Positions 1-64,000 of a DNA stretch of 64,000 bases are shown here, piece by piece. The stretch comes from Candidatus Wolfebacteria bacterium RIFOXYD12_FULL_48_21 (GTDB lineage Bacteria; Patescibacteriota; Minisyncoccia; UBA6257; UBA9933): positions 202,239-266,238 of the forward strand of contig MGIW01000006.1 of assembly GCA_001793945.1 (NCBI GenBank). The letters are read 5' to 3'. The notes under the pieces were generated by a model. That model was given only the letters and a program-made list of their open reading frames with translations, ran no database searches and was not told where the DNA came from. How positions within the stretch are numbered: position 1 is the stretch's first letter; each line of letters opens with the position of its first letter. The position numbers and the translations under genes were made by a program.

Positions 1-2
1 TG

Positions 3-854
3 ATCAAGACCGGCGAAGCCGTCGGTATCATCGCCGCACAATCCATCGGTGAACCGGGAACGCAGCTTACGCTCCGCACTTTCCACAAGGGAGGTATTGC
101 GGGAGTCGACATCACCCACGGTTTGCCGCGTGTACAGGAAATCTTCGAGTGTCGTTTGCCGAAAGGTAAGGCGATTCTTGCGGAAGGCGACGGCGTCGTA
201 GAAGAGATCGAAGACAAGGAAGCCTTGAAAGCGATCCGATTGAAGATCATGAAGGGCAAGAAGGAGAAGGTTGTCGAATACCTCGTACCGCGCAGCATCC
301 GATTGTTCGTGAAGGTTGGCGATGTTGTCGAGCGCGGATTCCAGTTGTGCGAAGGAAGTCTCGACTTGAAGGAGTTGTTTGAATATCGCGGCATCGAAGC
401 GGTAGAACGCTATGCGGTGAACGAGATCCAGCGCATCTATGTGCCGGAAGGTAACACGATCAACAACAAACACATTGAAATGATCGTGAAGCAGATGTTC
501 TCGCGCGTCATGATCAAGGAGTCCGGGGAAACCGACTTTGTTCCGGGAGAGGTGATCGAAAAGTCACGCTTCCTCGAGATCAATCGTGAAACTCGCAAGG
601 CCGGCAAGGCGCCGGCGAAGGCCAAACAGCTCTTGTTGGGCATCACGCGGGTATCGCTTTCCACCGAAAGCTTCCTGTCGAGCGCATCCTTCCAGGAAAC
701 CAACCGTGTACTCGTTGCCGCCGCTACGGAGGGCAAGGAAGACCGTTTGCGTGGCTTGAAGGAAAACGTCATCATCGGTAAGCTCATTCCTGCGGGAACC
801 GGCTATCATTTGACGGGAACCGAGGAGTTCCTCGACGAAGAAGTGTTGGAATGA
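3..854 (+). CDS. rpoC: DNA-directed RNA polymerase subunit beta' (C-terminal part, 5'-truncated by window edge)
   Basis: Translation from nt 3 reads [31 protein letters not shown]...[10 protein letters not shown], the conserved beta' C-terminal region; stop at 854. Confidence 0.9.
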
Positions 855-960
855 GGCAGAAACATGAGATTTGAGGTATGAGGTAAGAGGGGTCGCCGCA
901 CGACGCCCCCCCCATAGATTCGCTTTGACATTCATTGAATTATTTAGTACAGTACACACC

Positions 961-1392
961 ATGGAACAGCAAGTAAAAAAATATGAAATCGGGTTTTTGG
1001 TAAGGGAAGAATCCGAAGTCGACGAGATCAAAAACGCGCTCGCAGCCGCCAAGGCCGAGATCGTGTCCGAAGGTCGACTGAAGAAGATTCGCTTATCCTA
1101 TCCTATTAAAAAGGAGACCGTTGCCCATTTTGGTTACTACTGGTTCAACGCTGATACTCAGGCCATCAAGGAGATGGACGCAAAATTGCGTCTTAACACC
1201 AAGGTGTTGCGACATATCATTATCGCCGCACCGCTTGAGCTCAACGAAGAACGGGTAGCCGGAGTACGGGGCGACAAGACCGAAAGGACTCGAGAGCGAT
1301 CAACCGTCGAAAAGCCTGTAAAGAAATCAGCCGATTTCGGAGCAGTCGATAATGCGGTATTAGAAAAGACGCTCGAGGATATCCTCAAATAA
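961..1392 (+). CDS. rpsF: 30S ribosomal protein S6
   Basis: MEQQVKKYEIGFLVRE...HFGYYWF pattern typical of S6; first gene of the classic rpsF-ssb-rpsR cluster; internal ATG chosen over upstream alternative start. Confidence 0.8.
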   Translation: MEQQVKKYEIGFLVREESEVDEIKNALAAAKAEIVSEGRLKKIRLSYPIKKETVAHFGYYWFNADTQAIKEMDAKLRLNTKVLRHIIIAAPLELNEERVAGVRGDKTERTRERSTVEKPVKKSADFGAVDNAVLEKTLEDILK

Positions 1393-1533
1393 CATACTTC
1401 ATGTGTTTGGCGAGCTGCTGCGTTACGGGGCCCCATTGCCGCGGTCGAAGTGCTACTGCACATCTTCCTTGGCAATTTCCCCGTGCCTTGCATCTCATCC
1501 AAACATAAGAACTATGTATAAATCATCCATCCT

Positions 1534-2013
1534 ATGAATTTAAACAAAGTACTCATAGCAGGGCGTTTGACCGCCGATCCTGTGTTGAAGACCACGCCGC
1601 AAGGCCAGTCTGTCGCAACATTTTCCATTGCGACCAACAGCACATGGACCGATAAAAGCGGCGCACGCAAAGAGGAGGTTGAATACCACAACATCGTGGT
1701 GTGGGGACGCCAAGCGGAAACATCTGCGCAGTTTCTTACCAAGGGTTCGGTCGCACTCGTCGAAGGACGATTAAAGACCCGCTCATGGCAGAACCAGCAA
1801 GGCCAGACCGTAAAGACCACCGAGATCATCGCCGATCGTGTCCAGTTCGGACAGCGGGCGGGCGGGGGAGGCGGTATGGCTCCGCGAGGAGGCAATGTCG
1901 ACCAGCCTGCGCACGATGACTTCGGCTCGGGTCCGTCTTCTCTTGAAGAGGAAGCGCTTCCGCAGATCGATATCGACGAAGAAGATATCAAACCGGAAGA
2001 TCTGCCATTTTAA
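1534..2013 (+). CDS. ssb: single-stranded DNA-binding protein
   Basis: OB-fold N-terminus (LNKVLIAGRLTADPVLKTTPQG...HNIVVWGRQAE), Gly-rich linker, acidic C-terminal tail ending DLPF. Confidence 0.9.
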   Translation: MNLNKVLIAGRLTADPVLKTTPQGQSVATFSIATNSTWTDKSGARKEEVEYHNIVVWGRQAETSAQFLTKGSVALVEGRLKTRSWQNQQGQTVKTTEIIADRVQFGQRAGGGGGMAPRGGNVDQPAHDDFGSGPSSLEEEALPQIDIDEEDIKPEDLPF

Positions 2014-2186
2014 CCGATAACTAATAACCAATAACTAATAACGGAATGCGAAATGCATTTCGAGGTGTCATTCCCGCGCAGGCGGGAATCCAGTATCGGG
2101 TGTTCGAGTTCAGGTGTTGATACGCGTATCTACATAATAAGATCGGATATGTGTCCCACTAACCAATCAACTAACTATTTATCAAT

Positions 2187-2393
2187 ATGATGACCAAACA
2201 GTGTTTCTTCTGTTCACAAAACTTAAAAACGATCGACTATAAAGAAGTCGATTTGCTAAAGCGTTTCATTTCGGGCCAGGCTAAGATCATCGATCCGCGC
2301 CACACCGGAACCTGCGCCAAGCACCAGCGCATGATCGCGTCCGCTGTAAAGCGTTCCCGCTTCATGGCTTTGCTCCCGTTTGTAAAACGGTGA
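2187..2393 (+). CDS. rpsR: 30S ribosomal protein S18
   Basis: [43 protein letters not shown] is the S18 signature. Confidence 0.9.
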
Positions 2394-2399
2394 GCAGAA

Positions 2400-2435
2400 A
2401 CAAAAAAATCGTCTTCGGACGATTTTTTTGGTATA
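2400..2435 (+). terminator. rho-independent terminator after rpsR
   Basis: aaaaaaatcgtcttcggacgatttttttgg: GC hairpin with ttcg loop followed by T-run. Confidence 0.7.
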
Positions 2436-2625
2436 CTGGGCGTATACTTATATGGTCAATTATGTATTGCTAAAGGCATTCGACGCCAAATCAAAGGCGG
2501 AGGAGTTTCGGTTTTTGTTCGAAATGATGGGCCTCGATGTAAAAATTGAAGGCGGCAATTTATTGGTGGCGGAAGAGCATTTACCCAAAGCAAAGGAATT
2601 GGCACAGGATTACTTTAAGGATTGA
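2428..2625 (+). CDS. hypothetical small protein
   Basis: 65-aa ORF only; no recognisable motif. Confidence 0.2.
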   Translation: MVYWAYTYMVNYVLLKAFDAKSKAEEFRFLFEMMGLDVKIEGGNLLVAEEHLPKAKELAQDYFKD

Positions 2626-2800
2626 GGTATGAGGTGTGAGATAAGAGGTATGAGGTGCGAGATATGAGATATGAGGTATGAGCATAAGATATATCTCCCA
2701 TCTCCCACCTCTCATCTCGCATCTCACATCTCCCACCTCTCATCTCGCATCTCCCATCTCCCATCTCCCACCTCTCATCTCGCGTCTCATATCTCACATT
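2626..2800. repeat. strand-asymmetric low-complexity imperfect palindrome (GAGGTATGAG-type units, then CTCCCATCTC-type units)
   Basis: Purine-rich arm 2626-2690 is followed by its approximate reverse complement 2692-2800; ends at the htpX ATG. Confidence 0.7.
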
Positions 2801-2801
2801 C

Positions 2802-3707
2802 ATGACACTATATACGCATAAAGATTCCAATATCAGAAAAACATGGCTTTTGTTCACGATGTTTCTTGTCGTGGTTATCGGCATCGGCTGGTTCTTTTCT
2901 TATCTTTACCAATCTTCCGCCATCTTGTATGGCGTGGTTGCGTTCGCCATCTTCATGAATGTTTTTTCCTATTGGTTTTCTGATAAAATCGTCCTGTCCA
3001 TGGCCCACGCGAAGCCGATAGAGAAAAAAGATCATTTTGAATTATATACCATCGTCGAAAACCTGTGCATTACCGCAGGCTTGCCTATGCCTCGATTGTA
3101 TATCGTGCATGAGGCCCAGCCAAACGCATTTGCCACCGGTCGTGATCCAAAGCATGCGGTCGTCGCCGTTACGCAAGGCTTACTTGATCGGCTTGATCGG
3201 GCGGAGCTTGAAGGCGTCATAGCGCACGAGCTGTCGCATGTCGGCAATCGCGATATGCTGCTTTCGACCGTGGTCGTGGTCCTCGTAGGCTTTATTTCCA
3301 TCATTTCTGACATATTCATGCGCTCCGCACTGTGGGGCAGTTTTTCCCGTCGTGATGATCGAGAGGGCGGGCAGGCGGGAACCGTTTTGTTCATTATTGG
3401 CATTGTTGTTGCTGTGCTTGCCCCGATCTCCGCACAGCTGATGCATTTGGCCATTTCACGCAAGCGCGAGTTTCTTGCCGATGCTTCGGGTGCGCTGTTG
3501 ACCCGTTATCCGGAAGGGCTTGCAAGCGCATTGGAAAAGATATCCAGCTCTGCGACGCCCATGAGTGTGGCGAGCGGAACCACCGCACATTTGTGGCTCG
3601 ATAATCCGTTCAAGGGCCCGCAGAAGACGACATGGTTACAAAAAATGTTCATGTCCCACCCACCGGCCGAGGAGCGCATCAAGGCGTTGCGGAGTATGCC
3701 TTTGTAA
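2802..3707 (+). CDS. htpX: zinc metalloprotease HtpX (peptidase M48)
   Basis: N-terminal TM helices; HELSHV (HEXXH) zinc motif; overall HtpX architecture. Confidence 0.85.
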   Translation: MTLYTHKDSNIRKTWLLFTMFLVVVIGIGWFFSYLYQSSAILYGVVAFAIFMNVFSYWFSDKIVLSMAHAKPIEKKDHFELYTIVENLCITAGLPMPRLYIVHEAQPNAFATGRDPKHAVVAVTQGLLDRLDRAELEGVIAHELSHVGNRDMLLSTVVVVLVGFISIISDIFMRSALWGSFSRRDDREGGQAGTVLFIIGIVVAVLAPISAQLMHLAISRKREFLADASGALLTRYPEGLASALEKISSSATPMSVASGTTAHLWLDNPFKGPQKTTWLQKMFMSHPPAEERIKALRSMPL

Positions 3708-3719
3708 TCAAAAAGATCC

Positions 3720-4379
3720 ATGCAAAAACTCAAATTGGAGATCAAAAAACTCAAGGCGGATATTAGGCAGCTTAAAAAGGAGCTTGTACTTTCCGAACAG
3801 GAGCGATTAGCTTACCAGCGGGTCTCAGAGCGTGATTCGTTGACCGATGTATATAACCGACATGGTTTCATTCGTGAAGCGGAGCGATTTTTGAACGAAA
3901 TGAAAGGAGAGCGACAGCATCCCGGCAAGCGACGATCTTTGGTCGTTGGCAATATAGCAGTCATTTTTATCGATGTGGACGATCTTAAGAAGGCAAATGA
4001 TGTTTTTGGCCATGCGGTCGGCGATCAATATATCAAGTCCTTTGCAGCCGTGCTTACCAAGACGGTGCGATCCATAGATGTAGTCGGCCGCTGGGGTGGA
4101 GATGAATTTGCCATAGCGCTGGTCAATGCCGGAGAGGCTGAGGCACTTAGGGTTGCCAAAAAACTTCAATCGGGGGTTACTAAGATAAAGCTGGGCAAGA
4201 AGACAAAGAATTTTGTTTGCAGTGCAAGTTTTGGATTTATCGCCGTGGATAGTGATTCTCAAAAACGGGTGAACTATAATCTGTTTGACCTGATAGAAAA
4301 AGCTGATAAGGCCATGTATGAGGCAAAGATCAAGCGGGGGAAGGGCGTCATCGTTTCTTTTTCCGATATAATGGAGTAA
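3720..4379 (+). CDS. diguanylate cyclase (GGDEF domain) with N-terminal coiled coil
   Basis: RWGGDEFAI active-site motif, DSLTDVYNRHGF, IFIDVDDLKKANDVFGH. Confidence 0.8.
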   Translation: MQKLKLEIKKLKADIRQLKKELVLSEQERLAYQRVSERDSLTDVYNRHGFIREAERFLNEMKGERQHPGKRRSLVVGNIAVIFIDVDDLKKANDVFGHAVGDQYIKSFAAVLTKTVRSIDVVGRWGGDEFAIALVNAGEAEALRVAKKLQSGVTKIKLGKKTKNFVCSASFGFIAVDSDSQKRVNYNLFDLIEKADKAMYEAKIKRGKGVIVSFSDIME

Positions 4380-4384
4380 AATTA

Positions 4385-4621
4385 TTGCATATGGCTTTTT
4401 CATTTTTTCGCGTCAAATATGTGCCGATCTACACCGTGTTCGATGTAAATAGCGCATGGATCGCGCAGGATACGCTGTTGACCAATGGCATTAAGGCAAA
4501 CATTGAAGTGGAACCGTGTAAACATGCCGAGTTATGCAGCGGCGGGGAATCATACAGCGTGTGCGTTCCCGGGAACGATGCCGAAAAAGCAAAAGAGTTT
4601 GTGTGCAAGAAAATGCAATAA
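4385..4621 (+). CDS. hypothetical protein (DUF2007-like putative signalling domain)
   Basis: 78-aa ORF immediately after GGDEF gene; weak resemblance only. Confidence 0.3.
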   Translation: MHMAFSFFRVKYVPIYTVFDVNSAWIAQDTLLTNGIKANIEVEPCKHAELCSGGESYSVCVPGNDAEKAKEFVCKKMQ

Positions 4622-4624
4622 AAA

Positions 4625-4660
4625 ATCGTCAGCTCACGCTGACTATTTTTTATATAATCC
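4625..4660. terminator. bidirectional terminator between convergent genes
   Basis: aaaaaatcgtcagctcacgctgactatttttt hairpin flanked by A-run and T-run. Confidence 0.6.
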
Positions 4661-4664
4661 CATA

Positions 4665-5201
4665 TCATGCCTCGTCTTTTTTTCGTTTGATCTCTGCCAT
4701 TTCCGAATCCTTGCCGATCAATATCTTGTTCATCTCGGCGAGCTCGTCGTTCCGCTGGCGCATCGCCTGTTCGCGTTTTATGATTTCTGCCTCTGCCTTT
4801 TCTCTGTCCGTTACATCGATCGAATAGAACAAAAGCAGCGTTACCTTATCGCTCTCGTCTTTAATGGGGGATATGATCCCTTCGCACCACTCGTGGTTTG
4901 AGCCTTCTTCCGTGTGCTCCATGACTACGCGTGAGGATACGCCCATGAGACCCTTTTTGAATGCTTCCAGTACATGCGGCCGATACTCCGGCTTGACGGT
5001 GGCGACCCAATCCCATTTTGCAATATCATCCGTATCTTTTATGTCGTGCTCATCCCTGCCGCCCTTGTTTATGAAAATAAGCTTGCCGGCGCTGTCGAAT
5101 ACTTTAATGCAAACAGGAGTCGATTCTACAATCTGTTTGTATTGTGCGAGTTCCTCCTCCGCTACGCGCCTTTCCGGTGAATTGTTGGTTGCGTTGTCCA
5201 T
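4665..5201 (-). CDS. PAS-domain sensor protein with C-terminal coiled coil
   Basis: PAS-like core (STPVCIKVFDSAGKLIFINKGG...EHTEEGSNHEWCEGIISPI), convergent with the GGDEF gene. Confidence 0.55.
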   Translation of the reverse strand: MDNATNNSPERRVAEEELAQYKQIVESTPVCIKVFDSAGKLIFINKGGRDEHDIKDTDDIAKWDWVATVKPEYRPHVLEAFKKGLMGVSSRVVMEHTEEGSNHEWCEGIISPIKDESDKVTLLLFYSIDVTDREKAEAEIIKREQAMRQRNDELAEMNKILIGKDSEMAEIKRKKDEA

Positions 5202-5446
5202 GATAGGGAATTAGGAGATTTGTATTATTATGCATTATTGTATCACATTTTTCCTATTTTTGGGATAGGTGTTTATTTTATTGCCAAAGCCGCCTTTTTC
5301 CCTTACAATACGGAAGTATTTTGAGCCTATGTTATCGGTTATTGGTCATAGATTATCGGTTATTCGGAGGGTCGCATCCAGCCCAAGGCTGGTCCGCCCT
5401 GGGTAGAAGTTGTTATAGGTTATAGGTTATTGGTTATCAGTTATTT

Positions 5447-5533
5447 GGAGGGTTCGCATAGTGGTCGATTGCGCTCGCTTGGAAAGCGGGTATACCGCAA
5501 GGTATCAAGAGTTCGAATCTCTTACCCTCCGCC
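5447..5533 (+). tRNA. tRNA-Ser (anticodon GGA)
   Basis: Acceptor GGAGGGT/ACCCTCC, anticodon loop TTGGAAA, long variable arm, T-arm GAGTTCGAATCTC, discriminator G then CC. Confidence 0.8.
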
Positions 5534-5600
5534 TTCGTCCGCAGTAGCGGACTTCGGCGGACACAGTCCGCAAAGAAGTCTGCGAAGGCGGAATCCGCTT
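5534..5600. repeat. nested hairpin / MITE-related element immediately 3' of tRNA-Ser
   Basis: gccttcgtccgcagtagcggacttcggcggacacagtccgcaaagaagtctgcgaaggcggaatccgc: two tandem GTCCGC/GCGGAC hairpins inside an outer CGCCTTCG/CGAAGGCG stem; shares cgaaggcggaatcc with the MITE core. Confidence 0.5.
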
Positions 5601-5633
5601 GTTGTATCTTTGAGAAAAAAGCATTATAGATTT

Positions 5634-5870
5634 ATGCACACAGTTTACATTTTAAAATGTGCTGATGGAAAGCCATACACAGGTTGTACGGAAAATTTAG
5701 AAGAAAGATTGCAGAGGCATAATAATGGGCATGTTCCGGCCACAGAAAATCGGCGCCCAGTTAAGCTAATTATATACACTGTATTTTTTGATAAATATAA
5801 AGCATTTGAATTCGAGAAGTATTTAAAGTCTGGGTCGGGCAGGGCATTTATAAATAAGCATTTGATCTAA
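5634..5870 (+). CDS. GIY-YIG nuclease superfamily protein (YhbQ/UPF0213-like)
   Basis: VYILKCADGKPYTGCTENLEERLQRHNNG matches the GIY-YIG motif; the 146-aa ORF overlaps the tRNA, so the internal ATG at 5634 is used. Confidence 0.7.
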   Translation: MHTVYILKCADGKPYTGCTENLEERLQRHNNGHVPATENRRPVKLIIYTVFFDKYKAFEFEKYLKSGSGRAFINKHLI

Positions 5871-5957
5871 AGAGAGTCGTCGATGGAGAATTTGTGAAGC
5901 TTGTACTAAGTACTTGAGGAACGCTGAACAACGAGGCAAGAGGAATTCCTCCGCAAT

Positions 5958-5992
5958 AAAACAAACACCCTTAAAGGGTGTTTGTTTTTGGC
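5958..5992 (+). terminator. rho-independent terminator
   Basis: aaacaaacacccttaaagggtgtttgtttttgg. Confidence 0.7.
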
Positions 5993-6070
5993 GGGTAACC
6001 ACTCCACTTGATTTAAATGTTAGAATAATATAACATTATTTATAATAACCAATCATTTTTAACAAACCCT

Positions 6071-6454
6071 ATGACCGCAAAAAGATTTCAGCAAATAAAA
6101 TTGGTTTTCGTGGTTTTGATCGCCATGATCGTCGGGCAATCGATCGTGCGTAATGAATATCTCGTTCCGCTCATCGCGCTTGTCATTAGCGCATTGGTGC
6201 TTATGTATCTGCGCCGAAAGGTCACGGAAGTTGTTACGGACGAGCGCGATCATGCTATTGGCGGCAAAGCCGCGTTTTTAAGCATACAAATATATTCGTG
6301 GATCGCAGTTGTTATCATGCTCGTATTGTTCGGGCTGCGTGCAAGTAACCCCGCATATGAACCAATCGCTACTACTTTGGCCTATTCCACTTGTGCGTTG
6401 ATGTTGATCTATTCGGGATCGTTTCGTTACCTTTGTGGCCGTTGCGATAAATGA
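6071..6454 (+). CDS. small membrane protein (DUF2178-like), partner of XRE regulator
   Basis: Two or three TM helices; overlaps start of downstream HTH gene; DUF2178 assignment is from gene-pair context only. Confidence 0.45.
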
Positions 6455-6654
6455 CGCATATGAAAAATCGGATCAAGGAATCAAGGGCAAAGCTGAATAT
6501 GACGCAAGAAGAACTGGCTCGGCGCGCGGGCGTGCGGCGGGAAACGATTGTTTTCTTGGAGCAGGGGAAATACAACCCATCGTTGCAGTTGGCTCACGAT
6601 GTCGCGGTTGCGCTAGGCACAAGCATAGACGAATTGTTTGTTTTTGCCGGGTAA
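6451..6654 (+). CDS. XRE-family helix-turn-helix transcriptional regulator
   Basis: [49 protein letters not shown] is a Cro/CI-type HTH. Confidence 0.8.
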
Positions 6655-6706
6655 TGAGAAACGAATGCGTGACCGTTGCGCTTTCATAGGGTATACTGTA
6701 AGCAAT

Positions 6707-6961
6707 ATGACTCGTTGGCAAAAACTGGAGGTATTTCTTGAATTGCTTATTTTTGGAATAGTCATCGGCATCATCGAGGATCTGATTGCGATCAAGTTCG
6801 CCACCGGCGAGCCGATAACATGGGGTGTGGTTGGTATCGTTGTTTTGGTGGCGATTCCCTTCGCTATTTTAGGGGAGGTCGTTCTCGATAGAATAGACTT
6901 CGCCAGCATATTACAACGCATGTTCGAGAAAAAGAAGCCCGAGGATGACACTATGCAATAA
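6707..6961 (+). CDS. hypothetical small membrane protein
   Basis: Hydrophobic stretches (LIFGIVIGIIEDLIAIKF, VVGIVVLVAIPFAILG); start uncertain. Confidence 0.3.
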   Translation: MTRWQKLEVFLELLIFGIVIGIIEDLIAIKFATGEPITWGVVGIVVLVAIPFAILGEVVLDRIDFASILQRMFEKKKPEDDTMQ

Positions 6962-7014
6962 AGATAGTGTGGGTGTGTCTGGGTCTATTTATTAAATACT
7001 TTCGATTATGAAGC

Positions 7015-7125
7015 TCGGTATGTCATCCCGAGCGCAGTGAAACGAAGCCGAGGGATCTGCAGTAAAAAACAGATTCCTCGACTACTCCGCCTGCTGGCGT
7101 ATATGCTCGGAATGACAATAGTCAG
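7015..7125. mobile_element. MITE-like palindromic element (gtcatccc...ggaatgac family)
   Basis: tgtcatcccgagcgcagtgaaacgaagccgagggatctgcag...ctcggaatgacaa with terminal inverted repeats. Confidence 0.6.
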
Positions 7126-7164
7126 GCTTATGCCAAGATGAGGGGGTTGCGTAATTCAAAGTAA

Positions 7165-7200
7165 ATACATCTTTTATTTAAAAAGGCCTGCATATGCAGG
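7165..7200. terminator. perfect palindrome aaaaggcctgcatatgcaggcctttt (copy 1)
   Basis: Identical copy at 7717-7745; both flank the 7230-7625 gene. Confidence 0.7.
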
Positions 7201-7229
7201 CCTTTTGGGTGCCGGTTGACGGTCCATTA

Positions 7230-7625
7230 TTACTCACCACCGTACATTTCCGCGAACAATCTTTCCATGGTCCAGCCAATGATGACCGCCCGCAGAATAA
7301 ATCTGACTTCGCGCCCCGGTGAAAAGGGCATCCGGGGCGTTTCCTTAAATGAGATCCTTACCCCGCAGAGCATGTATGCCTCTCCGTTGTGATAGATGCG
7401 GATCTCGGTCAACGCATCTTCATCGTGGGGTGTGGCGATCGTTACCCTGTTGACGCCGCCCTCGCGGAGGATGATCCTTGACCCCATTTCGCGGTACTGC
7501 TCATGGTACTTCACCGGAAGGCGCAATTTCCGGTGAAGCGATTTGTTCGCTTCCTCGAATTGTTTCCATAGGCACCTCATCGGGCCTATGCCAGTGCATG
7601 ATGCTGCCCCTATCTTGGTCGTCAT
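7230..7625 (-). CDS. hypothetical protein
   Basis: 131-aa ORF bracketed by two identical palindromic hairpins. Confidence 0.4.
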   Translation of the reverse strand: MTTKIGAASCTGIGPMRCLWKQFEEANKSLHRKLRLPVKYHEQYREMGSRIILREGGVNRVTIATPHDEDALTEIRIYHNGEAYMLCGVRISFKETPRMPFSPGREVRFILRAVIIGWTMERLFAEMYGGE

Positions 7626-7716
7626 GGCTTTCCCCCCCCTATATTTTTTTGTAAAAGTTAAACTGCTTCTACAATTATATTGAACTACTATTTACTATTT
7701 GTCAAGTTTTGTTGGT

Positions 7717-7745
7717 GTAAAAAAGGCCTGCATATGCAGGCCTTT
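7717..7745. terminator. perfect palindrome aaaaaggcctgcatatgcaggccttttgg (copy 2)
   Basis: Identical to the 7165-7200 hairpin. Confidence 0.7.
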
Positions 7746-7764
7746 TGGCGAACACCTCGGTATT

Positions 7765-8304
7765 TCAGTAGCCGAACACCCGTTCCCAGAAGGAAGGTTT
7801 TCCTTGCTTTATTTTTGGGAGCGTGTCGGTTCGCCGGTCGCTTCGCTTGACGCAAAGGTCAGTATACAATTGGCTGGCGTCCAGTTTAAGGATGATTGCC
7901 TTAAGTACGGATTCAATATCGAGTTCCGGTAGGAAAAGTATCGTAGCCCACCGATCACTTGATTTGGTATCGAATCCGCCTATTTTATACTGCTGTATTT
8001 CGCGATCGTAGGAGATAAGGAGCGTACTGGTCGATCTGTTGGCATTGAGCCAGCTGAGCTGTATGCACCATATCCCGCCATCGATAAGCCTAATTGACTC
8101 AATCGCGTTGGGGTATATCTTTTTAAGGCGAATGTTCGTGGGTAACTTTTCGTTTTCACGCGCGAACCAGCACCATAGATCGCGCATCGGAACGATGCTC
8201 ATATATTCGGCGATCCTTAGCTTTTCTTCTCCTGTATCCTCTACTTGTTTCGCTTTTTGTTCCGCCTCCCATCGTTTGTTTGACTCATTTTCTGCCCATC
8301 CCAT
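7765..8304 (-). CDS. hypothetical protein
   Basis: 179-aa ORF; no motif recognised. Confidence 0.35.
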   Translation of the reverse strand: MGWAENESNKRWEAEQKAKQVEDTGEEKLRIAEYMSIVPMRDLWCWFARENEKLPTNIRLKKIYPNAIESIRLIDGGIWCIQLSWLNANRSTSTLLISYDREIQQYKIGGFDTKSSDRWATILFLPELDIESVLKAIILKLDASQLYTDLCVKRSDRRTDTLPKIKQGKPSFWERVFGY

Positions 8305-8463
8305 AGCGGTTCCTCCCGTGTTATGCAGTTATAAATGTTAGTAATGTCTTCTGCTCCTATACTGCTATTTTATTACTATTTTGTCAAACTTGTTTATTTG
8401 TGCAACGAAGAAAGACTTGTCGCTTTTTGTTATACTACAGACATAATCATTTACCTTATCTTT

Positions 8464-8910
8464 ATGACCACTATAGATAACATTTTGAAGAAAATATCGG
8501 AATCATTGGCCGGGGTCGAGTATGCGTTCATCGGCTCGGTCAATTTGTATATTCAAGGGTTCGCCATTGCTCCGCGAGACATCGATATATTAACGACCCC
8601 CGACGGAATCAAGGAGATCGATCGGCTTTTAGCGGACTATCGAACGAAAGACATTTATTTTGATGAAACAGAAGGAAGGAATTCGTTCCGAAGTTTTTAT
8701 ATGATCGATGGTGTGGAAGTGGAAGTGCTGGGAAATGTAAACAATCTGTATCGGGCCGTTGACGGGTTGCTGTATAAGCGGATCATCCCATTCAAGGATA
8801 TGGGGTTGCCCTGCATACCGCTCGAGGATGAGCTGAACGCATATAAAAATATGGGGAGGACCGAAAAGGCGGAAATGATCGAGAAGTTTTTGAAACAGCG
8901 GGCGTTGTAG
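8464..8910 (+). CDS. nucleotidyltransferase-fold protein
   Basis: FIGSVNLYIQGFAIAPRDIDIL fits the minimal NTase motif [GS]-x9-13-D-h-[DE]. Confidence 0.45.
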   Translation: MTTIDNILKKISESLAGVEYAFIGSVNLYIQGFAIAPRDIDILTTPDGIKEIDRLLADYRTKDIYFDETEGRNSFRSFYMIDGVEVEVLGNVNNLYRAVDGLLYKRIIPFKDMGLPCIPLEDELNAYKNMGRTEKAEMIEKFLKQRAL

Positions 8911-9077
8911 GTGTGGACGGCAAGGGACCATAATCCAAAAGAGGCTATTTATGAGTAAAGGCGCGAAATCCATCGGTGATCGGGTCAACCTGTTCGTTTC
9001 AAGCTGGAAGGTGTAATATAGATACATATAAAATTTGGTTTCAACATTGTAATAATCATTTAACCCAATACGCATAT

Positions 9078-9443
9078 ATGAACACCAAAAATATTATTTT
9101 AGTGGTAGTGGGGGCGGTCATCCTGGGTCTGGTCCTATTTTTCTCGATGCGACAAAAGACCGAAGCGCCTACGGTGCCGTCGGTTCCGGGCGCTTCAGTG
9201 GTCAATATCGATAGTTATAAATTCAATCCGAATACGCTGACGGTCAAGAAGGGGGCGACAGTCACTTGGACGAACAACGATGGTGCAACGCACACCGTCA
9301 CCTCAAATGGAGCTACCGGACCGACAAGCGAAATATTGGCTTCAGGACAAACATATTCGTATATGTTCGACACTGTCGGAACATACGCCTATCATTGCAA
9401 CCTGCATCCGTCGATGAAGGGAACGGTCATCGTAACGGAATGA
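9078..9443 (+). CDS. cupredoxin-like (plastocyanin/amicyanin-type) copper-binding protein with N-terminal membrane anchor
   Basis: TM helix followed by beta-rich domain ending YHCNLHPSMKGTV (Cys-His-Met type-1 copper ligand spacing). Confidence 0.65.
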   Translation: MNTKNIILVVVGAVILGLVLFFSMRQKTEAPTVPSVPGASVVNIDSYKFNPNTLTVKKGATVTWTNNDGATHTVTSNGATGPTSEILASGQTYSYMFDTVGTYAYHCNLHPSMKGTVIVTE

Positions 9444-9450
9444 TCCATCC

Positions 9451-9873
9451 ATGAAACTTTTCACCCAACCGATCAAATTTTGCATCGTTGTTGCCACGGT
9501 CACGCTGGGCATTGATCTGTTTTGGCATACATTTGCAACGCATCCTATGGAATCGTTCGACTATTTCACCGTCAAATGGCTGTTGGCGTTTTTTGTGGCG
9601 ACCGTCTTCATCAACCGGCCCAATGTGGTCATCGGGGCGAAAGCGAACTATTTTCGCAATGCCGCATTCGCGGGCGTGTTCAGCTTCTTGATGAGCTTTT
9701 ATTACCGCTGGTGGGAGTTCGCGATGGGGGCGCCACTCGGGTCCCGGGCGCCCGAGATCAATTTCATAGCGCCGAGCCATATGATTTTGTTCGTTATCGT
9801 GTGGTTTTTGGCGCATGCATCGTTTTTCTTCGTTGGCCTGTGGGTTGCGAATAAGGTGATAAAGAAGGCGTAA
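9451..9873 (+). CDS. hypothetical integral membrane protein
   Basis: Four predicted TM segments; immediately downstream of cupredoxin gene. Confidence 0.45.
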   Translation: MKLFTQPIKFCIVVATVTLGIDLFWHTFATHPMESFDYFTVKWLLAFFVATVFINRPNVVIGAKANYFRNAAFAGVFSFLMSFYYRWWEFAMGAPLGSRAPEINFIAPSHMILFVIVWFLAHASFFFVGLWVANKVIKKA

Positions 9874-9884
9874 ATAAGTACAAG

Positions 9885-9915
9885 TATATGGATAAAACCC
9901 GCCGGTCCAATATTG
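9885..9915 (+). terminator. rho-independent terminator
   Basis: aaaacccgccggtccaatattggcgggtttttg. Confidence 0.7.
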
Positions 9916-9929
9916 GCGGGTTTTTGTTG

Positions 9930-9981
9930 TGTAATATTTTCTTTCATATGTATTGACAGAAAATATTACATTGCATATACT
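9930..9981 (+). promoter_or_regulatory. sigma-70 consensus promoter (TTGACA-17-TATACT) embedded in a 12-bp perfect inverted repeat operator
   Basis: TGTAATATTTTC (9930-9941) and GAAAATATTACA (9959-9970) flank the -35 TTGACA at 9953-9958; -10 TATACT at 9976-9981. Confidence 0.6.
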
Positions 9982-9995
9982 GTAAATATAAACCT

Positions 9996-10784
9996 ATGAC
10001 CACATACTACGGGGCATATATTAAAAAAATGCGTGAGCGGGCGAATCTTTCGCAAGATTTTGTTGCAAAGAAGATTGGCGTCTCCCGCCCGACGATCACT
10101 CAAATAGAAAAAGATGAGCGCGAATTAACGCTTGCAGAAGCACAAGGGCTCGCCGATTTGTTTGATATGCGGATAGAAGAGTTTTTGGCGAAAAAGGATG
10201 CTTCAGAGCCCATTGTTGTTCTATCAAAAGCGGCGGTAAAAAAGAAAGAGGACAAGGCAGATATTCGCATCAATGTCCCACAAAAGAACCTCAAGAAATT
10301 CAAGGAGGTGCTTTTGTATGTGCTCGAGAAGGTCGGCGCAAAGCCCAACATTGGGGAAACGGCAATTTATAAATTGCTCTATTTCATCGATTTTGATTTT
10401 TATGAGAAATATGAGGAGCAGTTGATCGGAGCAACATATATCAAAAACAATTACGGTCCTACGCCCGTTGAATTCGCCAAGATAGTTGAAGATATGGAGG
10501 CAAAGGGCGAGCTGGAGCGCATCAAGAGCAAATACTTTGATTACGAACAGAAGAAGTATCTTCCTCGGCGTTCGTCCGATCTTGCCGTATTATCGGCACT
10601 CGAGATCTCTCATATCGATGATGTCTTGAATCGATTGTCAGACAAGAGCGCAAAGGAATTAAGCGATTACTCGCACGGAGATGTTCCTTGGGCTATCGCG
10701 GAAGATAAAAAAGTGATCAGTTACGAGAGCGTGTTCTATCGGGATAAAAACTATTCGGTGAGAAGTTACGACGATGAACTTTGA
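9996..10784 (+). CDS. HTH (XRE) + Panacea/DUF4065 domain protein (SocA/PanA-type antitoxin)
   Basis: N-terminal HTH (LSQDFVAKKIGVSRPTITQIEKDER); C-terminal KLLYFIDFDFYEKYEEQLIGATYIKNNYGPTPVEF typical of DUF4065. Confidence 0.6.
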   Translation: MTTYYGAYIKKMRERANLSQDFVAKKIGVSRPTITQIEKDERELTLAEAQGLADLFDMRIEEFLAKKDASEPIVVLSKAAVKKKEDKADIRINVPQKNLKKFKEVLLYVLEKVGAKPNIGETAIYKLLYFIDFDFYEKYEEQLIGATYIKNNYGPTPVEFAKIVEDMEAKGELERIKSKYFDYEQKKYLPRRSSDLAVLSALEISHIDDVLNRLSDKSAKELSDYSHGDVPWAIAEDKKVISYESVFYRDKNYSVRSYDDEL

Positions 10785-11103
10785 TATAACGCATGGCTTC
10801 GAGCGCGATTGTAAACGACTGGCCAAGCGGTATCGTTCACTCGAGGAAGACATTGGCGAATTAAAGAAGGTGCTTGCGTTATTCCCGGCCGGAAACGGAA
10901 AGCATTTTGCGACCCTTGTTGAAACGGATATGGTTAAGATTATTAAAGCGCGTTTGTTTTGCCGGTACTTGAAAGGATCTTCATTGCGCGTTATCTATGC
11001 CTATAACGAAGAAGCGGAACAAATCAATTTTATCGAGTTGTATTTTAAGGGCGATCAAGAAACGGAAAATGAAGCGAGAATCAAAGCATATCTAAAGGGA
11101 TAA
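10774..11103 (+). CDS. putative toxin partner of the Panacea antitoxin (RelE/ParE-like fold suspected)
   Basis: 109-aa ORF overlapping the antitoxin stop by 11 nt; ...RVIYAYNEEAEQINFIELYFKGDQ resembles RelE-superfamily C-terminus. Confidence 0.4.
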   Translation: MNFDITHGFERDCKRLAKRYRSLEEDIGELKKVLALFPAGNGKHFATLVETDMVKIIKARLFCRYLKGSSLRVIYAYNEEAEQINFIELYFKGDQETENEARIKAYLKG

Positions 11104-11104
11104 G

Positions 11105-11300
11105 CCCTTGTTGTCATTCCGAGTGAAGCCGTACTCGGCGCAACCGAGGAATCTGTAGTAGTTACCATGTTATTAACATAATCCATGACCCAAAGGTTGT
11201 CATTCCGGACTTGCCTCGCGCTGAGCTTGTCGAAGTGATCCGGAATCCAGAGCCTGTGTCATTCCGGCGGAGGCCGGAATCCAGATTTACTATTTTTTAC
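11105..11300. repeat. cluster of MITE-like hairpin units (gtcattcc...ggaatccag family)
   Basis: ttgtcattccgagtgaagccgtactcggcgcaaccgaggaatctg; gtcattccggacttgcc...atccggaatccag; gtcattccggcggaggccggaatccag. Confidence 0.7.
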
Positions 11301-11313
11301 TGCTAAACCACCC

Positions 11314-11339
11314 ATGACCCAAGACGAAGCATTTGCAAT
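11314..11339 (+). repeat. direct repeat copy of the first 26 nt of the helicase gene (atgacccaagacgaagcatttgcaat)
   Basis: Identical to 12170-12195; ~20 nt upstream also similar. Confidence 0.8.
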
Positions 11340-11393
11340 TTTGTACGAGTAATAAACTCGATACTCTGTATCAGATATTATATAATAAAGCTT

Positions 11394-11879
11394 ATGGTGA
11401 ATAATTATGCGTTTATTGATAGCCAAAATCTGAATCTTGCAATTAAAGACCAAGGATGGAATCTTGATTTTGAACGGTTCAGGATTTATTTAAAAGACAA
11501 ATATAGTGTGACAAAGGCGTTTATTTTTATTGGATATATACCAACGAATCAGCCTCTTTATACGGCTTTACAAAAATATGGATATATATTGGTATTCAAA
11601 CCTACGCTTGAATTGCCTGATGGTAGAGTGAAGGGGAATGTTGATGCCGAAATGGTATTGCATACCATGATCGAATATTCGAATTATGAAAAAGCATTAA
11701 TTGTGACGGGGGATGGTGATTTTTATTGTCTAGTGGATCACTTAAAAAACAATGGGAAATTAGCCGGAGTAATGATACCCAATGGGAAGAAATATTCTTC
11801 ATTGCTCAGAACATTTACTGGAGATACTATTTTTATGAATAATCTCAAGGAGAAGTTGGGATATAATAAAAATATGTAA
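11394..11879 (+). CDS. NYN-domain (LabA/PIN-like) ribonuclease family protein
   Basis: AFIDSQNLNLAI...VDAEMVLHTM...ALIVTGDGDF has the acidic-residue pattern of NYN/LabA domains. Confidence 0.7.
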   Translation: MVNNYAFIDSQNLNLAIKDQGWNLDFERFRIYLKDKYSVTKAFIFIGYIPTNQPLYTALQKYGYILVFKPTLELPDGRVKGNVDAEMVLHTMIEYSNYEKALIVTGDGDFYCLVDHLKNNGKLAGVMIPNGKKYSSLLRTFTGDTIFMNNLKEKLGYNKNM

Positions 11880-12009
11880 AAAAAGAGGCATAGCCGCGGG
11901 ACGGAACCCTTTGGTTAGCCTCTCATCGTGATAGTTAAAGTATAACAATTGGTCAATATATGTCAATATAAATCAATCCCGCACCTGCGGGATTTATGCT
12001 ATTATAGGT

Positions 12010-12140
12010 ACACATTTATGACCCTCGCATTGTCATTCCCGTCCTTCGACAAGCTTAGGATAAAACTTCGAGCGGGAATCCAGAGCCTGTGTCATTCCGA
12101 GCGGAGTGGTACTCCATGTAGTCGAGGAATCTGCAGTATT
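12010..12140. repeat. MITE-like hairpin units
   Basis: cattgtcattcccgtccttcgacaagcttaggataaaacttcgagcgggaatccagagcctgtgtcattccgagcggagtggtactccatgtagtcgaggaatctgcag. Confidence 0.7.
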
Positions 12141-12169
12141 CGTAATTTTTACTACAAACCTTATTACCT

Positions 12170-13894
12170 ATGACCCAAGACGAAGCATTTGCAATCTTAA
12201 AGACCGGACGAAATGTGTTTTTGACAGGAGAGCCGGGGAGTGGCAAGTCCCACATGGTCAATCGCTATGTGGAGTATTTGCGGTCCTGCGGGGTTGAACC
12301 GTCCATTACAGCGTCCACGGGCATTGCCGCCACGCACATCGGCGGCATGACGATCCACTCGTGGAGCGGCATCGGGGTACGGACCCGGCTGACCGACCAC
12401 GACCTTGAATTGATGCTCGACAAGGACCGGCTGGTCAAGCGGCTTCGGGCCGCGCGGGTGTTGATCATCGATGAAGTTTCCATGCTTTCGGGCGACACAC
12501 TGGCGGTGGTGGAGCAGGTTTGTCGCGTCTTGCGCGACTCCATAGAGCCCTTTGGAGGGCTTCAGGTGGTCCTGGTGGGCGACTTTTTTCAACTGCCGCC
12601 CATTATGCCAAAAGCCGACCAAGAGCGTGTAAAAACGATTTCTCTCGATGGGGAAGATCAGTGGTCACCCTTTGCATTCATGGGTACGGCGTGGGCAAAA
12701 GCGGACCCGACCATCTGCTATCTGACCGAACAGCATCGGCAGGAAGACACAGAGTTTTTAAAGGCACTTTCGGCCATCCGTCGCGGGGAGGTTACCGACG
12801 AGGTGCGCGAATGTTTTGCGGGCCGGCGTGTGGAGCCCGCCGTTGCGGACGATCATACCAAACTATATACGCACAATTTCGCGGTCGATAAGCTCAACGA
12901 TGCGCGGCTCGCAAAACTGCCGGGCGAGCGGCGCGACTTCGCGATGAAGAGCGAAGGCGCCCCGACGATCGTGGAGGGGTTGAAGCGTGGATGCTTGTCG
13001 CCCGAAACACTTTCGTTGAAATTGGGGGCGAAGGTCATGTTCACCAAAAACAGCGTCGAGGGAAAGTTCGTCAACGGCACCATCGGCGAGGTGGTCGGAT
13101 TTTCGCCCGTTACGGGCTATCCGCAGATCACGATGCACAACGGCAAGACGATCGAACCCGAGTTGGGCGAATGGAGTATCTATGACGGCATGAAGATGCT
13201 TGGCATGATCAAACAAATTCCGCTTCGCCTTGCCTGGGCCATCACGGTCCACAAGAGCCAAGGCATGTCGCTCGATACTGCAATCATGGATCTTTCACAA
13301 GCGTTTGAATACGGACAGGGGTATGTCGCGCTATCACGCGTGCGTACGCTCGCGGGGTTATATCTGTTGGGGTATAACGAACGGGCACTCGAAGTGCATC
13401 CCGATGTGTTTGCGAAGGATATCCAGTTCCGCGCCGCGTCCGAAAAGGCCCGGTATGACTTCGCCGCACTCGGCGAAGAACAAATCGCCGATCTGCAACT
13501 GCAGTTCATCAACACCATCGGCGGAGCCGTGGGCATGGGCATGCAGGCGCCTGCGCCCAAGGTTTCGACCTACGACGCAACGGCCGAGCTGGTCGCGCAG
13601 AAATTGTCGGTTGCCGACATGGCAGAAAAGCGTGGCGTAACCGAAGCCACGATCATCACGCATTTAGAAAAGCTGGTTGCCAATGGAACCCTCGATCCTG
13701 CAGCCGATTTGGAATACCTAAAGCCCGAACGCCGCCGGTTCGTGACCATGCAGGCAGCACTCGAAAAGACCTATAAAAAGAAGGGGAGCATGCTATTAAC
13801 CCCCGCCCAGTCCCTCCTCGGCCCCGGGTTTACCTTTGAGGAATTGCGGGTTGCGAGGCTGTTTTTGGGGAAAACCGAAGATCCGTCATCCTGA
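12170..13894 (+). CDS. Pif1/RecD2-family ATP-dependent DNA helicase with C-terminal HTH_40-type domain
   Basis: Walker A GEPGSGKSH, Walker B LIIDEVSML, motif QHRQ; C-terminal LSVADMAEKRGVTEATIITHLEKLV helix-turn-helix module. Confidence 0.75.
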   Translation: MTQDEAFAILKTGRNVFLTGEPGSGKSHMVNRYVEYLRSCGVEPSITASTGIAATHIGGMTIHSWSGIGVRTRLTDHDLELMLDKDRLVKRLRAARVLIIDEVSMLSGDTLAVVEQVCRVLRDSIEPFGGLQVVLVGDFFQLPPIMPKADQERVKTISLDGEDQWSPFAFMGTAWAKADPTICYLTEQHRQEDTEFLKALSAIRRGEVTDEVRECFAGRRVEPAVADDHTKLYTHNFAVDKLNDARLAKLPGERRDFAMKSEGAPTIVEGLKRGCLSPETLSLKLGAKVMFTKNSVEGKFVNGTIGEVVGFSPVTGYPQITMHNGKTIEPELGEWSIYDGMKMLGMIKQIPLRLAWAITVHKSQGMSLDTAIMDLSQAFEYGQGYVALSRVRTLAGLYLLGYNERALEVHPDVFAKDIQFRAASEKARYDFAALGEEQIADLQLQFINTIGGAVGMGMQAPAPKVSTYDATAELVAQKLSVADMAEKRGVTEATIITHLEKLVANGTLDPAADLEYLKPERRRFVTMQAALEKTYKKKGSMLLTPAQSLLGPGFTFEELRVARLFLGKTEDPSS

Positions 13895-14170
13895 ACTTGT
13901 TTCAGGATCTGGGCGGGGGTCATTCCCGCGAAGGCGGGAATCCAGTATCCCCGCATTGTCATTCCGGCCTCCGAGCCGGAATCCAGTATTTGTGTCATTC
14001 CCGTGAAAACGGGAATCCAGTATCCCCGTATTGTCATACCGGCCCGTTCGACAGGCTCAGGGTAAAACTCCGGCCGGTATCCAGCGCATTGTCATTCCTG
14101 CAAAAGCAGGAATCTACTTCGCATTTTTCGCATTGTCATTCCGGCCTCCGAGCCGGAATCCATCCCCACT
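13895..14170. repeat. tandem array of about seven MITE-like hairpin units
   Basis: Units gtcattcc-[cgcgaaggcg / ggcctccgagcc / cgtgaaaacg / tgcaaaagca]-ggaatccag separated by tatccccgcatt-like linkers; preceded by tcatcctgaacttgtttcaggat hairpin. Confidence 0.8.
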
Positions 14171-14291
14171 CCATAACCGTGAAAACATGCCATTGTACGG
14201 CCACTTTTCACGGTTATGGACGCAAAACCGTGAATGATCGTTTTCGTGACGTTAGTAAAATGGTTGATGCTTTCCAATCCCTCGTACTAAC

Positions 14292-14321
14292 TTGACAGTT
14301 TATTCATGTGTACGCTATTAT
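14292..14321 (+). promoter_or_regulatory. sigma-70-like promoter TTGACA-18-TATTAT upstream of Phd/RelE pair
   Basis: TTGACA 14292-14297, TATTAT 14316-14321, overlapping gtac...gtac palindrome. Confidence 0.5.
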
Positions 14322-14327
14322 GTACAT

Positions 14328-14687
14328 ATGGATAGCAAGACAACAATTTCAATTTCCGAAGCACGGAAGAAAATATTCGATATTGCCACCGAGGTACAGG
14401 CTCCCGGTAAGCACTATACATTAACTGAAAAAGGCCGACCAAAGGCGGTTATTATGTCTGCCGAAGAGTTTGAATCGTGGACGGAGACCATGGAAATCAT
14501 GCGTGAATTTCCTGACATTAAAAAAGATATTGCCCGTGCCGAGCGGGAATATAAGAGTGGTAATTATATAACCCTTGAAGATCTCTTGGAAAAAGAGGGG
14601 TATGTGTTAGCGGGTAAGACATCTAAAAACTATGCAGTATCGGATCATTCTGCCAAAAAGCGTACAAAAGGAGCTCGAAAAGCTTGA
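14328..14687 (+). CDS. Phd/YefM-family antitoxin
   Basis: ISISEARKKIFDIATEV...HYTLTEKGRPKAVIMSAEEFESWTETMEI is the Phd/YefM fold; unusually long C-terminal extension overlapping the toxin start. Confidence 0.6.
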   Translation: MDSKTTISISEARKKIFDIATEVQAPGKHYTLTEKGRPKAVIMSAEEFESWTETMEIMREFPDIKKDIARAEREYKSGNYITLEDLLEKEGYVLAGKTSKNYAVSDHSAKKRTKGARKA

Positions 14688-14883
14688 TAAGAAGATTAGA
14701 ATGCGGGTGATTGTAACCTTGCAGGAATTAAGCAAAGATCCTTTTGCCGGGAAAAAGTTGCAAGGAGAACACGCAGGCCAGTGGTCGGTACGCGCATGGC
14801 CATATCGGGTCATCTACAGGATAAACAAAGGCGAGCTCGTTGTACTTGTTATTCGCATCGCTCATCGGCAAGGAGCGTATTAA
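14632..14883 (+). CDS. RelE/ParE-family toxin
   Basis: MQYRIILPKSVQKELEKL...YRVIYRINKGELVVLVIRIAHRQ. Confidence 0.65.
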   Translation: MQYRIILPKSVQKELEKLDKKIRMRVIVTLQELSKDPFAGKKLQGEHAGQWSVRAWPYRVIYRINKGELVVLVIRIAHRQGAY

Positions 14884-15150
14884 AAACCCCCCCGCATTGT
14901 CATTCCCGCCCATTCGTCCGCCGGCTGGCGGATCAGGGTAAACTCCGGCGGGAATCCGTGGCCTGTGTCATTCCCGTGAAAACGGGAATCCAGTATCCCC
15001 GCATTGTCATCCCGTGCTCCGACACGGGATCCAGATCATGTGTCATTCCCGTGAAAACGGGAATCCAGTATCCCCGCATTGTCATTCCGGACTTGATCCG
15101 GAATCCAGTATTTGTGTCATTCCCGTGAAAACGGGAATCCAGAGTAGAGG
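14884..15150. repeat. tandem array of MITE-like hairpin units
   Basis: gtcattcccgtgaaaacgggaatccagtatccccgcattgtcat... repeated; includes ccgccggctggcgg core hairpin. Confidence 0.8.
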
Positions 15151-15199
15151 GGAAAATGGTACCCGACCCCTTTAATGACAACAAATTATTTCTAATGCA

Positions 15200-15275
15200 A
15201 ACAGATAAGATCCCTCATCCCTGCGGGATTTTTGGTTGGTTTATAAATGGGGTGGGATTTGGTAAGATTGAGTTG
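15200..15275 (+). promoter_or_regulatory. conserved terminator+leader module (copy b): atccctgcgggatttttggttggtttataaatggggtgggatttggtaagattgagttg
   Basis: Hairpin atccc-tgc-gggat plus T-run, followed by a conserved 40-nt tail; related copies at 19725-19770, 20345-20400, 21265-21325 and a partial one at 11965-11995. Confidence 0.6.
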
Positions 15276-15299
15276 TAGTTGAGGTAGTGACGCGTTAAT

Positions 15300-15653
15300 A
15301 TGGAGAAAATCAAAGCACTTACGCAGAAAATTGTTGCATTTCGAGACGAGCGGGATTGGAAGCAATTTCATAACCCCAAAGACGAGGCGTTGTCTTTGGT
15401 TTTGGAAGCAGCTGAAGTTATGGAGCATTTTCAATGGAAATCCGCCGAAGAAATGCAAAAACATGTCACGGATCAAAAGGAGGAAATCGGAGCAGAGCTT
15501 GCAGATGTCTTTTACTGGGTTTTATTAATGAGTCATGATCTCGACATCAATATCGCAGACGCGCTGGAGAACAAAATTAAGAAAAATGCCGAGAAGTATC
15601 CTGTTGAAAAGTCAAAAGGTAGCCATGCAAAATATATCAGGATAGAAAGCTAA
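15300..15653 (+). CDS. MazG-like nucleotide pyrophosphohydrolase (short single-domain form)
   Basis: LTQKIVAFRDERDWKQFHNPKDEALSLVLEAAEVMEHFQWK...ELADVFYWVLLMSHDLDINI...ENKIKKNAEKYP matches the MazG/NTP-PPase fold. Confidence 0.7.
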   Translation: MEKIKALTQKIVAFRDERDWKQFHNPKDEALSLVLEAAEVMEHFQWKSAEEMQKHVTDQKEEIGAELADVFYWVLLMSHDLDINIADALENKIKKNAEKYPVEKSKGSHAKYIRIES

Positions 15654-15670
15654 TAATATTATTGTGATCC

Positions 15671-16462
15671 ATGCCGAGAGAAATTATCATAACAGCAGAA
15701 TACTTTAAGCAATATCGCCGACGGTTGGGGTTTGCCACTCAGGCCGGAGTTAAAAATTTTTTCGGAGCAAAGGACATCGTTCCAGGCGTAGATTTTGATT
15801 ATGTGCAGTATTTAAACGATAGACTTTACGAGATCATTGATCGTATAAATGATGCGTTAGTTGATAGTATAAAGGTTGACAATGTGGACACATTCAAGCG
15901 GGAGCATGTCGATAGGGTTTTTGAAATAATAAAAGATAATAATATTTTGCCCGTATTGAATAATCAAGGAAGGAGACCCGAGGATGTGTACTTCTCTTGG
16001 ATGAGGGGATATGTTATTTCAAATTTATTTTTAAGGGCACTGGAAAGCATATTCGGTGTCGATGCATCGACCATTGAGCTCATCGGCGACGATGATTTGC
16101 GAAGCGTGGAAACTTTTAAGCGAACGCCAAAAGCCGACTTGGAGATTAATCTCGGGGAAAGGGGGCGAATACGAATAGAAATGCAATCGGGCTTTACAGG
16201 AATCAACGACATTAAGCAACATAAAGTCCTTGAGGCAAAAAGAGTTTTTAGTGATATGGGCGTTCATACATTGGCGGTTCATTTTGACCTGTATAACGGC
16301 CAAGCCGCCTTTGTGATGCTCGATGATGTCAGTGAAGATGATGTAAATTGGATTACAAGGCAACAAATGGAGGGACAAACTGTTTTTAACATAGATCAAA
16401 ATAAATTTATCTGGAAGATTACCGAAGATCCGATCAGGTATGCAGACATAATTTTCGAGTAA
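15671..16462 (+). CDS. hypothetical protein, candidate type II restriction endonuclease partnering the C5 methyltransferase
   Basis: 263-aa ORF ending 10 nt before the MTase start; no known motif; call rests on context. Confidence 0.3.
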   Translation: MPREIIITAEYFKQYRRRLGFATQAGVKNFFGAKDIVPGVDFDYVQYLNDRLYEIIDRINDALVDSIKVDNVDTFKREHVDRVFEIIKDNNILPVLNNQGRRPEDVYFSWMRGYVISNLFLRALESIFGVDASTIELIGDDDLRSVETFKRTPKADLEINLGERGRIRIEMQSGFTGINDIKQHKVLEAKRVFSDMGVHTLAVHFDLYNGQAAFVMLDDVSEDDVNWITRQQMEGQTVFNIDQNKFIWKITEDPIRYADIIFE

Positions 16463-16471
16463 GATTTAACC

Positions 16472-17596
16472 ATGGGAAAGATTAAAGTTGTTGATTTATT
16501 TGCGGGAGTGGGGGGATTGAGCTATGGTTTTGCACATGACCCCCATTTTGAAATTGTTGCAGCAAATGAGATATTGCCGAATATGGCAAAGGCTTATTCT
16601 CTGAACCACCCTGGCGTGCGGGTTTACGCCGAGGACATCAAGGATTTTAGTGCAAAAAAAATAGAAAAAGATTTAAAAATAAAACCCTCCGAGATTGATA
16701 TTATCGTGGGCGGCCCCCCTTGTCAGGCCTATTCGACCGTCGGGAAAAGGCTTATTGGCGATCCTCGAGGGCAACTTTTTCAAGAATATTATCGAGTGCT
16801 GAAGGAATTTAATCCAAAGCTTTTTATCTTTGAAAATGTAAAAGGTCTTTTGTCGATGCAAAACGGTGAATTGTTAAAAGCAATCATTGTCTTATTCGAA
16901 TCACTCGGTTACAGGGTTCAGTATAGAGTTTTAAATGCTGCGGATTACGGAGCGCCGCAAATAAGGGAACGGATTATTATTGTCGGATCAAAATTAAAAT
17001 CCGATTTTATATATCCCAAGCAAACCCATTGTGATCCCGTTCGATTGATGGGATTAGCGGGCGCATCTTTAAAGCCTTACCTAACACTTGGAGAGGCTAT
17101 TGGCGATTTGCCTTTTATGAGAAGCGGGGCGGAGAGCTTTGAGTATGCATCGGATCCGCAGAGTGATTTTCAGAGACTTATGCGAAAAGGTTCTCCCGAC
17201 AGGCTGATGGACCATTGCGCGCCAAATAATAATGCTAAGCTGGTTAACATGATGGAGCTTTTGCCCGATGGAGGTACGCCGGAAGATTTGCCCGAGCACT
17301 TGCGGCCGACATCGGGTTTTAAAAATACCTATTGCCGCTTATGGTGGAAAAGGCCTTCGACGACAATAACTAGGAATTTAAGTACACCCTCTTCGTCGAG
17401 GTGTATTCATCCAAAAGCGCCCCGACCTTTGACGACAAGAGAGGGTGCGAGACTCCAATGCTTTCCCGACTCCTATCAATTTTTTGGTTCTCGCAGCGAT
17501 AGAAATCTTCAAATTGGGAATGCGGTCCCAACTTTTTTGGCGAGCGCTATAGCCGCAGCGATTTTAAAAAATTTTAAAGCCGAAGAGCTCATTTAA
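16472..17596 (+). CDS. DNA (cytosine-5)-methyltransferase
   Basis: Motif I DLFAGVGGLSYGF, motif IV GGPPCQAYS, motif VI ENVKGL, motif X-like GNAVP. Confidence 0.9.
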   Translation: MGKIKVVDLFAGVGGLSYGFAHDPHFEIVAANEILPNMAKAYSLNHPGVRVYAEDIKDFSAKKIEKDLKIKPSEIDIIVGGPPCQAYSTVGKRLIGDPRGQLFQEYYRVLKEFNPKLFIFENVKGLLSMQNGELLKAIIVLFESLGYRVQYRVLNAADYGAPQIRERIIIVGSKLKSDFIYPKQTHCDPVRLMGLAGASLKPYLTLGEAIGDLPFMRSGAESFEYASDPQSDFQRLMRKGSPDRLMDHCAPNNNAKLVNMMELLPDGGTPEDLPEHLRPTSGFKNTYCRLWWKRPSTTITRNLSTPSSSRCIHPKAPRPLTTREGARLQCFPDSYQFFGSRSDRNLQIGNAVPTFLASAIAAAILKNFKAEELI

Positions 17597-17717
17597 AAAT
17601 AGACGGATATTTTCTCCAAGGAAAACCGCAGCGAGATATTGGCTGTAGTAAAGGGGAAGGGAAATATGACCACCGAGATTGCCCTGATAAAAATTCTGCG
17701 GGAGGAGAAAATAACCG

Positions 17718-17987
17718 GTTACCGACATGGCAGAAAAGCGTGGCGTAACCGAAACCACGATCATCGCCCATTTGGAAAAGCTGGTTGCCAATGGAACCCT
17801 CGATCCTGCAGCCGATTTGGAATACCTAAAGCCCGAACGCCGACGATTTGTAACTATGCAAGCCGCGCTTGAAAAGACCTACAAAAAGAAGGGGAGCATG
17901 CTATTAACCCCCGCCCAGGCACTCCTTGGGCCTAGTTTTACATTTGAGGAGTTGAGGGTGGCACGGTTGTTTTTAATTACCCCGTGA
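17718..17987 (+). pseudogene. duplicated 3' fragment of the Pif1-like helicase gene (HTH_40 tail), displaced copy
   Basis: MAEKRGVTETTIIAHLEKLVANGTLDPAADLEYLKPERRRFVTMQAALEKTYKKKGSMLLTPAQALLGPSFTFEELRVARLFL is about 95% identical to helicase residues encoded at 13611-13880; lacks the helicase core. Confidence 0.75.
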
Positions 17988-18077
17988 TGAGCGGAGCAGA
18001 TTTTATGGGAGGAGAAAGAGTGGATGAGTTTTTTGAAAATACCTTTTAGCATATTTAGGTAGTTTAACAGCACCTAT

Positions 18078-18110
18078 TGACACCATTATTCATGGTGTTA
18101 TTATTAGTAT
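18078..18110 (+). promoter_or_regulatory. candidate promoter TTGACA-18-TATTAG with caccattattcatggtg palindrome
   Basis: cctattgacaccattattcatggtgttattattagtatgc just upstream of the first small HTH gene. Confidence 0.4.
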
Positions 18111-18145
18111 GCAAGTTAAAAGAAATACTTAATAAAAATAAACAC

Positions 18146-18391
18146 ATGGAAAAATCTGAGGGACTATCTGAACTTAAAGAGCTTAACAAGAAGATTGAGG
18201 TAGTGATTGCTCTGCTTCTTAAAATGTTACCTAAAGATAATCAGGGAATTTCACTTAAAGATCAAATTAAATTGTTGGATAGTCTCCATATTCGGCCAAG
18301 TGAAATAGCTGAAATTATCGGACGAACTCAGAGCTATGTGAGTAAAGAGCTTGTGTACATCCGAAAGGATAAAAAACAAAAAATTAACTAA
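18146..18391 (+). CDS. small HTH protein, paralog 1 of 4
   Basis: MEKSEGLSELKELNKKIEVVIALLL...SEIAEIIGRTQSYVSKEL (sigma-70 region 4 / LuxR-like HTH pattern). Confidence 0.5.
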   Translation: MEKSEGLSELKELNKKIEVVIALLLKMLPKDNQGISLKDQIKLLDSLHIRPSEIAEIIGRTQSYVSKELVYIRKDKKQKIN

Positions 18392-18403
18392 TAATATATC
18401 TAT

Positions 18404-18619
18404 ATGAGTGAAAATGAAATTTTGTCATCAGTGTCAAAAAAGCTAGGAGTTTTAATTGCTTTGAATTTGATGACGCTTAATAGCAAGGCAACTGTAATTG
18501 ACAATGTTGCTCTACTTGATCGTTTTGGTTTATCTACTACTGAAATTTCGGAAATATTAAATACCTCTAAAGGTACGGTCGATGTTACGAAAAGTAGAAT
18601 TAAAAAAGGAAAAAAATAA
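18404..18619 (+). CDS. small HTH protein, paralog 2 of 4
   Basis: ...LGVLIALNLMTLNSKATVIDNVALLDRFGLSTTEISEILNTSKGTV. Confidence 0.5.
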   Translation: MSENEILSSVSKKLGVLIALNLMTLNSKATVIDNVALLDRFGLSTTEISEILNTSKGTVDVTKSRIKKGKK

Positions 18620-18623
18620 TAAT

Positions 18624-18806
18624 ATGGAAAGTAAAGAACTTATTAAAGAGTTAAAATCTTTAAATAAAACAATAAAAGATCAGTTCATCTTCCTTTTATG
18701 CCGAGAAGGTTATACTAAAGAACAAATTAGGATAATTATCGGAAGTATTGATAATACTAGGATAACCCAGATTAGTTCTGGGCTTAAAAAAATAAATAAA
18801 AAATAA
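18624..18806 (+). CDS. small HTH protein, paralog 3 of 4
   Basis: MESKELIKELKSLNKTIKDQFIFLLCREGYTKEQIRIIIGSIDNTRITQISSGL. Confidence 0.45.
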   Translation: MESKELIKELKSLNKTIKDQFIFLLCREGYTKEQIRIIIGSIDNTRITQISSGLKKINKK

Positions 18807-18808
18807 TC

Positions 18809-18979
18809 ATGACGAAACAGAAAGAGCAAAAGTTGGATACTTTGGAACAGATCAAGCGACTACTCATTCTTGCCCTAGTGCATCAAGGTGTCCAAGGGAA
18901 GGATGTTGCTGCGGTGCTCGGCGTTGATCCGGCGGTTGTCAGCCGTATGGTTCCAACTCGGCAAATAAAGAAGAAATAA
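18809..18979 (+). CDS. small HTH protein, paralog 4 of 4 (56 aa, below ORF-track cutoff)
   Basis: Own translation: MTKQKEQKLDTLEQIKRLLILALVHQGVQGKDVAAVLGVDPAVVSRMVPTRQIKKK; same architecture as the other three. Confidence 0.45.
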   Translation: MTKQKEQKLDTLEQIKRLLILALVHQGVQGKDVAAVLGVDPAVVSRMVPTRQIKKK

Positions 18980-18983
18980 TGAT

Positions 18984-19709
18984 ATGGCCCGCCCTCGCAT
19001 CCTTGATTTAAAACTAATGGTAAAAATTGCCAAAAAACTTGGCAAAAAGGATACTATTTCTATAAATAAGATGGTAAGTAGAAAAGCATCAAAACTTGGC
19101 ATATCTGCCGAGTCGGCTTTGATACTTTTAGCGAAGGAGTATGGGATAGGTGCATCTACATATCAGCGTAATCTTGGTGTTACGAAACAAGCGGAGGTGC
19201 GAGATGCATTGCCATCTATTTTTATACAAGCGCGGGCGATGAGTCATGAGAATAAGACAAAAAATAATAGCGAGGTAAAACCGTCTATTAGTAAAAAAAC
19301 AGCACTGAAGCTTACAATAGAGTATTTAATCGAGGATCAGGAATTACGAAGTAGATGTCAGGATATTCTTATGGCTTCTGCAAATTTTGATAGACCTATT
19401 AACCAAGCAACTTTAGTACTTGAGGATAGAATAAGGAAAAAAGCAAAACCTCTTACGAAAATGGTTGGGGAAAATTTAGTGGGGTATGCTTTTAATGAAG
19501 AAATTTCCAAAACAGTTCTTCGCGTTGCGAGTAATGATGCTGATGATCAGCGTGGATTTGCACAAATTTTGAGAGGTATTGTACCTGCATTTCGAAATAA
19601 AACACATCATCATATTGTTGAACATTTTTCTAGAGAAGAGGCAATCAGAGTTTGTGGGTTTATCGATGTTTTGTTACGAGTTGTAGATAATTCTGTAAAA
19701 ATAAAATAA
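18984..19709 (+). CDS. hypothetical protein with C-terminal CHP02391 (Hypoth_Ymh)-like domain
   Basis: C-terminal ...GFAQILRGIVPAFRNKTHHHIVEHFSREEAIRVCGFIDVLLRVV resembles the TIGR02391 family seen in defence contexts; assignment tentative. Confidence 0.35.
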   Translation: MARPRILDLKLMVKIAKKLGKKDTISINKMVSRKASKLGISAESALILLAKEYGIGASTYQRNLGVTKQAEVRDALPSIFIQARAMSHENKTKNNSEVKPSISKKTALKLTIEYLIEDQELRSRCQDILMASANFDRPINQATLVLEDRIRKKAKPLTKMVGENLVGYAFNEEISKTVLRVASNDADDQRGFAQILRGIVPAFRNKTHHHIVEHFSREEAIRVCGFIDVLLRVVDNSVKIK

Positions 19710-19779
19710 GCTTAATAGTCACTCCTGCGGGATTTTTGGTTGGTTTCTAAATAAGGTGGAATTTGGTAAAATTTTAAAA

Positions 19780-20280
19780 ATGCCGTATAAAGATCCAGCA
19801 AAATTTAAGGAGTTAAATTTTTTGTTTAAAGAAATAATAGACCGGATTATGATCGCTGATATCTTGCGATTAAAAGAACTTGACCCACTATTAAGATTTC
19901 ATGGTTCCGAATATTATGGTGGACGCGGGACGACTCCCATGGTTCTTTATATTTTTGTTTGCATGGAATTTTTGGGTTCTTTAATAATGGAAGTTGAAGC
20001 TAAGGGTTCCGGTAGTACACAGAAAAAAGTTTTGGCGTATATGGAGATGACTTTTGGTCCCGATATGGATTTGTTTATTACACACAGAAGGTTGTTTATT
20101 AAATTTTATCGCAACGCATTAGCTCACGGATTTTTTCCTGGAGGAGGGGGTATAAGTCGGGGCGGCTCGCAAGTATTAGGAGTAACAGCGAGAGGGGATT
20201 TAATTCTTGACGCTGATATTTTGCAGATATGTTTGTTAGGTCGGTGTGGCGTTTTAAACGGCTATTTCGTTCTCGGATAG
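19780..20280 (+). CDS. hypothetical protein
   Basis: ORF preceded by conserved module copy c; the ORF-track start at 19756 is a GTG inside the module, so the ATG at 19780 is used; no motif recognised. Confidence 0.35.
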   Translation: MPYKDPAKFKELNFLFKEIIDRIMIADILRLKELDPLLRFHGSEYYGGRGTTPMVLYIFVCMEFLGSLIMEVEAKGSGSTQKKVLAYMEMTFGPDMDLFITHRRLFIKFYRNALAHGFFPGGGGISRGGSQVLGVTARGDLILDADILQICLLGRCGVLNGYFVLG

Positions 20281-20420
20281 GCTTGACTACATATCCTTAT
20301 TTGGTAAATCAAGTTGTCGATAGATTTTTAAAAATACAGCAGAGATAACCCTGATCCTTTATAATTTATAAATGGGTCAGAATTTGGTAAGATTGAGTTG
20401 AAATGGGGTGTAATTATTAA

Positions 20421-21257
20421 ATGGAGAATACAATCGTGGAAATGTTAATACCGCATAATGATCCGAATGGACTTCGGATTATTAAGCTTGCTGGGTGGAT
20501 CGGAAGGGCATTTGTTATTCCTCGTGCAGATATTAAAGAGATAAAAGCATTAAAGGAGGCGAGTCATCCTGCTGTGTATTTTCTTATTGGAGAAGAGGAT
20601 GGTAAGGCAACTGTTTACATAGGACAAACTGATAATTTTGAGCGTCGACTTAATCAGCAGGTGGTAGCAAAAAATTATTGGGATATCGCCATGGTATTTA
20701 CCGGCGAATTGGATATTGATGTTCAATATTTAGAATATATTTGCACAAAAGAAGCAAGAGAGTCTGGTAGATATGAAATAAAAAATGCAACAGGAACGCC
20801 TGGGCGGAATATATCTGATTTTCAACGAGTTGCGAATAATAAGTTTTTTGAAAATATAAAGTTCGTTGTCTCATTGTTAAGTTACCCGATTTTCCAGGAA
20901 GTTCCGAAGGAGCAGCAGGCTGATAAAATCTATCACCTTAAACTTTCGAGGAGTAATGATGTTTTAGGAAGGGGTGCACTGCTTTCAAGCGGTGAGTTTG
21001 TAGTATACGCAGGATCTATGGCTCGAATAGTCGAAGCAAAAAGCTTTCAGGGAAGGAAGGGGTCTGGGCTTCGCAAACAACTTATCGATGAAGGTGTTTT
21101 GCAGAATCAAGATGGTATTTCTTATATTTTTACAAAAGATTATATTTTTGGAAGTCCAAGCGCAGCTGGTTATGTTATCACTGGTATGTCGACAAATGGG
21201 TGGACGAGCTGGAAAGACAAGAATGGAAAGACCCTCGATGAGAATGTGAGGAAATAA
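20421..21257 (+). CDS. GIY-YIG nuclease domain + DUF4357 protein
   Basis: PAVYFLIGEEDGKATVYIGQTDNFERRLNQ (GIY-YIG); C-terminal YIFTKDYIFGSPSAAGYVITGMSTNGWTSWKDKNGKTL (DUF4357-like). Confidence 0.65.
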   Translation: MENTIVEMLIPHNDPNGLRIIKLAGWIGRAFVIPRADIKEIKALKEASHPAVYFLIGEEDGKATVYIGQTDNFERRLNQQVVAKNYWDIAMVFTGELDIDVQYLEYICTKEARESGRYEIKNATGTPGRNISDFQRVANNKFFENIKFVVSLLSYPIFQEVPKEQQADKIYHLKLSRSNDVLGRGALLSSGEFVVYAGSMARIVEAKSFQGRKGSGLRKQLIDEGVLQNQDGISYIFTKDYIFGSPSAAGYVITGMSTNGWTSWKDKNGKTLDENVRK

Positions 21258-21363
21258 CTTGTAAAAATCCCGCATTCCTGCGTGATTTTTAGTTGGTTTA
21301 TAAATAGGGTGGAATTTGGTAAGCTTGGGAGTAATAAAGGTTACCCATGAAATTATTGGAATT

Positions 21364-23763
21364 ATGAGTCTCTACGAGAAATTACAAAAAGCTACGAGTG
21401 AAGAGGATGTTAAAGATATCTATATAAAAGCACTTGGGCTAAAGGAATATCAGAAAAATCTTATAGATATTCAAACGAAAGAAGTTTGGTTCGAAGCCAA
21501 GCAGAATTCTAAGCTGTCGACTTATGCCATGTTCACCCAGCTACTGCATTATGTGCAGGAGGCACTGGATAAGGGAGGATATGTTCCTCCATTTTTGGCC
21601 GTAATTGATACGCAAAAGGCAGCTATAATGAAAAGTGTCGATATTATTCCCTTTCTCGAAAAGAAAACTATTAAGTGGGGCAAGTCAGCAAGTAGTTATA
21701 CACAGGAAGCTCTCGATATTGTATCTGCGTATATTGGCACGCACTTTGTTTCTTTTAAGATTGAAACGCACGAGGAAGAATTTATACAAGCAATTAAAGG
21801 CGCTATTAAAAATGGCGATATTATTAGAACTCAAATTACCCCAGACAATTTAAAACAAGTTTTCGATAAGTGGGTACAGATGATCGGGCGAGAAATAAGG
21901 GATGTTAAAGAGGAGGATTATGTGCTGCTATTTTTTGCTGATATTATGCATGACGGTACTGTTTCTACGCATAATGATCTTCCTGCAGAGTTATTACACA
22001 AAAATAATGCTCCGGTATTTAGTCTGGGCGGGAAAATTTATGAACTCGGAAATAAAGAAGGTTATCGACAATTCTGGGCAATTTATCACAAACCGCCAAA
22101 AGCAGAATATCGCGATTATTTATTAGAACGGAGAGACAGTCTAATCCCAATTGATGAAAGAAGTTTTAAAGGTGCCTATTACACACCGCTCCAAGTGGTG
22201 GATAAGGCTTATGATAAACTTCTAGAAACCTTAGGAGATAATTGGCAAAAAGAGTATATCGTATGGGATATGTGTTGTGGCGTTGGAAATTTAGAGGTTA
22301 AACATAGTAATCCTCGCAATATTTACATGTCTACATTAGACAGTGAAGATGTGGATGTGATGAAAGCTACTAAAACCTGCGTAGCGGCGCAGCGGTTTCA
22401 ATACGATTATTTGAATGATGATATTGCTGATGATGGTAAAATAGATTACACACTAACTAATAAAGTGCCTGAAGGTTTACGCAAGGCTATTGCTGACGGC
22501 AAAAAGATTTTAGTGCTGATCAATCCGCCATATGCGGAAGCTATGAGTGCTGATAATATATCAAATAATGAAAAGGCGGAAAGTAAGTTAGGCGTTTCTA
22601 AGACTCGGGTTGCGTCAATAATGGATACTCAGGGTTATGCAACTAGGGAGTTATTCGTGCAATTTCTCGTGAGATTATCGCTTGAGATACCAAGTGCTAC
22701 CTTGGCGATGTTTAGCAAATTAAAATATGTAAATGCCCCTAATTTTGAGAAATTTAGAGAAACCTGGAATGCGAAATATAAGGGTGGTTTTATCGTGCAC
22801 AGCAAGGCTTTTGATGGATTAAAGGGTGATTTCCCAATTGGCTTTTTAGTGTGGCAAACAGATCAAAATGCAAAAGTGAAAACACCGATAATTGAATTAG
22901 TGGCTGAAGTGCTGGATAAAAATGCTAATCCAATTGGGGAGAAATATTTTTATAATCTATCAAACGACAAGCTTCTTGGAGATTGGATAAAAAGACCCAA
23001 AGCAAATAAGATCGATGTTGTGCCATTAAAAAATACAGTTACTCCAGCTACGGTTAGTAAAGATTTACGAGGAACAAAATGGTCCGATAATGCAATTGGT
23101 TGCATGATTTTTCAGGGTAGTGATGTTCAACATTCAAAAACAACCGCAATACTGTCCTCGGGTTTTGGTAGTGCGGGGAGTATATTTATCAATCCGGAAA
23201 ATCTTTGGCAAGCCTCGATCATTTTTGCTGTTCGCCGTCTCATTAAGCCTACTTGGGTGAACGATCGGGATCAATTTTTGCAACCAACAGAACCACTTAC
23301 CGATGAGTTTAAAAATGATTGTCTTGTATGGATGCTTTTTAATGGAAGTAATCTTACCGCCAGCGCAAATGATCTCGAGTGGAATGGTAAGAAATGGTCA
23401 ATTGTTAATCATTTTATCCCGTATACCGAGGAAGATGTAAACGCTCCAGAACGCTTTGAATCAGATTTTATGGTGCGGTATTTAGCTGGTAAGCAGTTCT
23501 CGCCTGAAGCGGTCGCAGTATTGAGAGAAGGAAAGTTGTTGTGGCAAGCATATTTTGCGAATACAGACACCAGAACGGTTCGAGATGAATTGATGTTGAA
23601 TCGTCCTGATGTGGGGTGGTATCAAATCAGAAAAGCGATCCAAGCGCGAAATGCGATTAGTGATTCTTCTCCAGTTAGTTTAGAATCTTTTGAAAAGGAG
23701 TACGGCGCTTTAACCGAAAAGCTAAAACCTCAAGTATATGCGTTAGGATTTTTAAAAATCTAA
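21364..23763 (+). CDS. Type IIG restriction-modification enzyme (MmeI-like: N-terminal PD-ExK nuclease + gamma-class N6-adenine MTase + target-recognition domain)
   Basis: N-terminal D-x8-E-A-K (LIDIQTKEVWFEAKQ) like the MmeI catalytic triad; MTase motif IV VLINPPYAEA; large C-terminal region. Confidence 0.7.
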   Translation: MSLYEKLQKATSEEDVKDIYIKALGLKEYQKNLIDIQTKEVWFEAKQNSKLSTYAMFTQLLHYVQEALDKGGYVPPFLAVIDTQKAAIMKSVDIIPFLEKKTIKWGKSASSYTQEALDIVSAYIGTHFVSFKIETHEEEFIQAIKGAIKNGDIIRTQITPDNLKQVFDKWVQMIGREIRDVKEEDYVLLFFADIMHDGTVSTHNDLPAELLHKNNAPVFSLGGKIYELGNKEGYRQFWAIYHKPPKAEYRDYLLERRDSLIPIDERSFKGAYYTPLQVVDKAYDKLLETLGDNWQKEYIVWDMCCGVGNLEVKHSNPRNIYMSTLDSEDVDVMKATKTCVAAQRFQYDYLNDDIADDGKIDYTLTNKVPEGLRKAIADGKKILVLINPPYAEAMSADNISNNEKAESKLGVSKTRVASIMDTQGYATRELFVQFLVRLSLEIPSATLAMFSKLKYVNAPNFEKFRETWNAKYKGGFIVHSKAFDGLKGDFPIGFLVWQTDQNAKVKTPIIELVAEVLDKNANPIGEKYFYNLSNDKLLGDWIKRPKANKIDVVPLKNTVTPATVSKDLRGTKWSDNAIGCMIFQGSDVQHSKTTAILSSGFGSAGSIFINPENLWQASIIFAVRRLIKPTWVNDRDQFLQPTEPLTDEFKNDCLVWMLFNGSNLTASANDLEWNGKKWSIVNHFIPYTEEDVNAPERFESDFMVRYLAGKQFSPEAVAVLREGKLLWQAYFANTDTRTVRDELMLNRPDVGWYQIRKAIQARNAISDSSPVSLESFEKEYGALTEKLKPQVYALGFLKI

Positions 23764-23847
23764 TCATTTTAACCTTAGGAGGTGGTCGTGGTATTGCCAG
23801 AGATAATATAATTAACAAAGGAAATTGATAAAAATTAATATTTAATT

Positions 23848-24330
23848 ATGGACCCACAAAACAAAGATTTTATAAAGCATCTTATTAAGGGGAAGATTGC
23901 AGAGATTATATTTGAGCAGATGTTTCGAGAATCGGGGAAGTATACCATCCTTCGTTCTGGTTATGAATACACGCTTCCTGAGCTTGCGCAGTACCAACAT
24001 ATTGCTGAGATTAAAGCCGTTATGGAAAATATTCGTAATGCACCCGATTTCATACTTGTTTCCCAGGATAAAACCGAAGTACATTTGGTTGAAGTTAAAT
24101 ATCGCGCTAACCGATATACAAATGAAGTAAATGAGCTTGCTACTAATCTGCTCGTACGATGGAATCCTTCTTGGCTTTTTGTCGCTTGCCCTGATGGATT
24201 CTTCTTTGAGCCGTGTAATACGATTGCCAATAAAGAAGGAGAGATTGGTCCGCTTTTTGAAAAATGGGTAGCCCCTGAAATTCAAGCTGAGTATTTAAAA
24301 CTACTTAATGAATTCGAGCCGAAGGGGTGA
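23848..24330 (+). CDS. PD-(D/E)xK nuclease-like protein
   Basis: NAPDFILVSQDKTEVHLVEVKYR gives PD...E-V-K spacing typical of the restriction-endonuclease fold. Confidence 0.4.
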   Translation: MDPQNKDFIKHLIKGKIAEIIFEQMFRESGKYTILRSGYEYTLPELAQYQHIAEIKAVMENIRNAPDFILVSQDKTEVHLVEVKYRANRYTNEVNELATNLLVRWNPSWLFVACPDGFFFEPCNTIANKEGEIGPLFEKWVAPEIQAEYLKLLNEFEPKG

Positions 24331-24345
24331 TATTTGATATAAATA

Positions 24346-24963
24346 ATGCTTGATATTGAAAATCTTCTCAAGGAATTATCTAAGAAGCGCCCGGTCTTTC
24401 ATTCGGAGGCTGATTTTCAGCATGCGCTTGCTTGGGGAATTCATGAAGCTTATCCGGACTATAAAATTCGACTGGAGATTCGGCCCGGGAATTCCAAAGA
24501 AAAGGAATATCTTGATATATTCATTGAATATAAAGGGATAAATTGTTTTATCGAATTAAAATATAAAACTAAGAAATATAGCGTAGAATTTGATCGTGAA
24601 AATTTTTCTCTCGCAGGACATAGTGCTCATGATATTGGGAGATACGATTTTATTAAAGATATTCAGCGGGTAGAAAAATTTTTGGGGAAAGATGACATGG
24701 CCGAGGGTTATGCGATTCTGTTGACCAATGACAGGGCTTATTGGTCCGAATCGTATCGCATGACCGTCGATAAGGATTTTCGTGTTCATGAGGGTAGAAT
24801 TTTACAGGGTCGCCTTGTATGGGATCAAAGGGCATCAGAGGGTACAAGGAAGGGGAGAAACAAAGAGCTTCATTTACGAGGGACTTATGAGTGTAATTGG
24901 AATGATTTTTCAAATATTGATTCTGAGAGTTTTCGATACTTGTTAATTAAGGTTAGAAATTAA
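24346..24963 (+). CDS. PD-(D/E)xK nuclease-like protein (second, unrelated in sequence)
   Basis: YLDIFIEYKGINCFIELKYK gives D...E-L-K; upstream acidic residues HSEADFQHALAWGIHEAYPD. Confidence 0.35.
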   Translation: MLDIENLLKELSKKRPVFHSEADFQHALAWGIHEAYPDYKIRLEIRPGNSKEKEYLDIFIEYKGINCFIELKYKTKKYSVEFDRENFSLAGHSAHDIGRYDFIKDIQRVEKFLGKDDMAEGYAILLTNDRAYWSESYRMTVDKDFRVHEGRILQGRLVWDQRASEGTRKGRNKELHLRGTYECNWNDFSNIDSESFRYLLIKVRN

Positions 24964-24978
24964 TGCTATAATTACCCC

Positions 24979-25560
24979 ATGAACCTCAAACCCCTCATAC
25001 AACTGACCATTGCAATTGCAATAGCCGAACTCGCGGGGATCATTGGGTCATTTTTTACTGTGGGTGCTATAGATACTTGGTATGCGGGGATCGTTAAGCC
25101 TGCGTGGAATCCGCCCGCTTGGGTGTTTGGGCCGGTGTGGGTGGTGTTGTATGCGATGATGGGGGTTGCGGTTTGGTTGGTGTGGAGGAAGATGGATTCC
25201 CGGCGCATTGCAAGGAGCGGGGAGATCCTGAAACAAGTTCAGGATGACAATGCAAGCGGGAATGACAAACTAATAAAGGCAGCACTCTGGGTTTTTGGGG
25301 TGCAGTTGGGTTTGAACGCCCTGTGGTCCACCATCTTCTTTGGCTTGCACAGCCCGGGATGGGCTTTTGTAGAGATCGTTCTGTTGTGGGCCGCCATCGT
25401 CGGTACGATCGGCGTGTTTTGGCGCATCTCGAAGCCTGCGGCGTTGCTGTTGGTCCCTTACATTTTGTGGGTCAGTTTTGCAGGGTATTTGAACTACACC
25501 ATTTGGGATTTGAACAAGATCGACGAGCAAATGGTGTTTTGCACTGCCGATGCCATGTAA
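24979..25560 (+). CDS. tspO: TspO/MBR tryptophan-rich sensory protein, carrying an in-frame MITE-derived insertion
   Basis: KPAWNPPAWVFGPVWVVLYAMMG...WSTIFFG...LVPYILWVSFAGYLN; the inserted segment SRRIARSGEILKQVQDDNASGNDKLIK is encoded by atcctgaaacaagttcaggatgacaatgcaagcgggaatgacaa. Confidence 0.8.
   Translation: MNLKPLIQLTIAIAIAELAGIIGSFFTVGAIDTWYAGIVKPAWNPPAWVFGPVWVVLYAMMGVAVWLVWRKMDSRRIARSGEILKQVQDDNASGNDKLIKAALWVFGVQLGLNALWSTIFFGLHSPGWAFVEIVLLWAAIVGTIGVFWRISKPAALLLVPYILWVSFAGYLNYTIWDLNKIDEQMVFCTADAM
25222..25268 (+). mobile_element. MITE-family element inserted in-frame within tspO
   Basis: gatcctgaaacaagttcaggatgacaatgcaagcgggaatgacaa matches the intergenic copies at 30130-30175 and 13895-13925. 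Confidence 0.7.
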
Positions 25561-25711
25561 TGCCCGGACGGAACATTCGTAGGCCGCACCGGCCCAAACT
25601 GCGAGTTCCAATGCCCTTGAATTCCCCCCCCCATTTTTCTCATCTAACCCATCTAATCTAATTCATCCAACCCACCCAACCAACCCATTCAACCCTACCC
25701 CACAAAAATGC

Positions 25712-25750
25712 TTAATAATATTGCTATAGCAATATTATTAAGCGTTTTCT
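25712..25750. repeat. perfect palindrome gcttaataatattgctatagcaatattattaagc (copy 1)
   Basis: 17-bp arms; identical copy at 26446-26480; the two bracket the 25789-26418 gene. Confidence 0.8.
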
Positions 25751-25788
25751 ATAATGAATATAATACACATGCGCATGAAGTGTGAAAT

Positions 25789-26418
25789 ATGAAAAAAAGG
25801 GTGGATGGCAAACAAAGGCGAATCAGTGGGGCTTCGAGGAGGGATAAGGCCAAGGATCTGACGGGGAAGATTCTTCGGTTCTTGCTAATTAGTGGAGGCA
25901 TCGCTATTGCGATGACTTCGCCGTATTTTGTTACCAAAGTCGTCTACCCTGCGCTTGGCAAGTTGTTGTCCGGGGATGATTCGCTTAGCGATCCGGAGAA
26001 GAAGGCTCAGCTGCGCAATACATTTTACTATCTTCGGAGTAAGGGCTTTATTGAATTTGAGGATAGGAATGGGCAGGTGTTCATTTCTTTGACCGGAGAA
26101 GGCAAACGGATGGCCGGTAAGTATCAGATCAACGACTTAAAGATCAGGAAAGATAAGAAGTGGGATAAAAAGTGGCGCATATTGATCTTTGATATCGCCG
26201 AAAAGCATAAGATCAAGCGGGAGGCGCTGCGGGGCAAATTAAGAGAGCTGGGGTTTTATCAGTTGCAGAAAAGCGTGTGGGTGTATCCGTATGATTTTGA
26301 GCGGGAGGCCGTGCTTCTGCGGGATTTTTTTGGCCTTGCCGTGAAAGAAATGACGATCATTGCGGAGGCGAAGATCGAGGAGGATGACAACCTTCGGAAA
26401 TTTTTTGATGTTGCGTAA
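25789..26418 (+). CDS. PaaX-like regulator family protein (tentative)
   Basis: WDKKWRILIFDIAEKHKIKREALRGKLRELGFYQLQKSVWVYP resembles the PaaX C-terminal W-x-W-x5-D-[IL]-PE...R...LR..L...GF..LQ.SVW segment; N-terminus contains a hydrophobic helix. Confidence 0.35.
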   Translation: MKKRVDGKQRRISGASRRDKAKDLTGKILRFLLISGGIAIAMTSPYFVTKVVYPALGKLLSGDDSLSDPEKKAQLRNTFYYLRSKGFIEFEDRNGQVFISLTGEGKRMAGKYQINDLKIRKDKKWDKKWRILIFDIAEKHKIKREALRGKLRELGFYQLQKSVWVYPYDFEREAVLLRDFFGLAVKEMTIIAEAKIEEDDNLRKFFDVA

Positions 26419-26445
26419 TATTTATAGTGTACGCAAGGAATTAAA

Positions 26446-26480
26446 AACGCTTAATATTATTGCTATAGCAATATTATTAA
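26446..26480. repeat. perfect palindrome gcttaatattattgctatagcaatattattaagc (copy 2)
   Basis: See copy 1. Confidence 0.8.
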
Positions 26481-26614
26481 GCGTTTTTGTAGGGTGCGAT
26501 AACGATGCGATTTGTGTGGTGTATGTGATATACTTGATGTAGTTGCCCGTTGGATGCTGGTTGGCAGATGGGGTAGGGGTTATGGTTTGGGAATTTTAAA
26601 ATAGTAGATTCGTT

Positions 26615-27025
26615 ATGGCGTCATCTATGCAAGAAATGATTAATGTTCCTTTAGTTGGTTCCGCTCCGTGCGGGGCGCCGCTTTTTGCGGAAGAGAATGT
26701 TGAGAAAATGATACCCGTGGCAAAGGAAAAGTTGCAGGGAGGTTTGCAGTATTTCATATTGCGCGCAACCGGGGATTCTATGGATGCGGCGGGGATTAAC
26801 GACGGTGATCTTATTTTGTGCAAGCAAAAGCTGACGGCGCGGGAGAACGATCTCGTCGTCGCGCTGATCGATGATGAAGCTACGGTTAAGGAGTTTCATC
26901 GGGAGGGAGATAAAATTGTGCTTAAACCGCGCTCGACAAATCCGGAGCATCAGCCGCGCTATCTTACCGAAGGAGTGCAGATACAGGGGATCGTGCAGGA
27001 GGTTGTGCGTCCACTTGAGAACTGA
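26615..27025 (+). CDS. UmuD-like S24 peptidase (LexA/UmuD C-terminal domain only, no HTH)
   Basis: Candidate Cys-Gly cleavage site (SAPCGAPLF), catalytic Ser in ATGDSMDAAGINDGD, Lys in DEATVKEF. Confidence 0.65.
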   Translation: MASSMQEMINVPLVGSAPCGAPLFAEENVEKMIPVAKEKLQGGLQYFILRATGDSMDAAGINDGDLILCKQKLTARENDLVVALIDDEATVKEFHREGDKIVLKPRSTNPEHQPRYLTEGVQIQGIVQEVVRPLEN

Positions 27026-27039
27026 TAGAGGGGATACGG

Positions 27040-27230
27040 TATAGGGTATAGGGTATATGGTATAGGGTATGGGAGGGGAGAGGAGAGGAGAGGAGGTATA
27101 AAGTATAAAGTATACGGTATATGGTTGGTATGGGAGAGGAGAGGAGGTATAAAGTATAAAGTATACGGTATATGGTATAGGGTATGGGAGGGGGATTTCA
27201 AATTTCAAATTTCAAATTTCAAATTAAAAT
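27040..27230. repeat. tandem low-complexity repeats (GGTATAGGGTAT-type, GGAGAGGAGAGGAGG, and (GATTTCAAAT)4)
   Basis: Direct duplication ggtataaagtataaagtatacggtatatggt x2; four GATTTCAAAT repeats at about 27198-27230. Confidence 0.8.
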
Positions 27231-27231
27231 A

Positions 27232-27345
27232 CTGGATTCCCGTCGGATCCGCCGGCTGGCGGACCCGTGCTGCGACACGGGGCCCGCAGTTTGGGAATGA
27301 TAGAACTCTGGATACCGGCCTCCGCCGGTATGACAATGCGGGATG
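27232..27345. mobile_element. MITE-like element (ggattcccgtcgg...ccggcctccgccggtatgacaat family)
   Basis: ctggattcccgtcggatccgccggctggcggacccgtgctgcgacacggggcccgcagtttgggaatgatagaactctggataccggcctccgccggtatgacaatgc. Confidence 0.7.
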
Positions 27346-27399
27346 CTAACCGATGACCGATGACTAATAACCAATAACGGGATGCGGGGGTATTGGTGT

Positions 27400-27430
27400 A
27401 TTGACATTGTATATACATTGTATATACTAC
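27400..27430 (+). promoter_or_regulatory. promoter TTGACA + tandem attgtatatac operator repeats upstream of dinJ-yafQ
   Basis: ttgacattgtatatacattgtatatactac. Confidence 0.5.
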
Positions 27431-27434
27431 TGAT

Positions 27435-27686
27435 ATGACTACTTTAACCGTGCGGATCGATGAAAAAATAAAGGCGAAGGCGAACAAGGCATTTGAAAAG
27501 CTTGGGCTTGATATGTCTGGCGCGATAAAGATCTTCCTCAATCAGGTCATCAAGGAAGATGGTCTTCCGTTTACGCCTACCAATAACGATGCCGTTATTA
27601 AGGCTCGTTGGGATAAGCAGGTTGCTGAAGCGAAAAAACGGCCTGGCTTTAAAACTGCGCACGAAGCGCTTAAGGATCTTTTATAA
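27435..27686 (+). CDS. dinJ: DinJ/RelB-family antitoxin
   Basis: LTVRIDEKIKAKANKAFEKLGLDMSGAIKIFLNQVIKEDGLPF matches DinJ. Confidence 0.75.
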   Translation: MTTLTVRIDEKIKAKANKAFEKLGLDMSGAIKIFLNQVIKEDGLPFTPTNNDAVIKARWDKQVAEAKKRPGFKTAHEALKDLL

Positions 27687-27697
27687 TTTATCTACCA

Positions 27698-27982
27698 ATG
27701 TACATCATTAAACGTACGAGAGATTTTGATAAATCTTTTACGAAGCTTGTTCGTGCGGGAATTACTGATAAACAGATTGGGGCGATCAAACTCGTGATTG
27801 ACACGCTTGCTATAGGGCAAATATTAGATAAGAAATACAGAGATCATCAGCTAAAAGGGAAGCTCGGAGATTATCGAGAATGCCATGTTTTAAATGATCT
27901 TTTACTTATGTATAGAATTGAAGAGGATGAATTATTATTAACATTGATCGATATCGGCAGTCATTCGCAATTGTTTGGGTAA
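27698..27982 (+). CDS. yafQ: YafQ-family mRNA interferase toxin
   Basis: ...LKGKLGDYRECHVLNDLLLMYRIEEDELLLTLIDIGSHSQLFG matches the YafQ C-terminus. Confidence 0.75.
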   Translation: MYIIKRTRDFDKSFTKLVRAGITDKQIGAIKLVIDTLAIGQILDKKYRDHQLKGKLGDYRECHVLNDLLLMYRIEEDELLLTLIDIGSHSQLFG

Positions 27983-27984
27983 GC

Positions 27985-28020
27985 GCAAAAATCCCATTGT
28001 TATGGGATTTTTGTCATATT
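27985..28020 (+). terminator. rho-independent terminator
   Basis: aaaaatcccattgttatgggatttttg. Confidence 0.7.
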
Positions 28021-28063
28021 GTATAGCCATTAAATAAATCGGATTATTTGGTATACTGAGCAC

Positions 28064-29356
28064 ATGGAACAGAAGATCGGCATGGAACAATCGGGTGAAA
28101 ATGACCATTATAAGGAATTCGCCGAGGGGCGTAAGCGGTTCGCCGGGGAAATAGGCGAGCGTACTTTGGATGTCGCAAAAGAGGGAAAGGAGGATAAGGA
28201 GCGCGATCTTGAAATGGCGCAACAACATGTTGAAGCATATAAGAAAAAGGCGGAGCAACTGCGCGATGCTATTGATGCGAAGAAAAGGGGCCTGATAGCA
28301 AAGATCATAAACTACAAACAGCTAAAGGAATTAAGAAAAGATCTGAGCCGGAATGAAGATGTTCTGCGCGAGCGCGAGGAAGAGCAACAATGGCGAACGG
28401 AGATGATTGGCTATTACGATCGTTTGATCGAGGAAGAAGAGCAGATGGGCGAGCTTATGGAAGAAGCGTATGCGGACAATGCACTGTTTGATGAGGCAAA
28501 GAAGCAGGAACTCATAATGGAAGAACAAGGGCGGAGCGTGATGGAGCAGGCAAAGAAACATAATGTATTTTTTGTGAGCGATATTGTTACCGCCGATTGG
28601 AAGCCAAGCGCGAACAACTATGTCATTGATACAAAAAAGCTTGATTTTGAAGATCAGCTTAATATCGTGTTAGGGTTTGAGCCCACGATAGCGGTTTCTA
28701 CACTGAGCCCTGATTCACCCAACCGGACATTCGGAACGGGGGCGTGGGGCGTGTTGCTTGCGGGTGGTCGGATTGTTGGGGGTGCAGAAAGTGACGCCGG
28801 GACCGTAGCAAAAGGATTGCGTAGCAGGTATATTGATCCGCGAAGGCGAAGTGTGAAGGCGATCGATGCGGCCATTGAGCGGCCATGGGGCGGCGGTAAG
28901 GAGGCGTCTACGAGCTATAACGAACTGGTTGTAGAGAAGCCCGAGGTTGCCGGAGTATATTTTAAACTTGAATCGGAAGATATTCCGCAAGATATGCAAC
29001 AAGGTAAAGAGATTACCCTCCCTAAGAACTATGGAGATATGTGGTGGGGGCAGGTTGGCCAAATCATGAAGACGGGGACTCCGTTGTTTGTCATAGAAAG
29101 AAACAACAATACGGTACGGATGATCTATGATGTCGATCTGGAAAATCGGTCGTTCAAGATGACCCCGGCGTATGATCCGGAAAATCTGACCAATATGCCG
29201 GGTGTCTATAAACAGCATACAGACGAGGCGCATCGACGGGATGCGGTGGGTAAGGTGTTTGATAAGGCGTCTCACCTGTTGACCGAAGAAGAGCGCGAGC
29301 AACATGAGCGTGAAAAGGACAAGGGAGATGCCAGTAATTTTATCAATGTGTATTAG
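28064..29356 (+). CDS. hypothetical protein (coiled-coil N-terminal third, globular C-terminus)
   Basis: 430-aa ORF, charged KE-rich N-terminus; no recognisable catalytic motif. Confidence 0.45.
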   Translation: MEQKIGMEQSGENDHYKEFAEGRKRFAGEIGERTLDVAKEGKEDKERDLEMAQQHVEAYKKKAEQLRDAIDAKKRGLIAKIINYKQLKELRKDLSRNEDVLREREEEQQWRTEMIGYYDRLIEEEEQMGELMEEAYADNALFDEAKKQELIMEEQGRSVMEQAKKHNVFFVSDIVTADWKPSANNYVIDTKKLDFEDQLNIVLGFEPTIAVSTLSPDSPNRTFGTGAWGVLLAGGRIVGGAESDAGTVAKGLRSRYIDPRRRSVKAIDAAIERPWGGGKEASTSYNELVVEKPEVAGVYFKLESEDIPQDMQQGKEITLPKNYGDMWWGQVGQIMKTGTPLFVIERNNNTVRMIYDVDLENRSFKMTPAYDPENLTNMPGVYKQHTDEAHRRDAVGKVFDKASHLLTEEEREQHEREKDKGDASNFINVY

Positions 29357-29382
29357 GTCTATTTTGTGCTACCATTTAAACC

Positions 29383-30090
29383 ATGAACAAGCTTATTTTT
29401 CTTGATACGGAGACGACGGGGAATGATGTGACCAGGGACCGGCTGTGTCAGGTGTGCTACAAAACGACTGATGGCATACGCACGGAGTTTTTCAAGCCGC
29501 CGATTCCGATTTCCGTGGAATCGATGAGCATTACGCACATTACCAATAAAATGGTCGCGGACAAGGCTCCGTTTGCGGGAAGCGCGATGGCGGGCGAGCT
29601 GGGGGCGTTGTTGAACGAAGGTATTTTGGTGGCGCATAATGCGGTGTTTGACAAGGCAATACTCGAAGCGGAGGGGCTTGCTGTACCAAAATACATTTGC
29701 ACATTGCGTGTTGCGCGCGCGCTTGATCCGGAAGGGGTTTTGCCGCAGTACAAACTGCAGTTTTTGCGGTATTACCTCGACCTTGATGTCGATGCGCATG
29801 CGCACGATGCGGAGGGCGATGTGAAGGTTTTAGTGGCGGTGTTTGATCGGCAATTTGCAAAACTGAAGCAGGAAGGGTTGAGCGATGATGAAGTCGTCGA
29901 AAAGATGCTGCATATTTCTACTACGCCGATGCTGTTCAAGAAGTTCACATTTGGAAAGCATATCGGCAAGGATATTGCCGAAGTGGCAAAAATCGACAAA
30001 GGATATTTACAGTGGCTCTTGGGGCAAAAAATGGCAGAGGCCATTCCGGACGAGGATTGGGTGCATACGCTGAATACATATTTGAAATAA
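29383..30090 (+). CDS. DEDDh 3'-5' exonuclease (DnaQ-like) with exonuclease-X-type C-terminal domain
   Basis: Exo I FLDTETTG, Exo II VAHNAVFDKAIL, Exo III HDAEGD; C-terminal KKFTFGKHIGKDIAEVAKIDKGYLQWLL. Confidence 0.8.
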   Translation: MNKLIFLDTETTGNDVTRDRLCQVCYKTTDGIRTEFFKPPIPISVESMSITHITNKMVADKAPFAGSAMAGELGALLNEGILVAHNAVFDKAILEAEGLAVPKYICTLRVARALDPEGVLPQYKLQFLRYYLDLDVDAHAHDAEGDVKVLVAVFDRQFAKLKQEGLSDDEVVEKMLHISTTPMLFKKFTFGKHIGKDIAEVAKIDKGYLQWLLGQKMAEAIPDEDWVHTLNTYLK

Positions 30091-30099
30091 TAAAAGGAG

Positions 30100-30175
30100 T
30101 GGATTCCGGCCTCCGCCGGAATGACAATACGGGAATTCAGATCCTGAAACAAGTTCAGGATGACAATTTATCCAC
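30100..30175. mobile_element. MITE-like element
   Basis: tggattccggcctccgccggaatgacaatacgggaattcagatcctgaaacaagttcaggatgacaat. Confidence 0.7.
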
Positions 30176-30500
30176 GCATTTTTATTTTGGTTGTTCGTTG
30201 GGCGAGGTCGCCGTGGGCGGGATGATGCGTATGTTTTCCGGCAATTGTTCCTCAATTTTCCACAAAAGTAGGACGACGATGATTATGATCAGCCCGATGA
30301 TGATATGAACCGACCATTTGAAATAGTGTTTCATGGGGTATGTGTTTAGTAGATCTTTCCTATAATGATACACCTCACAGGGGGGTGCAGTACAGGTTGG
30401 ATTTTGAGCGCTTGTTGACAAGAAGTGCTTTTATGGTAAAGTTTGTCTTAGTTGCCATATGATGTGGTGATACAGAACCTTTACTTTGTGAGGAAATACG

Positions 30501-30980
30501 ATGGAAAAAGACAGCAAGATGAGCATCGAGGAACTCTTGGTCGGTACCCCGCTCCTTATGTTTTTGCAGGAGCTGGCGGCGATCAAGGACGAAGAGATCG
30601 TGGACGATCTCCCCCCGATCAAAGAGGGTGAGATTCCCCTTGGTGATATGACGCCGTTTGAAAAGCGGCTCAACCTTTGGGTTGATCGGAGAGCCGAAAA
30701 AGAAGATTCTATCCGCGCCGAGGCTTTGTCTGGCGATGGCGGCACGATGTGCTTGTCGGCGTATGAGTTTGGCGCCGAAACAAGCAGGCGGTTTGCCTTG
30801 TTGGGGGAATCTGTTCCGGTGCGCTATCCGCAGATAAAAACTACGAACTGTGCCCTCAGGCAAGGATTCAAGATCGTGACCAATGTGCGCGCGGAAAACC
30901 CGCTGGCCACGGAGTTTGACATCGCTCATGTGCTCGCAATATTTACCGGGCATGATTTGAGCGGTAGAAAGCCTCGCTAA
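30501..30980 (+). CDS. hypothetical protein, tandem paralog A
   Basis: SIEELLVGTPLLMFLQELAAIKDEEIVDDLPPIKEGEIPLGDMTPFEKRL...LRQGFKIVTNVR; paralogous to 31136-31669. Confidence 0.5.
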   Translation: MEKDSKMSIEELLVGTPLLMFLQELAAIKDEEIVDDLPPIKEGEIPLGDMTPFEKRLNLWVDRRAEKEDSIRAEALSGDGGTMCLSAYEFGAETSRRFALLGESVPVRYPQIKTTNCALRQGFKIVTNVRAENPLATEFDIAHVLAIFTGHDLSGRKPR

Positions 30981-30994
30981 ACTTTCTCTCTGTT

Positions 30995-31050
30995 TGTTAT
31001 AAAGCCCGTTCGTCCATCCGCCAACTGGCGGATGGACGAACGGTATTTTT
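30995..31050 (+). terminator. terminator after paralog A
   Basis: cccgttcgtccatccgccaactggcggatggacgaacggtatttttttg. Confidence 0.7.
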
Positions 31051-31135
31051 TTGACAAAAAAATACCGTGTGGTACATTTTATCTTAGTTGCCATATGGCA
31101 TGGCGATACAGAACCTTTACTTTGGGAGGAATACG

Positions 31136-31669
31136 ATGGAGAACGCGATAAAAAAATCGGTAAGCATCGAGGAGCTGTTGGTGGGCATGTCGTTGCTGAC
31201 ATTTTTTCAGGAGCTGGTGGCGATCAAGGATGAGGAGCTTGTTGATAAGTTGCCGCCGATTAAGGAGGGCGAGATCCCCCTCGGCGATATGACGCCGTTT
31301 GATAAGCGGCTTAGCCATTGGTTTGATCTGAAGGCAAGCGAGATCGTGGCATGGGGCGAAGAGATGCAGGAATCCATCTGCGTCACATGCAAAGTATGTG
31401 GTACTGCAGATGCGGAAATGGCTCCGTGCGCCGATATGTTCAAGCTGGGCGATTATGTTAGCGAGCGGTTCCATTCATTTATAAGCGAATCGGTCAGCGA
31501 GCGATTCCCGCGCGCAAAAGGAGACATAGCCTTGCGCCAAGGATTCAAGATCGTGACGAATGTCCGTGAAAAACCTGAAAATCATTTTGTTTGCATTGGC
31601 AATTTCGAGGATATCGCTGAACTGCTCGGCCCGTTGTCTATGCAAATGTCCGGCAAAAAGCCTCATTGA
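31136..31669 (+). CDS. hypothetical protein, tandem paralog B (with Cys-rich insert CVTCKVCGTADAEMAPC)
   Basis: SIEELLVGMSLLTFFQELVAIKDEELVDKLPPIKEGEIPLGDMTPFDKRL...LRQGFKIVTNVR. Confidence 0.5.
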   Translation: MENAIKKSVSIEELLVGMSLLTFFQELVAIKDEELVDKLPPIKEGEIPLGDMTPFDKRLSHWFDLKASEIVAWGEEMQESICVTCKVCGTADAEMAPCADMFKLGDYVSERFHSFISESVSERFPRAKGDIALRQGFKIVTNVREKPENHFVCIGNFEDIAELLGPLSMQMSGKKPH

Positions 31670-31689
31670 TCTTTACCTCTTGAGGCGAT

Positions 31690-31730
31690 ACAGCGCCCGT
31701 CCGCCAGTTAGCGGACGGGCTTTTTTGTTT
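31690..31730 (+). terminator. terminator after paralog B
   Basis: cgcccgtccgccagttagcggacgggcttttttgtttg. Confidence 0.7.
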
Positions 31731-31765
31731 GTCGGAACGGATGGGGTATACTTTTTATACAAATC

Positions 31766-32326
31766 ATGCCGAAACAGAAAAAGACAATTCTTTTATGCGA
31801 TCGAGCTATCGCATATGACCTGAAGAAAAGCAGTCGCGCAAAGCGGATGCGGATCGCCGTTTCTGCGGGTGGTGTGCTTTCTGTTACCGTGCCATATCGG
31901 TTCCCCGACATGTTCGTGGAGCGGTTTTTACATGAAAAGGCGGAATGGATCCTGCGGCAAATGGACCACATGCGCCAGCGGGGTGGACTACTTGCGCGCT
32001 ATGGCCGTGCGCACTATTTTGAACACAAGGAAGCCGCTCGGGCATTGGTGCATGCACGGCTCGCACACTTCAATCAATTTTATGATTTTGATTATGGTGC
32101 CATTAGCATTCGCGATCAAAAGACGCGCTGGGGGAGTTGTTCCCGCTCGGGCAACCTGAACTTCAACTATAAACTTGCCGTTGTGCCCGAACATGTTGCC
32201 GATTATGTCATCGTGCATGAGCTGTGTCATTGCAAGGAGTTCAACCACTCCAAAGCGTTTTGGAAACTGGTCGAGCGGACTGTTCCGAACCATCGGGAGA
32301 TCAGAAAACAGTTGAATCGCCTATAA
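31766..32326 (+). CDS. YgjP-like metal-dependent hydrolase (DUF45 / M48-related, HExxH)
   Basis: YVIVHELCHCKEFNHSKAFWKLV. Confidence 0.7.
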   Translation: MPKQKKTILLCDRAIAYDLKKSSRAKRMRIAVSAGGVLSVTVPYRFPDMFVERFLHEKAEWILRQMDHMRQRGGLLARYGRAHYFEHKEAARALVHARLAHFNQFYDFDYGAISIRDQKTRWGSCSRSGNLNFNYKLAVVPEHVADYVIVHELCHCKEFNHSKAFWKLVERTVPNHREIRKQLNRL

Positions 32327-32381
32327 ATCGCCGAAACGGTTTATTGCGATATGCCCTGTGAATTGCTATAATAACCGCACT

Positions 32382-33416
32382 ATGTCAGACAAACTTTCCG
32401 GCATCAAATCGGCTTTTGAAACCGATATTCGCATGGTTGCGGACCTCGACCAGTGGGAAGCGGTGCGGGTGGCCTATCTTGGCCGCAAAAGCGCGCTGAG
32501 CGAAGTCATGGCGGCCATGAAGGACCTTTCCGTCGAGCAGAAGCGTACGCTCGGTAAAAAGGCAAACGAGGTCCGGACCTTTTTGGAAACGGCGCTTGCG
32601 CAAAAGCGCATCGAGCTTGAAGCAAAGGGAACGCATGCGAATTTGATCGATGTAACCCGACCGGGTGTCAAGCGACACGCGGGGCATTTACATCCGCTGA
32701 CGCGCGTTGAAGAAGAGATCAAGCAGATCTTTTTGGCCATGAACTTTTCGGTCGTGGAGGGACCCGAAATCGAAACCGAGCATTATAACTTTGACGCATT
32801 GAACATTCCGGCGAGCCATCCGGCGCGCGAGATGTGGGATACATTTTGGGTCAAAGATACGGAAAAAGGAAAAAGGAAAAAGGAAAAAGGAGTCGGGGAT
32901 AGCGTGCGGCATTTGTTGCGCACGCATACCAGCCCGATGCAGATTCGCTACATGGAAAACCACCGGCCGCCGTTTCAGATCATCGTACCGGGGCGCGTGT
33001 TTCGCTATGAAGCGACCGATGCTTCGCATGAAATAAACTTTTATCAAATGGAGGGGTTGATGGTCGGCACGAATGTTTCTTTGGCGAATTTCAAATATGT
33101 TATCGAAGAATTTTTCAAAAAGTTCTTCAATGATCCCGACATGCAGTTTCGTTTTCGCCCGAGTTATTTCCCATTTGTGGAGCCGGGCGTGGAGGTGGAC
33201 ATCAAGCGCAAGGGGGATTCGAAATGGCTTGAGGTCATGGGTGCCGGCATGGTGCACCGCAATGTGCTCAAAGCGACCGGGTATAATCCTGACGAAGTGC
33301 AGGGGTTTGCATTTGGCATGGGCACCGATCGGCTTGCCATGTTGAAGTATAAAATACCGGACATACGATTCTTCTATAATGGGGATCTGCGGTTTGTAAG
33401 ACAATTTAAGAAATAA
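32382..33416 (+). CDS. pheS: phenylalanine--tRNA ligase alpha subunit
   Basis: HPLTRVEEEI, LLRTHTSP, FRPSYFPFVEPG, AFGMGTDRLAML class II motifs; contains (AAAAAGG)4 microsatellite at 32868-32895. Confidence 0.9.
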   Translation: MSDKLSGIKSAFETDIRMVADLDQWEAVRVAYLGRKSALSEVMAAMKDLSVEQKRTLGKKANEVRTFLETALAQKRIELEAKGTHANLIDVTRPGVKRHAGHLHPLTRVEEEIKQIFLAMNFSVVEGPEIETEHYNFDALNIPASHPAREMWDTFWVKDTEKGKRKKEKGVGDSVRHLLRTHTSPMQIRYMENHRPPFQIIVPGRVFRYEATDASHEINFYQMEGLMVGTNVSLANFKYVIEEFFKKFFNDPDMQFRFRPSYFPFVEPGVEVDIKRKGDSKWLEVMGAGMVHRNVLKATGYNPDEVQGFAFGMGTDRLAMLKYKIPDIRFFYNGDLRFVRQFKK

Positions 33417-33429
33417 CGATACGATTGCT

Positions 33430-33475
33430 GGATACCGGCCTCCGCCGGTATGACACAAAGAAAAGGCGAGGATGA
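33430..33475. repeat. MITE fragment
   Basis: ctggataccggcctccgccggtatgacac. Confidence 0.5.
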
Positions 33476-33584
33476 TAGAAGAGCGGGATGAATGACAGAA
33501 GAAGATCAGAATGACAGAAAAACGCGGGGGGTGGCACAAGAAGAACGGGGTGACAGAAGAAATAGTAGATAGCAGAAATATTGC

Positions 33585-35618
33585 ATGAAATTTTCCTATA
33601 CCTTATTAAAAAAACTGGTTCCTGAAATAAAAAATGCCAAGGCGCTTGAGCAGCATCTTTCGTTGTATGCGTTTGAAGTGGACAGCGTAGAAGGCAAGAC
33701 ATTCGACATTAAGCTGCCGGCAAACCGGTATGGTGATGCCGCATCGCATTGGGGTGTTGCCCAAGAAATTGCCGCCACCATGGGGGTGAAGTTTGGTGAA
33801 CAGCGCGCCATTGCATCTTTGCTCAGCAAACAGGTAGCGACCACGGGCAAGCAGCCGCTGAAGATTACCGTAGAAGATAAAGAGCTATGTCCGCGTTATA
33901 TCGGCGCTTATTGTGAAAATGTTAAGGTGGGGGAATCGCCGAAGTGGATCAAGGATGTGTTGATCGAATGCGGCATGCGACCGATTAACAATGTCGTTGA
34001 CATCATGAATTATGTCATGCTTGAAACAGGTCAGCCGTTGCATGCGTTCGACTACGATAAACTGCAGGGAGGAACGCTTGTGGTCCGACGCGCAAAAGAC
34101 GGAGAGAAGATTACGACGCTTGATGATCAGCATGTTTCTTTGACGCCTGACATGCTGGTAATAGCTGATGCGAAACATCCGCTCGCCATTGCCGGCATCA
34201 AAGGCGGCAAGCTGGCCGAAGTAGATAAGCACACAAAACGCATCGTTATCGAGGCGGCCAATTTTGAGGCGGTCAGTATTTATAAAACATCCCGCGCCGT
34301 GAATATATTGACCGATGCATCGGCCCGTTTTTCACGCACACTGAGCCCCGAGCTTGCAACGCTTGGCGCTATCCGCGCGAAAATGCTTTTGCAGTCCATT
34401 ATGGGTATGACGCAAAAAGGCGTCGTGGATATCTATCCGAAAAAGCAGGCAAAGCGCATGGTAAAGTTCGAGCTTGCGAAGTGCAATGCGTTTTTGGGTA
34501 CGCAATTCGACGCGAAGACCGTGCGTACTTATTTTGAGCTACTTGGTTTTGTGATTGCGCCTATCGATAAAAAAATGCCGGTTTCGACGGGTATGTTTTT
34601 GGTGACCGTTCCGCCGTTGCGCACCGACATCGAACATCCGCATGACCTATATGAAGAAGTGGTGCGATTGCACGGGTTCGGGAATCTGCGTTCTTCCGCG
34701 CCGCACATCCATCTGGTTCCATCCGGTTTTGAAGATGAGATCATCTTGAAAGATAAAATTCGCAGGGAACTCGTTTCGCTTGGCATGGACGAAATGTACA
34801 ATCATTCGTTCGTAGGCGAGCACTTTGGCGCGCACGATGCGGACATTCGCAAGGAGCTGGTAGAACTGGAAAACCCGATCAGTAAGGATTATGTATTCAT
34901 GCGTTCGACGCTTGCCGCGGGGTTGCACGAGAATGTTGCGTCGAACAGTCGTTATTTTGACGCGGTTGCCGCGTTCGAGATCGGGCGGGTGTTTGCGAAA
35001 TACAATAAAGACATCAAAGAAAGCAACATGCTTGGCATCGTATTGGCAGGGAAGGGCAAGGAGCAATTTTTTGAATTGAAAGGATCGTTGTCGGAATTGT
35101 TCGCGCGTATCGGTCTGCGTGATGTTGCGTTCGTGGAAGACACCGAGCGGGAGCCGCGATTTGCCGGTCCGTATGTTAGCGAACGGGAAATGCTTTGCAT
35201 CGAATCTGCCGGTGAACATGTTGGATATATGGCAAAGATGAAGCATGTACCGGCGAAATGGCACGGCAGCATTGCAGAGCTCGACATGGCGGTTTTGACC
35301 AAGTTGATTGTTGCGGAACATGAATACCTGCCGCTGTCGAAATATCCGTCGATCGCGCGGGACCTTTCTATTTTGGTGAGCGTCGATGCGCGCGTTGGCG
35401 ATATCATGCAGGAGATCCAAGGCGTGGACATGCATCTTATCGAAGATGTCGACTTGATCGACGAATACGAAAACGAGAAATTGGATCGCAAGCGCAGTCT
35501 TACATTCAGGATCATTTTTCAATCTACCAATCGTACATTGACCGATGCGGAGGTAAATGGAGATATGGAACGCATTGCGGCGGTTCTGCATAAAAAGTTT
35601 TCCGCCGAGGTTAGGTAA
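33585..35618 (+). CDS. pheT: phenylalanine--tRNA ligase beta subunit (short form lacking N-terminal tRNA-binding extension)
   Basis: MKFSYTLLKKLVP... B3/4 and B5 regions, C-terminal FDVN-like domain. Confidence 0.85.
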   Translation: MKFSYTLLKKLVPEIKNAKALEQHLSLYAFEVDSVEGKTFDIKLPANRYGDAASHWGVAQEIAATMGVKFGEQRAIASLLSKQVATTGKQPLKITVEDKELCPRYIGAYCENVKVGESPKWIKDVLIECGMRPINNVVDIMNYVMLETGQPLHAFDYDKLQGGTLVVRRAKDGEKITTLDDQHVSLTPDMLVIADAKHPLAIAGIKGGKLAEVDKHTKRIVIEAANFEAVSIYKTSRAVNILTDASARFSRTLSPELATLGAIRAKMLLQSIMGMTQKGVVDIYPKKQAKRMVKFELAKCNAFLGTQFDAKTVRTYFELLGFVIAPIDKKMPVSTGMFLVTVPPLRTDIEHPHDLYEEVVRLHGFGNLRSSAPHIHLVPSGFEDEIILKDKIRRELVSLGMDEMYNHSFVGEHFGAHDADIRKELVELENPISKDYVFMRSTLAAGLHENVASNSRYFDAVAAFEIGRVFAKYNKDIKESNMLGIVLAGKGKEQFFELKGSLSELFARIGLRDVAFVEDTEREPRFAGPYVSEREMLCIESAGEHVGYMAKMKHVPAKWHGSIAELDMAVLTKLIVAEHEYLPLSKYPSIARDLSILVSVDARVGDIMQEIQGVDMHLIEDVDLIDEYENEKLDRKRSLTFRIIFQSTNRTLTDAEVNGDMERIAAVLHKKFSAEVR

Positions 35619-35639
35619 TAGGAATGAAATAAAAAAAGC

Positions 35640-35672
35640 GCCCCCGATGTGGGGGCGTTTTACGGAGGCGAG
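35640..35672. terminator. bidirectional terminator
   Basis: aaaaaagcgcccccgatgtgggggcgtttta. Confidence 0.7.
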
Positions 35673-35679
35673 TCCTCGC

Positions 35680-36060
35680 CTATTTTTGAAAATCGCGGAC
35701 AGCCTGCCGCGCGAGATTTTTGACCGTGCGCCATTCACTTTTTGGGAGTTGCTTTTGCTCAAGGGCGCAGGGTCCCAAGCCCAGGTCGATGCCGCTACCG
35801 TCGAGTTTGATCACGATTTGTACGATGTACTTATTTTTGATCGCCTCCCGTTCGGTAGGGAAGTCGATATCGATCCGGTACTCGCCGGGGATGTCGACCT
35901 GTTTCGTGATGTACAGCATGTGCCGGGGTGGCTGTTTACCGATGTTGGCAATATTCTTGATGTCGACCACCTCCGCCAATATGCGGTACATTACTTCGGC
36001 GATATCCTGAATGCTTGCCGGTTCGGTTTTTACTTCCGCCATCACTGCCTGCTGGGTCAT
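35680..36060 (-). CDS. hypothetical protein
   Basis: 126-aa ORF; preferred over the overlapping + strand ORF on compositional grounds only. Confidence 0.25.
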   Translation of the reverse strand: MTQQAVMAEVKTEPASIQDIAEVMYRILAEVVDIKNIANIGKQPPRHMLYITKQVDIPGEYRIDIDFPTEREAIKNKYIVQIVIKLDGSGIDLGLGPCALEQKQLPKSEWRTVKNLARQAVRDFQK

Positions 36061-36134
36061 AAGTGCACCTCCTGAGAAAAAGTTAATTTGCTGACTTTTT
36101 TATAACATGGATATGGCGCGTCTGTCAATTATTT

Positions 36135-36390
36135 CTCTGCTAACGCACATTTCGGACAAAAAAAGAAGCGCAACGCTTGATGGTTATGAGGGGGTTTGTC
36201 ATTCCGAGCGCAGCGGAGCGGAGCCGAGGAATCTGCTGTCACTAACAGCTACAGATCCCTCGTCCGCCAACCCTGCCTGCCGGCAGGCAGGTGGCGGATC
36301 GGGATGACACAAGCCACATCACTTCTCAGCTAAAGACAGATTTCATGCGAATTGCAGTCCGAATTTGTCCGAAATGTGCGTTAGCGGAGC
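36135..36390. mobile_element. ~255-bp element bounded by 26-bp terminal inverted repeats, with a nested MITE-family core
   Basis: ctctgctaacgcacatttcggacaaa (36135-36160) and tttgtccgaaatgtgcgttagcggag (36365-36390) are reverse complements with one mismatch; interior carries gtcattccgagcgcagcggagcggagccgaggaatctg...cgggatgacac. Confidence 0.65.
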
Positions 36391-36394
36391 AATT

Positions 36395-36420
36395 ATAAAA
36401 AAGCCTTTTGGGGCTTCTTG
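36395..36420 (-). terminator. terminator of the minus-strand tRNA operon
   Basis: On minus strand: caagaagccccaaaaggctttttt. Confidence 0.6.
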
Positions 36421-36423
36421 GTG

Positions 36424-36510
36424 TGGTGCCCAGAGCCGGACTCGAACCGGCACGACTTTTTAGGTCAGGGGATTTTAAGTCCCCCGTGTCTACCATTCCA
36501 CCATCCGGGC
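36424..36510 (-). tRNA. tRNA-Leu (anticodon TAA), CCA encoded
   Basis: Reverse complement GCCCGGATGGTGGAATGGTAGACACGGGGGACTTAAAATCCCC...long variable arm...GCCGGTTCGAGTCCGGCTCTGGGCACCA. Confidence 0.85.
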
Positions 36511-36522
36511 GTTATTTATTTG

Positions 36523-36594
36523 AGGTCCGGGCGGGAATCGAACCCACTCATAGCGGTTTTGCAGACCGCCGGCTTCCCATTTGCCTACCGGACC
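36523..36594 (-). tRNA. tRNA-Cys (anticodon GCA)
   Basis: Reverse complement GGTCCGGTAGGCAAATGGGAAGCCGGCGGTCTGCAAAACCGCTATGAGTGGGTTCGATTCCCGCCCGGACCT; anticodon stem GCGGT/ACCGC. Confidence 0.8.
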
Positions 36595-36639
36595 GGCACG
36601 CTCATTAGTATATCGCACAATGAGCGTTTGAAAAAGAGG

Positions 36640-36984
36640 TTACTTATCTTCCGTTAGGCCTTCTTCCAATAAGATCTTCTCTACCTTCTGTGCCTTTTCC
36701 AGGCCCGGGTCGTATTCGAACCGAATGTAGGGGATGCTGCGCATGGACAGCTTTCTGATGAGCAGGCGCTGCAGGTGTCCGGCATTTTGATCGAAGACCT
36801 TGGACACTTCCTTTGCCTTGGTCGACGGAATAACGCTGAACTTTACATCCGCGAAATCTGCGTCGTGCGAGATGCCTACATCGGTGATGGTTACCAGTGC
36901 ACCATCAAACTCAAGCTCGCGAACAATGAGCTTCGAGAGTTCTTCCGCTATGAGATTACTGAGCCGTTCTTTTCTGTACTTCAT
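36640..36984 (-). CDS. rbfA: ribosome-binding factor A
   Basis: [22 protein letters not shown]...VTITDVGISHDADFADVKFSV...IPYIRFEYDP. Confidence 0.85.
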   Translation of the reverse strand: MKYRKERLSNLIAEELSKLIVRELEFDGALVTITDVGISHDADFADVKFSVIPSTKAKEVSKVFDQNAGHLQRLLIRKLSMRSIPYIRFEYDPGLEKAQKVEKILLEEGLTEDK

Positions 36985-38434
36985 GTGATAATAGATCTCC
37001 TATTTGTATGTCTACACTTGATTCGAACACCATGCCGAATTCCATGGGGAACTCCACTTGGGTCACATCGCGCTTTGATGATTGGAGATTGGTCAATTTG
37101 CCCGTGCCGAGCACTTCGCCTGCTCGCGTTACGGCCAGGGTAGTATTGTTCTTTATGATGCCGTTGGTTATTTTTCCACCGATGACCTGCTTTTTTCCTT
37201 TTTGGCTGTAGGTCGCCATGATCTCTGCGATGCCGAGTGGAGCCGGTTCTTCGATCGCTTTGATTTCTTCTTCGATCGTTTCTACCAGTTTATAGATGAT
37301 GTTTCCGGTTATGATGCGGATCTTTTTTATCTGCGCCATTTGTTCGGCAGACTTGGATACCTTTGCGTTGAATCCGATGATAATCGCATCGCCTGACGCC
37401 GCTGCCTTTACATCGCTGTCGGATATTTCGCCGACCGATTCACCCATGATACGGATGTTGACCGTGGTCTGGTTGAGGCTTTTTACGATGGCGGCGAACG
37501 CTTCAAGCGAACCGCTTACATCCGCCTTTAGAATAAGGCGCAGTTCCGGATTGCCGGTTTCCTTGATGAGCGATTTTTGCATCGTCGGGGGAACTATGAT
37601 CGCCGCTGCGTATTTGTCGAACACCGCAAGCTCGATGTCTCCGCTGACGAATTTTTCGCCAACCTTTGGCAGGGTATCAAAGCCCATAATAACTACCGGC
37701 GCCGATGGTTCCATTTTAGTCGCACGCTTGCCGAGAAAATCTTCAAGCAGTTTTATTTTGCCGCAAGCACTATCGGTTTCGATGTTCTTGCCGGTCTTGA
37801 GCGTGCCGTTTTTGATGATGCCGGTCGCTATGATACCTCGTTGTTTATCGAGCTTTGATTCGAGAATGATGCCTTCCGCATTTGCATGCGGATCGTAGGT
37901 AAAGTTTTCGAGTTCTGCGGCGAGCAAAAGTAGATCGAGCAGTTCGTCTACGCCTGTGCCTTGTTTTGCCGATATCTTTTGCCAGCTGATGTTTCCACCG
38001 GCTCCTTCCAAATAAACGCCATGTTGCATAAGACTTGCCTTGGTCTTTTCAATGTCGGCATTTGCTTTGTCTATTTTATTGATTGCCACTACGAACGGAG
38101 TGTTCGAGCCGATGAGCGTCTCGATTGATTCCTTGGTCTGTGGCTGGACGCCGTCGTCTGCGGCAACAATAAGGATCGCGAGATCCGCTACATGTGCGCC
38201 GCGGGTGCGCATGTGGGTAAATGCTTCGTGCCCTGGGGTGTCGATGAATGTCATCTTTTTCCCTGCGTGCACTATTTCATATGCACCGATGGCCTGCGTA
38301 ATACCGCCCGCTTCGCGTGCCGCAATCTGGGTCTTTTTGATGGTGTCGAGTAATGTGGTCTTGCCATGGTCTACATGGCCCATGACGACGACGATCGGGG
38401 GACGGGGGAGGAGTTTGTTCTTTGTATGTGGCAT
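36956..38434 (-). CDS. infB: translation initiation factor IF-2 (compact form: G domain plus C-terminal domains)
   Basis: [34 protein letters not shown] GTPase motifs; overlaps rbfA start by 29 nt. Confidence 0.9.
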
Positions 38435-38585
38435 GGTGGTGGAAATTAAAAATTAGGGTAGCGGATGGTGCTCTTTTTCGACTGAAATGCGAGCAGATGG
38501 CGCAAATGCGTGTTTTTTGCACCCATGTTTTCATACCATACCAAAAAAAGGCCTAAAACGCAAGGAATAATCGGCAAAGAACCGT

Positions 38586-39065
38586 TCAGAAATAATTACC
38601 GATGAATGTTATCTGGTAAGCCTTTGGAACGCGCTTTTGCACATCCTCAAGCTTTTCCCTGATAACTCCCTTTGCTGATTGCGCATGGATGATCTCATTT
38701 GTTTCTTTGATGTAAATGCCAACATGCCCTATGAGAATTTCGCGACCGTTAAAAAGATTGTCGTTATAGTGTCCGCGGTCGCCGCGAAAGAACAATAGGT
38801 CCCCGGTTTGCGCTTCGCTTAACTGTTTGACTTCCCGCTGGCCGGTAAATGCTTCCGCTGCTTGTTCGAGCGAAGATAGCGGGAGGCTTTTTTCGATCGC
38901 TTGGTTGAATACATAATGGGTAAAAAATGAACAATCGAAACCCTTCGGATCTTCTCCTAACTTTGCGTCACGGTATGCACCGTATGCATATGGGAAGCCG
39001 ACATATTTCTCTGCGGTGGCGATCAATTTAGCTGTTTGTTCTGCTCGATTCATTACTTGTAGCAT
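38586..39065 (-). CDS. NlpC/P60 (C40) family peptidase
   Basis: GFDCSFF catalytic Cys context and downstream GHVGIY His. Confidence 0.7.
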   Translation of the reverse strand: MLQVMNRAEQTAKLIATAEKYVGFPYAYGAYRDAKLGEDPKGFDCSFFTHYVFNQAIEKSLPLSSLEQAAEAFTGQREVKQLSEAQTGDLLFFRGDRGHYNDNLFNGREILIGHVGIYIKETNEIIHAQSAKGVIREKLEDVQKRVPKAYQITFIGNYF

Positions 39066-39165
39066 AGGCGATATTGATCGACTTCGTCAACGCAGCTTTT
39101 CGGAAGCGCTCTTTACAAAAGGAAGGCGTATTTGCTATACTAACAAAACTGTGTTACCAGTGCAT

Positions 39166-39239
39166 CGCGGGTTAGAGGAACGGTTACCTCGTAAGGCTCA
39201 TAACCTTGAGAACCGGGTTCGACTCCCGGACCCGCAACC
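39166..39239 (+). tRNA. tRNA-Met (anticodon CAT), initiator-like (C1-A72 mismatch, A73)
   Basis: CGCGGGT...anticodon loop CTCATAA...T-arm CCGGGTTCGACTCCCGG...ACCCGCA A CC. Confidence 0.7.
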
Positions 39240-39244
39240 GCGTA

Positions 39245-39295
39245 AAAACAAAAATGCCTCTCTATACTACATAGAGAGGTATTTTTGTTCACGCG
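39245..39295 (+). terminator. rho-independent terminator
   Basis: aaaaatgcctctctatactacatagagaggtatttttg. Confidence 0.7.
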
Positions 39296-39387
39296 GCGAG
39301 CCGTTTTTACGAAACACATTTCTTAGACTAAGATTATTTACTTGATAAAAGGTCTATTTTTTGTTTAAATTATGACCGTAGTGCCTC

Positions 39388-39459
39388 GCCTCCGTAGTTC
39401 AAGGGTTAGAACGGATCACTCATAACGATCAGACAATGGTTCGACTCCATTCGGAGGCA
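39388..39459 (+). tRNA. tRNA with CAT anticodon (elongator Met or lysidine-modified Ile)
   Basis: GCCTCCGTAGTTCAAGGGTTAGAACGGATCACTCATAACGATCAGACAATGGTTCGACTCCATTCGGAGGCA. Confidence 0.7.
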
Positions 39460-39461
39460 CA

Positions 39462-39520
39462 AATAGAAATAAACACAAACACCGTCCGCCAATTTGGCGG
39501 ACGGTGTTTGTGTTTTGTGG
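39462..39520 (+). terminator. rho-independent terminator (long stem)
   Basis: acacaaacaccgtccgccaatttggcggacggtgtttgtgttttg. Confidence 0.7.
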
Positions 39521-39535
39521 TATCATAAAGAGAAT

Positions 39536-40390
39536 ATGGAAATCGTATTTTTATTCGCGATAGTGCTTAGTATGGCCGCCATTGGCGGATTGCTTTATTT
39601 TCAGAACAAGGAGCTTGTGTTGAGCAGGCATACGATCGGGTCTGAATTTCTGCCGAAAGAATTCGACGGGTTTACTATCGTGCATTTGTCCGACCTGCAC
39701 AACAAGCAATTTGGCAAAGGGCAGTGGCGGCTTATAGGCATGGTACGCAAGGCAAGGCCCGACATTATCGTGATGACGGGGGATATGGTGGATTCGACAT
39801 TTTATCATTCCGAGCCTACTGTCGAACTCATGCGTGGTTTGCGCGAGATGGCCCCTATCTATTATGTAACGGGGAATCATGAGTGGTCCCGGCCTGAACT
39901 CGGCGAGCTATTGCGGCAATTCGCCGAGCTCGGCGTAAGCGTGCTTGATAACCGCGTGGAAATCATTACACGAGGCGATAAGGAATTTGCCATTGCGGGA
40001 ATTGATGACCGTGCGCGATATGTGGGAGAAGAAGATTCGCGACAGACGCTTCATCGGGAGCTCGACCGGGTGCGTCATTCCATCGACGAACGCGCATTCA
40101 AGATATTGCTGGCCCATCGCCCCGAGCTGTTGCATGAATATATGCAGCATCATTTCAGTATTGTTTTTTCGGGGCATGCGCATGGCGGTCAGTGGGACCT
40201 TCCGGTGATTGGCCCGGTGTTTGCTCCCGGGCAAGGTCTGTTTCCTAAATTGGTTTCCGGTGTTCATAAGCGACACAATACGCACATCGTGATCAGTAGG
40301 GGGATCGGCAATAGCGGTATTGCGTTTCAGCGGTTGTTTAATAAGCCCGAAGTTGTCGTGGTCGTGTTGAAAAATCTTGCAGGCAAATAA
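39536..40390 (+). CDS. calcineurin-like metallophosphoesterase (YkuE-like) with N-terminal TM anchor
   Basis: IVHLSDLHN, IVMTGDMVDS, YVTGNHE, FSGHAHGGQ motifs. Confidence 0.8.
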   Translation: MEIVFLFAIVLSMAAIGGLLYFQNKELVLSRHTIGSEFLPKEFDGFTIVHLSDLHNKQFGKGQWRLIGMVRKARPDIIVMTGDMVDSTFYHSEPTVELMRGLREMAPIYYVTGNHEWSRPELGELLRQFAELGVSVLDNRVEIITRGDKEFAIAGIDDRARYVGEEDSRQTLHRELDRVRHSIDERAFKILLAHRPELLHEYMQHHFSIVFSGHAHGGQWDLPVIGPVFAPGQGLFPKLVSGVHKRHNTHIVISRGIGNSGIAFQRLFNKPEVVVVVLKNLAGK

Positions 40391-40394
40391 AAAA

Positions 40395-40438
40395 GCCGTG
40401 CGTCCGCCAGCTGGCGGACGCACGGCTTTTGCCGTCGA
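40395..40438 (+). terminator. rho-independent terminator
   Basis: aaaaagccgtgcgtccgccagctggcggacgcacggcttttgcc. Confidence 0.75.
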
Positions 40439-40483
40439 GATTGTTCAGATCCTCTCGCTTGTCATAAGGGTCTGTTTTTTTGA

Positions 40484-41344
40484 TCACACGGCATATTTTG
40501 AGTTCATCAAATACCCGAGCTTGCCCTTTTGTGAAGGATGGCGCAGTTTTTGCAGTGCGCTCGCTTCGATCTGCCGTACGCGCTCTTTGGATATGTTCAG
40601 CGCATCCGCTATCTGCTGCAGTGTTTGCGCTTCGCCTTTCCTCCCGATGCCGAAGCGCAGTCGTATGACTTTTGCTTCGCGCGCGGCGGGGAGTGTTTTC
40701 AGCACTTGGTCGATATATTGATGGGCGGTAGGCGACCATCGGGGCGCGATGTACCTGCGGAGCGCGTTCGCGGTGTATGCGGCAAAGCCTTTTTCCATCT
40801 CTGCGGTGTTTTTGGGCGGCAAGATGCGTTCGGTGGCTATATCTGAAAGATAATTGTACCAAAGGCTCTTTGCGGACAAGCGTGCTTCGATCATTTTGTT
40901 GCTAAACACCTCCTTTAAGAGCTCGACATATCTGCGTTGCTCTGGCGCGTGATCCGGCAGGCGCAGCGCAGCGGTCAACATATCCAGCGATCTGAATGTC
41001 GCCGTGACCGCTTCGACTCCCAGCCATTCTTCGATTAGTTTTTTTGCCCACTGGATTTCCCGATCTTTTTTGTTTTGGAAGTCGTAGTTTGCATAATGCC
41101 AGAGTACTTTTTGAAATGCTTTTCCTCCCATGGGGGGTCTTCCGCGCGCGCTTTTATCGCCAAGCCGCGCAACGGTTCTGGGATTGATCCCCAGTTGCAT
41201 TGCAATCCAGTTCGTCGGGATGCCCGACAGGTGAAGCGTTTTGGCGATTCGTTTGCGTTTCTCGTGCTCTTTCTGGTCGAAATTTCTCACAGGCCACCTC
41301 GTTGATGAATGGAATTGATAAGGATACTGAAAGCAACATAGCAA
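40484..41344 (-). CDS. sigma-70 family protein (clear region 4; divergent N-terminal part)
   Basis: C-terminal AREAKVIRLRFGIGRKGEAQTLQQIADALNISKERVRQIEASALQKLRHP = sigma-70 region 4.2; start codon uncertain. Confidence 0.5.
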   Translation of the reverse strand: MLCCFQYPYQFHSSTRWPVRNFDQKEHEKRKRIAKTLHLSGIPTNWIAMQLGINPRTVARLGDKSARGRPPMGGKAFQKVLWHYANYDFQNKKDREIQWAKKLIEEWLGVEAVTATFRSLDMLTAALRLPDHAPEQRRYVELLKEVFSNKMIEARLSAKSLWYNYLSDIATERILPPKNTAEMEKGFAAYTANALRRYIAPRWSPTAHQYIDQVLKTLPAAREAKVIRLRFGIGRKGEAQTLQQIADALNISKERVRQIEASALQKLRHPSQKGKLGYLMNSKYAV

Positions 41345-41426
41345 TAAAGTTTGACTTTTGTCAAACGGTGTTATTTCGCTGCGTGTTTATTTTTTGTCCG
41401 ACATGTGGTATAAAAAAGTTACTTAT

Positions 41427-42704
41427 ATGCGTCAATCACACCTGTTCACTAAAACGAGAAAGGAGGCACCAAAGGACGAAGAGGCAAAAAATGCCCAGCT
41501 ACTTATTCGCGCCGGCTATCTGGATAAACTGATGGCAGGAGTGTATACCTATCTGCCCTTGGGCTTGCGAGTATTCAAGAACATTGAGACTATTATTCGC
41601 GAAGAGATGGAAGCGTTAGGAGCGCAGGAGATCCTGATGCCGTCCTTGCAGCCGAAAGAAAATTGGCAGACAACCGGGCGCTGGGAAGGGCTAGACAATC
41701 TGTTCCGTTTTACCAGTCATTACTCGAAGATCGACTACGCGCTTGGCGCAACGCATGAAGAGATTGTGACCCCGTTGATGAGTAGTTTCATTTTTTCATA
41801 CAAGGATATGCCGAAAGCGGTGTTTCAGTTCCAGAACAAGTTTCGCGACGAGAAGCGCGCTAAGTCCGGCATTTTGCGTGCGCGAGAATTTGTCATGAAG
41901 GATCTGTATTCGTTCCATACGGATGAGGCTGACATGGACGCATATTATTTGAAGGTAAAGGAGGCTTATGTGCGCATTTTTGAACGCGCAGGGCTTGGCG
42001 ACATTACCTATTATACATACGCATCAGGTGGGACATTCTCAAAATATTCACACGAGTTTCAGACATTGACCGATGCGGGCGAGGACATCATCCATATTTG
42101 CGACAAGTGTCACATTGCCATCAATGAAGAGATCATTGCAGACCAGCCGAATTGTCCCGAGTGTGGCAATACCGAACTACACGCAGAAAAGGCAGTGGAG
42201 GTTGGCAATATCTTTAAACTGAAGACAAAGTATTCTACGGCATTCAACCTTTCCTATAAGGATGCGGAAAATGTAGAGCAAGAGGTGATTATGGGTTGTT
42301 ATGGTATCGGCCTGGGCCGATTGCTTGGTACGATTGTCGAGGCCTATCATGACGACAATGGCATCATTTGGCCGGAAGGCGTAGCGCCCTATCGCGTGCA
42401 TTTAGTCAACTTGCATGCGCAAAATGAAGAGGTTTCCGCGCTTGCGGACGAAGTATATGCTGCTTTACAGGGTGCAGGCGTTGCGGTATTATATGATGAC
42501 CGTAGAGAAGCGGGCATCGGAGAGAAATTAAAGGATAGCGACCTTGTCGGCATTCCGCTTCGGGCCATTATTAGTGAAAAAAATGGCGCACAGATCGAAG
42601 TGAAGAAGCGCAAGGAAAAAGATGCCCATTTGGTGTCGAAAGAGCAGTTGCTTGGATTGTTTACAGTTGATGGCCAACAGTCAGCAGTTCACGGTTCACA
42701 GTGA
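41427..42704 (+). CDS. proS: proline--tRNA ligase
   Basis: Class II aaRS motifs (FRDEKRAKSGILRAREFVMKDLYSFH; GCYGIGLGRLLG) and zinc-binding CxxC...CxxC in the C-terminal domain. Confidence 0.85.
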   Translation: MRQSHLFTKTRKEAPKDEEAKNAQLLIRAGYLDKLMAGVYTYLPLGLRVFKNIETIIREEMEALGAQEILMPSLQPKENWQTTGRWEGLDNLFRFTSHYSKIDYALGATHEEIVTPLMSSFIFSYKDMPKAVFQFQNKFRDEKRAKSGILRAREFVMKDLYSFHTDEADMDAYYLKVKEAYVRIFERAGLGDITYYTYASGGTFSKYSHEFQTLTDAGEDIIHICDKCHIAINEEIIADQPNCPECGNTELHAEKAVEVGNIFKLKTKYSTAFNLSYKDAENVEQEVIMGCYGIGLGRLLGTIVEAYHDDNGIIWPEGVAPYRVHLVNLHAQNEEVSALADEVYAALQGAGVAVLYDDRREAGIGEKLKDSDLVGIPLRAIISEKNGAQIEVKKRKEKDAHLVSKEQLLGLFTVDGQQSAVHGSQ

Positions 42705-42802
42705 ACTGTTAACTAATAACTGTGAACGATATATGAGCGCAGCGCCTTATTTTGGGAAACGGCAGACGGGCGGAAATTATAATCAGTCAGTGAAATAAAA
42801 AA

Positions 42803-43846
42803 ATGGGCTTGTTCAATTATTTTGTAAAAGATATCGGAATCGATCTGGGAACCGCAAATTCATTGGTGTATATCAAGGAGCGGGGCATTGTCATCAATGA
42901 ACCATCCATTGCGGCAACGAACAATAAGACGGGGCAGATACTCGCCATCGGTGATGAGGCCAAAAAAATGCTCGGCCGTACGCCTGCACACATTACCGTC
43001 ATCAAGCCGTTGGTCAATGGCGTTATTTCCGATTTCGAAATGGCACAGGAAATGCTGCGCTATTTTTTGAAGCGCGTAAACAACGATCGCATGTTCAGCT
43101 ATTACCGCGCGGTCATCGGCATCCCGCCGAACTTGACCGAAGTGGAGCGCAAGTCCGTTGAGGACGCGGCGATCAACGCTGGTGCGGCAAAGGCTTTTCT
43201 TGTTGAGGAGCCGGTTGCCGCCGCATTGGGCGCGCGTCTTCCCATACAGGAAGCCATGGCGACTATGGTGGTCGACATCGGTGGCGGCACTACGGACATT
43301 GCAATTATTTCCATGGGGAGTAGCGTCATCAGCCGCAGCCTGAAGGTTGCGGGCGATAAGCTGAACGATGATATCATCAAATTCGTCCGGGAAGAGTTCA
43401 AGCTCATGATCGGCGAACCGACTGCGGAAGAATTGAAGAAGACGATCGGTTCTGCTATTCCGACGGAAGAACGCATGGAATTCGCTGTTCGCGGACGCGA
43501 TATGGGCACCGGGCTGCCGCGGGAAGTTATCGTTAAAAACACCCAGGTCCGTGCTGCCATCGGACGATCATTGAGACAGATCGTGGAATGCATTAAGGAA
43601 ACCATCGAGAAGGCCCCGCCTGAGTTGGTGGGTGACATCTATGATCGGGGTATCTATTTGTGTGGTGGCGGCAGCTTGTTGCGCGGCATCGATCAATTGA
43701 TTGCAAAGGAAGTTACCGTGCCGGTTACCGTTATCGATGACCCGCTTACGGCGGTCGTGCGAGGAACCGGCGTGATTGCCGAAAATATCGAGGCTCATGC
43801 GCAGCTGTTTGTTACTTCGCTTAAACCGCTGGACATCAACATCTAA
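42803..43846 (+). CDS. mreB: rod shape-determining protein MreB
   Basis: DIGIDLGTANSLVYIKERGIVINEPS, MVVDIGGGTTDIAIIS, LCGGGSLLRGID. Confidence 0.95.
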   Translation: MGLFNYFVKDIGIDLGTANSLVYIKERGIVINEPSIAATNNKTGQILAIGDEAKKMLGRTPAHITVIKPLVNGVISDFEMAQEMLRYFLKRVNNDRMFSYYRAVIGIPPNLTEVERKSVEDAAINAGAAKAFLVEEPVAAALGARLPIQEAMATMVVDIGGGTTDIAIISMGSSVISRSLKVAGDKLNDDIIKFVREEFKLMIGEPTAEELKKTIGSAIPTEERMEFAVRGRDMGTGLPREVIVKNTQVRAAIGRSLRQIVECIKETIEKAPPELVGDIYDRGIYLCGGGSLLRGIDQLIAKEVTVPVTVIDDPLTAVVRGTGVIAENIEAHAQLFVTSLKPLDINI

Positions 43847-44004
43847 CAAAATCCATTCCTTTGGCGAATTACTTTGTTGCGGGTCCCCATTGCCTCGGTC
43901 GGAGTACTGCTGTACACCTTCCTCGACAATTTCCCCCGCGCCGCGTACTTCGCTCAAAGGAATGAATTTTGACTCTAAAAAGATATGTTTTATGTAATAA
44001 CGCC

Positions 44005-44688
44005 ATGCAAAGAATCGCTCTTATAAGCATTACCATCATCATTCTTGTCGTAACATTCTTTTCGGGTATTTTTATCCCGAAGCAGGCGTTGGTTGCTTCT
44101 TCGAATTTTGTGCGGCAGTATTTTAAGATCGATTTTTATCAGGAGAATGTATTGTTGAAATTGCAGAATGAAAACCTGAAGGCCCAGCTGCAACGGGCAA
44201 AAGATGGCGTCGTCGCTCCTGTTGGCACGCCCGACGGTCATTCGCAAACAGAAGCGCGAATCTTTTCCACTTACCCGTTCAATATGAAGGATACGATTAC
44301 CGTCGATCGGGGAGCCGCCGATGGTATCGTGTCGACGATGATTGCGACCGTTTCTGATTCCATTTTGCTCGGGCAGGTCGTGGGCGTCGAGGAACATTCC
44401 GCCGTCGTTCGCACCATTTTCGATTCTCATTGGCAACTGCCGGTGAAGATCGGCTCTGATCATATCAATGGATTATTCGAAGGAGGCAATGACCCAAAGG
44501 TCATTCTTGTCGAGCAGTCTATTAAGGTGGGTGATGGCGTGTTCTCCGCGGCAAAAGAGTTTCCGATGGGCATCAAGATCGGCGAGATCAAAGAAATAAA
44601 AGAAGACGCCGGAGGCATTTTCAAAGAAGCGACCATACGGACGCCGTACGCCATTGGCGACATAGCAACTGTCTATCTTTCCCAATAA
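44005..44688 (+). CDS. mreC: rod shape-determining protein MreC
   Basis: N-terminal TM helix, coiled coil LKLQNENLKAQLQRA, downstream beta domain; follows mreB. Confidence 0.7.
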   Translation: MQRIALISITIIILVVTFFSGIFIPKQALVASSNFVRQYFKIDFYQENVLLKLQNENLKAQLQRAKDGVVAPVGTPDGHSQTEARIFSTYPFNMKDTITVDRGAADGIVSTMIATVSDSILLGQVVGVEEHSAVVRTIFDSHWQLPVKIGSDHINGLFEGGNDPKVILVEQSIKVGDGVFSAAKEFPMGIKIGEIKEIKEDAGGIFKEATIRTPYAIGDIATVYLSQ

Positions 44689-44758
44689 CGGCACGCTATT
44701 GACAGAAGTACATTCATTTTTATAATCAAAAGCAAACTCTAAAATATTCATACGCATT

Positions 44759-45253
44759 ATGGAAGATAACACACAGCAGAACGCGGAACCTCAGGAGTAT
44801 GTGGCCGCTGAAGGCGGCGACATCGAGCAGCTTACCAAAGAGCGCGATGAGTACCTCGACGGGTGGCAGCGCGCGCGGGCGGATCTGGTAAACTATAAGC
44901 GCGACGAATCAAAACGGGCGGACGATCTGATGAAATTTGCCAATGGGGCGCTCATCCGGGAATTGATCGCGGTCGTTGATAATTTCGAACTTGCCATTGC
45001 GGCAATGGAACGGCAAGGCGCGGTAGAAAAAGGAATCTATCTCATCAAGGCGCAGCTGGAAGATATCCTCAAGCAATATGGACTTGAAAAGGTTCCTGTT
45101 GCTATCGGGCAGGAATTTGATCCTTCACTGCACGACGCGATCGCGTCGGTTGCGTCGGAGCTTCCTTCCGGGGCTATCGCAGAAGAGGTTGAACGGGGAT
45201 ATTATCTGCACGGTAAACTTCTGCGGCCTTCCCGCGTGAAGGTTGCACAATAA
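44759..45253 (+). CDS. grpE: nucleotide exchange factor GrpE
   Basis: RARADLVNYKRD...LIAVVDNFELA; immediately upstream of dnaK. Confidence 0.9.
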   Translation: MEDNTQQNAEPQEYVAAEGGDIEQLTKERDEYLDGWQRARADLVNYKRDESKRADDLMKFANGALIRELIAVVDNFELAIAAMERQGAVEKGIYLIKAQLEDILKQYGLEKVPVAIGQEFDPSLHDAIASVASELPSGAIAEEVERGYYLHGKLLRPSRVKVAQ

Positions 45254-45317
45254 CCAACAACTTATAACTTATAACAAAAATTCAGACAATTTTTTTAAAA
45301 ATATTTAATTAAACATT

Positions 45318-47201
45318 ATGGCAAAGATTCTTGGTATTGATTTAGGAACGACCAACTCCGCAATGGCGATCATCGATGGCGGTGAGCCGCGTGTGTTGGA
45401 AAATCATGAAGGAAACAGAACAACCCCTTCTATCGTGGCTGTTAGCAAGGCGGGCGAGCGCCTCGCAGGATTGCTTGCAAAGCGACAGGGTGTGGTCAAT
45501 CCGAAAAATACTATTTTTTCGGTGAAGCGTTTTATCGGTCGCAAATTCAGCGATCCGGAAGTACAGCATGATAACGCATGGCTTCCGTTCGACATGCGGG
45601 AGTCTTCTACAGGCGGCGTAGAAGTACAAATGGGGGACCGCTGGTACAAGCCGGAAGAGATATCCGCGATGATCCTTTCAAAATTGAAGGCTGATGCGGA
45701 AGCGAAGGTCGGGGAAACCATCAACGAGGTGGTCATTACGGTGCCCGCGTATTTTGACGATTCCCAGCGCCAGGCGACAAAAAATGCCGGCGAAATCGCA
45801 GGTTTTACCGTAAAGCGCATCATCAACGAGCCGACTGCGGCTGCGCTTGCATATGGATTGAACAAGCAAAAGAATGAAAAGATTGTAGTATACGATTTTG
45901 GCGGCGGAACATTTGATGTTTCGGTATTGGAGATCGAGGGCGGTGAAGACGGACTGGTCAAGGTGTTGGCGACCGGGGGCGATACGCACCTCGGCGGTGA
46001 CGATTTCGACAAGACCATCATCGAGTATCTGGTGAGCGAATATAAAAAGCAGGACGGGATCGATCTTTCAGGCGATTCGCTCGCGTTACAGCGGTTGAAA
46101 GAAGTTGCCGAGCGCGCAAAGCATGAATTGTCAACTGCGTTTGAAACGGAGATCAACATCCCGTATATCACTTCCGACGCATCGGGTCCGAAGCACTTTT
46201 TGATGAAGATGACCCGTGCGAAGCTTGAAGAGCTTGTTGGGCCGCATATCGACAAGTCTATCGAGATAGCCAAGCGCATCGTAAAGGATGCAGGGTTGCA
46301 GATTTCAGATATCAATGAAGTCGTGCTTGTCGGCGGACAGATCCGCATGCCGAAGATCCATGAAGCGGTAAAAAACCTATTCGGCAAGGAGCCACACAAA
46401 GGCATCAACCCCGACGAAGTGGTCGCGATCGGTGCGGCAGTGCAAGCCGGCATTTTTCAGGGAGACATAAAGGATGTATTGTTGCTTGATGTTACCCCGT
46501 TGTCTTTTGGCATCGAAACGATGGGTGGCGTATTCACGCCATTGATCGAAAAGAACACGACCATCCCAACCCAAAAGTCGCAGGTGTTTTCGACCGCGGC
46601 GGACAATCAGACTTCCGTTGAGATACATATTTTGCAGGGCGAGCGGCCGATGGCTACCGACAATAAAACATTGGGTCGGTTTATGCTCGACGGTATTCCG
46701 CCGGCACCGCGCGGTATTCCGCAAGTTGAAGTTTCGCTTGATATCGATGCAAACGGCATCTTGAATGTTTCTGCAAAAGACAAGGCGACCGGAAAGGCAC
46801 AGTCGGTACGCATTGAAGCGTCAACTCAGCTGTTCAAGGAAGAAATAGAAAAATTGAAACAGGAAGCGGCGGTACATGCCGAGGAAGACGCAAAAAAGCG
46901 AGCCTTGATAGAGGCGCGCAATCATGCCGAGCAGCTGTTGTATACCGCCGAGAAGTCGCTCAAAGATGTGGGCGATAAAATTTCCGATGATATTAAACAG
47001 GGTGTGCAAGCCGCCATCGATGCATTGAAGGCCGCAAAGGACGGCGAGGACAGCGAAGCCATCGTTGTGAAGACGGAAGCGCTTTCTACCGAGCTTCAAA
47101 AAATAGGCTCCGCGATGTATACTCAAAAGGATGCATCCGCCCCACAAGAACCGGGCGAAACACCTAACGAAGGCGATACCACTCATGGATCTGACCAATA
47201 A
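45318..47201 (+). CDS. dnaK: chaperone DnaK (Hsp70)
   Basis: [42 protein letters not shown]. Confidence 0.95.
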
Positions 47202-47220
47202 TCAAAAGGGGAATGCCGAC

Positions 47221-48174
47221 ATGATCGGCATTCCCGGATTGGTAAAAATAGGACTGTTGGCCCTTGCGGGAATATTTTTTGCGCTGGGGTTTAGCTGGTT
47301 CCTGCGTTCCTTTTTGTTGGCCGGCGAATGGCGCAGCCTTATCGTGAGTACGGGCTTGGCGATCGGTTTTTTGGTCGTGTTCACGCTGCAAACTTTTTTC
47401 ATGCGTTCGAATATGCATTTTGCGATCGCATTTTTTCTGCAAAGCCTTGCGCTTACGGCATTCTTTTTCTCGTTTACCGCGCCGGTCATGACATTGTTCG
47501 TTACCGTATATTTGCTTCTGTTGACCGCGAGTTATGGCGGACGCAAGATACTTGATAATACGCTCAAGATCGATTTTTGGAACATCAGTAAGCTGGTCGC
47601 GCCTAAAGGCATTATCGCTGTTACGCTGTTGGTCAGCGTGTTCATTCCGTTGCATCTGCAGGAGCACCGCGATGAACTTCCACTTTCGCTGGCAACATTC
47701 GACAAGGTGCTTGCATCGAGTAATGTGTTTATTCGTCGCTTTTATCAGGATTTTGATTCCTCGCAGAGCGTCGAACAAATGGCTCGTGCGGCGACCGAAC
47801 GCCAGCTTGCAACCATTCCGCAGGCAAAGAACTTAAGTCCGCGCGAACGCGAACTGTTGATCGGCAATGCCATGCAGGATTTTTATGATCAGTTGTTCGG
47901 ATATACCGGCGTGAAGATTGATCCGAAAAGCCCCATATCCGTTGCGGCATACGGCGTATTGCAGGAAAAGTTTACCGGAATGGGAGACAATGCAAAATTG
48001 TGGATCTATATCATTTTCGGAAGCATCGTATTCGTTTCCATTGCAAGCATCATGATGCCTATTCGCATTCTTGTGGCACTGCTTGCATGGGTCATATACG
48101 GGATGTTGATCGCGCTTGGCTTCGCGCGTGTTTCCATAGTGAGCCGGTCAAAAGAAATCTTGTTATTGGACTAA
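47221..48174 (+). CDS. hypothetical integral membrane protein
   Basis: Multiple TM helices; ATG at 47221 chosen to avoid overlap with dnaK. Confidence 0.4.
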   Translation: MIGIPGLVKIGLLALAGIFFALGFSWFLRSFLLAGEWRSLIVSTGLAIGFLVVFTLQTFFMRSNMHFAIAFFLQSLALTAFFFSFTAPVMTLFVTVYLLLLTASYGGRKILDNTLKIDFWNISKLVAPKGIIAVTLLVSVFIPLHLQEHRDELPLSLATFDKVLASSNVFIRRFYQDFDSSQSVEQMARAATERQLATIPQAKNLSPRERELLIGNAMQDFYDQLFGYTGVKIDPKSPISVAAYGVLQEKFTGMGDNAKLWIYIIFGSIVFVSIASIMMPIRILVALLAWVIYGMLIALGFARVSIVSRSKEILLLD

Positions 48175-48196
48175 AAAAATGAAATGATAAAAACAC

Positions 48197-49300
48197 ATGA
48201 GCAACGATTATTATAAGATACTCGGCGTCGAGAAGAATGCTTCCGATGACGACATAAAAAAAGCCTATCGGAAACTTGCCCATCAGCATCATCCCGACAA
48301 AAAGGGAGGCGATGAAAAAAAATTCAAGGAGATCAACGAGGCATATCAAACGCTTTCTAATAAGGATAAGCGCGCCCAGTATGATCGCTTTGGTAATACT
48401 ACGCATGGCGGTGCGGGCGGCCCCGGCGGATTTGGCGGGTTTTCACAGGGCGGTTTCGGCTTTGATTTTCAAGGAGGCGATTTTGGCGACCTTGGCGATA
48501 TTTTTGAGGCCTTTTTTGAAGGCATGAACGGGCAGAAGCGTCGTACTTATGCGCATGGTTCGGACATGGAAATGACCCAGGAAATCACGCTGGAAGAAGC
48601 ATATGCGGGAGTTGAAAAAACCGTTTCCTACAAGGTTAATGTGCGGTGTGCTTCTTGCAATGGATTGGGGCATGATACGAAGGCGACATTTTTACAGTGC
48701 AAAAAGTGCGACGGACGCGGAGAGGTGCGCGAAACACGCAGTACATTCTTCGGCAATTTTGCGCAGGTCAAGGCATGCGTTGAGTGTCATGGCGTTGGAC
48801 AGGTGCCCGATAAGCGTTGCGCGACCTGTTCCGGGTCGGGCGTCGTTCGCGGCGATAAAAAGATTGCCGTCAAAATATTGCCTGGCATCGCCGATGGACA
48901 GATCATCAAGATGGTCGGCGCCGGTGAGGCGGGAGAGCGCGGCGCGCAGGAGGGCGATCTGTTCTTGCATGTGCGCGTTCGGCCGCATGCGACATTCGCC
49001 CGACAGGATGATCATTTGATCGTGGAAAGGGAAATAGCACTTATTGATCTGTTGGCCTATGTTGCCGATCGCGAGGCGCATCCTATTGCGATTACCACGA
49101 TCGCAGGCAAAAAACTAAGCTTGGATATTTCGTCCGACTTTGCCTTCAATAAGCCGCTCAAGGTGCCTGGCGAGGGTATGCCGCATTTTAACCGCACGGG
49201 AAAGGGCGACCTGTTCGTACATTTCAAAGTCGTGCAACCGCATAAAATGAACAAAGACGCAAAGCGTCTCTTGGAGGAGTTGCGCAAAGAAATGCGGTAA
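48197..49300 (+). CDS. dnaJ: chaperone DnaJ
   Basis: J domain [34 protein letters not shown] region, four CxxCxGxG zinc-finger repeats. Confidence 0.95.
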
Positions 49301-49314
49301 ACCGCTCGATCACG

Positions 49315-49794
49315 ATGCGCATCACCACTGTCCAGCACATGAACAAAGAAACCCTGCGATTTTCCATACTCGGTGCCGCGCTTTTTGTTGCGGGTCTGTT
49401 GCAGTTTTCCGGCATTGCGATCTTGGGGGTGGCGCCCAATTTTGTCTTGGTCGTCATCGTCATGGCATCCCTTTTGTTGCGCGATTTTTGGCATATACTT
49501 TTTTTGCTTTCCATCGCCGCGTTTTCCTTGAAGTTTTCGCCGTCCGCGGAACGGGACATTGTTGCGTTCTTTTTAATCGGGCTGGCGCTTGTTGTCGGTG
49601 AGCGGAAACTGCCGTGGCATACGCTGGTAAACGGGATCTTTTTGATACTGTGCGCGACGACGGCGTTGTACTTGTTCGTAGATCGCATGGCCATCGTTTC
49701 CCTTATGTTTGCGTTGGAATTGGGATATAATGTGATATTGACCTACGCGTTATATCACGGACTCACCTCATTCCGATTGTTCCGTCATCGCTGA
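49315..49794 (+). CDS. hypothetical membrane protein
   Basis: Four or five TM helices. Confidence 0.35.
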   Translation: MRITTVQHMNKETLRFSILGAALFVAGLLQFSGIAILGVAPNFVLVVIVMASLLLRDFWHILFLLSIAAFSLKFSPSAERDIVAFFLIGLALVVGERKLPWHTLVNGIFLILCATTALYLFVDRMAIVSLMFALELGYNVILTYALYHGLTSFRLFRHR

Positions 49795-49840
49795 CGGGTC
49801 TACTTGTTTGGCTGGCCTATTTTATTTTTATATACACATC

Positions 49841-50512
49841 ATGGAAACTCATTATAACGAACTGACTGATGCGTTGATGCAGGATGGTTATCTGAAGACA
49901 CAAGAGATCATTGACGCGTTTGATCGCATAGACCGAGCCGATTTTGTTCCCGATGATCAAAAGGAACATGCCCATCAGAATGTGCCGCTTTCGATCGGTT
50001 TTGACCAGACCATTTCACAGCCGCTTTCCGTGGCATTCATGCTTGAGTTGTTGCAGCCCAAGGCAGGGGAACGCGTGCTTGATGTCGGTTCGGGCAGCGG
50101 ATGGCAGACTGCCATTCTTGCGGACATCGTCAGTAAAAAAATGTCCGATGGAAAAGAGAGCGAAGAGGAGGCGTCTCGGGGTTCGGTGGTCGCCGTTGAG
50201 CGCATTCCCGAATTGCAGGCCATCGCCAATGCGAATCTTGAACGGTATGGATTTGTAGGACAGGGCGTCGTATCGGTCGTCGTAGGGGACGGAACAAAAG
50301 GATTTAAAAAAGGCGCGCCCTACGACAAGATCATTGCATCGGCGAGTTCCGAGGGTGAGGTGCCAGTGGCATGGAAGCGACAGCTGAAGATCGGCGGAAG
50401 AATCGTAGCACCGGTTGGTAGTAGCATTGTGGTCATCGATAAGGTTTCAAAAATGAAGTATGTCAAAAAAGAGCATTTTGGATTCAATTTTTCGCCGTTG
50501 ATCGTGCCATGA
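49841..50512 (+). CDS. pcm: protein-L-isoaspartate O-methyltransferase
   Basis: QTISQPLSVAFMLELL, VLDVGSGSGWQTAILA SAM motif, with an acidic insertion. Confidence 0.8.
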   Translation: METHYNELTDALMQDGYLKTQEIIDAFDRIDRADFVPDDQKEHAHQNVPLSIGFDQTISQPLSVAFMLELLQPKAGERVLDVGSGSGWQTAILADIVSKKMSDGKESEEEASRGSVVAVERIPELQAIANANLERYGFVGQGVVSVVVGDGTKGFKKGAPYDKIIASASSEGEVPVAWKRQLKIGGRIVAPVGSSIVVIDKVSKMKYVKKEHFGFNFSPLIVP

Positions 50513-50521
50513 TTTGAGCAT

Positions 50522-50548
50522 AAAAAGCGCCTTTTGGGCGTTTTTTTG
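50522..50548 (+). terminator. rho-independent terminator
   Basis: aaaaagcgccttttgggcgtttttttg. Confidence 0.75.
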
Positions 50549-50644
50549 TTGTTTTGGATGGAACGGGAACAGGCTTGACAACTTTTGTCAAATATGTTAA
50601 CTATATATCAGAACCTAATTCAAAACTTTATTGGAGGTAGTCCC

Positions 50645-51550
50645 ATGAGACGGACGGTAATCGCAGTAATAGTAGCGGCAGCAGTGGCCATTTTGGCTTC
50701 CGGTTGTGCAACCAATCACCCGAGGTCGATCGTAACGCATGTGCAGTATGTGCAGTTGCCTTCGGCCCCTCCTGTCGATCAGTATGCGGCTCCGCCGCAA
50801 CCTGCGCCGCAAATGGTGCAGGCGGGCAAGCCAGTTGAGGTGCGCAAGTACCTCAACATCGGAGCAAATCCGGTGGACGAGAAGCGGCCGACGCGCCCAA
50901 ACGAGCGCGTGCTGATTCTTGCGGATGACGCATATGTCGTTACGCGAGATCGGGCGGGGAAGATTTCCGAGGGGTGGATCAAGGCGGGCGAACAGGTGTT
51001 CGCCGTGCCGGCAAGCGATCCGCGGTATTGGGAAGCCATTGCGATCAAACGCTGTGGCAACCCGATCTTGAATCGCTTGCATGGCGTGGCGCCGATCTGG
51101 ATCTTTGATCCTTCGGCGCAACCGCAGCCCGTGGTGCAGCAATCTATTGCGCCGCAGGTCGTGGGCCAGCAGCAGCTCGCTGCCGTTCCTGTGCCAGCTC
51201 CCGTTTCTTCGGAACCGGTCCCGTGCGCCCAGCGTAAAAGCGGCTGGGGTTCGGTAATCGGCGGTGCGGTCGGTTTCGTGGGTGGCTTGATCACCCGGAA
51301 GCCTGCCCTTGCTGCTGCAACAGCAGCAGGGGGCGCACTGATCGGCGGGTGGTTCGACGGCGAATGCCTCGAACCGCAAGATGTTGCGGTCGCGGCGGGT
51401 TGGGGTATTGCAGGCTACGGCCTGACTAAGCCCCGTTCGCACGGCGGCGGCCCTGCCACCTCGTCTTCCTCCGGCTCCGGCTCTGGCTCCGGCCCGGCCT
51501 CGCTTCCGTCAAACGGCGGTGGTGGCCCCGGGGGCATCCCCGGGAATTGA
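50645..51550 (+). CDS. lipoprotein, Pro/Gln-rich with Gly/Ser-rich C-terminal tail
   Basis: Signal peptide plus lipobox (ILASGC); low-complexity tail SSSSGSGSGSGPASLPSNGGGGPGG; SD ggaggtag upstream. Confidence 0.55.
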   Translation: MRRTVIAVIVAAAVAILASGCATNHPRSIVTHVQYVQLPSAPPVDQYAAPPQPAPQMVQAGKPVEVRKYLNIGANPVDEKRPTRPNERVLILADDAYVVTRDRAGKISEGWIKAGEQVFAVPASDPRYWEAIAIKRCGNPILNRLHGVAPIWIFDPSAQPQPVVQQSIAPQVVGQQQLAAVPVPAPVSSEPVPCAQRKSGWGSVIGGAVGFVGGLITRKPALAAATAAGGALIGGWFDGECLEPQDVAVAAGWGIAGYGLTKPRSHGGGPATSSSSGSGSGSGPASLPSNGGGGPGGIPGN

Positions 51551-51773
51551 GCCTATCGGCTCGACCTCACAGAGGGGTGAAGCAATTCACCCCCCTCTTC
51601 TACAGCGCCTTGATTGCAAGACATTGTAGAAGGGGAAGCCCTTGTTAATCCACCCATTCAATTGCGTGTATTGACAAACATAACAATAATTTCTTTACTG
51701 TACAGATCGCATTGCCTGTGTTTCGATATACGGAGCAGCGCATATTCACATCAATCATTTATTATTCAAACAC

Positions 51774-53903
51774 ATGACGAACATCATAAAAAAAATCACG
51801 GTCGCCCTTTTGAGCCTCGTTGTCGTAGCGGGTGCTTTTGCGCCGGCTGCAAGCGTACTTGCGGCGACATTCAATAACGATGCGCAGGATTATTCGACGA
51901 TTCAGGTTTCCAACTATACGCGAAACCCGGGAAGCAATGCCAATTGGTCCAATTCCGTTTCCGCAAATGCGGGTGAAATAGTGAGCTTTTTGGCTTACTA
52001 CCACAATACCGCTTCTGATGTCGCGCAGGGAACCACCGTGCGCGTGCAGTTGCCGACGGGCTCGTTTACATCTACGACCGTAAGTGGCGAGGTTCGCTCG
52101 TCCAACGCGGCTTCGGCGACGGGCATTGTTTCCGTCAACCTTTCTTCTACGCAGACATTGACCTATGTACCTGGCTCTTTGAGCTGGTATCCCGATAAAA
52201 GCGCAACTCCGCGTGCATTGTTGAATGGCCAGAATGGAAGCGAAATCGTTTCGAACGGGCTCGTTGTCGGCGATATCGCCGGTGGATGGGCTACTCAAGG
52301 ATATGTAGTGTTCCGTGCGCAGGTGAATAACACCGGCGGCACCGGAACCATTATAACTCCGGGAACGAATGGAGCGGTACCGGCGGCGATAACCAATTCC
52401 GTCTATTCCGTTACGCAAAGTTCCGCAGTGCTGCAGGGAACGGTAAATCCGAACAATGCCAATGCAGTCGCATGGTTTGAATATGGAACGACCCAGTCGT
52501 TCGGTTCTACCGCAGGCAATCAGACCGTTGGCACGGGCAATTCCGCCACGAACATTTCGGGCTACCTGTCCAACCTTTCTCCGAACACGACCTATTACTA
52601 TCGCGCCGTCGCGCAAAATGTATATGGTACCACTTATGGCACCACGATGAGTTTTGCGACCCAAGCGGCCAATTACGGATATGGTTCGAACAACAATGCT
52701 CCGTCCGTATACACCAATACTGCAAGCTCCATAGCCGCCAATTCTATGACCCTTAATGGTTCCGTGAATCCGAACGGCAATGCGACCAATGCATGGTTTG
52801 AATACGGAACGACTCAGTCGTTGGGATATACCGCCGGTTATCAGACCATCGGATCGGGGAATTATGTATCGACATTGACATCGACCGTGTATACTCTTGC
52901 GCCGAACACGACCTATTATTATCGCGCCGTTGCGCAGAACGCATATGGCACGACCTATGGCACCATCATGAGCGTTACGACTGGAGGAACTTCTGTAAAT
53001 AGTTACGGTAATACTCCGTATGTCACGACCCATGCCGCACAATCCGTGTTTCGCAATTCCGCGTTGATCAATGGCAATGTGAACCCGAATGGATCCCTTA
53101 CAACCTCATGGTTTGATTGGGGAACCACGACAGGCTTCGGCAATCGCACCATCGTTATGCCGGTAGGGCAAGCTTCCTATGTAAGCAGCTATTCCGCGGT
53201 ATTGAGCGGATTGCAGGTGAACACGACCTATTACTACCGCGCAGTTGCGCAGAATGCATATGGCACGACCTATGGTAATACATTGAGCCTTACCACAGGG
53301 GGAGCGACCATTATTCCGACGGTCGTGATCGGTACCACTCCGGTGGCACCGCGCGTCATTGTGATACAACAGCCGTCGGAATCCGTTTCAGTTGTCACGC
53401 TGACTCCGTCGATAGATAAAAAGAATCCGAATGCAGGTGATACGGTCGAATATTCGATCCAGTATCGCAACGAATCCAAGAGCCCGATTACCGGCGCAAC
53501 GCTAAAGATCGAGCTGCCGAGTGAGGTAACATTCGAAAGCGCATCATTGCGCGCGAGCACATCGACCGATGGCATGGCCATATTCGATCTCGGCACCATA
53601 GCCGGAAACACACAGGGTGTGATTACTATCAAGGCGACTATCGACCGCAGTGTTGATGCGGATGATGCATTGATCTTTGGCGCGACCATGACCTACACCA
53701 ACGCACAGAAGCAATTCCAGTCGACGACCGCCTATCTGACCGTTGTGGTTGGTTCGGGTGTCGCAGGATTGGCATCGTTGCTGAGCGTTCTCGGTGATTT
53801 GTTCACTAATTGGTTCGTCGATCTCATCCTCGGATTGCTTATCGGTTTCGGTATCTATCATTTCTTCGTACGACAGAAGGAAGAAGAGGTCATCATCAAG
53901 TAA
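51774..53903 (+). CDS. cell-surface protein with three tandem ~107-aa repeats, flanking DUF11-like domains and a C-terminal TM anchor
   Basis: Signal peptide; 321-nt DNA repeats encoding WFEYGTTQS.G.TAG.QT.G.GN...L.PNTTYYYRAVAQN.YGTTYG starting at about 52474, 52795 and 53110; C-terminal hydrophobic helix then KEEE. Confidence 0.65.
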   Translation: MTNIIKKITVALLSLVVVAGAFAPAASVLAATFNNDAQDYSTIQVSNYTRNPGSNANWSNSVSANAGEIVSFLAYYHNTASDVAQGTTVRVQLPTGSFTSTTVSGEVRSSNAASATGIVSVNLSSTQTLTYVPGSLSWYPDKSATPRALLNGQNGSEIVSNGLVVGDIAGGWATQGYVVFRAQVNNTGGTGTIITPGTNGAVPAAITNSVYSVTQSSAVLQGTVNPNNANAVAWFEYGTTQSFGSTAGNQTVGTGNSATNISGYLSNLSPNTTYYYRAVAQNVYGTTYGTTMSFATQAANYGYGSNNNAPSVYTNTASSIAANSMTLNGSVNPNGNATNAWFEYGTTQSLGYTAGYQTIGSGNYVSTLTSTVYTLAPNTTYYYRAVAQNAYGTTYGTIMSVTTGGTSVNSYGNTPYVTTHAAQSVFRNSALINGNVNPNGSLTTSWFDWGTTTGFGNRTIVMPVGQASYVSSYSAVLSGLQVNTTYYYRAVAQNAYGTTYGNTLSLTTGGATIIPTVVIGTTPVAPRVIVIQQPSESVSVVTLTPSIDKKNPNAGDTVEYSIQYRNESKSPITGATLKIELPSEVTFESASLRASTSTDGMAIFDLGTIAGNTQGVITIKATIDRSVDADDALIFGATMTYTNAQKQFQSTTAYLTVVVGSGVAGLASLLSVLGDLFTNWFVDLILGLLIGFGIYHFFVRQKEEEVIIK

Positions 53904-54050
53904 TGCAGGACATATGGGTTACAAAAGCCTCGCGCATCGCGCGGGGCTTTTGTTTTTACCAGTATCACTGCGAACATTGCTTTTTGTTTTGTCGCGTGGT
54001 TGAATGGGTTTAGTAGTTTATCATGTCATTGACAAAAGGAGGGTGCGGAC

Positions 54051-54629
54051 ATGGACAAGAGAATTATTGGCGTATTGGTTGTTCTGGCGGTATGCATGGT
54101 TTCGAATGTGCAGGCGGAAACGAACGGGCAAAAGCGACCCGTGCACACCATTGCCATAGCGTTTGCCGATCGCATGCTGCGCGTATACGACCCCGTGGGA
54201 AATGAGCTGTTTTCCTGCAAGGTGTCTGTGCCTCGGGTCCCAATGCGACTTCCTATCAAAGGGAAAGTCGTTGCGATTGAACGAGATCCACGGTGGACGC
54301 CTCTTCCGGGAGTGCGGGAATATGTGTTAGATACCGAAGGGAGGATGCTTCCTGAGACGGTGCCGCCCGGGCCGGATAACCCGATGGGGTCGGTAAGGTT
54401 CGCACTTGCGTTTGATGCTCCTGATGCCGCGCGGGTAAGCAATCTGCATGGTACCAACCATCCGGAACTTATCGGGAAGCGGGCGACTAGCGGATGTATC
54501 CATCTTCGCAATGAGCGGATACTTGCGCTTGCTGATGTTATCGAACCGCTGTTCCGGGCAGGGTCCGAGATCAGGGTGGTGTATACGATAACCCTTAAGG
54601 GGGAGTGGGTTGCGGTGGCGAGTCAGTGA
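54051..54629 (+). CDS. L,D-transpeptidase (YkuD-like)
   Basis: NLHGTNHPELIGKRATSGCIHLRN matches the catalytic H-G-[ST]...S-x-G-C-[IV]-R motif; N-terminal signal peptide. Confidence 0.75.
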   Translation: MDKRIIGVLVVLAVCMVSNVQAETNGQKRPVHTIAIAFADRMLRVYDPVGNELFSCKVSVPRVPMRLPIKGKVVAIERDPRWTPLPGVREYVLDTEGRMLPETVPPGPDNPMGSVRFALAFDAPDAARVSNLHGTNHPELIGKRATSGCIHLRNERILALADVIEPLFRAGSEIRVVYTITLKGEWVAVASQ

Positions 54630-54711
54630 CGGTTTGTAGGCAGCGGGCGGGGGAAAATCCCCGCCCTATTTTTTTGAAAGTGGGCACCGTTTATTGTATA
54701 GTGTTCGTATC

Positions 54712-55413
54712 ATGCGATTACATCGATTTATTGGAAACTTTGATTGTTCCGGCGAACGCATCGAGATCACCGATGCGGATGTTGTGAACCAGATCTTGCG
54801 CGTATTGCGGCTTGGCGTTGGCGATCGCCTTATTTTGAGTGATGGTGTTGGAAATGAATGTATTGGCGAGATTGCGGACCGGCAAAAGGAGCGATTGACC
54901 ATACATGTTGTTGAACGATACAAGAATGCCAATGAGCCTGCCGTTACGAGCGTGCTGTATTGCGCCATTTTGAAGCGCGAGAACTTCGAGCTTGTTGTGC
55001 AAAAGGCCACGGAAATCGGCGTAAGCGAGATTGTTCCGCTTATTACGGAGCGTACGGTCAAGCTGGATATCAAGGAAGATCGTTTGCGAAAAATAATCGC
55101 GGAGGCCGCCGAGCAATCGGGACGCGGGCGCTTGCCGATATTGCATGCCCCGATGCAGTTTGCGGATGCGCTCAGCGATGCAAAGCGCAATGTCGTCAAC
55201 CTATTTTTTGCCCTGAGCGAAGCGACCATTGAAACCGTCGACCTGCATGGCAAGCAGAGTAGGGGAATCTTCATTGGACCGGAAGGCGGGTGGACCGAAG
55301 AAGAAACGGCGGCCGCCCGTGGTGCGGGGTGCGCCGTTGTATCGGTGGGTCCGTTGACATTGCGCGCGGAAACCGCCGCAATCGTTGCGGCATATATTGC
55401 GACCCGGGAGTAA
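54712..55413 (+). CDS. rsmE: 16S rRNA (uracil1498-N3)-methyltransferase RsmE
   Basis: PUA-like N-terminus, SPOUT knot region GPEGGWTEEE. Confidence 0.75.
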   Translation: MRLHRFIGNFDCSGERIEITDADVVNQILRVLRLGVGDRLILSDGVGNECIGEIADRQKERLTIHVVERYKNANEPAVTSVLYCAILKRENFELVVQKATEIGVSEIVPLITERTVKLDIKEDRLRKIIAEAAEQSGRGRLPILHAPMQFADALSDAKRNVVNLFFALSEATIETVDLHGKQSRGIFIGPEGGWTEEETAAARGAGCAVVSVGPLTLRAETAAIVAAYIATRE

Positions 55414-55494
55414 TGCATGCATTGTGAAAACTAAAACAGGAAGCGTAGAAAACTTTGCATTACGAAGCTCATTTTGCTGCTTTAAAATAGCGCT

Positions 55495-55580
55495 GTCATC
55501 CTGAATTTATTTCAGGATCTCTTGGTGATATCAAACAGATTCTGAATCCGCCGGCTGGCGGATCAGAATGACAAATCGAG
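55495..55580. mobile_element. MITE-like element
   Basis: gctgtcatcctgaatttatttcaggatctcttggtgatatcaaacagattctgaatccgccggctggcggatcagaatgacaaatcg. Confidence 0.7.
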
Positions 55581-55653
55581 TTTCGTAATTCAAAGTAGAA
55601 AAGCCCCGGCGGGGCTTGCGTTCCGTGGTATACTGTTGTATAGATAGTTTGCT

Positions 55654-57501
55654 ATGGGCATTTTTAATCTCACATCCGAATACGGGCCGTCGGGCGACCA
55701 GCCGGAGGCGATCGAGCAACTGAAGGCAGGGCTTGATCGGGGCGAGCAATATCAGACCTTGCTTGGCATTACCGGGTCAGGAAAAACTTTTACGGTCGCC
55801 AATGTAATCCGGCATTTTAATAAGCCGGTTCTTGTGATTGCGCCAAACAAGGCGCTTGCCGCTCAGTTGTATCGGGAATATAAGAATTATTTTCCCGAGC
55901 ATTCGGTGAATTATTTTGTTTCCTATTACGACTATTATCAGCCTGAGGCGTATATGCCGGGGACCGATACCTATATTGAAAAGGAGGCTATGATCAACCA
56001 AGAGATCGATCGGTTGCGCCATCAGGCTACATCCGCATTGTTGACCCGCAAGGATGTGATCGTGGTCGCGTCGGTTTCGTGCATCTATGGTCTTGGCGTG
56101 CCGATGAATTATTTTGCATCCGCAATCCACTTGGCGGTCGGGCAACAGATCACCCGCGGCGACCTCATCAGCCAATTGATCAAGATCCAATTTACCCGTA
56201 CGGCAGGTGTGTTGAAGCGCGGCGAGTTTCGCGTGCGCGGGGATGTATTTGAAATCATGCCCGCATCCGAGACCATGAGCTATGCGATTGAGCTCGGACC
56301 TGATCAGACCGTTACGGACATCGCGATCATCGATCCGGTGACGCGGACCATGATCGATCACCCGCAGGATGTCGCCCTGTTCCCGCCGAAGCATTTTATT
56401 TCAAGCGCGCCCGAGATTGCGCGTGCGGTAAAGGATATCAAGACCGAGCTGGACGACCGACTTGCGTATTTTAACGAACACAAGCTGTATCTTGAGGCTC
56501 AGCGTTTGGAGCGACGCGTGCGCTATGACATGGAGATGCTGAAGAGCCTCGGTTTTTGTCATGGCGTGGAAAACTATTCGCGCCATTTGAGTGGCAAGCT
56601 TGTCGGCGAAGCACCCGATACATTGCTGGATTATTTTCCGCGCGACAAACAGGGCAAGCCCGACTTTTTGTTGGTCATGGACGAATCTCACATTGGCGTA
56701 CCGCAGGTGCGTGGCATGTACGCGGGCGATCGAAGCCGCAAGGATACTTTGGTGAAATATGGCTGGCGTTTGCCGTCGGCAATGGATAACCGGCCGCTTA
56801 TGTTCAAAGAATTCGAACAGCGCATCGGGCAGACGATCTTTGTGTCGGCAACGCCGGGCGATTGGGAACTGGAACATTCGAAGACCGTCGTAGAGCAGGT
56901 CATTCGGCCGACCGGGTTGATCGATCCGCCTATTACAGTGCGTCCGGTATTTGATAAAGACAAGAACCGCAGTCAGATCATCGATGTCATGGAGGAATTG
57001 CATGGCGTGGTCAAAAAAGGGGAGCGCGCATTGGTCATCACGCTTACGAAAAAGCAGGCCGAGGATCTGAACGATCATTTGACGAACGAAGGATTCAAAT
57101 CGCGCTACATCCATTCTGAAGTAAAGACCTTCGAGCGCACGGAGATATTGATGGATTTTCGCAGGGGAATATTCGATGTGCTGATCGGCGTGAACCTTTT
57201 GCGTGAAGGGCTCGACCTGCCGGAGGTAACCTTGGTCGCCATTTTGGATGCGGACCGGGAAGGGTTTTTGCGCAGTGAAACATCGTTGATACAGACCATG
57301 GGACGCGCGGCTCGGAATGTGAGCGGAACGGTTATTCTGTATGCAGATAAGGTAACGGGTTCCATGCAACGCGCCATGGATATTGTCGACAAGCGAAGAA
57401 AATTGCAAATGGCGTACAATAAAAAGCACGGCATTACGCCGAAGACCATTCATAAGGCCATCGAATACATGCTTGATTTTAGCGGGTCCGCGGGCGAATG
57501 A
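55654..57501 (+). CDS. uvrB: excinuclease ABC subunit B (compact form)
   Basis: PSGDQPEAIEQL, LLGITGSGKTF Walker A, helicase motifs, VLIGVNLLREGLDLPEV. Confidence 0.9.
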   Translation: MGIFNLTSEYGPSGDQPEAIEQLKAGLDRGEQYQTLLGITGSGKTFTVANVIRHFNKPVLVIAPNKALAAQLYREYKNYFPEHSVNYFVSYYDYYQPEAYMPGTDTYIEKEAMINQEIDRLRHQATSALLTRKDVIVVASVSCIYGLGVPMNYFASAIHLAVGQQITRGDLISQLIKIQFTRTAGVLKRGEFRVRGDVFEIMPASETMSYAIELGPDQTVTDIAIIDPVTRTMIDHPQDVALFPPKHFISSAPEIARAVKDIKTELDDRLAYFNEHKLYLEAQRLERRVRYDMEMLKSLGFCHGVENYSRHLSGKLVGEAPDTLLDYFPRDKQGKPDFLLVMDESHIGVPQVRGMYAGDRSRKDTLVKYGWRLPSAMDNRPLMFKEFEQRIGQTIFVSATPGDWELEHSKTVVEQVIRPTGLIDPPITVRPVFDKDKNRSQIIDVMEELHGVVKKGERALVITLTKKQAEDLNDHLTNEGFKSRYIHSEVKTFERTEILMDFRRGIFDVLIGVNLLREGLDLPEVTLVAILDADREGFLRSETSLIQTMGRAARNVSGTVILYADKVTGSMQRAMDIVDKRRKLQMAYNKKHGITPKTIHKAIEYMLDFSGSAGE

Positions 57502-57800
57502 TTTTGTGTTGCAGTTATTATTCCCGTCTGCCAGCTGGCGGAGGAGTCCGCTTCTATTTTAAAATAAATGTTTTTCCACTTTTTTTATAAAAAGTGGAGT
57601 AAAAAATCACGAACCGGGAATAGTTCGGGGTCGCCTCCAAAAAGGCTGAAACTCCGAACTCGCGCGCTTTGCATAAGCGCACTCAAACAACGGAGTTTCT
57701 TCCGTTCTTTTTTCGGCTCCCTTTATCCGAACTATTCTCCATGTTCGTAAAAAGTATTTGACCTTCCATTCTCACAGGCTTGCATGACCCTTAACCCAAT

Positions 57801-58153
57801 AAAAAAGCCGGGATAAATCCCGGCGTTGGTAAAACATTCGCTCGCCCCGAGCCCTTTTGGTAATCCCGGTGCCTGACGCGCGATATCCGCGTTTTCTTCC
57901 GGTTTTTCTCCCAGGTAGGAGAGGTATCTCACTGGCGGCTCCATCCCAACCGGAGTCGGAACTTCATAGCCTCCCTCCTATACTGCGCACTACCTTCGCC
58001 TTGGGGCGAAACAGGGCGGATTCGAACCACCAGCAAATAAGGGATGCGTGCCTCCTATGCGTTTCGTTGGTCAGTGCCAAGCGAAACAGGATCATCTCAT
58101 ATCTGCCAAGCCAACTTCAGCTTCAGGGCGAGCGAAATCCGTATCAATGTAAC
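57801..58153 (-). ncRNA. putative ~350-nt non-coding (or dual-function) RNA with its own promoter and terminator
   Basis: Minus strand: -35 TTGACT (58190-58185), 18-nt spacer, -10 TATGAT (58166-58161); intrinsic terminator CGCCGGGATTTATCCCGGCTTTTTT at 57825-57801; contains T-arm-like GGTGGTTCGAATCCGCC and a 12-codon ORF with SD AGGAGGGAGG (57967-57929). Confidence 0.45.
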
Positions 58154-58184
58154 TGCGTGTATCATATACTAATAGGGATAAACA

Positions 58185-58199
58185 AGTCAATCGGTTGAC
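58185..58199. promoter_or_regulatory. palindromic shared -35 region of divergent promoters (AGTCAATCGGTTGACA)
   Basis: TTGACT on minus strand and TTGACA on plus strand are arranged back-to-back upstream of uvrA. Confidence 0.4.
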
Positions 58200-58237
58200 A
58201 AACCTTTTCTACGGTGTCATAAGTAAGTACTAACGAC

Positions 58238-60742
58238 ATGGAAGACAAAATAAGCATCAAGGGCGCGCGCGTCCATAATTTAAAGAATATCAACCTCGAG
58301 ATACCAAAAAACAAGTTGGTGGTATTTACGGGTGTTTCGGGTAGCGGCAAATCGTCGCTTGCGTTTGATACCATTTTTGCCGAAGGACAACGCCGGTATA
58401 TCGAATCATTGTCGCCGTACGCCCGACAGTTTTTGGGCCAAATGGAACGCGCCGATGTGGATGAGATTGTCGGCCTGTCGCCGGCCATCGCCATCGACCA
58501 ACGGGCGCTTTCGCACAACCCGCGTTCGACCGTGGGAACGCTGACGGAGATCTATGATTATTTGCGCATTTTGTTCGCGCGCTTGGGTGATGTACATTGT
58601 CCAAATGACGGCACGAAAATAGAAAAATTGTCCGTCGATGAAATGATCGACATCGTAATCGCGCGCGCAAAAAAAGCGAAGCAGAGTATGGTCACCGTGC
58701 TTTCGCCAGTGGTGCGCGGACGCAAGGGGGAGTACTATCAACAGTTGTACGATTATCTTGGACTCGGATTTTCACAGGTGCGCATTGATGGCGTCATGCA
58801 TTCGTTGCACGAAAAGATCGAGTTGTCGCGCTACAAGGAGCATTCGATCGATCTGGTCATCGACAAGGTTCTTTTGACGGATGTCGCGCGCTTGCACGAG
58901 GCCGTTGAAAGCGCACTTGATCAAAGCAAAGGGCTGGCCACCATTTTAATGGGCGAGCAGACGGAAGCTCCGGAGGAGTTCATGCTTTCTTCGAAGTGGA
59001 CCTGTCCGGTGGATAATTTTGTGTTTCCCGATATCGAGCCGCGGCTGTTTTCTTTCAATAGTCCGCATGGCGCATGCGAGACCTGTTCCGGACTTGGCAA
59101 GACCGACCTGTTCTTAAAGACCATCTGCCCCGATTGTAAGGGGAAGCGATTGCGCCCCGAAGCATTGTCCATTCGCATCGACGGGAAAAATATTTATGAA
59201 GTGGCTTCCATGACCAACGCCGATTCGCATGCATTTTTTACGGCGTATGAAAAAAAGATGACCGAGCGTGAAAAAACCATCGCCGCGACCGTAGTAAAGG
59301 AGATCACGGATCGGCTGCACTTTTTACTTGAAGTGGGGCTTGATTATTTGACCATGACGCGCGAAGCGGAAACATTGTCGGGTGGTGAAGCACAGCGCAT
59401 CCGGCTTTCTTCGCAAATAGGCTCCCAGCTTTCCAATACGCTCTATGTGCTTGATGAGCCGACAATTGGTCTGCACGAACGCGATACCGACCGGCTGGTG
59501 GGAATATTAAAGAAACTTAAGGCGCAGAACAACACCGTGATCATTGTCGAGCACGACGAACTGACCATCCTTGAATCTGACCACTTGGTCGACTTCGGGC
59601 CGTTTGCCGGCAAACATGGCGGCGAGGTCGTCGCACATGGCGATACGGCAAAACTGTTGAAGAATCCGGGCGAAATGAACTCCATGACCGTGCAATATTT
59701 GCGTGAAGAACGGAAGATCGCGGTGCCTGAGCGGCGGAGTAAGATAGCCGAAAAGTTGTCGATCGTCGGCGCGACCGCGCATAATTTGAAAAATGTGAAT
59801 GTGGATATTCCGTTGCGCAAGCTGGTGTGTGTTACAGGTGTCTCGGGTAGTGGTAAATCGACTTTGATACAGGATGCGCTGTATGAAAATTTGAATTCGT
59901 TGAAGTCGCGCATGAACGAACCGCTTACGGGCGTCGCGAACATTACCGGTTCCGAATATATCGACCGGGTCATTGCGGTCGACCAGGCGCCGATCGGGCG
60001 CACTCCGCGTTCCAATCCTGCCACTTACACGGGTATCCTTACGCCGGTCCGTGAGTTCTATGCGCAATTGCCCGAAGCGCGCGAACGGGCCTATACCGCG
60101 TCGCGGTTTTCATTCAATGTGGCGGGTGGCCGATGCGAGTCGTGCCAAGGGGCGGGACATAACTTGATCGAGATGCACTTTTTGCCGCCGGTATTGGTGG
60201 AGTGTGAAGTGTGTCACGGCAAGCGATACAACCGCGAAACATTACAGGTAAAGCACAACAAGAAAAGCATCAGCGATGTGCTCGCCATGACCATCGATGA
60301 AGCGGCGGAATTTTTTGACGGCATATGGCAGATTACCGACAAACTGAAGGTACTGCAATCCGTGGGATTGGGTTATCTGCAGTTGGGTCAAAGTGCCACC
60401 ACGCTTTCGGGCGGGGAAGCGCAGCGCATCAAGTTGGCGCGCGAATTGACGCACCCGCTGGGCAAGCGTGTGTTGTATTTGCTCGACGAACCTACCGTTG
60501 GGTTGCATTACTATGATGTCGAACTGCTGTTGACCGTACTGAACAAGCTGGTAGACAAAGGACACTCCGTTGTGGTGATCGAGCATAATATGCACCTCAT
60601 CAAATCGGCCGACTATGTCATCGACCTCGGGCCGGAAGGAGGCGAGCGGGGAGGTTCCATCGTTGCCAAGGGCACGCCCGAAGAGGTCGCCGCAAACAAA
60701 CACAGTATTACCGGCAGTTACCTGAAGCATTTTCTGAAATAA
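58238..60742 (+). CDS. uvrA: excinuclease ABC subunit A (compact form)
   Basis: Two ABC modules ([15 protein letters not shown] and [15 protein letters not shown] Walker A; LSGGEAQRI signature twice), zinc-finger Cys clusters. Confidence 0.95.
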
Positions 60743-60754
60743 TACGAGCGATGT

Positions 60755-60960
60755 GCCAAAATAGCATTGCCTCCGTCAACCCGCTCACGGACTTCGTCCT
60801 GCGCTTTCGTTTGGGTTTCCGGGAGGCAATTCTATTTTGCATCGCGTATTAAAAAATAATGCAAGATGCATGCCAAAATCGCAAGTGGCATCAGGAGGAG
60901 GGCTCTTTCTATCCTCCTAATACCACTTGCGATTTTGGCTTGTTGTCTTGTATCTGGTAT
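60755..60960. repeat. nested inverted repeats / complex hairpin between uvrA and the transporter gene
   Basis: gccaaaatagcattgcctcc...ggaggcaattctattttgc, then gccaaaatcgcaagtggcatcaggaggagggctctttctatcctcctaataccacttgcgattttggc (17-bp perfect arms with inner aggagga/tcctcct palindrome). Confidence 0.7.
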
Positions 60961-61008
60961 TATATTGCAGTGATCTTATCATTACGAAAACGATATTTTG
61001 AAGGGGAT

Positions 61009-62181
61009 ATGGCGCGGGGGTTCATGGCGCTGTATACCGGTAAAACGATTTCCAATATTGCGGTAAATCTGTTGGGGATGTTTTTGCCTATTTTTTTGTA
61101 CACCCTGTTTGACGGCAATTTTACCTTGGTCGCGTTGCAATTTTTGCTTGGGTATTTGGCCTATGGTCTTTCCGTTCCGATCGGTGGTTTCTTTTTGAAC
61201 CGCTACGGATTCAATCATTCGCTTCGTTTGAGTACATTCTTTGCGGCGTCATCGTTTGCCTTTTTGTATTTTATGCGGCCGGACAATGTGCTGTATCTGT
61301 TGCCATTTCAAATAGCCGCGACCACCTTGTATCGGCTGTTGTTCTGGCTGCCGTTCCATGTCGACTTTGCGGAGTTTTCCGATGCGAGCAAGCGCGGAAG
61401 CGAGATCAGTTTTTTTGACGCGACGGTCAATGTTATCGGAATCGCTACACCAATCTTGGCCGGGTTCATCATTACGCGCTACGGATATGATGCGCTCTTT
61501 GCGCTTGCGATGATCATCTTCCTTATGGCACTGGTACCGTACCATTTCATTCCCGAGATCGGAGAGCGGTTCAGCTGGTCATATCGGAGAACGGTTCGCG
61601 AGCTGTTTGTAAAACGCAATCGCAAACCGACCTTGGCATTCATGGCCGATGGCGCGGAGGAGATCGTTGGGTATCTTGTGTGGCCTATTGTAATCTATCA
61701 ACTTCTCCACGGTGATCTTTTGAAGGTCGGCATCATTTCCACCGTTATTGTTGGTGCGACGGTCATATTGGAATTGGCGGTAGGGAAGTATACTGACAGC
61801 CGTTTTGGGAAAGAAAAGTTGGTAAAGTATGGCAGTATCCTGTCTGCGATCGGATGGATCATAAAGATATTTATCGCCACGGCGTTTCAGATATTTATTG
61901 TGGACACCTACCATAAGTTCACCAAGATCATCATGCGCATTCCGTTTGCGGCCATGGCGTATGAACGCGCCGCCGATCGCGGGCATTACATCGATGAATA
62001 TACCGTCTTATATGAAATGGCGATCAACATGGGGCGCGTGCTTATGATCCTTGCGGTCATGGTCGCCGCACTGTTCATATCGTTGCAATGGACATTCCTC
62101 TTTGGCGCGTTCGCCTCGGTCTTTCTTAATCTCTTGCGCGTAAAGCATCATCCGCATGCGTTGCGCCCGATCGCAGCGTAA
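61009..62181 (+). CDS. MFS-type membrane transporter
   Basis: About 12 predicted TM helices in two halves; start chosen at ATG 61009 (MARGFMALYTGK). Confidence 0.55.
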   Translation: MARGFMALYTGKTISNIAVNLLGMFLPIFLYTLFDGNFTLVALQFLLGYLAYGLSVPIGGFFLNRYGFNHSLRLSTFFAASSFAFLYFMRPDNVLYLLPFQIAATTLYRLLFWLPFHVDFAEFSDASKRGSEISFFDATVNVIGIATPILAGFIITRYGYDALFALAMIIFLMALVPYHFIPEIGERFSWSYRRTVRELFVKRNRKPTLAFMADGAEEIVGYLVWPIVIYQLLHGDLLKVGIISTVIVGATVILELAVGKYTDSRFGKEKLVKYGSILSAIGWIIKIFIATAFQIFIVDTYHKFTKIIMRIPFAAMAYERAADRGHYIDEYTVLYEMAINMGRVLMILAVMVAALFISLQWTFLFGAFASVFLNLLRVKHHPHALRPIAA

Positions 62182-62184
62182 TTT

Positions 62185-62230
62185 TATGGGAATAAAAAAG
62201 CCGGTCCGTTACATAACGGACCGGTTTTGC
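62185..62230. terminator. bidirectional terminator
   Basis: aaaaaagccggtccgttacataacggaccggttttgcttcg. Confidence 0.7.
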
Positions 62231-62251
62231 TTCGACTATCGTCGAAGCAGT

Positions 62252-62555
62252 TCAGTTTTTGATGAGCGCGAGAAACTGCGTCGCGACCTTCGTCATGACA
62301 TTATACTCCTCGCGCGATATGCGGGTGTTCTCCGCATATTTTGGGGACCTGCGCATGATCTTTTCCATGAGGTGGTTCATGAGCGCCGCCCCCATGGCCG
62401 TCAGGGGCATGTCCTTTGGGTCGCTCGTGTCTTTGAAGAGCGAACCAGCCGCATCCATGTACTGGACTTGGCCCAGTAGAATGGAACAGAACCGGTAGAA
62501 CTCCCATATTTCATCAGCATCTTTCGGAAACTCTTGCTTCTCTGGTTTCGCCACA
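62252..62555 (-). CDS. hypothetical protein (GTG start with AAGGAG Shine-Dalgarno)
   Basis: In-frame GTG at 62555 preceded by aaggag 6 nt upstream; the ORF-track start further upstream gives an implausible basic N-terminus. Confidence 0.35.
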
Positions 62556-62579
62556 GTAAATCTCCTTTTCGTAAAATTT

Positions 62580-62891
62580 TTAGTTGTCCTTCTTTTCGAA
62601 TATGGCGAGGAATTCTTCCGCAGCATGGAGCGTGGCGTGCACATCATCAATATTGGTCAGGTTGTGGCTCGCGAAGTCGCCGCTTAGGCCCATCTGCAGG
62701 CTCGGGTGGTTTAGGATGCCGGCGCTTAATACCGATAGGGTGTAGAACGCGCTACTCCCTTCTTTTGGCTCATAAAGTCGCTCGGCTTCCTGCAATTCCT
62801 GCGCTTTTGCGAAAAGCGCCTGCATAAAATTGAAATTGAAACCGACGATCGTTTCCGTCGGGTCTATCGCCATTTTTTGGGATTGATCCAT
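62580..62891 (-). CDS. hypothetical protein
   Basis: 103-aa ORF forming a two-gene minus-strand unit with 62252-62555. Confidence 0.35.
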   Translation of the reverse strand: MDQSQKMAIDPTETIVGFNFNFMQALFAKAQELQEAERLYEPKEGSSAFYTLSVLSAGILNHPSLQMGLSGDFASHNLTNIDDVHATLHAAEEFLAIFEKKDN

Positions 62892-62962
62892 GACATGCCT
62901 CTTTGTGTGGAAGGTTGTAGGGTTGAATGTGAGCTGAAAATAGAGTACATTATTTGTGTATA

Positions 62963-64000
62963 TATGTCAAATCTTCTCGAACAGGTAAAGCAATTTCCGG
63001 ATAGCCCCGGAGTTTATCGATTCCTTGATGCAAAAGGGGGTATTTTGTATATCGGCAGGGCTACATCGCTGCGCAAGCGGGTGGGGAATTATTTTACCAA
63101 GCGCATCGATGCGCGCATTGCGGAAATGGTATCGCTTGCACGGGATGTGCTGTATGAGCAGACCGATACTGTATTGGAAGCAGTCATCCTTGAGGCTAAC
63201 CTTATAAAAAAGCATTGGCCGAAATACAATGTAAAGGACAAGGACAATCGGTCATTTCTTTATATCGTAATTCCGAAAGCGGGGATAGATTCCCGCCGGA
63301 GTTTACCCCGTGCTGTGACACGGGGCCCGCAATTTCGGAATGACAGAGGGGGCTCGGCCGATTATCCGAAACCGCTCATCGTGCGGCATCGTGAATTGGA
63401 AAAGTTTTCCGCGGTCAAGGCGGATATCTTTGGACCGTATCAAAGCGTTACATTGATCAAAAACGCATTGAAGATCATTCGCAGAATATTTCCGTACGGC
63501 ACCTGTACGCCCCATAGTGCCTCTGTAAAGTCGCCGGCGGGCGACCGCGTTGCAGGTAAGCCCTGCTTTGATTATCAGATCGGATTGTGCCCGGGTGCAT
63601 GTGTTGGGGCTATTTCAAAAAAAGAGTATCAAAAAAATATTCGCAACATTGTACTCCTGTTGTCGGGTAAAAAGGAGCTGCTGCTCAAGCGGCTTGCCAA
63701 GGCGCATCCTGAAAAGGCGGTGAGCTTGAAGCATATTCAGGATGTTTCATTGATCACGCGGGACGAACTGGTGCGCAGACAGGTGGACGCGCATCGCATC
63801 GAAGGATATGACATATCGCATTTGACCGGTAAGGAAACATATGGCTCGATGGTCGTGTTCACCGATGGTGAACCAGACAAGGAGGCCTATCGGTTGTTTG
63901 CCATAAAAGAAGCCGTGGCGGGCGACGATTTGCATGCACTCGAGGAAATGCTGGTGCGACGATTTCGCCACGCAGAATGGGACATGCCCGATTTGGTCAT
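62963..64000 (+). CDS. uvrC: excinuclease ABC subunit C (N-terminal part, runs off window), with in-frame MITE insertion
   Basis: Own translation: MSNLLEQVKQFPDSPGVYRFLDAKGGILYIGRATSLRKRVGNYF (GIY-YIG)...EANLIKKHWPKYNV..., Cys-rich region, then continuous reading frame to the window end; not in the ORF track because there is no in-window stop. Confidence 0.85.
63286..63352 (+). mobile_element. MITE-family element inserted in-frame within uvrC
   Basis: gatagattcccgccggagtttaccccgtgctgtgacacggggcccgcaatttcggaatgacag closely matches the intergenic copy at 27232-27300; encodes IDSRRSLPRAVTRGPQFRNDR inside UvrC. Confidence 0.7.

Follow-up and report, generated by a model that had tools for sequence, protein, structure and literature searches.

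A low-GC, horizontally acquired island of probably independent defence-type cassettes in a Candidatus Wolfebacteria genome

A compact run of ten low-GC genes, including an 800-aa protein (MT800) of Type IIG-like architecture and several nuclease-like proteins, raises the question of whether it encodes one cooperating defence system or an accumulation of separate units. A sequence-only reading had proposed an accessory gene set around the Type IIG enzyme, with several stacked single-gene systems as the fallback. Our analysis of the window, i.e., the whole 64-kb stretch of DNA, supports the fallback with one exception: the region at 18.0–25.0 kb is probably a horizontally acquired defence-type island of six independent successive cassettes and not one cooperating system. 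These units would be an array of HTH genes together with a Ymh gene, and then unk166, a GIY-YIG/DUF4357 gene, MT800, p160, and p205, each named for its product. Two parts are worth attention, namely the large unannotated restriction-modification-like family represented by MT800 and the conserved operon combining HTH proteins with a putative HEPN RNase.

Composition, borders, and repeated unit of the island

The GC content of the region at 18.0–25.0 kb is 0.37 versus 0.49 over the rest of the window. The drop is as sharp as first described: the seven 1-kb windows at 18001–25000 have values of 0.33–0.39, against a mean of 0.489 (sd 0.038) for the remaining 57. GC3 values agree, being 0.21–0.35 in the island genes, except for HTH4 (0.49), and 0.55–0.69 in the flanking core genes (PIF1, TspO, PheS/T). 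All ten island genes are located on the + strand, in the order and with the sizes given earlier; the + strand bias is not specific to the island and holds for most long ORFs across the window.

The left border is formed by the second copy (17709–17974, + strand) of a 266-nt direct repeat, the first copy of which is located at 13601–13866 (88% DNA identity). This sequence represents the duplicated 3' end of a PIF1-type helicase gene and is carried by an ORF at 17727–17987, a fragment matching HTH_40 in Pfam, in which 79 of 83 amino acids are identical to helicase residues 484–566. The GC drop starts directly after this duplication, and the right edge of the island lies 15 bp before the high-GC TspO gene. 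Since both GC and GC3 deviate, and the borders coincide with the helicase 3' duplication and the high-GC TspO gene, the low-GC stretch is a genuine horizontally acquired gene island. Its upstream neighbours form a MazG-like/REase/Dcm block, in which a 263-aa REase and Dcm make up a Type II restriction-modification pair, and toxin–antitoxin pairs flank the region.

A 64-nt unit, consisting of a hairpin with a T-run followed by a promoter-like 37-mer, recurs at cassette starts. One copy (15207–15270) precedes the MazG-like/REase/Dcm block just upstream of the island. Two further copies on the + strand, at 19711–19779 and 21264–21332 (77% and 88% identical to the first, respectively), precede unk166 and MT800, while a partial copy in front of the GIY-YIG gene (20365–20400, + strand, 89% identical to 15240–15275) comprises the promoter-like part without the hairpin. 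The presence of this hairpin-plus-promoter-like unit before three island genes and the upstream block argues for independent cassettes, although a common unit could instead reflect their co-regulation.

MT800 and the other separately occurring genes

The MT800 gene (21364–23763, + strand) encodes a single chain comprising a PD-ExK nuclease, a gamma-class N6-adenine methyltransferase, and C-terminal domains. The two motifs initially noticed, D35-x8-E44-A-K46 and N387-P-P-Y, proved to be conserved, with little or no variation at D35/E44/K46 and NPP across 44 relatives with identities as low as 26%. The AlphaFold model (pLDDT 89.4, confident) showed the best fold matches to DrdV (E 1e-11), BpuSI, and MmeI, and a PDB profile search retrieved 7lo5 (E 3.9e-5). 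None of the Pfam MmeI_N, hel, Mtase, TRD, and C domains matched MT800, and Pfam Eco57I matched only one of the 44 relatives. At one locus (L093), a genuine MmeI/Eco57I-type enzyme adjoining an MT800 homologue matches those Pfam domains easily. The designation "MmeI-like" is therefore appropriate for architecture and fold but not for family membership; judging from its sequence and model, MT800 is one member of a large unannotated family of Type IIG/IIL-like architecture and fold. The immediate subfamily is unusually uniform, with 68–85% identity across phyla. MT800 would be self-contained: the NPPY methyltransferase domain would methylate adenine in host DNA, and the N-terminal D-x8-E-x-K domain would cut unmethylated incoming DNA, as in MmeI, DrdV, and BpuSI.

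The gene neighbourhoods were surveyed at the best 80 of 299 genome loci from other species (68–85% identity). The GIY-YIG, Ymh, unk166, and p205 genes were found within 10 kb of MT800 in none of these 80 loci by tblastn at E 1e-4, a threshold at which very divergent small partners could be missed, and no neighbour family was common to more than eight of the best 80. The sole island gene within 10 kb was a p160 homologue, in two Patescibacteria (L001 and L054); p160 excepted, MT800 had no conserved neighbour, whether in the 80 genomes, on two small plasmids, or on six contigs of viral or prophage type. In Acinetobacter and Fluviibacter, MT800 is encoded on 10-kb plasmids as a lone "hypothetical protein", and on a viral/prophage contig a homologue is accompanied by an integrase. 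The expected accessory set around the Type IIG enzyme was thus absent from the best 80 of 299 loci, p160 excepted, and instead of a conserved gene order, the homologues were found separately.

The gene p160 (23848–24330, + strand) encodes a small protein which conserved motifs suggest to be PD-(D/E)xK-like: P66-D67-F68 and K84 are invariant, E82 is nearly so, and there is a weak match to VRR_NUC (E 0.11). It has 478 relatives, of which the named ones all belong to Patescibacteria, and relatives occur in varied genomic contexts without MT800 and without p205. In two other Patescibacteria (three loci including the window) a p160 homologue adjoins the MT800 homologue or lies 1.4 kb downstream, and a p160–MT800 partnership limited to this lineage could exist. 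The p205 protein (24346–24963, + strand) has a PD-(D/E)xK restriction-endonuclease fold with a D...E-x-K triad and an extra C-terminal beta-rich domain, for which no match was found. Some of its relatives match Pfam DpnII-MboI and HSDR_N_2, while p160 and p205 themselves match no Pfam family. Relatives of p205 are solitary, located beside integrases or recombinases, or found inside a prophage, without MT800 or p160, and at the four other loci inspected p205 had no cognate methyltransferase as a partner. The two proteins are unrelated (hhalign probability 11%), as had been suggested, and would represent separate units, each also occurring alone elsewhere.

The 278-aa product of the GIY-YIG/DUF4357 gene (20421–21257, + strand) matches the PADLOC profile PDC-S14 over residues 5–275 (E 8e-73) and phrog_12629 (E 1e-46). 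In Pfam, DUF4357 (E 2.8e-22) and RAMA (E 6e-4) were detected, while GIY-YIG alone was sub-threshold (E 0.003). On the basis of these profiles, the protein is assigned to the candidate defence family PDC-S14, where "S" presumably denotes a single-gene candidate. To our knowledge, PDC-S14 has candidate status only and no mechanism has been published for it; the literature yielded just census-type mentions. The unk166 gene (19780–20280, + strand), with its own cassette-start copy in front, encodes 166 aa with no match in Pfam, NCBIfam, PADLOC, PHROGs, or viral contigs, and it is not similar to Ymh-family proteins. The cluster containing it at 90% identity comprises four members, the named ones being from Wolfebacteria only. 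The sequence YRNALAHG in unk166 resembles the HEPN R-x4-H motif, but this by-eye reading is unsupported.

Since relatives of MT800, p205, and p160 occur apart and the PDC-S14 profile covers nearly the full length of its protein, these cassettes are best regarded as independent. One could alternatively suppose that the island is cargo left behind by an integrative element that has since degraded, in which the nucleases and the methyltransferase–nuclease are mainly selfish addiction or maintenance genes, acting in post-segregational killing and exclusion of competing elements, and not anti-phage immunity. The MT800 relatives on 10-kb plasmids and beside an integrase, the integrases or recombinases adjoining p205 relatives, the flanking toxin–antitoxin pairs, and the duplicated gene 3' end at the border, which is similar to att-like duplications, are consistent with this possibility, but we consider it unlikely, as inspection of 14–25 kb revealed no gene for an integrase, a transposase, or replication. 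Restriction-modification and toxin–antitoxin modules commonly serve both element maintenance and host defence, and the leftover-cargo explanation overlaps with that of independent defence-type cassettes and does not exclude it.

The HTH array and the Ymh-family HEPN protein

The first cassette begins with four tandem genes on the + strand, HTH1 (81 aa, 18146–18391), HTH2 (71 aa, 18404–18619), HTH3 (60 aa, 18624–18806, or 74 aa from the start at 18582), and HTH4 (56 aa, 18809–18979), whose products are indeed paralogues with 27–36% identity to HTH1. HTH1, with only generic HTH matches, represents positional type "A" of a conserved array and falls into one similarity cluster with the first array gene of most related loci (42–52% identity). 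HTH2 matches Sigma70_r4_2 (E 1.3e-5), HTH_23 (E 1e-3), and the family HMM (E 4e-16), and the divergent HTH3 matches the family HMM (E 1e-10). HTH4 (HTH_23, E 2.8e-4) has a GC content of 0.47, versus 0.25–0.34 for HTH1–3, and according to tblastn and clustering resembles an extra copy beside the Ymh gene in loci L112, L113, and L134. An HMM made from the four proteins recovered 106 ORFs at related loci; no PADLOC profile matched the HTH proteins of the island.

The following gene (18984–19709, + strand) encodes a 241-aa protein, the Ymh-like C-terminus of which was verified by profile searches (PF09509, E 9e-15, 55 bits with the cutoff at 25; TIGR02391, E 1e-9). Its N-terminal domain of about 100 aa is conserved and of no recognised type. 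The motif FRNxTHH, corresponding to R-x4-H, is invariant in the family alignment (R204, H208, and H209). The closest defence-system profile in PADLOC is PD-Lambda-3_B (E 1e-5, HEPN part only), and no PD-Lambda-3_A counterpart was found in the PADLOC search. Ymh is a HEPN family of predicted RNases often linked to restriction-modification genes, and the same survey predicts that most HEPN proteins in which R-x4-6-H is intact are toxins or RNases acting in defence (PMC3710099).

Sufficient upstream sequence was available for 27 related metagenomic loci. In 25 of these, representing 15 of 16 lineages, two or more ORFs for HTH paralogues lie no further than 1.5 kb upstream of Ymh; two to five HTH genes adjoin the Ymh gene there, usually in a fixed order. 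Since the HTH genes stay upstream of Ymh in 25 of 27 loci and show positional orthology, the HTH paralogues and the Ymh HEPN protein constitute one real multi-gene module of the island, and no description of such an operon with an ordered HTH array was found in the literature. The sequence-only reading did not single out this unit.

A promoter-like site at 18077–18104 (+ strand; TTGACA and TATTAT separated by 16 nt, the latter hexamer preceded by TG) is the best match in the 15.0–25.8 kb region (11/12). Inspection by eye showed similar TTGACA/N16–17/TATTAT sequences ahead of the first HTH gene at several of the related loci. The site overlaps an inverted repeat at 18078–18100 (ACACCAT...ATGGTGT), a candidate operator. 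The four small HTH paralogues and then the Ymh protein could be expressed as one operon from this strong sigma-70-like promoter, with Ymh acting as an RNase effector and the HTH proteins repressing the operon and/or restraining the RNase until the cell is infected or the element is lost. Such a module would be toxin–antitoxin-like or abortive-infection in type, and one could only speculate that the HTH proteins serve as antitoxins or sensors.

It is rather improbable that the HTH–Ymh operon has an ordinary regulatory or housekeeping role, such as RNA processing under transcriptional control, and that its position in the island is incidental. The merely generic DNA-binding matches of the HTH proteins, with no PADLOC profile, and a metabolic-looking PPDK_N-type gene downstream of Ymh in three lineages would suit such a role. 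However, the module lies in contigs whose GC spans 0.35–0.61 and whose flanks otherwise vary, which fits a mobile unit, it has a foreign composition in the window, DNA methyltransferases adjoin it in several lineages, as reported for Ymh genes (PMC3710099), and the intact HEPN motif points to a toxin or defence RNase. A single cooperating system that spans the island from HTH1 to p205, with a Type IIG core and accessory or abortive-infection nucleases, is hardly credible: despite the tight, co-directional packing, common low GC, shared promoter-like unit, and p160 near MT800 in two further Patescibacteria, MT800 lacks the other partners in the surveyed loci and is solitary on small plasmids, p205, p160, and Ymh relatives occur without it, and hairpin-plus-promoter-like units separate the cassettes.

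Comparison with known systems

As in defence islands, unrelated defence-type genes are clustered here, with Type II restriction-modification genes and toxin–antitoxin pairs adjoining. The repeated unit at cassette starts recalls integron-like arrays, but neither an integrase nor attC-like sites are present, and, whereas integron cassettes are promoterless, the unit resembles a terminator plus promoter, which would give each cassette its own promoter. The GIY-YIG/DUF4357 protein, with its near end-to-end match and DUF4357, shows no notable difference from PDC-S14. The PD-(D/E)xK fold of p205 is shared with Hjc/RecU-type resolvases, DpnII/MboI-type REases, DUF820, and the Cas4 core, and p160 has the PD...E-x-K motif of small PD-(D/E)xK nucleases, from which p205 differs by its additional beta domain.

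MT800 shares with MmeI the N-terminal PD-ExK nuclease, with D-x8-E-x-K in place of D70-x9-E80-x-K82, and, like the MmeI homologues, has neither a second methyltransferase nor a conserved flanking gene (PMC2731913). MT800, the Type IIL enzymes MmeI and DrdV, and the Type IIG enzyme BpuSI all have an NPPY-containing gamma-class adenine methyltransferase and, after it, C-terminal domains, although sequence identity in structural alignments is just 8–14%, MT800 has about 800 aa against 908–1184 aa in the MmeI family, and the MmeI Pfam domains are absent from it.

The Ymh protein shares the C-terminal HEPN domain and the invariant R-x4-H with Ymh-family proteins and HEPN modules of the toxin or abortive-infection kind and is located near restriction-modification genes, matching the report for Ymh genes (PMC3710099). 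Its resemblance to PD-lambda-3, an abortive-infection system (PMC13190303), is weak and confined to the HEPN part. The partner in HEPN-MNT systems is an MNT nucleotidyltransferase, and paraMORC, AbiJ-NTD, and AbiTii fusions are listed for Ymh (PMC3710099), whereas here two to five small HTH paralogues, arranged as an ordered array, take the place of the partner.

Composition and borders of the island

The segment between positions 18001 and 24965 has a GC content of 0.370, versus 0.489 in the remaining part of the window; all seven 1-kb windows of the island fall within the range of 0.33–0.39, while the mean elsewhere is 0.489 (sd 0.038). The GC content at third codon positions is 0.21–0.35 in the island genes, with the exception of HTH4 (0.49), and 0.55–0.69 in the PIF1, TspO, PheS, and PheT genes. 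These comparisons confirmed the sharp drop in base composition described in the sequence-only reading, and the ORF layout bore out its gene order, sizes, and strand: four small HTH paralogues (HTH1–HTH4, 18146–18979), the 241-aa HEPN protein Ymh (18984–19709), a 166-aa protein (unk166, 19780–20280), a GIY-YIG/DUF4357 protein, the approximately 800-aa nuclease–methyltransferase MT800 (21364–23763), p160, and p205. All these genes are indeed on the plus strand, but this is not a trait specific to the island, since the plus strand carries most of the transcription of the window. The p160 and p205 proteins exactly match locus tags A2524_01700 and A2524_01705 of Candidatus Wolfebacteria bacterium RIFOXYD12_FULL_48_21, and the same gene arrangement is present on several JGI contigs of RIFOXYD12_FULL_48_21.

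At its left border, the island has a second copy of the 266 nt that end the PIF1 helicase gene. The two copies of this direct repeat, the duplicated 3′ end of a PIF1-type helicase gene (13601–13866 and 17709–17974), are 88% identical at the DNA level and 95% identical at the protein level. They enclose a 4.1-kb block of intermediate GC content (about 0.40–0.44 for the genes), comprising REP-like repeats, Phd/ParE genes, a MazG-like gene (15300–15653), and, downstream of the latter and just upstream of the island, a probable Type II restriction–modification (R-M) pair (15671–17596). In this pair, a gene for a 263-aa protein is immediately followed by the gene of the C5 cytosine methyltransferase Dcm (PF00145, E 1.5e-74); the 263-aa protein has no Pfam match and bears the name "restriction endonuclease" at NCBI. 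The 266-nt repeat resembles the att-type duplications of an integration hot spot. On the right, the boundary is sharp: 15 bp lie between the end of p205 and the high-GC TspO gene. Neither a tRNA gene nor an integrase was found at either border of the island, and an Rfam scan of the 14–26 kb region revealed no credible RNA family in the island.

The region from 11 to 28 kb as a whole is variable. Many intergenic copies of REP/MITE-like repeats (TGTCATTCC...GGAATCCAG) occur from 11.1 to 15.2 kb (11100–15170), and one inverted copy (25224–25253) lies within the TspO ORF, where the TspO protein carries a segment of about 20 additional aa that the Pfam model lacks. A near-perfect palindrome of 45–52 nt (AAAAACGCTTAATATTATTGCTATAGCAATATTATTAAGCGTTTTT) is present in two copies (25697–25748 and 26444–26495) on either side of a gene with a PaaX_M domain (25789–26418). 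Toxin–antitoxin pairs are located on both sides of the region, Phd/YefM with ParE (14328–14883) and RelB with YafQ (27435–27982), and an NYN-domain gene (11394–11879, GC 0.33) and an S24 peptidase gene (26615–27025) were also found near the island.

A 64-nt unit occurs in the window in four copies, which are 77–89% identical and each mark the start of a cassette: before the MazG-like/REase/Dcm block (15207–15275), before unk166 (19711–19779), before the GIY-YIG gene (20365–20400, a copy without the hairpin), and before MT800 (21264–21332). The unit is a palindromic hairpin with a T-run followed by GGTTGGTTTATAAATGGGGTGGAATTTGGTAAGATTG, which may hold a −35 element TTTATA, a 17-nt spacer, and an extended −10 element TGgTAAGAT. 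Its absence from 80 foreign MT800 loci and from IMG/VR contigs indicates that it belongs to this lineage and does not travel with the genes; it may have arisen by duplication or gene conversion, or it may be a recombination site. An integron-type cassette array was rejected, as a scan of 20 proteins from the 12–26 kb stretch revealed no integrase domain, attC sites were lacking, and the repeated unit carries a promoter-like element. The island offers a concrete case of how defence genes are assembled in CPR/Patescibacteria, whose genomes are small and whose immunity has been little studied: repeated promoter-bearing cassettes at the 3′ end of a gene.

Island genes in other genomes

Two interpretations of the gene set had been put forward in the sequence-only reading, a multi-gene defence system around the Type IIG enzyme and, as a fallback, several stacked single-gene systems. 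In a survey of one genome per GTDB species, 299 relatives of MT800 were recovered, and the best 80 of the 299 loci were taken with up to 10 kb on each side. At these 80 loci, tblastn found none of the other island proteins, save for p160 at two of them. In a Saccharibacteria locus (L001, 12864–14245), a p160 homologue with 54% identity lies 1.4 kb downstream of the MT800 homologue, and between the two is a gene whose product has, as read by eye, a Fic-type HPFxxGNGR motif; in another Patescibacteria locus (L054, 12417–12890), a p160 homologue with 39% identity is directly downstream of the MT800 homologue. These two cases may point to a linkage particular to the lineage or to a common insertion spot. 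Clustering of the flanking ORFs revealed no family present in more than 8 of the 80 loci, and those reaching this number were common families in variable positions. Relatives of MT800 annotated as "hypothetical protein" were also found alone on 10-kb plasmids of Acinetobacter (66.5%) and Fluviibacter (59%), where the small genes 3′ of MT800 were compared with p160 and are not p160-like. Six IMG/VR contigs carry a relative of MT800, one of them with an integrase 4 kb upstream, and no matching record was found among GenBank phages.

Relatives of p205 and p160 are likewise encountered apart. For p205, 3,122 relatives were found, the few named ones coming from several phyla; in three other organisms p205 is solitary, next to tyrosine integrases, in a prophage next to an integrase, and next to a serine recombinase. 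Its restriction-endonuclease-like fold and the invariant residues D57, E70, and K72, which make up the D...(D/E)-x-K triad defining the superfamily, support the earlier PD-(D/E)xK assignment. Among 47 relatives, four match Pfam DpnII-MboI (best E 8e-7) and three match HSDR_N_2; a search of the PDB with the family profile gave nothing useful, and neither did single-sequence PDB searches with MT800, p205, and p160. All source-named members of the 478 relatives of p160 are Patescibacteria, and they occur in varied contexts without MT800 and without p205. In p160, P66-D67-F68 and K84 are invariant and E82 almost invariant; it has a weak VRR_NUC match (E 0.11), and two relatives have precomputed DUF2726 or TnsA_N matches. 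A relationship between p160 and p205 was tested, and apart from the E-x-K strand they are unrelated, in agreement with the sequence-only reading.

The GIY-YIG protein aligns with the PADLOC profile PDC-S14 over nearly its full length (E 8e-73, residues 5–275 on profile positions 18–294 of 301); together with the DUF4357 match (E 2.8e-22) and the sub-threshold GIY-YIG match (E 0.003), this corroborates its proposed domain composition. No matches for unk166, p160, and p205 were obtained in Pfam, NCBIfam, PADLOC, and PHROGs; for unk166, Pfam was empty even at E 10, and no relatives were detected on viral contigs. Kinship of unk166 to the Ymh family was tested by hhalign with a negative result. 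Since it has no library, viral, or Ymh-family match, its RNALAH motif is an unsupported lead.

Relatives of MT800, p205, p160, and the HTH–Ymh genes were found apart, and the best 80 of the 299 loci, with no conserved neighbour and no island partner except p160 in L001 and L054, led us to reject a multi-gene system around the Type IIG enzyme. The fallback of several stacked single-gene systems holds, because homologues of the island genes occur separately elsewhere. The earlier interpretation thus stands in its domain calls and its stacked alternative and falls as regards a system around MT800. This corrects an appealing but mistaken view, as genes do not become a system by being physically clustered in a defence island. 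Judged from homology and context, from which all functions are predicted, the region is a defence-type island of known kind. Two of its components stand out, the unannotated Type IIG/IIL-like MT800 family and the operon of the HTH array and the Ymh HEPN protein, and both may be entities not yet described.

The HTH array and Ymh operon

The profile search upheld the Ymh-like assignment: PF09509 was matched above its curated threshold (E 9e-15, 55.0 bits versus a cutoff of 25), TIGR02391 was just under threshold (38.5 versus 39.45), and the R-x4-6-H motif is conserved, R204, H208, and H209 being invariant in 20 relatives. The Ymh proteins have in common an invariant FRNxTHH motif (R-x4-H), a ANFDRPINQATLVLEDRIR segment, and a conserved N-terminal domain of about 100 aa; the possibility that this domain is a further HTH paralogue was ruled out (best domain E 0.08). 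HTH2 and HTH4 gave sub-threshold matches to generic HTH families, HTH1 matched only KorB (E 0.02), and HTH3 had no match.

A metagenome scan with Ymh revealed 39 loci with 46–84% identity on contigs with GC contents from 0.35 to 0.61, and an iterated HMM built from the four HTH proteins of the window marked 106 small ORFs at the Ymh loci. The count was limited to the 27 loci whose sequence extends 700 nt or more upstream of Ymh: within 1.5 kb upstream, 25 of them have two or more HTH ORFs and 24 have three or more; by lineage (90% identity), two or more are present in 15 of 16. The four tandem HTH paralogues recognised from the sequence are borne out by the family HMM and by the recurrence of arrays at related loci. 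The arrays are tightly packed and usually on the Ymh strand (divergent in L118–L120). The usual array comprises, in this order, 74-aa, 57-aa, 60-aa, and 78-aa types followed by Ymh, with positional orthology across loci, and the array of the window is a variant with type A, an A/D-like copy, a divergent copy, and the 56-aa type. In L112 and L113, the 56-aa type follows the Ymh gene; in L134, it lies upstream, on the other strand. The GC content of HTH4 (18809–18979) is 0.47 versus 0.25–0.34 for the other HTH genes of the operon, which suggests that the array is a mosaic built by recombination. The best promoter match of the region (18077–18104, TTGACA-16-TATTAT with TG) is located just 5′ of HTH1 and overlaps an inverted repeat; at related Ymh loci, a similar promoter is flanked by GGTAAT...ATTACC, as read by eye.

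None of unk166, GIY-YIG, MT800, p160, and p205 was detected at the 39 metagenomic Ymh loci, and Ymh had no match in PLSDB plasmids and GenBank phages. The neighbours of the module elsewhere include N4/N6 DNA methyltransferases. In L109 (2603–4165, minus strand), the HTH–Ymh module adjoins a gene for a 520-aa protein in which a LexA DNA-binding domain is fused to an S24 peptidase and an N4/N6 DNA methyltransferase, and this fusion gene is also present in L110, L111, and L127. Directly 3′ of Ymh, three lineages with GC contents of 0.38, 0.60, and 0.56 carry a PPDK_N (PEP/pyruvate-binding kinase-type) gene (L109, 5770–6714; L115, 1766–3298; L122, 2773–3585), which is absent from the window; it could be a facultative partner or mark a shared insertion site.

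The HTH–Ymh unit is the one real multi-gene module of the island. It is possible, although we regard it as rather doubtful, that an ordered array of two to five small HTH paralogues with the Ymh HEPN protein constitutes a real and new conflict system of the abortive-infection or addiction type, in which the HTH paralogues would assemble into a hetero-oligomer that acts as repressor, antitoxin, or sensor for the predicted RNase. The operon makes a clean, small candidate, as its five genes are short, its promoter region is conserved, and its catalytic motif is obvious. Ymh is a HEPN family with an RNase motif, known solo or fused to paraMORC, AbiJ-NTD1, or AbiTii, and its genes often share operons with R-M genes (PMC3710099); no mention of an HTH array beside Ymh was found in the literature. 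The best-scoring PADLOC profile for the Ymh protein of the window was PD-Lambda-3_B (E 1e-5), matched by the HEPN part only (profile positions 128–265 of 270), and the PD-lambda-3 A profile had no match among the 10 island proteins. Since PD-lambda-3, an abortive-infection system (PMC13190303), consists of components A and B and the island has only a partial B match, the operon does not belong to it.

The MT800 family

In MT800, residues D35, E44, and K46 are nearly invariant among 44 full-length relatives, down to 26% identity, and motif I (D302, G306) and N387-P388-P389 are invariant in the same set. The AlphaFold model, which is confident (pLDDT 89.4, pTM 0.78), gave DrdV (E 1e-11, about 758 aligned columns), the Type IIG enzyme BpuSI, and the Type IIL enzyme MmeI as top Foldseek matches, followed by M.BseCI, BsaXI, CamA, BrxX/PglX, and Type ISP enzymes; sequence identity in the structural alignments with the top matches was 8–14%. 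A profile of MT800 relatives likewise found DrdV (7lo5, E 3.9e-5) as the best match among PDB sequences. Motifs, model, and fold matches thus place both catalytic domains, apparently intact, in a single chain, as in Type IIG enzymes.

The library matches of MT800 were weak methyltransferase ones (N6_Mtase E 0.01, TIGR02987 E 1e-5). None of the Pfam domains MmeI_N, MmeI_hel, MmeI_Mtase, MmeI_TRD, and MmeI_C was detected in MT800 at E 0.1 or in any of the 44 relatives at E 0.01, while a 989-aa protein used as a positive control, encoded next to an MT800 homologue on an IMG/VR contig (L093), matched MmeI_Mtase (E 4e-17) and, strongly, Eco57I and TaqI_C. On this contig (2712–14610), the MT800 homologue (76%) is located between a tyrosine integrase and the convergent gene of this canonical MmeI/Eco57I-type enzyme, so two distinct single-chain R-M-type genes adjoin there. 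The homologues in two other loci, L036 (10001–12460) and L072 (10001–12382), are interrupted by in-frame stop codons and may be pseudogenes or assembly errors.

A word-indexed search with MT800 returned 5,344 proteins at E <= 1e-3, and an exhaustive search of 50%-identity representatives returned 1,922 clusters at this threshold and 627 at E <= 1e-30. Apart from an exact copy, the top 120 matches are 74–84% identical, with named organisms that include Patescibacteria, Bacteroidota, Betaproteobacteria, and Ignavibacteria. Wherever a source names one of the relatives listed, it does so as "hypothetical protein", and no Pfam domain is recorded for any of them. The GC content of the MT800 gene follows that of the host flanks (r = 0.83, n = 64), and the proteins are nonetheless 69–85% identical, which points to wide dispersal and strong purifying selection. 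MT800 could represent a very large Type IIG/IIL-like family with over 5,000 proteins in the databases and members in at least 299 species, on plasmids, and on prophage-like contigs, missed by Pfam, NCBIfam, PADLOC, and PHROGs, with a core subfamily 68–85% identical across phyla. In the MmeI family, cleavage takes place some 20/18 nt away from an asymmetric site, methylation of a single strand protects the host, and a few substitutions are able to change specificity; as MT800 is least conserved around residues 480–620, a fixed specificity of the subfamily is not concluded. Because these widespread enzymes escape the four libraries tested, an added profile would shift R-M counts in many Bacteroidota, Proteobacteria, and Patescibacteria genomes, and the family could yield new single-chain enzymes for methylome and biotechnology work.

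The description of MT800 as a Type IIG, MmeI-like fusion of a nuclease and an NPPY methyltransferase therefore stands for the architecture, but MT800 does not belong to the MmeI family by sequence, given the missing Pfam domains, the 8–14% identity, and its shorter length. Members of the MmeI family have 908–1184 aa, while MT800 has 799 aa, about 100 aa below the smallest of them, and its relatives mostly 790–860 aa (PMC2731913 for the MmeI family). Both lack a companion methyltransferase and a conserved flanking gene, the latter assessed at 80 loci for MT800. Common to both are an N-terminal PD-ExK nuclease motif and a gamma-class N6-adenine methyltransferase, in which motif I precedes motif IV (NPPY/W), with a target-recognition region after it. 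The predicted strands of MT800, with D35 preceding one strand and E44 and K46 ending the next, reproduce the placement of D70, E80, and K82 in MmeI (PMC2731913).

Follow-up and report, generated by a model that had tools for sequence, protein, structure and literature searches.

The closest described relatives of the repeats reported here are the CGTC-tagged REPs, which are defined by a CGTC (or TGTC/CCTC) tag, a stem of 8-9 bp with A-T in positions 1-2, a loop of 4 nt (family 1) or 5 nt (families 2-4) and a short unpaired tail with the consensus CCA (PMC3733652). Di Nocera, De Gregorio and Rocco (2013, BMC Genomics 14:522; PMC3733652) united Neisseria dRS3 and Rickettsia RPE-6 in family CGTC-1 and equated CGTC-4 with RPE-4; the original RPE reports are references 13 and 14 of that paper. 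CGTC REPs are multi-copy, mainly extragenic, located near ORF 3' ends, and without an associated dedicated transposase (PMC3733652). In-frame intragenic copies are already documented, often in the DNA-repair genes uvrA, uvrB and uvrC (PMC3733652); CGTC-1 copies, one of them in Rickettsia conorii uvrC, encode peptides including DSRLRGND, DSRFRGND, VIPAKAGI and CHSRESGNP, and a CGTC-2 peptide in Sulfurovum reads RHSELVSGS (PMC3733652 Additional file 3).

Among related systems, the Rickettsia RPEs are palindromes lying in frame within apparently functional genes, to which they add a short hydrophilic segment, as in the tspO gene described below, and RPE-6 shares the identical CGTC-1 sequence type (DSRFRGND). 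Rickettsia is an obligate intracellular alphaproteobacterium, whereas the host of our tspO is a free-living or episymbiotic CPR bacterium; moreover, unlike an RPE, the tspO insert combines two REP families, and the long RPE-1 type (~100-150 bp) is not involved. Neisseria dRS3, a target for recombination or phage integration, has the same hairpin core as found here (ATTCCC-N8-GGGAAT), and the Neisseria mosaic arrays of units and linkers with dRS3, which are intergenic, resemble two arrays of our sequence (13885-14160 and 14899-15139). In REPIN/RAYT systems, too, populations of short palindromic repeats exist within a genome, frequently arranged as inverted dimers, but these are GTAG-type REPs and depend on a domesticated Y1 transposase (PMC3116915, PMC5581495). 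The tag in our sequence is TGTC, and no RAYT or Y1 transposase gene was present among the ORFs scanned with Pfam, which places the units outside REPIN/RAYT.

We analysed a 64-kb stretch of DNA (hereafter the window) carrying a tspO gene whose product has a 100% identical counterpart in Candidatus Wolfebacteria bacterium RIFOXYD12_FULL_48_21 (CPR/Patescibacteria). An in-frame palindromic insertion is itself a phenomenon already known from Rickettsia and other bacteria; new are the host phylum, tspO as a target, the nesting of the composite and the way in which a single site has turned over among close relatives. CGTC REPs were published in five phyla, CPR/Patescibacteria not among them, tspO is not one of the published targets, and neither a nested three-tier composite nor single-site differences among close relatives are described (PMC3733652). 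Literature searches on REPs and the Candidate Phyla Radiation returned an incidental mention only; PMC6006769 carries the CGTC paper in its reference list only, and raw repeat sequence strings retrieved primer-containing papers only. We propose, with a probability of about 0.85, that the extra loop of this TspO is passenger DNA of CGTC REP modules in a permissive tspO loop, later remodelled by recombination, conversion or slippage.

A structural census of the window identified 29 units at 13 loci, 26 of which could be scored for anatomy. Read from the tag side, the tag was TGTC in 24/26 units, including the inner unit of tspO, and CGTC and GGTC in one each. Stems measured 8 bp in 21/26 units and 9 bp in two, all of these beginning with AT; loops were of 4 nt (11 units), 5 nt (5) or 6 nt (3), with several long-loop variants of 18-36 nt. 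The tail was CCA in 17/26 units, all with ATTCC-, ATACC- or ATCCC-type stems, whereas the four CGTC-2-type units, that of tspO included, ended in CTC or CTG and so depart from the published CCA. The encoded peptides also correspond: DSRLRGND and DSRFRGND are present in TspO and UvrC relatives, and HPELVSGS lies in the reverse frame of the tspO insert. The window units are therefore CGTC-tagged REPs, sharing with the published ones the tag, the AT-starting 8-bp stem, the 4/5-nt loop and the peptides. Intergenic loci include the following.

13885-14160, minus strand: intergenic array of seven REP units
14899-15139, minus strand: second intergenic array, six REP units with 36- and 39-nt periods
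30102-30164, plus strand: intergenic pair of a CGTC-1 and a CGTC-2 unit, downstream of an RNase_T-family exonuclease gene (29383-30090)
55495-55519, minus strand: intergenic CGTC-2 unit with the loop variant tttat, upstream of uvrB

A palindrome of 25-27 nt occurs in four window copies, at 13885-13911 (minus), 25222-25249 (plus, within tspO), 30138-30164 (plus) and 55494-55521 (minus, 2 mismatches); GATCCTGAAACAAGTTCAGGATGAC, the 25-mer core of the tspO palindrome, has three further occurrences in the window. Allowing up to one mismatch, GGAATGACAA occurs 27 times against 5.4 expected, a count reached in none of 100 shuffles. These copies bear out the preliminary description, which had traced the extra TspO loop to the in-frame insertion of a dispersed repeat.

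The first unit of the first array (13885-13909) provides the last codons and the stop of a PIF1-like helicase ORF (12170-13894). ORFs such as 13897-14295 and 14781-15128 are spurious, representing read-through of the REP arrays. Multiples of 3 are over-represented among the periods within the arrays (39, 36, 39, 58, 44 and 39, 36, 39, 35), but a 75-nt double unit was duplicated to form the arrays, so that the periods do not count as independent observations. A CRISPR interpretation was rejected for the arrays at 13.9 and 15.0 kb, as the "spacers" are themselves repeat units. Rfam contained no family for the insert or for any repeat unit: at gathering score it returned only 5 tRNAs in the window, and around the insert only chance-level matches.

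The host gene is defined by the following features.

24979-25560, plus strand: tspO ORF, 193 aa, matching Pfam PF03073 (TspO_MBR) over residues 12-176
25558-25560, plus strand: TAA stop where relatives have CAA/CAG (n=4; DNA alignment A3, protein alignment A1)

Membership of the TspO/MBR family is clear from the Pfam match (E=6.9e-53; 178.7 bits against a gathering cut-off of 24), and the invariant TspO residues are kept in the window protein (alignment A1). PDB TSPO/TspO chains match it down to E=9e-27 in alignments split into two blocks (query 10-72 and 102/103-179), between which ~30 query residues stand against ~10 in mouse TSPO. Among the best 120 homologues, from CPR, the modal length is 158 aa, compared with 193 aa in the window. 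Measured from one conserved anchor motif to another, the TM2-TM3 segment of the window protein has 46 residues, whereas 62 of 115 homologues have 25, leaving ~21 extra residues that the repeat encodes. The preliminary description had put the excess length of TspO down to this loop; that holds for the ~21 residues, but the other 14 of the ~35 form a C-terminal extension that is common to many relatives and unrelated to the repeat (alignment A1). At the 3' end, the TAA at 25558-25560 removes a conserved Cys-rich tail, QCPDGTFVGRTGPNCEFQCP, whose codons are still intact at 25561-25620; given this premature stop, tspO may be under relaxed selection in this genome.

Sequence and predicted fold together resolve the insert into a three-tier nested palindrome that is not present in basal-loop homologues.

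25193-25267, plus strand: composite REP-derived palindromic insert, 75 nt or 25 codons, encoding (M)DSRRIARSGEILKQVQDDNASGND
25193-25195, plus strand: tail TGG before the outer left arm
25196-25202, plus strand: outer left arm ATTCCCG, a CGTC-1-type half, pairing with 25257-25263 in the RNA and DNA folds
25205-25210, plus strand: middle left arm GCATTG, pairing with CAATGC at 25248-25253 in both folds
25224-25249, plus strand: intact CGTC-2-type REP unit GATCCTGAA-ACAAG-TTCAGGAT-GACA, one of four window copies
25257-25267, plus strand: outer right arm CGGGAAT (25257-25263) with tag GACA, noted in the preliminary description as a "ggaatgacaa end"

The inner hairpin pairs ATCCTGAA (25225-25232) with TTCAGGAT (25238-25245) in an 8-bp stem around the 5-nt loop ACAAG, followed by the tag GACA; read on the minus strand, the unit is TGTC-ATCCTGAA-cttgt-TTCAGGAT-CTC. 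The hairpin loop had initially been taken as 3 nt, which is incorrect, and a pattern search with a 4-nt loop gave no match because the loop measures 5 nt. The outer left arm is the arm of intergenic units such as 13919-13942, and CGCATTG/CAATGCG is the usual tag-adjacent linker in the intergenic arrays. In the tspO insert, then, two CGTC-1-type halves enclose one intact CGTC-2 unit. A 45-mer of the preliminary description, which had placed the insertion at 25205-25270, is indeed present at 25224-25268, but the true segment spans 25193-25267 and includes the left arm TGGATTCCCG. No donor copy for this composite was found in the window, the linkers of the intergenic CGTC-1 and CGTC-2 pairs (13885-13942 and 30102-30164) not matching it.

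As RNA, the insert is predicted to fold at -25.1 kcal/mol (z -2.8); for DNA the predicted energy is -16.7 kcal/mol (z -4.2), a value that 0/200 shuffles equalled. Only one of its three same-strand frames is free of stops, namely the frame that tspO uses. At 75 nt, a multiple of 3 without a stop, the insert adds a net 21 aa to an ORF that is otherwise conserved, the separate nonsense codon aside. The window loop peptide includes the stretch SGEILK/QVQDDNASGNDK. Native residues beside the insert are partly replaced, not simply interrupted ("SGNDKLIK" versus "GERRIIK" in relatives), and for this reason the original insertion event is not exactly reconstructable.

Comparison with relatives revealed that the site is empty in some TspO genes and highly variable in others. 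Repeat-free homologues lack the extra loop, a finding in favour of the preliminary description: a 65% identical relative (P0006) has the empty site and reads "SRGLERKEVK", 158-aa TspO proteins read "KKGLDRRDVK" at this position, and tggagcagagggctggaacgaaaagaggtgaag stands in an empty-site relative. Three relatives match the window tspO at 92-94% DNA identity, without indels, everywhere but in the loop, a segment of 111 nt in the window and of 60, 117 and 126 nt in these relatives that aligns at 37-58% only; REP content at the site differs in all relatives of this 92-94% class. One unit, GATTCCGTGTCGAAGCACGGAATGACA, occupies the loop of P0004, two units that of P0003, and one degenerate plus one intact unit that of P0002, while P0005 (locus L130) carries GATTCCGGCTCAAAGGCCGGAATGACA. 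Between P0004 and P0005, paired changes affect both stem arms (ATTCCGTG...CACGGAAT versus ATTCCGGC...GCCGGAAT). Since the intergenic REP units of the window include closely similar stem variants, replacement with other REP copies would explain these changes simply.

More broadly, expanded loops occur in ~50 of 115 close TspO homologues, and CPR TspO proteins contain at least five unrelated loop peptide classes: DS...GND/GMT, EYDKLTLSEVEG, SSYAKATDGQ, KQHSHILENVRMLR and DPSTRLR. A total of 572 tspO loci were detected. Loop DNA from 75 metagenomic loci was folded: predicted energies of basal loops lay between 0 and -7 kcal/mol, whereas most longer expanded loops are palindromes at ~-18 to -44 kcal/mol. 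Hairpins have therefore accreted recurrently at the TM2-TM3 loop of CPR TspO. On a neighbour-joining tree of ~150 residues without support values, Fitch counts gave 8 changes for the CGTC-type state and 36 over all classes, both of them unreliable upper bounds.

These data bear on whether the insert is functional, either through an mRNA hairpin acting as a translational or stability element or through an extended cytoplasmic loop with a role in the protein. A hairpin stabler than its shuffles in both folds, the stem complementarity that P0004 and P0005 keep through paired changes, and the sheer frequency of expanded loops would all suit such a role. However, neither sequence nor length of the loop is conserved in relatives that are 92-94% identical elsewhere, the paired changes are standard intergenic REP stem variants, as copy replacement predicts, identical units lie in intergenic DNA of the window and in genomes of unrelated phyla, and the majority of relatives have no insert. 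We accordingly consider a function for the insert improbable.

Under the passenger-DNA reading, REP modules would have colonised the part of tspO that codes for a short and probably cytoplasmic loop. The insert could persist owing to its 3n length, its use of the sole stop-free same-strand frame and its hydrophilic peptide, and also to its position at a turn, where it would lengthen two helices and a coil and leave the five-helix core intact; its presence is presumably neutral. After the first insertion, the site would have changed by gain, loss and replacement of REP modules, which would account for loop contents that differ among close relatives. The likeliest route may be recombination or gene conversion with other genomic REP copies, or hairpin-promoted slippage.

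A second gene of the window corroborates this picture.

63270-63344, plus strand: second in-frame REP insert, encoding ...IPKAGIDSRRSLPRAVTRGPQFRNDRGG..., within a uvrC ORF that starts at 62964 and runs off the window

The other in-frame copy implied by the preliminary description is this one. The ORF was identified as uvrC by TIGR00194 (E=1.7e-66) and by PDB matches to the GIY-YIG domain, and the spacing from PKYNV to FGPY, 39 aa in 81 of 119 relatives, is 65 aa in the window. Three states of the site could be distinguished. It is empty in P0123 (attccaaaaactgattatccg); in P0122 it holds a simple 48-nt module, a plain CGTC-1 hairpin adding 15 aa with DSRFRGND; and in the window it is nested, a P0122-type module having gained 36 nt inside the hairpin loop and lost 3 nt, for a further 11 aa. 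The 36-nt addition has a 21-nt stretch in common with the long-loop unit at 14899-14955. Together, tspO and uvrC offer a natural series (empty, simple, nested or replaced) for the entry of palindromes into coding DNA and their remodelling there.

The elements had at first been called MITEs, that is, transposase-dependent miniature inverted-repeat elements, and they are indeed multi-copy, short, palindromic and sometimes composite. Their size is nevertheless far below the 70-300 bp of MITEs with 15-30-bp terminal inverted repeats (PMC3733652): the units are hairpins of 24-28 nt that bear an unpaired TGTC tag and a CCA tail but lack long terminal inverted repeats, and even the arms of the 75-nt composite reach only 6-8 bp. 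No target-site duplication was visible, as the junctions showed no direct repeat either in uvrC (empty L126 versus filled L127 and the window) or in tspO. Pfam detected no transposase or recombinase able to move the units in the ~30 window ORFs adjoining repeat loci, and a spreading enzyme for the REPs may be presumed. With an anatomy that is that of CGTC REPs, a MITE origin is very improbable.

The same comparisons speak to the quality of the assembly. In a MAG such as this one, a repeat might have been collapsed or chimerically joined inside tspO, misassembly at repeats being a classic problem. Yet the identical 193-aa protein occurs on 17 contigs from several sources, independent assemblies of relatives hold intact in-frame REP inserts at the same site, and the flanks are colinear without frame disruption, making an artefact scarcely credible.

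A different reading of the relatives holds that the tspO loop is a preferred landing site, into which REP modules are copied at microhomologies with REP ends, by template switching or gene conversion, in one orientation. Native loops of many CPR tspO genes (aaGGACTGGATcgcaGGGATGtAAAA) resemble the REP ends CTGGAT...GGGAATGACAAA, as the empty L129 (GGATTCGATCGCAGGGATGTAAAA) and the filled L128 (CTGGATTCCCGCCTGCGCGGGAATGACAAA) illustrate, and the uvrC insert adjoins native GTAATTCCGAAA (V-I-P-K), which resembles the REP left arm. All CGTC-type inserts in TspO and UvrC start with "DS", indicating one orientation, although common ancestry within clades may account for this. In the tree, CGTC-type inserts neighbour native "GL(D/E)" or "GFD" loops and none falls in the large "GW(E/D)" group, but that tree of ~150 residues has no support values. 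CTGGAT and GGATG may, moreover, merely follow from L-D and D-V codons, and at least four other unrelated hairpin types reside in the same loop, which structural permissiveness explains more easily. We therefore view a preferred landing site as possible but rather unlikely, and retain the reading of passenger DNA in a permissive loop.

Structural modelling is consistent with such permissiveness. An AlphaFold2 model of moderate quality (30-sequence alignment, mean pLDDT 73.5, pTM 0.63) kept the transmembrane helices, at residues 4-28, 47-82, 94-120, 126-150 and 159-181. In this moderate model, the insert forms extensions of TM2 and TM3 and a coil at 83-93, with a mean pLDDT of ~60 at residues 81-90. 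Ten K/R residues share a membrane side with the TM2-3 and TM4-5 loops and two lie on the opposite side, and by the positive-inside rule the TM2-TM3 loop is probably cytoplasmic. This topology fits a location outside the cell for the C-terminal Cys-rich tail and for the Germane/Gmad2 domains that are fused to the TspO C-terminus in relatives.

The distribution of the units points to selection against most coding insertions. Only 2 of the 13 repeat loci are intragenic and 11 intergenic, although long ORFs make up 83% of the window (P=2.6e-7 under random placement). This depletion fits a view of the in-frame copies as rare survivors of purifying selection, stop-free and situated in permissive loops. 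Selection for a frame-neutral length, as originally suggested, finds no support in the data: unit lengths (27, 28 or 29 nt) are not intrinsically multiples of 3, just the two intragenic loci are in question, and only one frame is open.

Beyond the window, the exact 25-mer GATCCTGAAACAAGTTCAGGATGAC was found at more than 119 genome loci among the matches listed, in at least 10 phyla, compared with a chance expectation of ~0.001 matches in 596 Gb by our own arithmetic. Its hosts include CPR lineages, Sphingomonadales, Bacteroidota, Treponema, Sulfurovaceae and Bacillota, together with Dependentiae, Elusimicrobia, Gastranaerophilaceae, Rickettsiaceae and Balneolaceae. The host range is wider than the five phyla published in 2013 (PMC3733652). 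Flanks of the 25-mer are not conserved, and related hairpins are often nearby. That it has been kept across phyla without a known mobilising enzyme is a puzzle.

One speculative and decidedly doubtful answer is that CGTC REP hairpins are actively copied in CPR without a transposase, through gene conversion templated by hairpins or microhomology, with native sequences that resemble REP ends (CTGGAT...GGGATG in tspO, GTAATTCC in uvrC) as recipients. If so, certain loop-coding segments would be recurrent landing pads that give rise to hypervariable protein loops, and it would be recognition by a universal host factor, not horizontal spread, that keeps GATCCTGAAACAAGTTCAGGATGAC exact in at least 10 phyla.

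Whatever the route of entry, the documented range of in-frame REP/RPE insertion now takes in the Candidate Phyla Radiation and the loop of a membrane protein. For annotation, DSRLRGND, ILKQVQDD, EYDKLTLSEVEG and SSYAKATDGQ in CPR proteins should be read as repeat-derived and not as functional motifs.

The palindromic CGTC-tagged units (REPs) recur within coding sequence beyond tspO, and the uvrC gene at the end of the window contains a nested in-frame unit of the CGTC-1 family that adds 26 aa directly C-terminal of the GIY-YIG domain. Among relatives this site is found in three states: empty (P0123), simple (P0122, +15 aa) and nested.

62964-64000 (window end), uvrC
63270-63344, nested CGTC-1 REP insert within uvrC

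The core of the intact CGTC-2 hairpin in the tspO insert, the 25-mer GATCCTGAAACAAGTTCAGGATGAC, occurs exactly among the matches listed (genome contig loci L007-L125) in genomes from at least 10 phyla. The flanking sequences there are unrelated, and the 25-mer is often adjoined by sister hairpins, gtcatgctgaacttgtttcagcatc or gtcaccccgaatttatttcggggtc for example. In three loci of tspO relatives from CPR bacteria (L135, L168 and L136), the same tspO loop is filled by palindromes quite unlike that of the window; one example, CATTCTCACATTCT-tg-AGAATGTGAGAATG, folds at -23.5 kcal/mol, and another, which is nested, at -44 kcal/mol.

The CGTC-2 REP unit at 13885-13909 supplies the final codons (…EDPSS) and the TGA stop of the PIF1-like helicase ORF (12170-13894), and two ORFs are translated from REP arrays and almost certainly spurious.

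13897-14295, ORF over REP array, 132 aa, translation including …CHSREGGNPVSPHCHSGLRAGIQ…
14781-15128, ORF over REP array, 115 aa, translation including …VIPVKTGIQYPRIVIP…

Alignment revealed that the codon occupied by the TAA stop of tspO (25558-25560) is CAA or CAG in four relatives, and the following 60 nt (to 25620) still hold in-frame codons for the conserved Cys-rich tail CPDGTFVGRTGPNCEFQCP together with the ancestral stop. This TAA looks like a recent nonsense mutation; alternatively, it is possibly read through.

Several further repeats were identified in the window.

13601-13866 and 17709-17974, direct repeat of 266 nt, copies 88% identical, spacing 4108 nt
15207-15275, 19711-19779, 20365-20400 and 21264-21332, four copies of a 36-64-nt repeat (…CCTGCGGGATTTTTGGTTGGTTTATAAATGGGGTGGGATTTGGTAAGATTG)
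25697-25748 and 26444-26495, two 52-nt near-perfect palindromes, mutually 94% complementary
2679-2806 and 27010-27193, intergenic tandem 14-nt low-complexity repeats (ATCTCCCATCTCCC… and GGTATAGGGTATAG…)

The first copy of the 266-nt repeat constitutes the helicase gene's 3′ end, and the segment between the copies, which encloses two REP arrays, a Phd/YefM antitoxin, a MazG-like gene and a C-5 cytosine methylase, may represent an island integrated at that end. Four genes in a row (MazG-like, an unknown gene, DUF4357 and an 815-aa ORF) each have a copy of the 36-64-nt repeat just upstream, and the repeat may serve as a common promoter or mark a cassette junction in a defence-type island. The gene that directly follows tspO encodes a PaaX_M domain (25789-26418) and has one of the 52-nt palindromes on either side; these palindromes may function as operators or delimit a cassette.

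What the first reader, a model, noticed from the sequence alone, without database searches (positions are those of the whole stretch)
30430..31730. Tandem paralogous unknown genes, each with its own conserved promoter-leader and terminator
Genes 30501-30980 and 31136-31669 share an identical 25-aa N-terminal region and a C-terminal LRQGFKIVTNVR motif. Their middles diverge, and only the second has a Cys cluster (CVTCKVCGTADAEMAPC). The ~60 nt upstream of each start are also conserved (cttagttgccatatg...gatacagaacctttactttg.gagga.atacgatgg). Each gene is followed by a long-stem terminator built on the ccgccaNNtggcgg core. Independent transcription of diverging paralogs suggests diversification of a surface or interaction protein, or an effector-immunity pair.
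Basis: seen in the sequence. Interest (0 to 1): 0.5.

Follow-up and report, generated by a model that had tools for sequence, protein, structure and literature searches.

The report
Duplicated hypervariable small-protein gene cassette
Two neighbouring genes in a Candidatus Wolfebacteria genome are old copies of one complete promoter-to-terminator gene unit for an undescribed small protein, and this spot in the genome varies sharply between close relatives, although what the protein does is still unknown.

Summary
Genes 30501-30980 (A) and 31136-31669 (B) are paralogs (48% identity, E 2e-42). Each has a near-consensus extended -10 promoter, a conserved ~50-nt leader and an intrinsic terminator. 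One detail is overstated: the longest identical run is 17 aa, not 25.

The window is Candidatus Wolfebacteria (CPR). The proteins belong to a rare family of about 150-180 aa with no match in Pfam, NCBIfam, PHROGs, PADLOC, PDB or phage collections. A confident AF2 model (pLDDT 84) shows a small conserved alpha/beta base and a long helical hairpin. B carries a Cys4 site at the hairpin tip; A has lost it.

The leader starts with an 8-bp stem-loop supported by covariation, followed by an invariant ACAGAACCUUUAC block. It was found only upstream of these genes.

The main new result is that the locus is hypervariable. In two genomes whose flanking genes are 93-100% identical, this gene is 50% identical with saturated synonymous sites. 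Copy number is 1 or 2, and one contig carries a clean A/B recombinant. Both window copies are under purifying selection.

An effector-immunity pair and a surface protein are not supported. A role in conflict or partner specificity is my inference. Function is unknown.

The parts
30415..30442 (+). Promoter of gene A: TTGACA, 16-nt spacer, TGn-extended -10 TAAAGT. Predicted start of transcription is about A30450.
   Evidence: Consensus scan, 10 of 12 matches plus TG. The same promoter type occurs in L004 and L001. The TSS is inferred from spacing and has not been measured.
30451..30471 (+). Leader A stem-loop at the 5' end: GUUGCCAU-AUGAU-GUGGUGAU, 8 pairs with a 5-nt loop.
   Evidence: RNAfold. 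Covariation on 13 leaders: 91% of cells paired, 5 of 8 pairs with changes on both sides, and 0 of 500 shuffles reach the observed score (7-sequence version).
30472..30484 (+). Invariant single-stranded block ACAGAACCUUUAC in leader A. It is followed by a U-rich spacer and the Shine-Dalgarno GAGGA at 30490-30494.
   Evidence: 13 of 13 identical even between copies whose proteins are 33-37% identical and whose synonymous sites are saturated. CCUUU can pair with the Shine-Dalgarno.
30501..30980 (+). Gene A, 159 aa: a family member that has lost the Cys4 tip (12-residue deletion, one Cys left).
   Evidence: The ortholog in L004 is 69% identical with dN/dS 0.41. The whole A cassette (about 30354-31000) is an indel relative to L135.
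31006..31052 (+). Intrinsic terminator of A: 17-pair stem, 4-nt loop, T-run. The T-run runs into the -35 box of the B promoter.
31051..31078 (+). Promoter of gene B: TTGACA, 16-nt spacer, TGn-extended -10 TACATT. Predicted TSS is about A31086.
   Evidence: The same promoter type occurs at single-copy loci L135, L003 and L002-downstream.
31087..31107 (+). Leader B stem-loop at the 5' end: GUUGCCAU-AUGGC-AUGGCGAU.
31108..31120 (+). Invariant block ACAGAACCUUUAC in leader B. Shine-Dalgarno GGGAGGA lies at 31124-31130.
31136..31669 (+). Gene B, 177 aa: the ancestral-type family member.
   Evidence: identical to NCBI 'hypothetical protein A2524_01750', Candidatus Wolfebacteria. AF2 model with pLDDT 84. 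dN/dS to orthologs 0.16-0.22.
31379..31429 (+). Codons 82-98 of B: Cys cluster C-x2-C-x2-C-x9-C. In the model it sits in the loop at the tip of the helical hairpin (H54-80 / H99-123).
   Evidence: The four Cys are conserved in B-type and many other family members (P0008-P0014, P0017-P0022) and absent from others. The bound metal is unknown.
31695..31726 (+). Intrinsic terminator of B: 10-pair stem, 6-nt loop, T-run.
30182..30334 (-). Context: small predicted membrane ORF (50 aa, MKHYFKWSVHIIIGLIIIIVVLLLW...), divergent from gene A and present at most related loci.
   Evidence: No function is known, and whether it belongs to the unit is untested.
31766..32326 (+). Context: YgjP-like (PF01863) metallopeptidase gene. 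It is the conserved downstream neighbour at all Wolfebacteria loci that reach that far, followed by pheS and pheT.
   Evidence: It has its own promoter. Two loci carry insertions between it and the family gene.

Best explanation
Shown by the data:
- The pair is a lineage-specific tandem duplication of one complete, self-contained expression cassette. The cassette runs from a near-consensus extended -10 promoter to a ~50-nt leader, then the coding sequence, then an intrinsic terminator. The leader has a 5'-terminal stem-loop, an invariant ACAGAACCUUUAC block and a strong Shine-Dalgarno.
- The product is a small, acidic, cytoplasmic protein from a rare family found so far in CPR-type genomes.
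- In the model, a conserved alpha/beta base is built from residues 11-60 and the beta hairpin 131-143. A long antiparallel helical hairpin projects from it, and its tip carries a Cys4 metal site in the ancestral form (B).
- Copy A is old (synonymous sites against B are saturated). It is still under purifying selection and has lost the Cys4 tip.
- In Wolfebacteria the slot between the ExoX-like gene and YgjP-like/pheST is a hotspot. It holds one or two cassettes. Its alleles are far older than the genomes that carry them.
- Unequal crossing-over in the conserved leader and N-terminal region can fuse copies, giving an A promoter and the first ~45 A codons joined to the B remainder.

Inferred, not shown:
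- The conserved base docks onto a conserved cellular partner. The variable hairpin, tip and C-terminal tail set specificity.
- The module works as a dimer. Other lineages fuse two modules in one chain, so A and B may form a heterodimer.
- Deep allelic divergence within fixed flanks reflects balancing or conflict-type selection, for example against phage, the host cell or competitors.
- The 5' stem-loop stabilises an abundant monocistronic mRNA. The invariant block is a site of translational control.
For: Paralogy and cassette anatomy.

Organism and rarity of the family:
- 7 close homologs among 5.8 billion proteins, one named Candidatus Wolfebacteria.
- A profile search of 1.84 billion representatives gave 43 hits. 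Two of them, P0020 and P0032, are spurious repeat proteins.
- More Wolfebacteria names appear.

No known family: Pfam on 40 members, NCBIfam, PHROGs, PADLOC, PDB by sequence, Foldseek PDB and BFVD, phage records and IMG/VR all gave nothing.

Leader:
- The hairpin is 91% paired, 5 of 8 pairs change on both sides, and 0 of 500 shuffles reach the observed score.
- The block is 13 of 13 identical between copies with saturated synonymous sites.
- A covariance model finds it only upstream of family genes in 167 kb.

Hypervariability:
- L136 vs L138: flanking genes are 93-100% identical (dS 0.03-0.50), while this gene is 50% identical with pS 0.76.
- Nucleotide identity falls from 90-100% to 41-64% across the coding sequence and terminator, with the shoulders of the drop at about 5950 and 6570. 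The promoter and nearly all of the leader are identical, and the sequences part just before the Shine-Dalgarno.
- Across loci, YgjP-like is 74-97% identical, against 22-79% for this family.

Copy number: single at L003, L135, L136, L138 and L140; tandem in the window, L002 and L142.

Recombinant: L001 is 38-40/40 identical to A up to about position 1040, then 37-39/40 identical to B-type. The longest exact A/B run is 20 nt, far below the assembler's k of 127 (pS values).

Selection: dN/dS is 0.16-0.22 for B orthologs and 0.41 for A orthologs.

Two-module fusions: P0030, P0034, P0040 and P0043.

Cytoplasmic and acidic.
Against: - There is no experimental or homology-based evidence for any biochemical function.
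- No defence, toxin or immunity model matches.
- Fast evolution with dN/dS around 0.2 is also what a weakly constrained, non-essential protein would show.
- Deep alleles could come from differential loss of old paralogs without any balancing selection.
- The promoter, TSS and terminator are consensus predictions only.
- The recombinant rests on a single 2.2-kb metagenome contig.
- Many of the double-sided changes in the hairpin are inherited within a few lineages, so the number of independent events is small.
- The AF2 model has low confidence for the C-terminal 30 residues, and no structural relative corroborates it.
- Contexts of distant family members differ, so the link to YgjP-like may be local synteny only.
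Confidence: 0.55

Rival explanations
1. An ordinary lineage-specific regulator or adaptor, for example a redox- or metal-sensing Cys4 protein. It has no conflict role. It evolves quickly because constraint is weak outside the base domain. The duplicates have subfunctionalised, with A being a metal-free variant, and the deep alleles are only differential loss of old paralogs.
For: - Purifying selection acts on both copies.
- The gene sits in a conserved chromosomal slot beside housekeeping genes.
- It has a strong promoter and a conserved leader, typical of a regularly expressed gene.
- Tandem pairs exist in three lineages and could seed differential loss.
- The C-x2-C-x2-C...C spacing resembles ferredoxin-type cluster ligands (own knowledge).
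Against: - 50% identity inside flanks that are 93-100% identical is extreme for a housekeeping regulator.
- Copy number, insertions (IS200-type transposase in L140) and a hybrid gene mark the slot as unstable.
- The family is absent from most bacteria.
Confidence: 0.25
2. An effector-immunity (toxin-antitoxin-like) pair, in which one copy neutralises the other.
For: Two adjacent small genes lie in a variable region. There is a weak sub-threshold Pfam match of B to Tox-PLDMTX (E 0.022, 15.3 bits against a cut-off of 26.1).
Against: - The two are homologs of each other.
- A strong terminator and a promoter separate them.
- Most relatives carry only one copy, usually the B type.
- No toxin or immunity family reaches threshold in any of 40 members.
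Confidence: 0.03
3. A secreted or surface-exposed interaction protein of an episymbiont, diversifying under host pressure.
For: Hypervariability. CPR bacteria live attached to hosts (own knowledge).
Against: - No signal peptide, lipobox or membrane segment; the protein is acidic and soluble.
- The Cys4 site and helical-hairpin architecture suggest an intracellular metal-binding protein.
- No secretion genes lie nearby in the window.
Confidence: 0.07
4. A cytoplasmic accessory factor of type IV pilus-like machinery.
For: - One distant member (P0036, L143) sits in a tight same-strand cluster: MshEN-domain protein, 42-aa membrane ORF, family gene, 32-aa ORF, then a pilin-like gene (GFTLIG...).
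- Another member (P0050, L132) lies near a pilin-like gene.
Against: - No prepilin-type motif occurs anywhere in the 64-kb window.
- None appears at the nine Wolfebacteria loci or at L128.
- Pilin-like genes are numerous in CPR genomes, so chance adjacency is likely (own knowledge).
Confidence: 0.1
5. For the leader only: it is a ligand-sensing riboswitch rather than a stability or translation element.
For: The leader has conserved structure plus an invariant single-stranded block next to the Shine-Dalgarno, and CCUUU can pair with GGAGG.
Against: - No Rfam family matches the leader even at E up to 10.
- There is only one 8-bp hairpin with a variable loop, which is too little for a known aptamer class.
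- The CCUUU/Shine-Dalgarno pairing is weak and absent from the L136/L138/L142 leader variants.
- The hairpin begins 0-1 nt from the predicted TSS, the position at which 5' stem-loops protect mRNAs from 5'-end-dependent decay (established for ompA and aprE; own knowledge).
Confidence: 0.05

Closest known systems
Polymorphic immunity-gene arrays and other conflict loci that evolve by duplication, loss and cassette replacement
   Same: - Small cytoplasmic acidic proteins.
- Divergent paralogs in tandem, each able to stand alone.
- Alleles much older than the surrounding genome.
- Recombination between copies.
- Location in a slot that also receives insertions.
   Different: - No cognate toxin nearby.
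- No match to any immunity, toxin or defence model.
- Every genome examined keeps at least one copy at the same chromosomal slot beside pheST.
- Each copy has a conserved, dedicated promoter and leader.
DksA/TraR-type and Gre-type factors (small globular base plus a long antiparallel coiled-coil hairpin)
   Same: - Size of 150-180 aa and acidic character.
- Order of elements: N-terminal segment, helical hairpin, small beta element, C-terminal helix.
- Four cysteines in many members.
   Different: - No zf-dskA_traR Pfam match.
- The Cys4 site is at the hairpin tip, not in the base.
- The tip is the most variable part and carries no conserved acidic motif.
Small Cys4 iron-sulfur or zinc regulatory proteins (WhiB-like proteins; ferredoxin-type C-x2-C-x2-C...C ligands)
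   Same: Small helical proteins with four conserved cysteines. The first three are spaced as in ferredoxin-type cluster sites.
   Different: - No sequence or fold similarity was detected.
- The fourth Cys follows Pro instead of preceding it.
- Many family members, including gene A, lack the site altogether, so it is not essential to the fold.
5'-terminal stabiliser stem-loops of bacterial mRNAs (ompA, aprE and ermC leaders)
   Same: A stable hairpin begins 0-1 nt after the predicted start of a monocistronic, strongly promoted mRNA. It is followed by an unstructured U/A-rich stretch and a strong Shine-Dalgarno.
   Different: The TSS is predicted, not mapped. The extra invariant 13-nt block has no counterpart in those leaders, and stabilisation alone does not explain it.

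Membership tests
Any curated protein family (Pfam-A, NCBIfam, PHROGs, PADLOC) | Score above the family threshold against the profile HMM | tested here: not met
   No family reaches threshold for A, B or any of 40 family members. The best hits are isolated single-member matches below the cut-offs.
Effector-immunity / toxin-antitoxin pair | Two non-homologous partners | tested here: not met
   A and B are paralogs: 48% identity, E 2e-42.
Effector-immunity / toxin-antitoxin pair | Co-transcription as one operon | tested here: not met
   A 17-pair terminator with a T-run and a full promoter lie between the genes. This is a prediction only; no transcript data exist.
Effector-immunity / toxin-antitoxin pair | Pair conserved together in relatives | tested here: not met
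   Single copy at L003, L135, L136, L138 and L140.
Secreted or surface protein | Signal peptide, lipobox or membrane anchor | tested here: not met
   The N-termini are polar, the highest 19-residue Kyte-Doolittle mean is 1.2-1.3, and pI is 4.9. No dedicated signal-peptide predictor was available.
DksA/TraR family | zf-dskA_traR C4 zinc finger in the globular domain, and a conserved acidic tip | tested here: not met
   No Pfam match. The Cys4 site is at the tip, and the tip is otherwise variable.
Known RNA families (Rfam 15), including riboswitches | Covariance-model match in the leader | tested here: not met
   No match in either leader at E up to 10. Only the terminator hairpins gave weak chance-level matches.
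Structured 5' leader element (new motif) | Base pairs maintained by compensatory change across homologs | tested here: met
   13 leaders: 91% of cells paired, 5 of 8 pairs with changes on both sides (14 cells), 0 of 500 shuffles reach the score, and slid controls give 20-61% paired.
Sigma-70-type promoter and intrinsic terminator | Consensus hexamers with correct spacing; GC-rich hairpin followed by a T-run | tested here: met
   10 of 12 hexamer matches with a TG extension for both promoters, and two strong terminator hairpins. Function was not tested experimentally.
Diversity-generating retroelement target | Nearby reverse transcriptase with a template repeat; variation confined to adenine positions | tested here: not met
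   No reverse-transcriptase domain occurs among the neighbours at any locus. Divergence spans the whole coding sequence and terminator, with saturated synonymous sites.
Locus under long-term balancing selection or allele replacement | Synonymous divergence at the gene far above that of flanking genes in the same genome pair | tested here: met
   pS is 0.76 at the gene against 0.03-0.37 in nine flanking genes (L136 vs L138). dS is 0.72 against 0.29 for ExoX (window vs L135). Allele frequencies within populations were not tested.
Iron-sulfur or zinc protein | Bound metal cofactor | not testable with these tools
   Only the conserved C-x2-C-x2-C-x8-12-C pattern and its position at the hairpin tip are seen.

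The most novel reading that the evidence does not exclude
The family is the variable specificity component of an undescribed CPR conflict or recognition system. A conserved base engages a fixed cellular partner. A metal-capped helical hairpin and the C-terminal tail are exchanged between strains as whole cassettes, by recombination anchored in a dedicated conserved leader. Tandem copies would act as heterodimers that widen specificity.
Probability: 0.2. Interest if true: 0.7.

Novelty: new variant of a known kind. Interest (0 to 1): 0.45.

Why it matters
CPR bacteria carry very many proteins of unknown function, and there are few ways to decide which deserve study. This locus gives a concrete candidate with several useful properties:
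- The gene is short and easy to express.
- The predicted fold is confident and has no known relative.
- Some natural variants have the Cys4 site and others lack it.
- The leader RNA motif is dedicated to this family within the sequence examined.
- The evolutionary signature is that of genes involved in recognition or conflict: alleles far older than the genomes that carry them, copy-number change, and a recombinant.

If the conflict reading is right, the locus would be a handle on how ultra-small episymbionts deal with phages or hosts. If it is wrong, the locus is still a clean example of whole-cassette duplication followed by loss of a metal site.

Tried and rejected
- Leader pattern scan of genome contigs: a 14-base pattern (GATNNAGAACCTTTAC) returned only chance matches in unrelated phyla (loci L008-L127).
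- First AF2 run with 7 sequences: pLDDT 45, unusable. It was replaced by the 40-sequence run.
- Foldseek against afdb50: the library was not available.
The 7-sequence alignment found only two more loci.
- Profile word search with 40 sequences: returned few proteins. The exhaustive HMM search was the useful one.
- P0020 and P0032 (long multi-stretch hits): repeat proteins unrelated to the family.
- Tandem Repeats Finder on the palindromic-repeat cluster: nothing.
- Literature searches for COG1451 with restriction and for Wolfebacteria with hypervariable: nothing relevant.
- Pseudogene idea for A: rejected on dN/dS and the intact ortholog.
- Recent gene conversion as the reason for the similar N-termini: rejected, because synonymous sites there differ at pS 0.57.
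- Assembly chimera for L001: judged unlikely, because A and B share at most 20 identical bases.
- Phage origin: rejected.
- Single-member matches to ScpA (E 0.0058) and JetA (E 0.00025) among 40 members: treated as noise and not followed further.
Full report
**1. What is there**

The region holds two + strand ORFs, A (30501-30980, 159 aa) and B (31136-31669, 177 aa). They are clear paralogs: BLASTP gives 48% identity and E 2e-42.

The similarity is uneven. The first ~60 residues are about 75% identical, with a longest identical run of 17 aa (LPPIKEGEIPLGDMTPF). The 13-aa run ALRQGFKIVTNVR is shared near the C-terminus. The middle and the tail differ.

Only B has the cluster CVTCKVCGTADAEMAPC. 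A has a 12-residue deletion there and keeps one Cys.

Each gene is preceded by a near-consensus promoter with a TG extension:
- A: TTGACA-N16-TGnTAAAGT at 30415-30442.
- B: TTGACA-N16-TGnTACATT at 31051-31078.

Each gene is followed by a strong terminator hairpin with a T-run, at 31006-31043 and 31695-31720. The duplicated unit is thus a whole transcription unit of about 640 bp. The two terminators share a core with a compensatory difference.

That core, CCGCCANNTGGCGG, is a genome-wide palindrome. It occurs at 7 sites in the window against 0.6 expected, so it is not a private feature of this pair.

**2. Organism and family**

B is identical to an NCBI 'hypothetical protein' of Candidatus Wolfebacteria. 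Other members also carry Wolfebacteria names.

Only 7 close homologs exist among 5.8 billion proteins. An exhaustive profile search of 1.84 billion representatives gave 43 hits at E below 1e-3. Two of these, P0020 and P0032, proved to be unrelated repeat proteins. The rest are mostly proteins of 140-215 aa, and each cluster has only one or two members.

The family signature has two motifs: GE-x-V-[IL]-GEM-x2-[FL]-EK, and W-x-S-I-x2-R-[FL]...G-[IV]-R-x-G-[FY]-[KR]-[IV]-V.

Nothing matches in Pfam (all 40 members scanned), NCBIfam, PHROGs, PADLOC, PDB sequences, phage records or IMG/VR.

Four relatives of about 300 aa contain two complete modules in one chain.

**3. Structure**

With 7 sequences AF2 failed (pLDDT 45). 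With 40 sequences it gave pLDDT 84.2 and pTM 0.74. The model for B has these elements:
- short N-terminal helices (11-29);
- a strand (46-51);
- a long antiparallel helical hairpin (54-80 and 99-123);
- a beta hairpin (131-142);
- a low-confidence C-terminal helix.

The Cys cluster (82-98) is the loop at the tip of the helical hairpin.

Conservation across 17 Wolfebacteria-group sequences is high in residues 11-60 and 131-143, which together make the base. It is low in the distal helices, in the tip apart from the four Cys, and in the tail.

Both proteins are acidic (pI 4.9) and have no signal peptide or membrane segment.

**4. The leader**

From the spacing of the -10 boxes, transcription should start at about A30450 and A31086. 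The next base opens an 8-pair stem with a 5-nt loop (30451-30471 and 31087-31107).

I collected 13 leaders from related loci and aligned them. In that alignment 91% of cells pair and 5 of 8 pairs show changes on both sides (14 cells). No shuffle out of 500 reaches the observed score, and slid registers pair at only 20-61% (the 7-sequence version is). G-U pairs argue for RNA rather than a DNA operator.

After the stem comes ACAGAACCUUUAC. This block is 13 of 13 identical even between cassettes whose proteins are 33-37% identical and whose synonymous sites are saturated. A U-rich spacer and a strong Shine-Dalgarno follow.

CCUUU can pair weakly with the Shine-Dalgarno. That pairing is not kept in the more distant leader variant of L136, L138 and L142. 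Those leaders keep the hairpin but carry GCACAUUU instead of the block.

Rfam has no match. A covariance model built from the 13 leaders finds only family-gene leaders in 167 kb, including the whole window. Leaders of distant family members (L128, L132) are not recognisably related.

My reading has two parts:
- The hairpin is a 5'-terminal stabiliser, by analogy with the ompA and aprE leaders (own knowledge).
- The invariant block is a recognition site for translational control. Its partner is unknown.

**5. The locus is hypervariable**

In all Wolfebacteria contigs the family gene lies upstream of a YgjP-like gene and pheS-pheT, and usually downstream of an ExoX-like gene.

Copy number differs between loci:

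| State | Loci |
|---|---|
| One copy | L003, L135, L136, L138, L140 |
| Two copies in tandem | window lineage, L002, L142 |

In L002 both copies keep the Cys cluster. In L142 one copy has it and the other lacks it. Relative to L135, the whole A cassette is an indel.

The clearest comparison is L136 against L138:

| Measure | Nine flanking genes | Family gene |
|---|---|---|
| Protein identity | 93-100% | 50% |
| Synonymous divergence | dS 0.03-0.50 | pS 0.76 (saturated) |

Nucleotide identity drops from 90-100% to 41-64% across the coding sequence and terminator. The shoulders of the drop lie at about 5950 and 6570. The promoter and nearly all of the leader stay identical, and the sequences part just before the Shine-Dalgarno.

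Across all loci the YgjP-like protein is 74-97% identical, while the family protein is 22-79% identical.

Because synonymous sites are saturated as well, this is not merely fast amino-acid change. The alleles are much older than the genomes that carry them. Two routes could produce this: replacement by recombination through the conserved flanks, or differential retention of old tandem paralogs.

L001 shows the recombination directly. Its single gene matches A at 38-40 of 40 positions from the promoter to about codon 45. After that it matches B-type genes at 37-39 of 40 positions (pS 0.26 against 0.58 in the first part and 0.40 against 0.78 in the rest). An assembly chimera is therefore unlikely, though it cannot be excluded.

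**6. Selection**

| Comparison | dN/dS | Note |
|---|---|---|
| B orthologs | 0.16-0.22 | |
| A orthologs | 0.41 | 0.56 in the C-terminal part |

A against B has dS above 1 in the N-terminal part and is saturated beyond it. Three conclusions follow:
- The duplication is old.
- Neither copy is a pseudogene.
- The shared N-terminus is kept by protein-level constraint, not by recent gene conversion.

**7. Interpretation**

Shown:
- A whole-cassette tandem duplication of a gene for a small cytoplasmic protein of an undescribed family.
- A dedicated structured leader.
- A hotspot with copy-number change, deep alleles and recombination.
- Loss of the Cys4 tip in copy A.

Inferred:
- The conserved base binds a fixed partner, and the variable hairpin and tail set specificity.
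- The module acts as a dimer, because two-module fusions exist. A and B may therefore pair.
- The evolutionary pattern points to recognition or conflict.

Effector-immunity and surface-protein readings fail their defining tests; see the membership table.

A pilus link is a weak lead. It rests on one operon-like context (L143) and one loose context (L132). No pilin-type motif occurs in the window.

A plain, weakly constrained regulator remains a serious rival.

**8. Novelty and score**

Tandem paralogs and hypervariable cassette loci are a known kind of genome behaviour. The protein family, its predicted fold and the leader motif are not described in any library searched here. Orphan families are common in CPR genomes, so a specialist would find this notable but not astonishing.

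Interest is 0.45. The most novel reading still allowed is a variable specificity component of an unknown CPR recognition or conflict system. I give it a probability of about 0.2.

Noticed in passing
window 11100-15130, 30090-30130, and other sites (27 matches to GGAATGACAA against 5.4 expected): Dispersed, locally clustered short palindromic repeats of the form GGATTCCCG-loop-CGGGAATGACA(A/C). They often lie several in a row in intergenic DNA, and one lies just upstream of the small membrane ORF next to gene A. Related copies occur at the same place in L001, L004 and L135. Tandem Repeats Finder reports no regular array.
   Followed up: partly
window 14918, 27249, 31018, 31701, 40404, 55548, 57528: The palindrome CCGCC(A/G)GCTGGCGG recurs at 7 places against 0.6 expected. 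It appears inside terminators (31018, 31701 and 40404, the last looking bidirectional) and inside the repeats above. The genome seems to reuse one palindromic core for terminators and repeat elements.
   Followed up: partly
L140 6783-7130 and 2948-4961: In this relative an IS200-type (Y1_Tnp) transposase gene is inserted between the family gene and YgjP-like. A methyltransferase, an MjaI-type restriction enzyme and a PIF1-like helicase lie just upstream of ExoX. The neighbourhood behaves as a variable island.
   Followed up: no
L143 451-2110 (also L144): A distant family member (P0036) sits in a tight same-strand cluster: MshEN-domain protein, 42-aa membrane ORF, family gene, 32-aa ORF overlapping its stop, then a pilin-like gene (KKGFTLIGLLVV...). 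This is a possible link to type IV pilus-like machinery, seen once.
   Followed up: partly
L136 7072-7300 against L138: A second sharp drop in nucleotide identity (to about 51%) occurs at the 3' end of the YgjP-like gene and in the spacer before the SulP gene, in two otherwise near-identical genomes. YgjP-like also has higher dS (0.50) than the other flanking genes (0.03-0.27).
   Followed up: no
window 30182-30334 (- strand): A 50-aa ORF with one hydrophobic helix (MKHYFKWSVHIIIGLIIIIVVLLLW...) is divergent from gene A. It is kept at the same place in L001, L003, L004, L135 and L140. It is probably a real small membrane protein. Whether it relates to the family gene is unknown.
   Followed up: partly
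L002 1558-2235: The downstream family gene in L002 has lost its normal stop (KKYH-RSAMPS... instead of KKPH-stop). It reads through its own terminator hairpin into the start of the YgjP-like gene, giving 225 aa (P0004). This is either a sequencing error or a real stop-loss.
   Followed up: no
window 27435-27982 (mapped from L005 6917-7464): A RelB/YafQ-type toxin-antitoxin pair lies a few kb upstream of the finding, preceded by S24 peptidase-like and PaaX-like regulator genes. The 430-aa protein at 28064-29356 has no family match and is conserved next to ExoX.
   Followed up: no
proteins P0030, P0034, P0040, P0043 (not in the window): Relatives of about 300 aa consist of two complete family modules in one chain. 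This hints that the module works in pairs.
   Followed up: partly
alignment A3 members: One member each gave weak isolated matches to two kleisin-type models: ScpA in NCBIfam (E 0.0058) and JetA in PADLOC (E 0.00025). I treated these as noise and did not identify which member was responsible.
   Followed up: no
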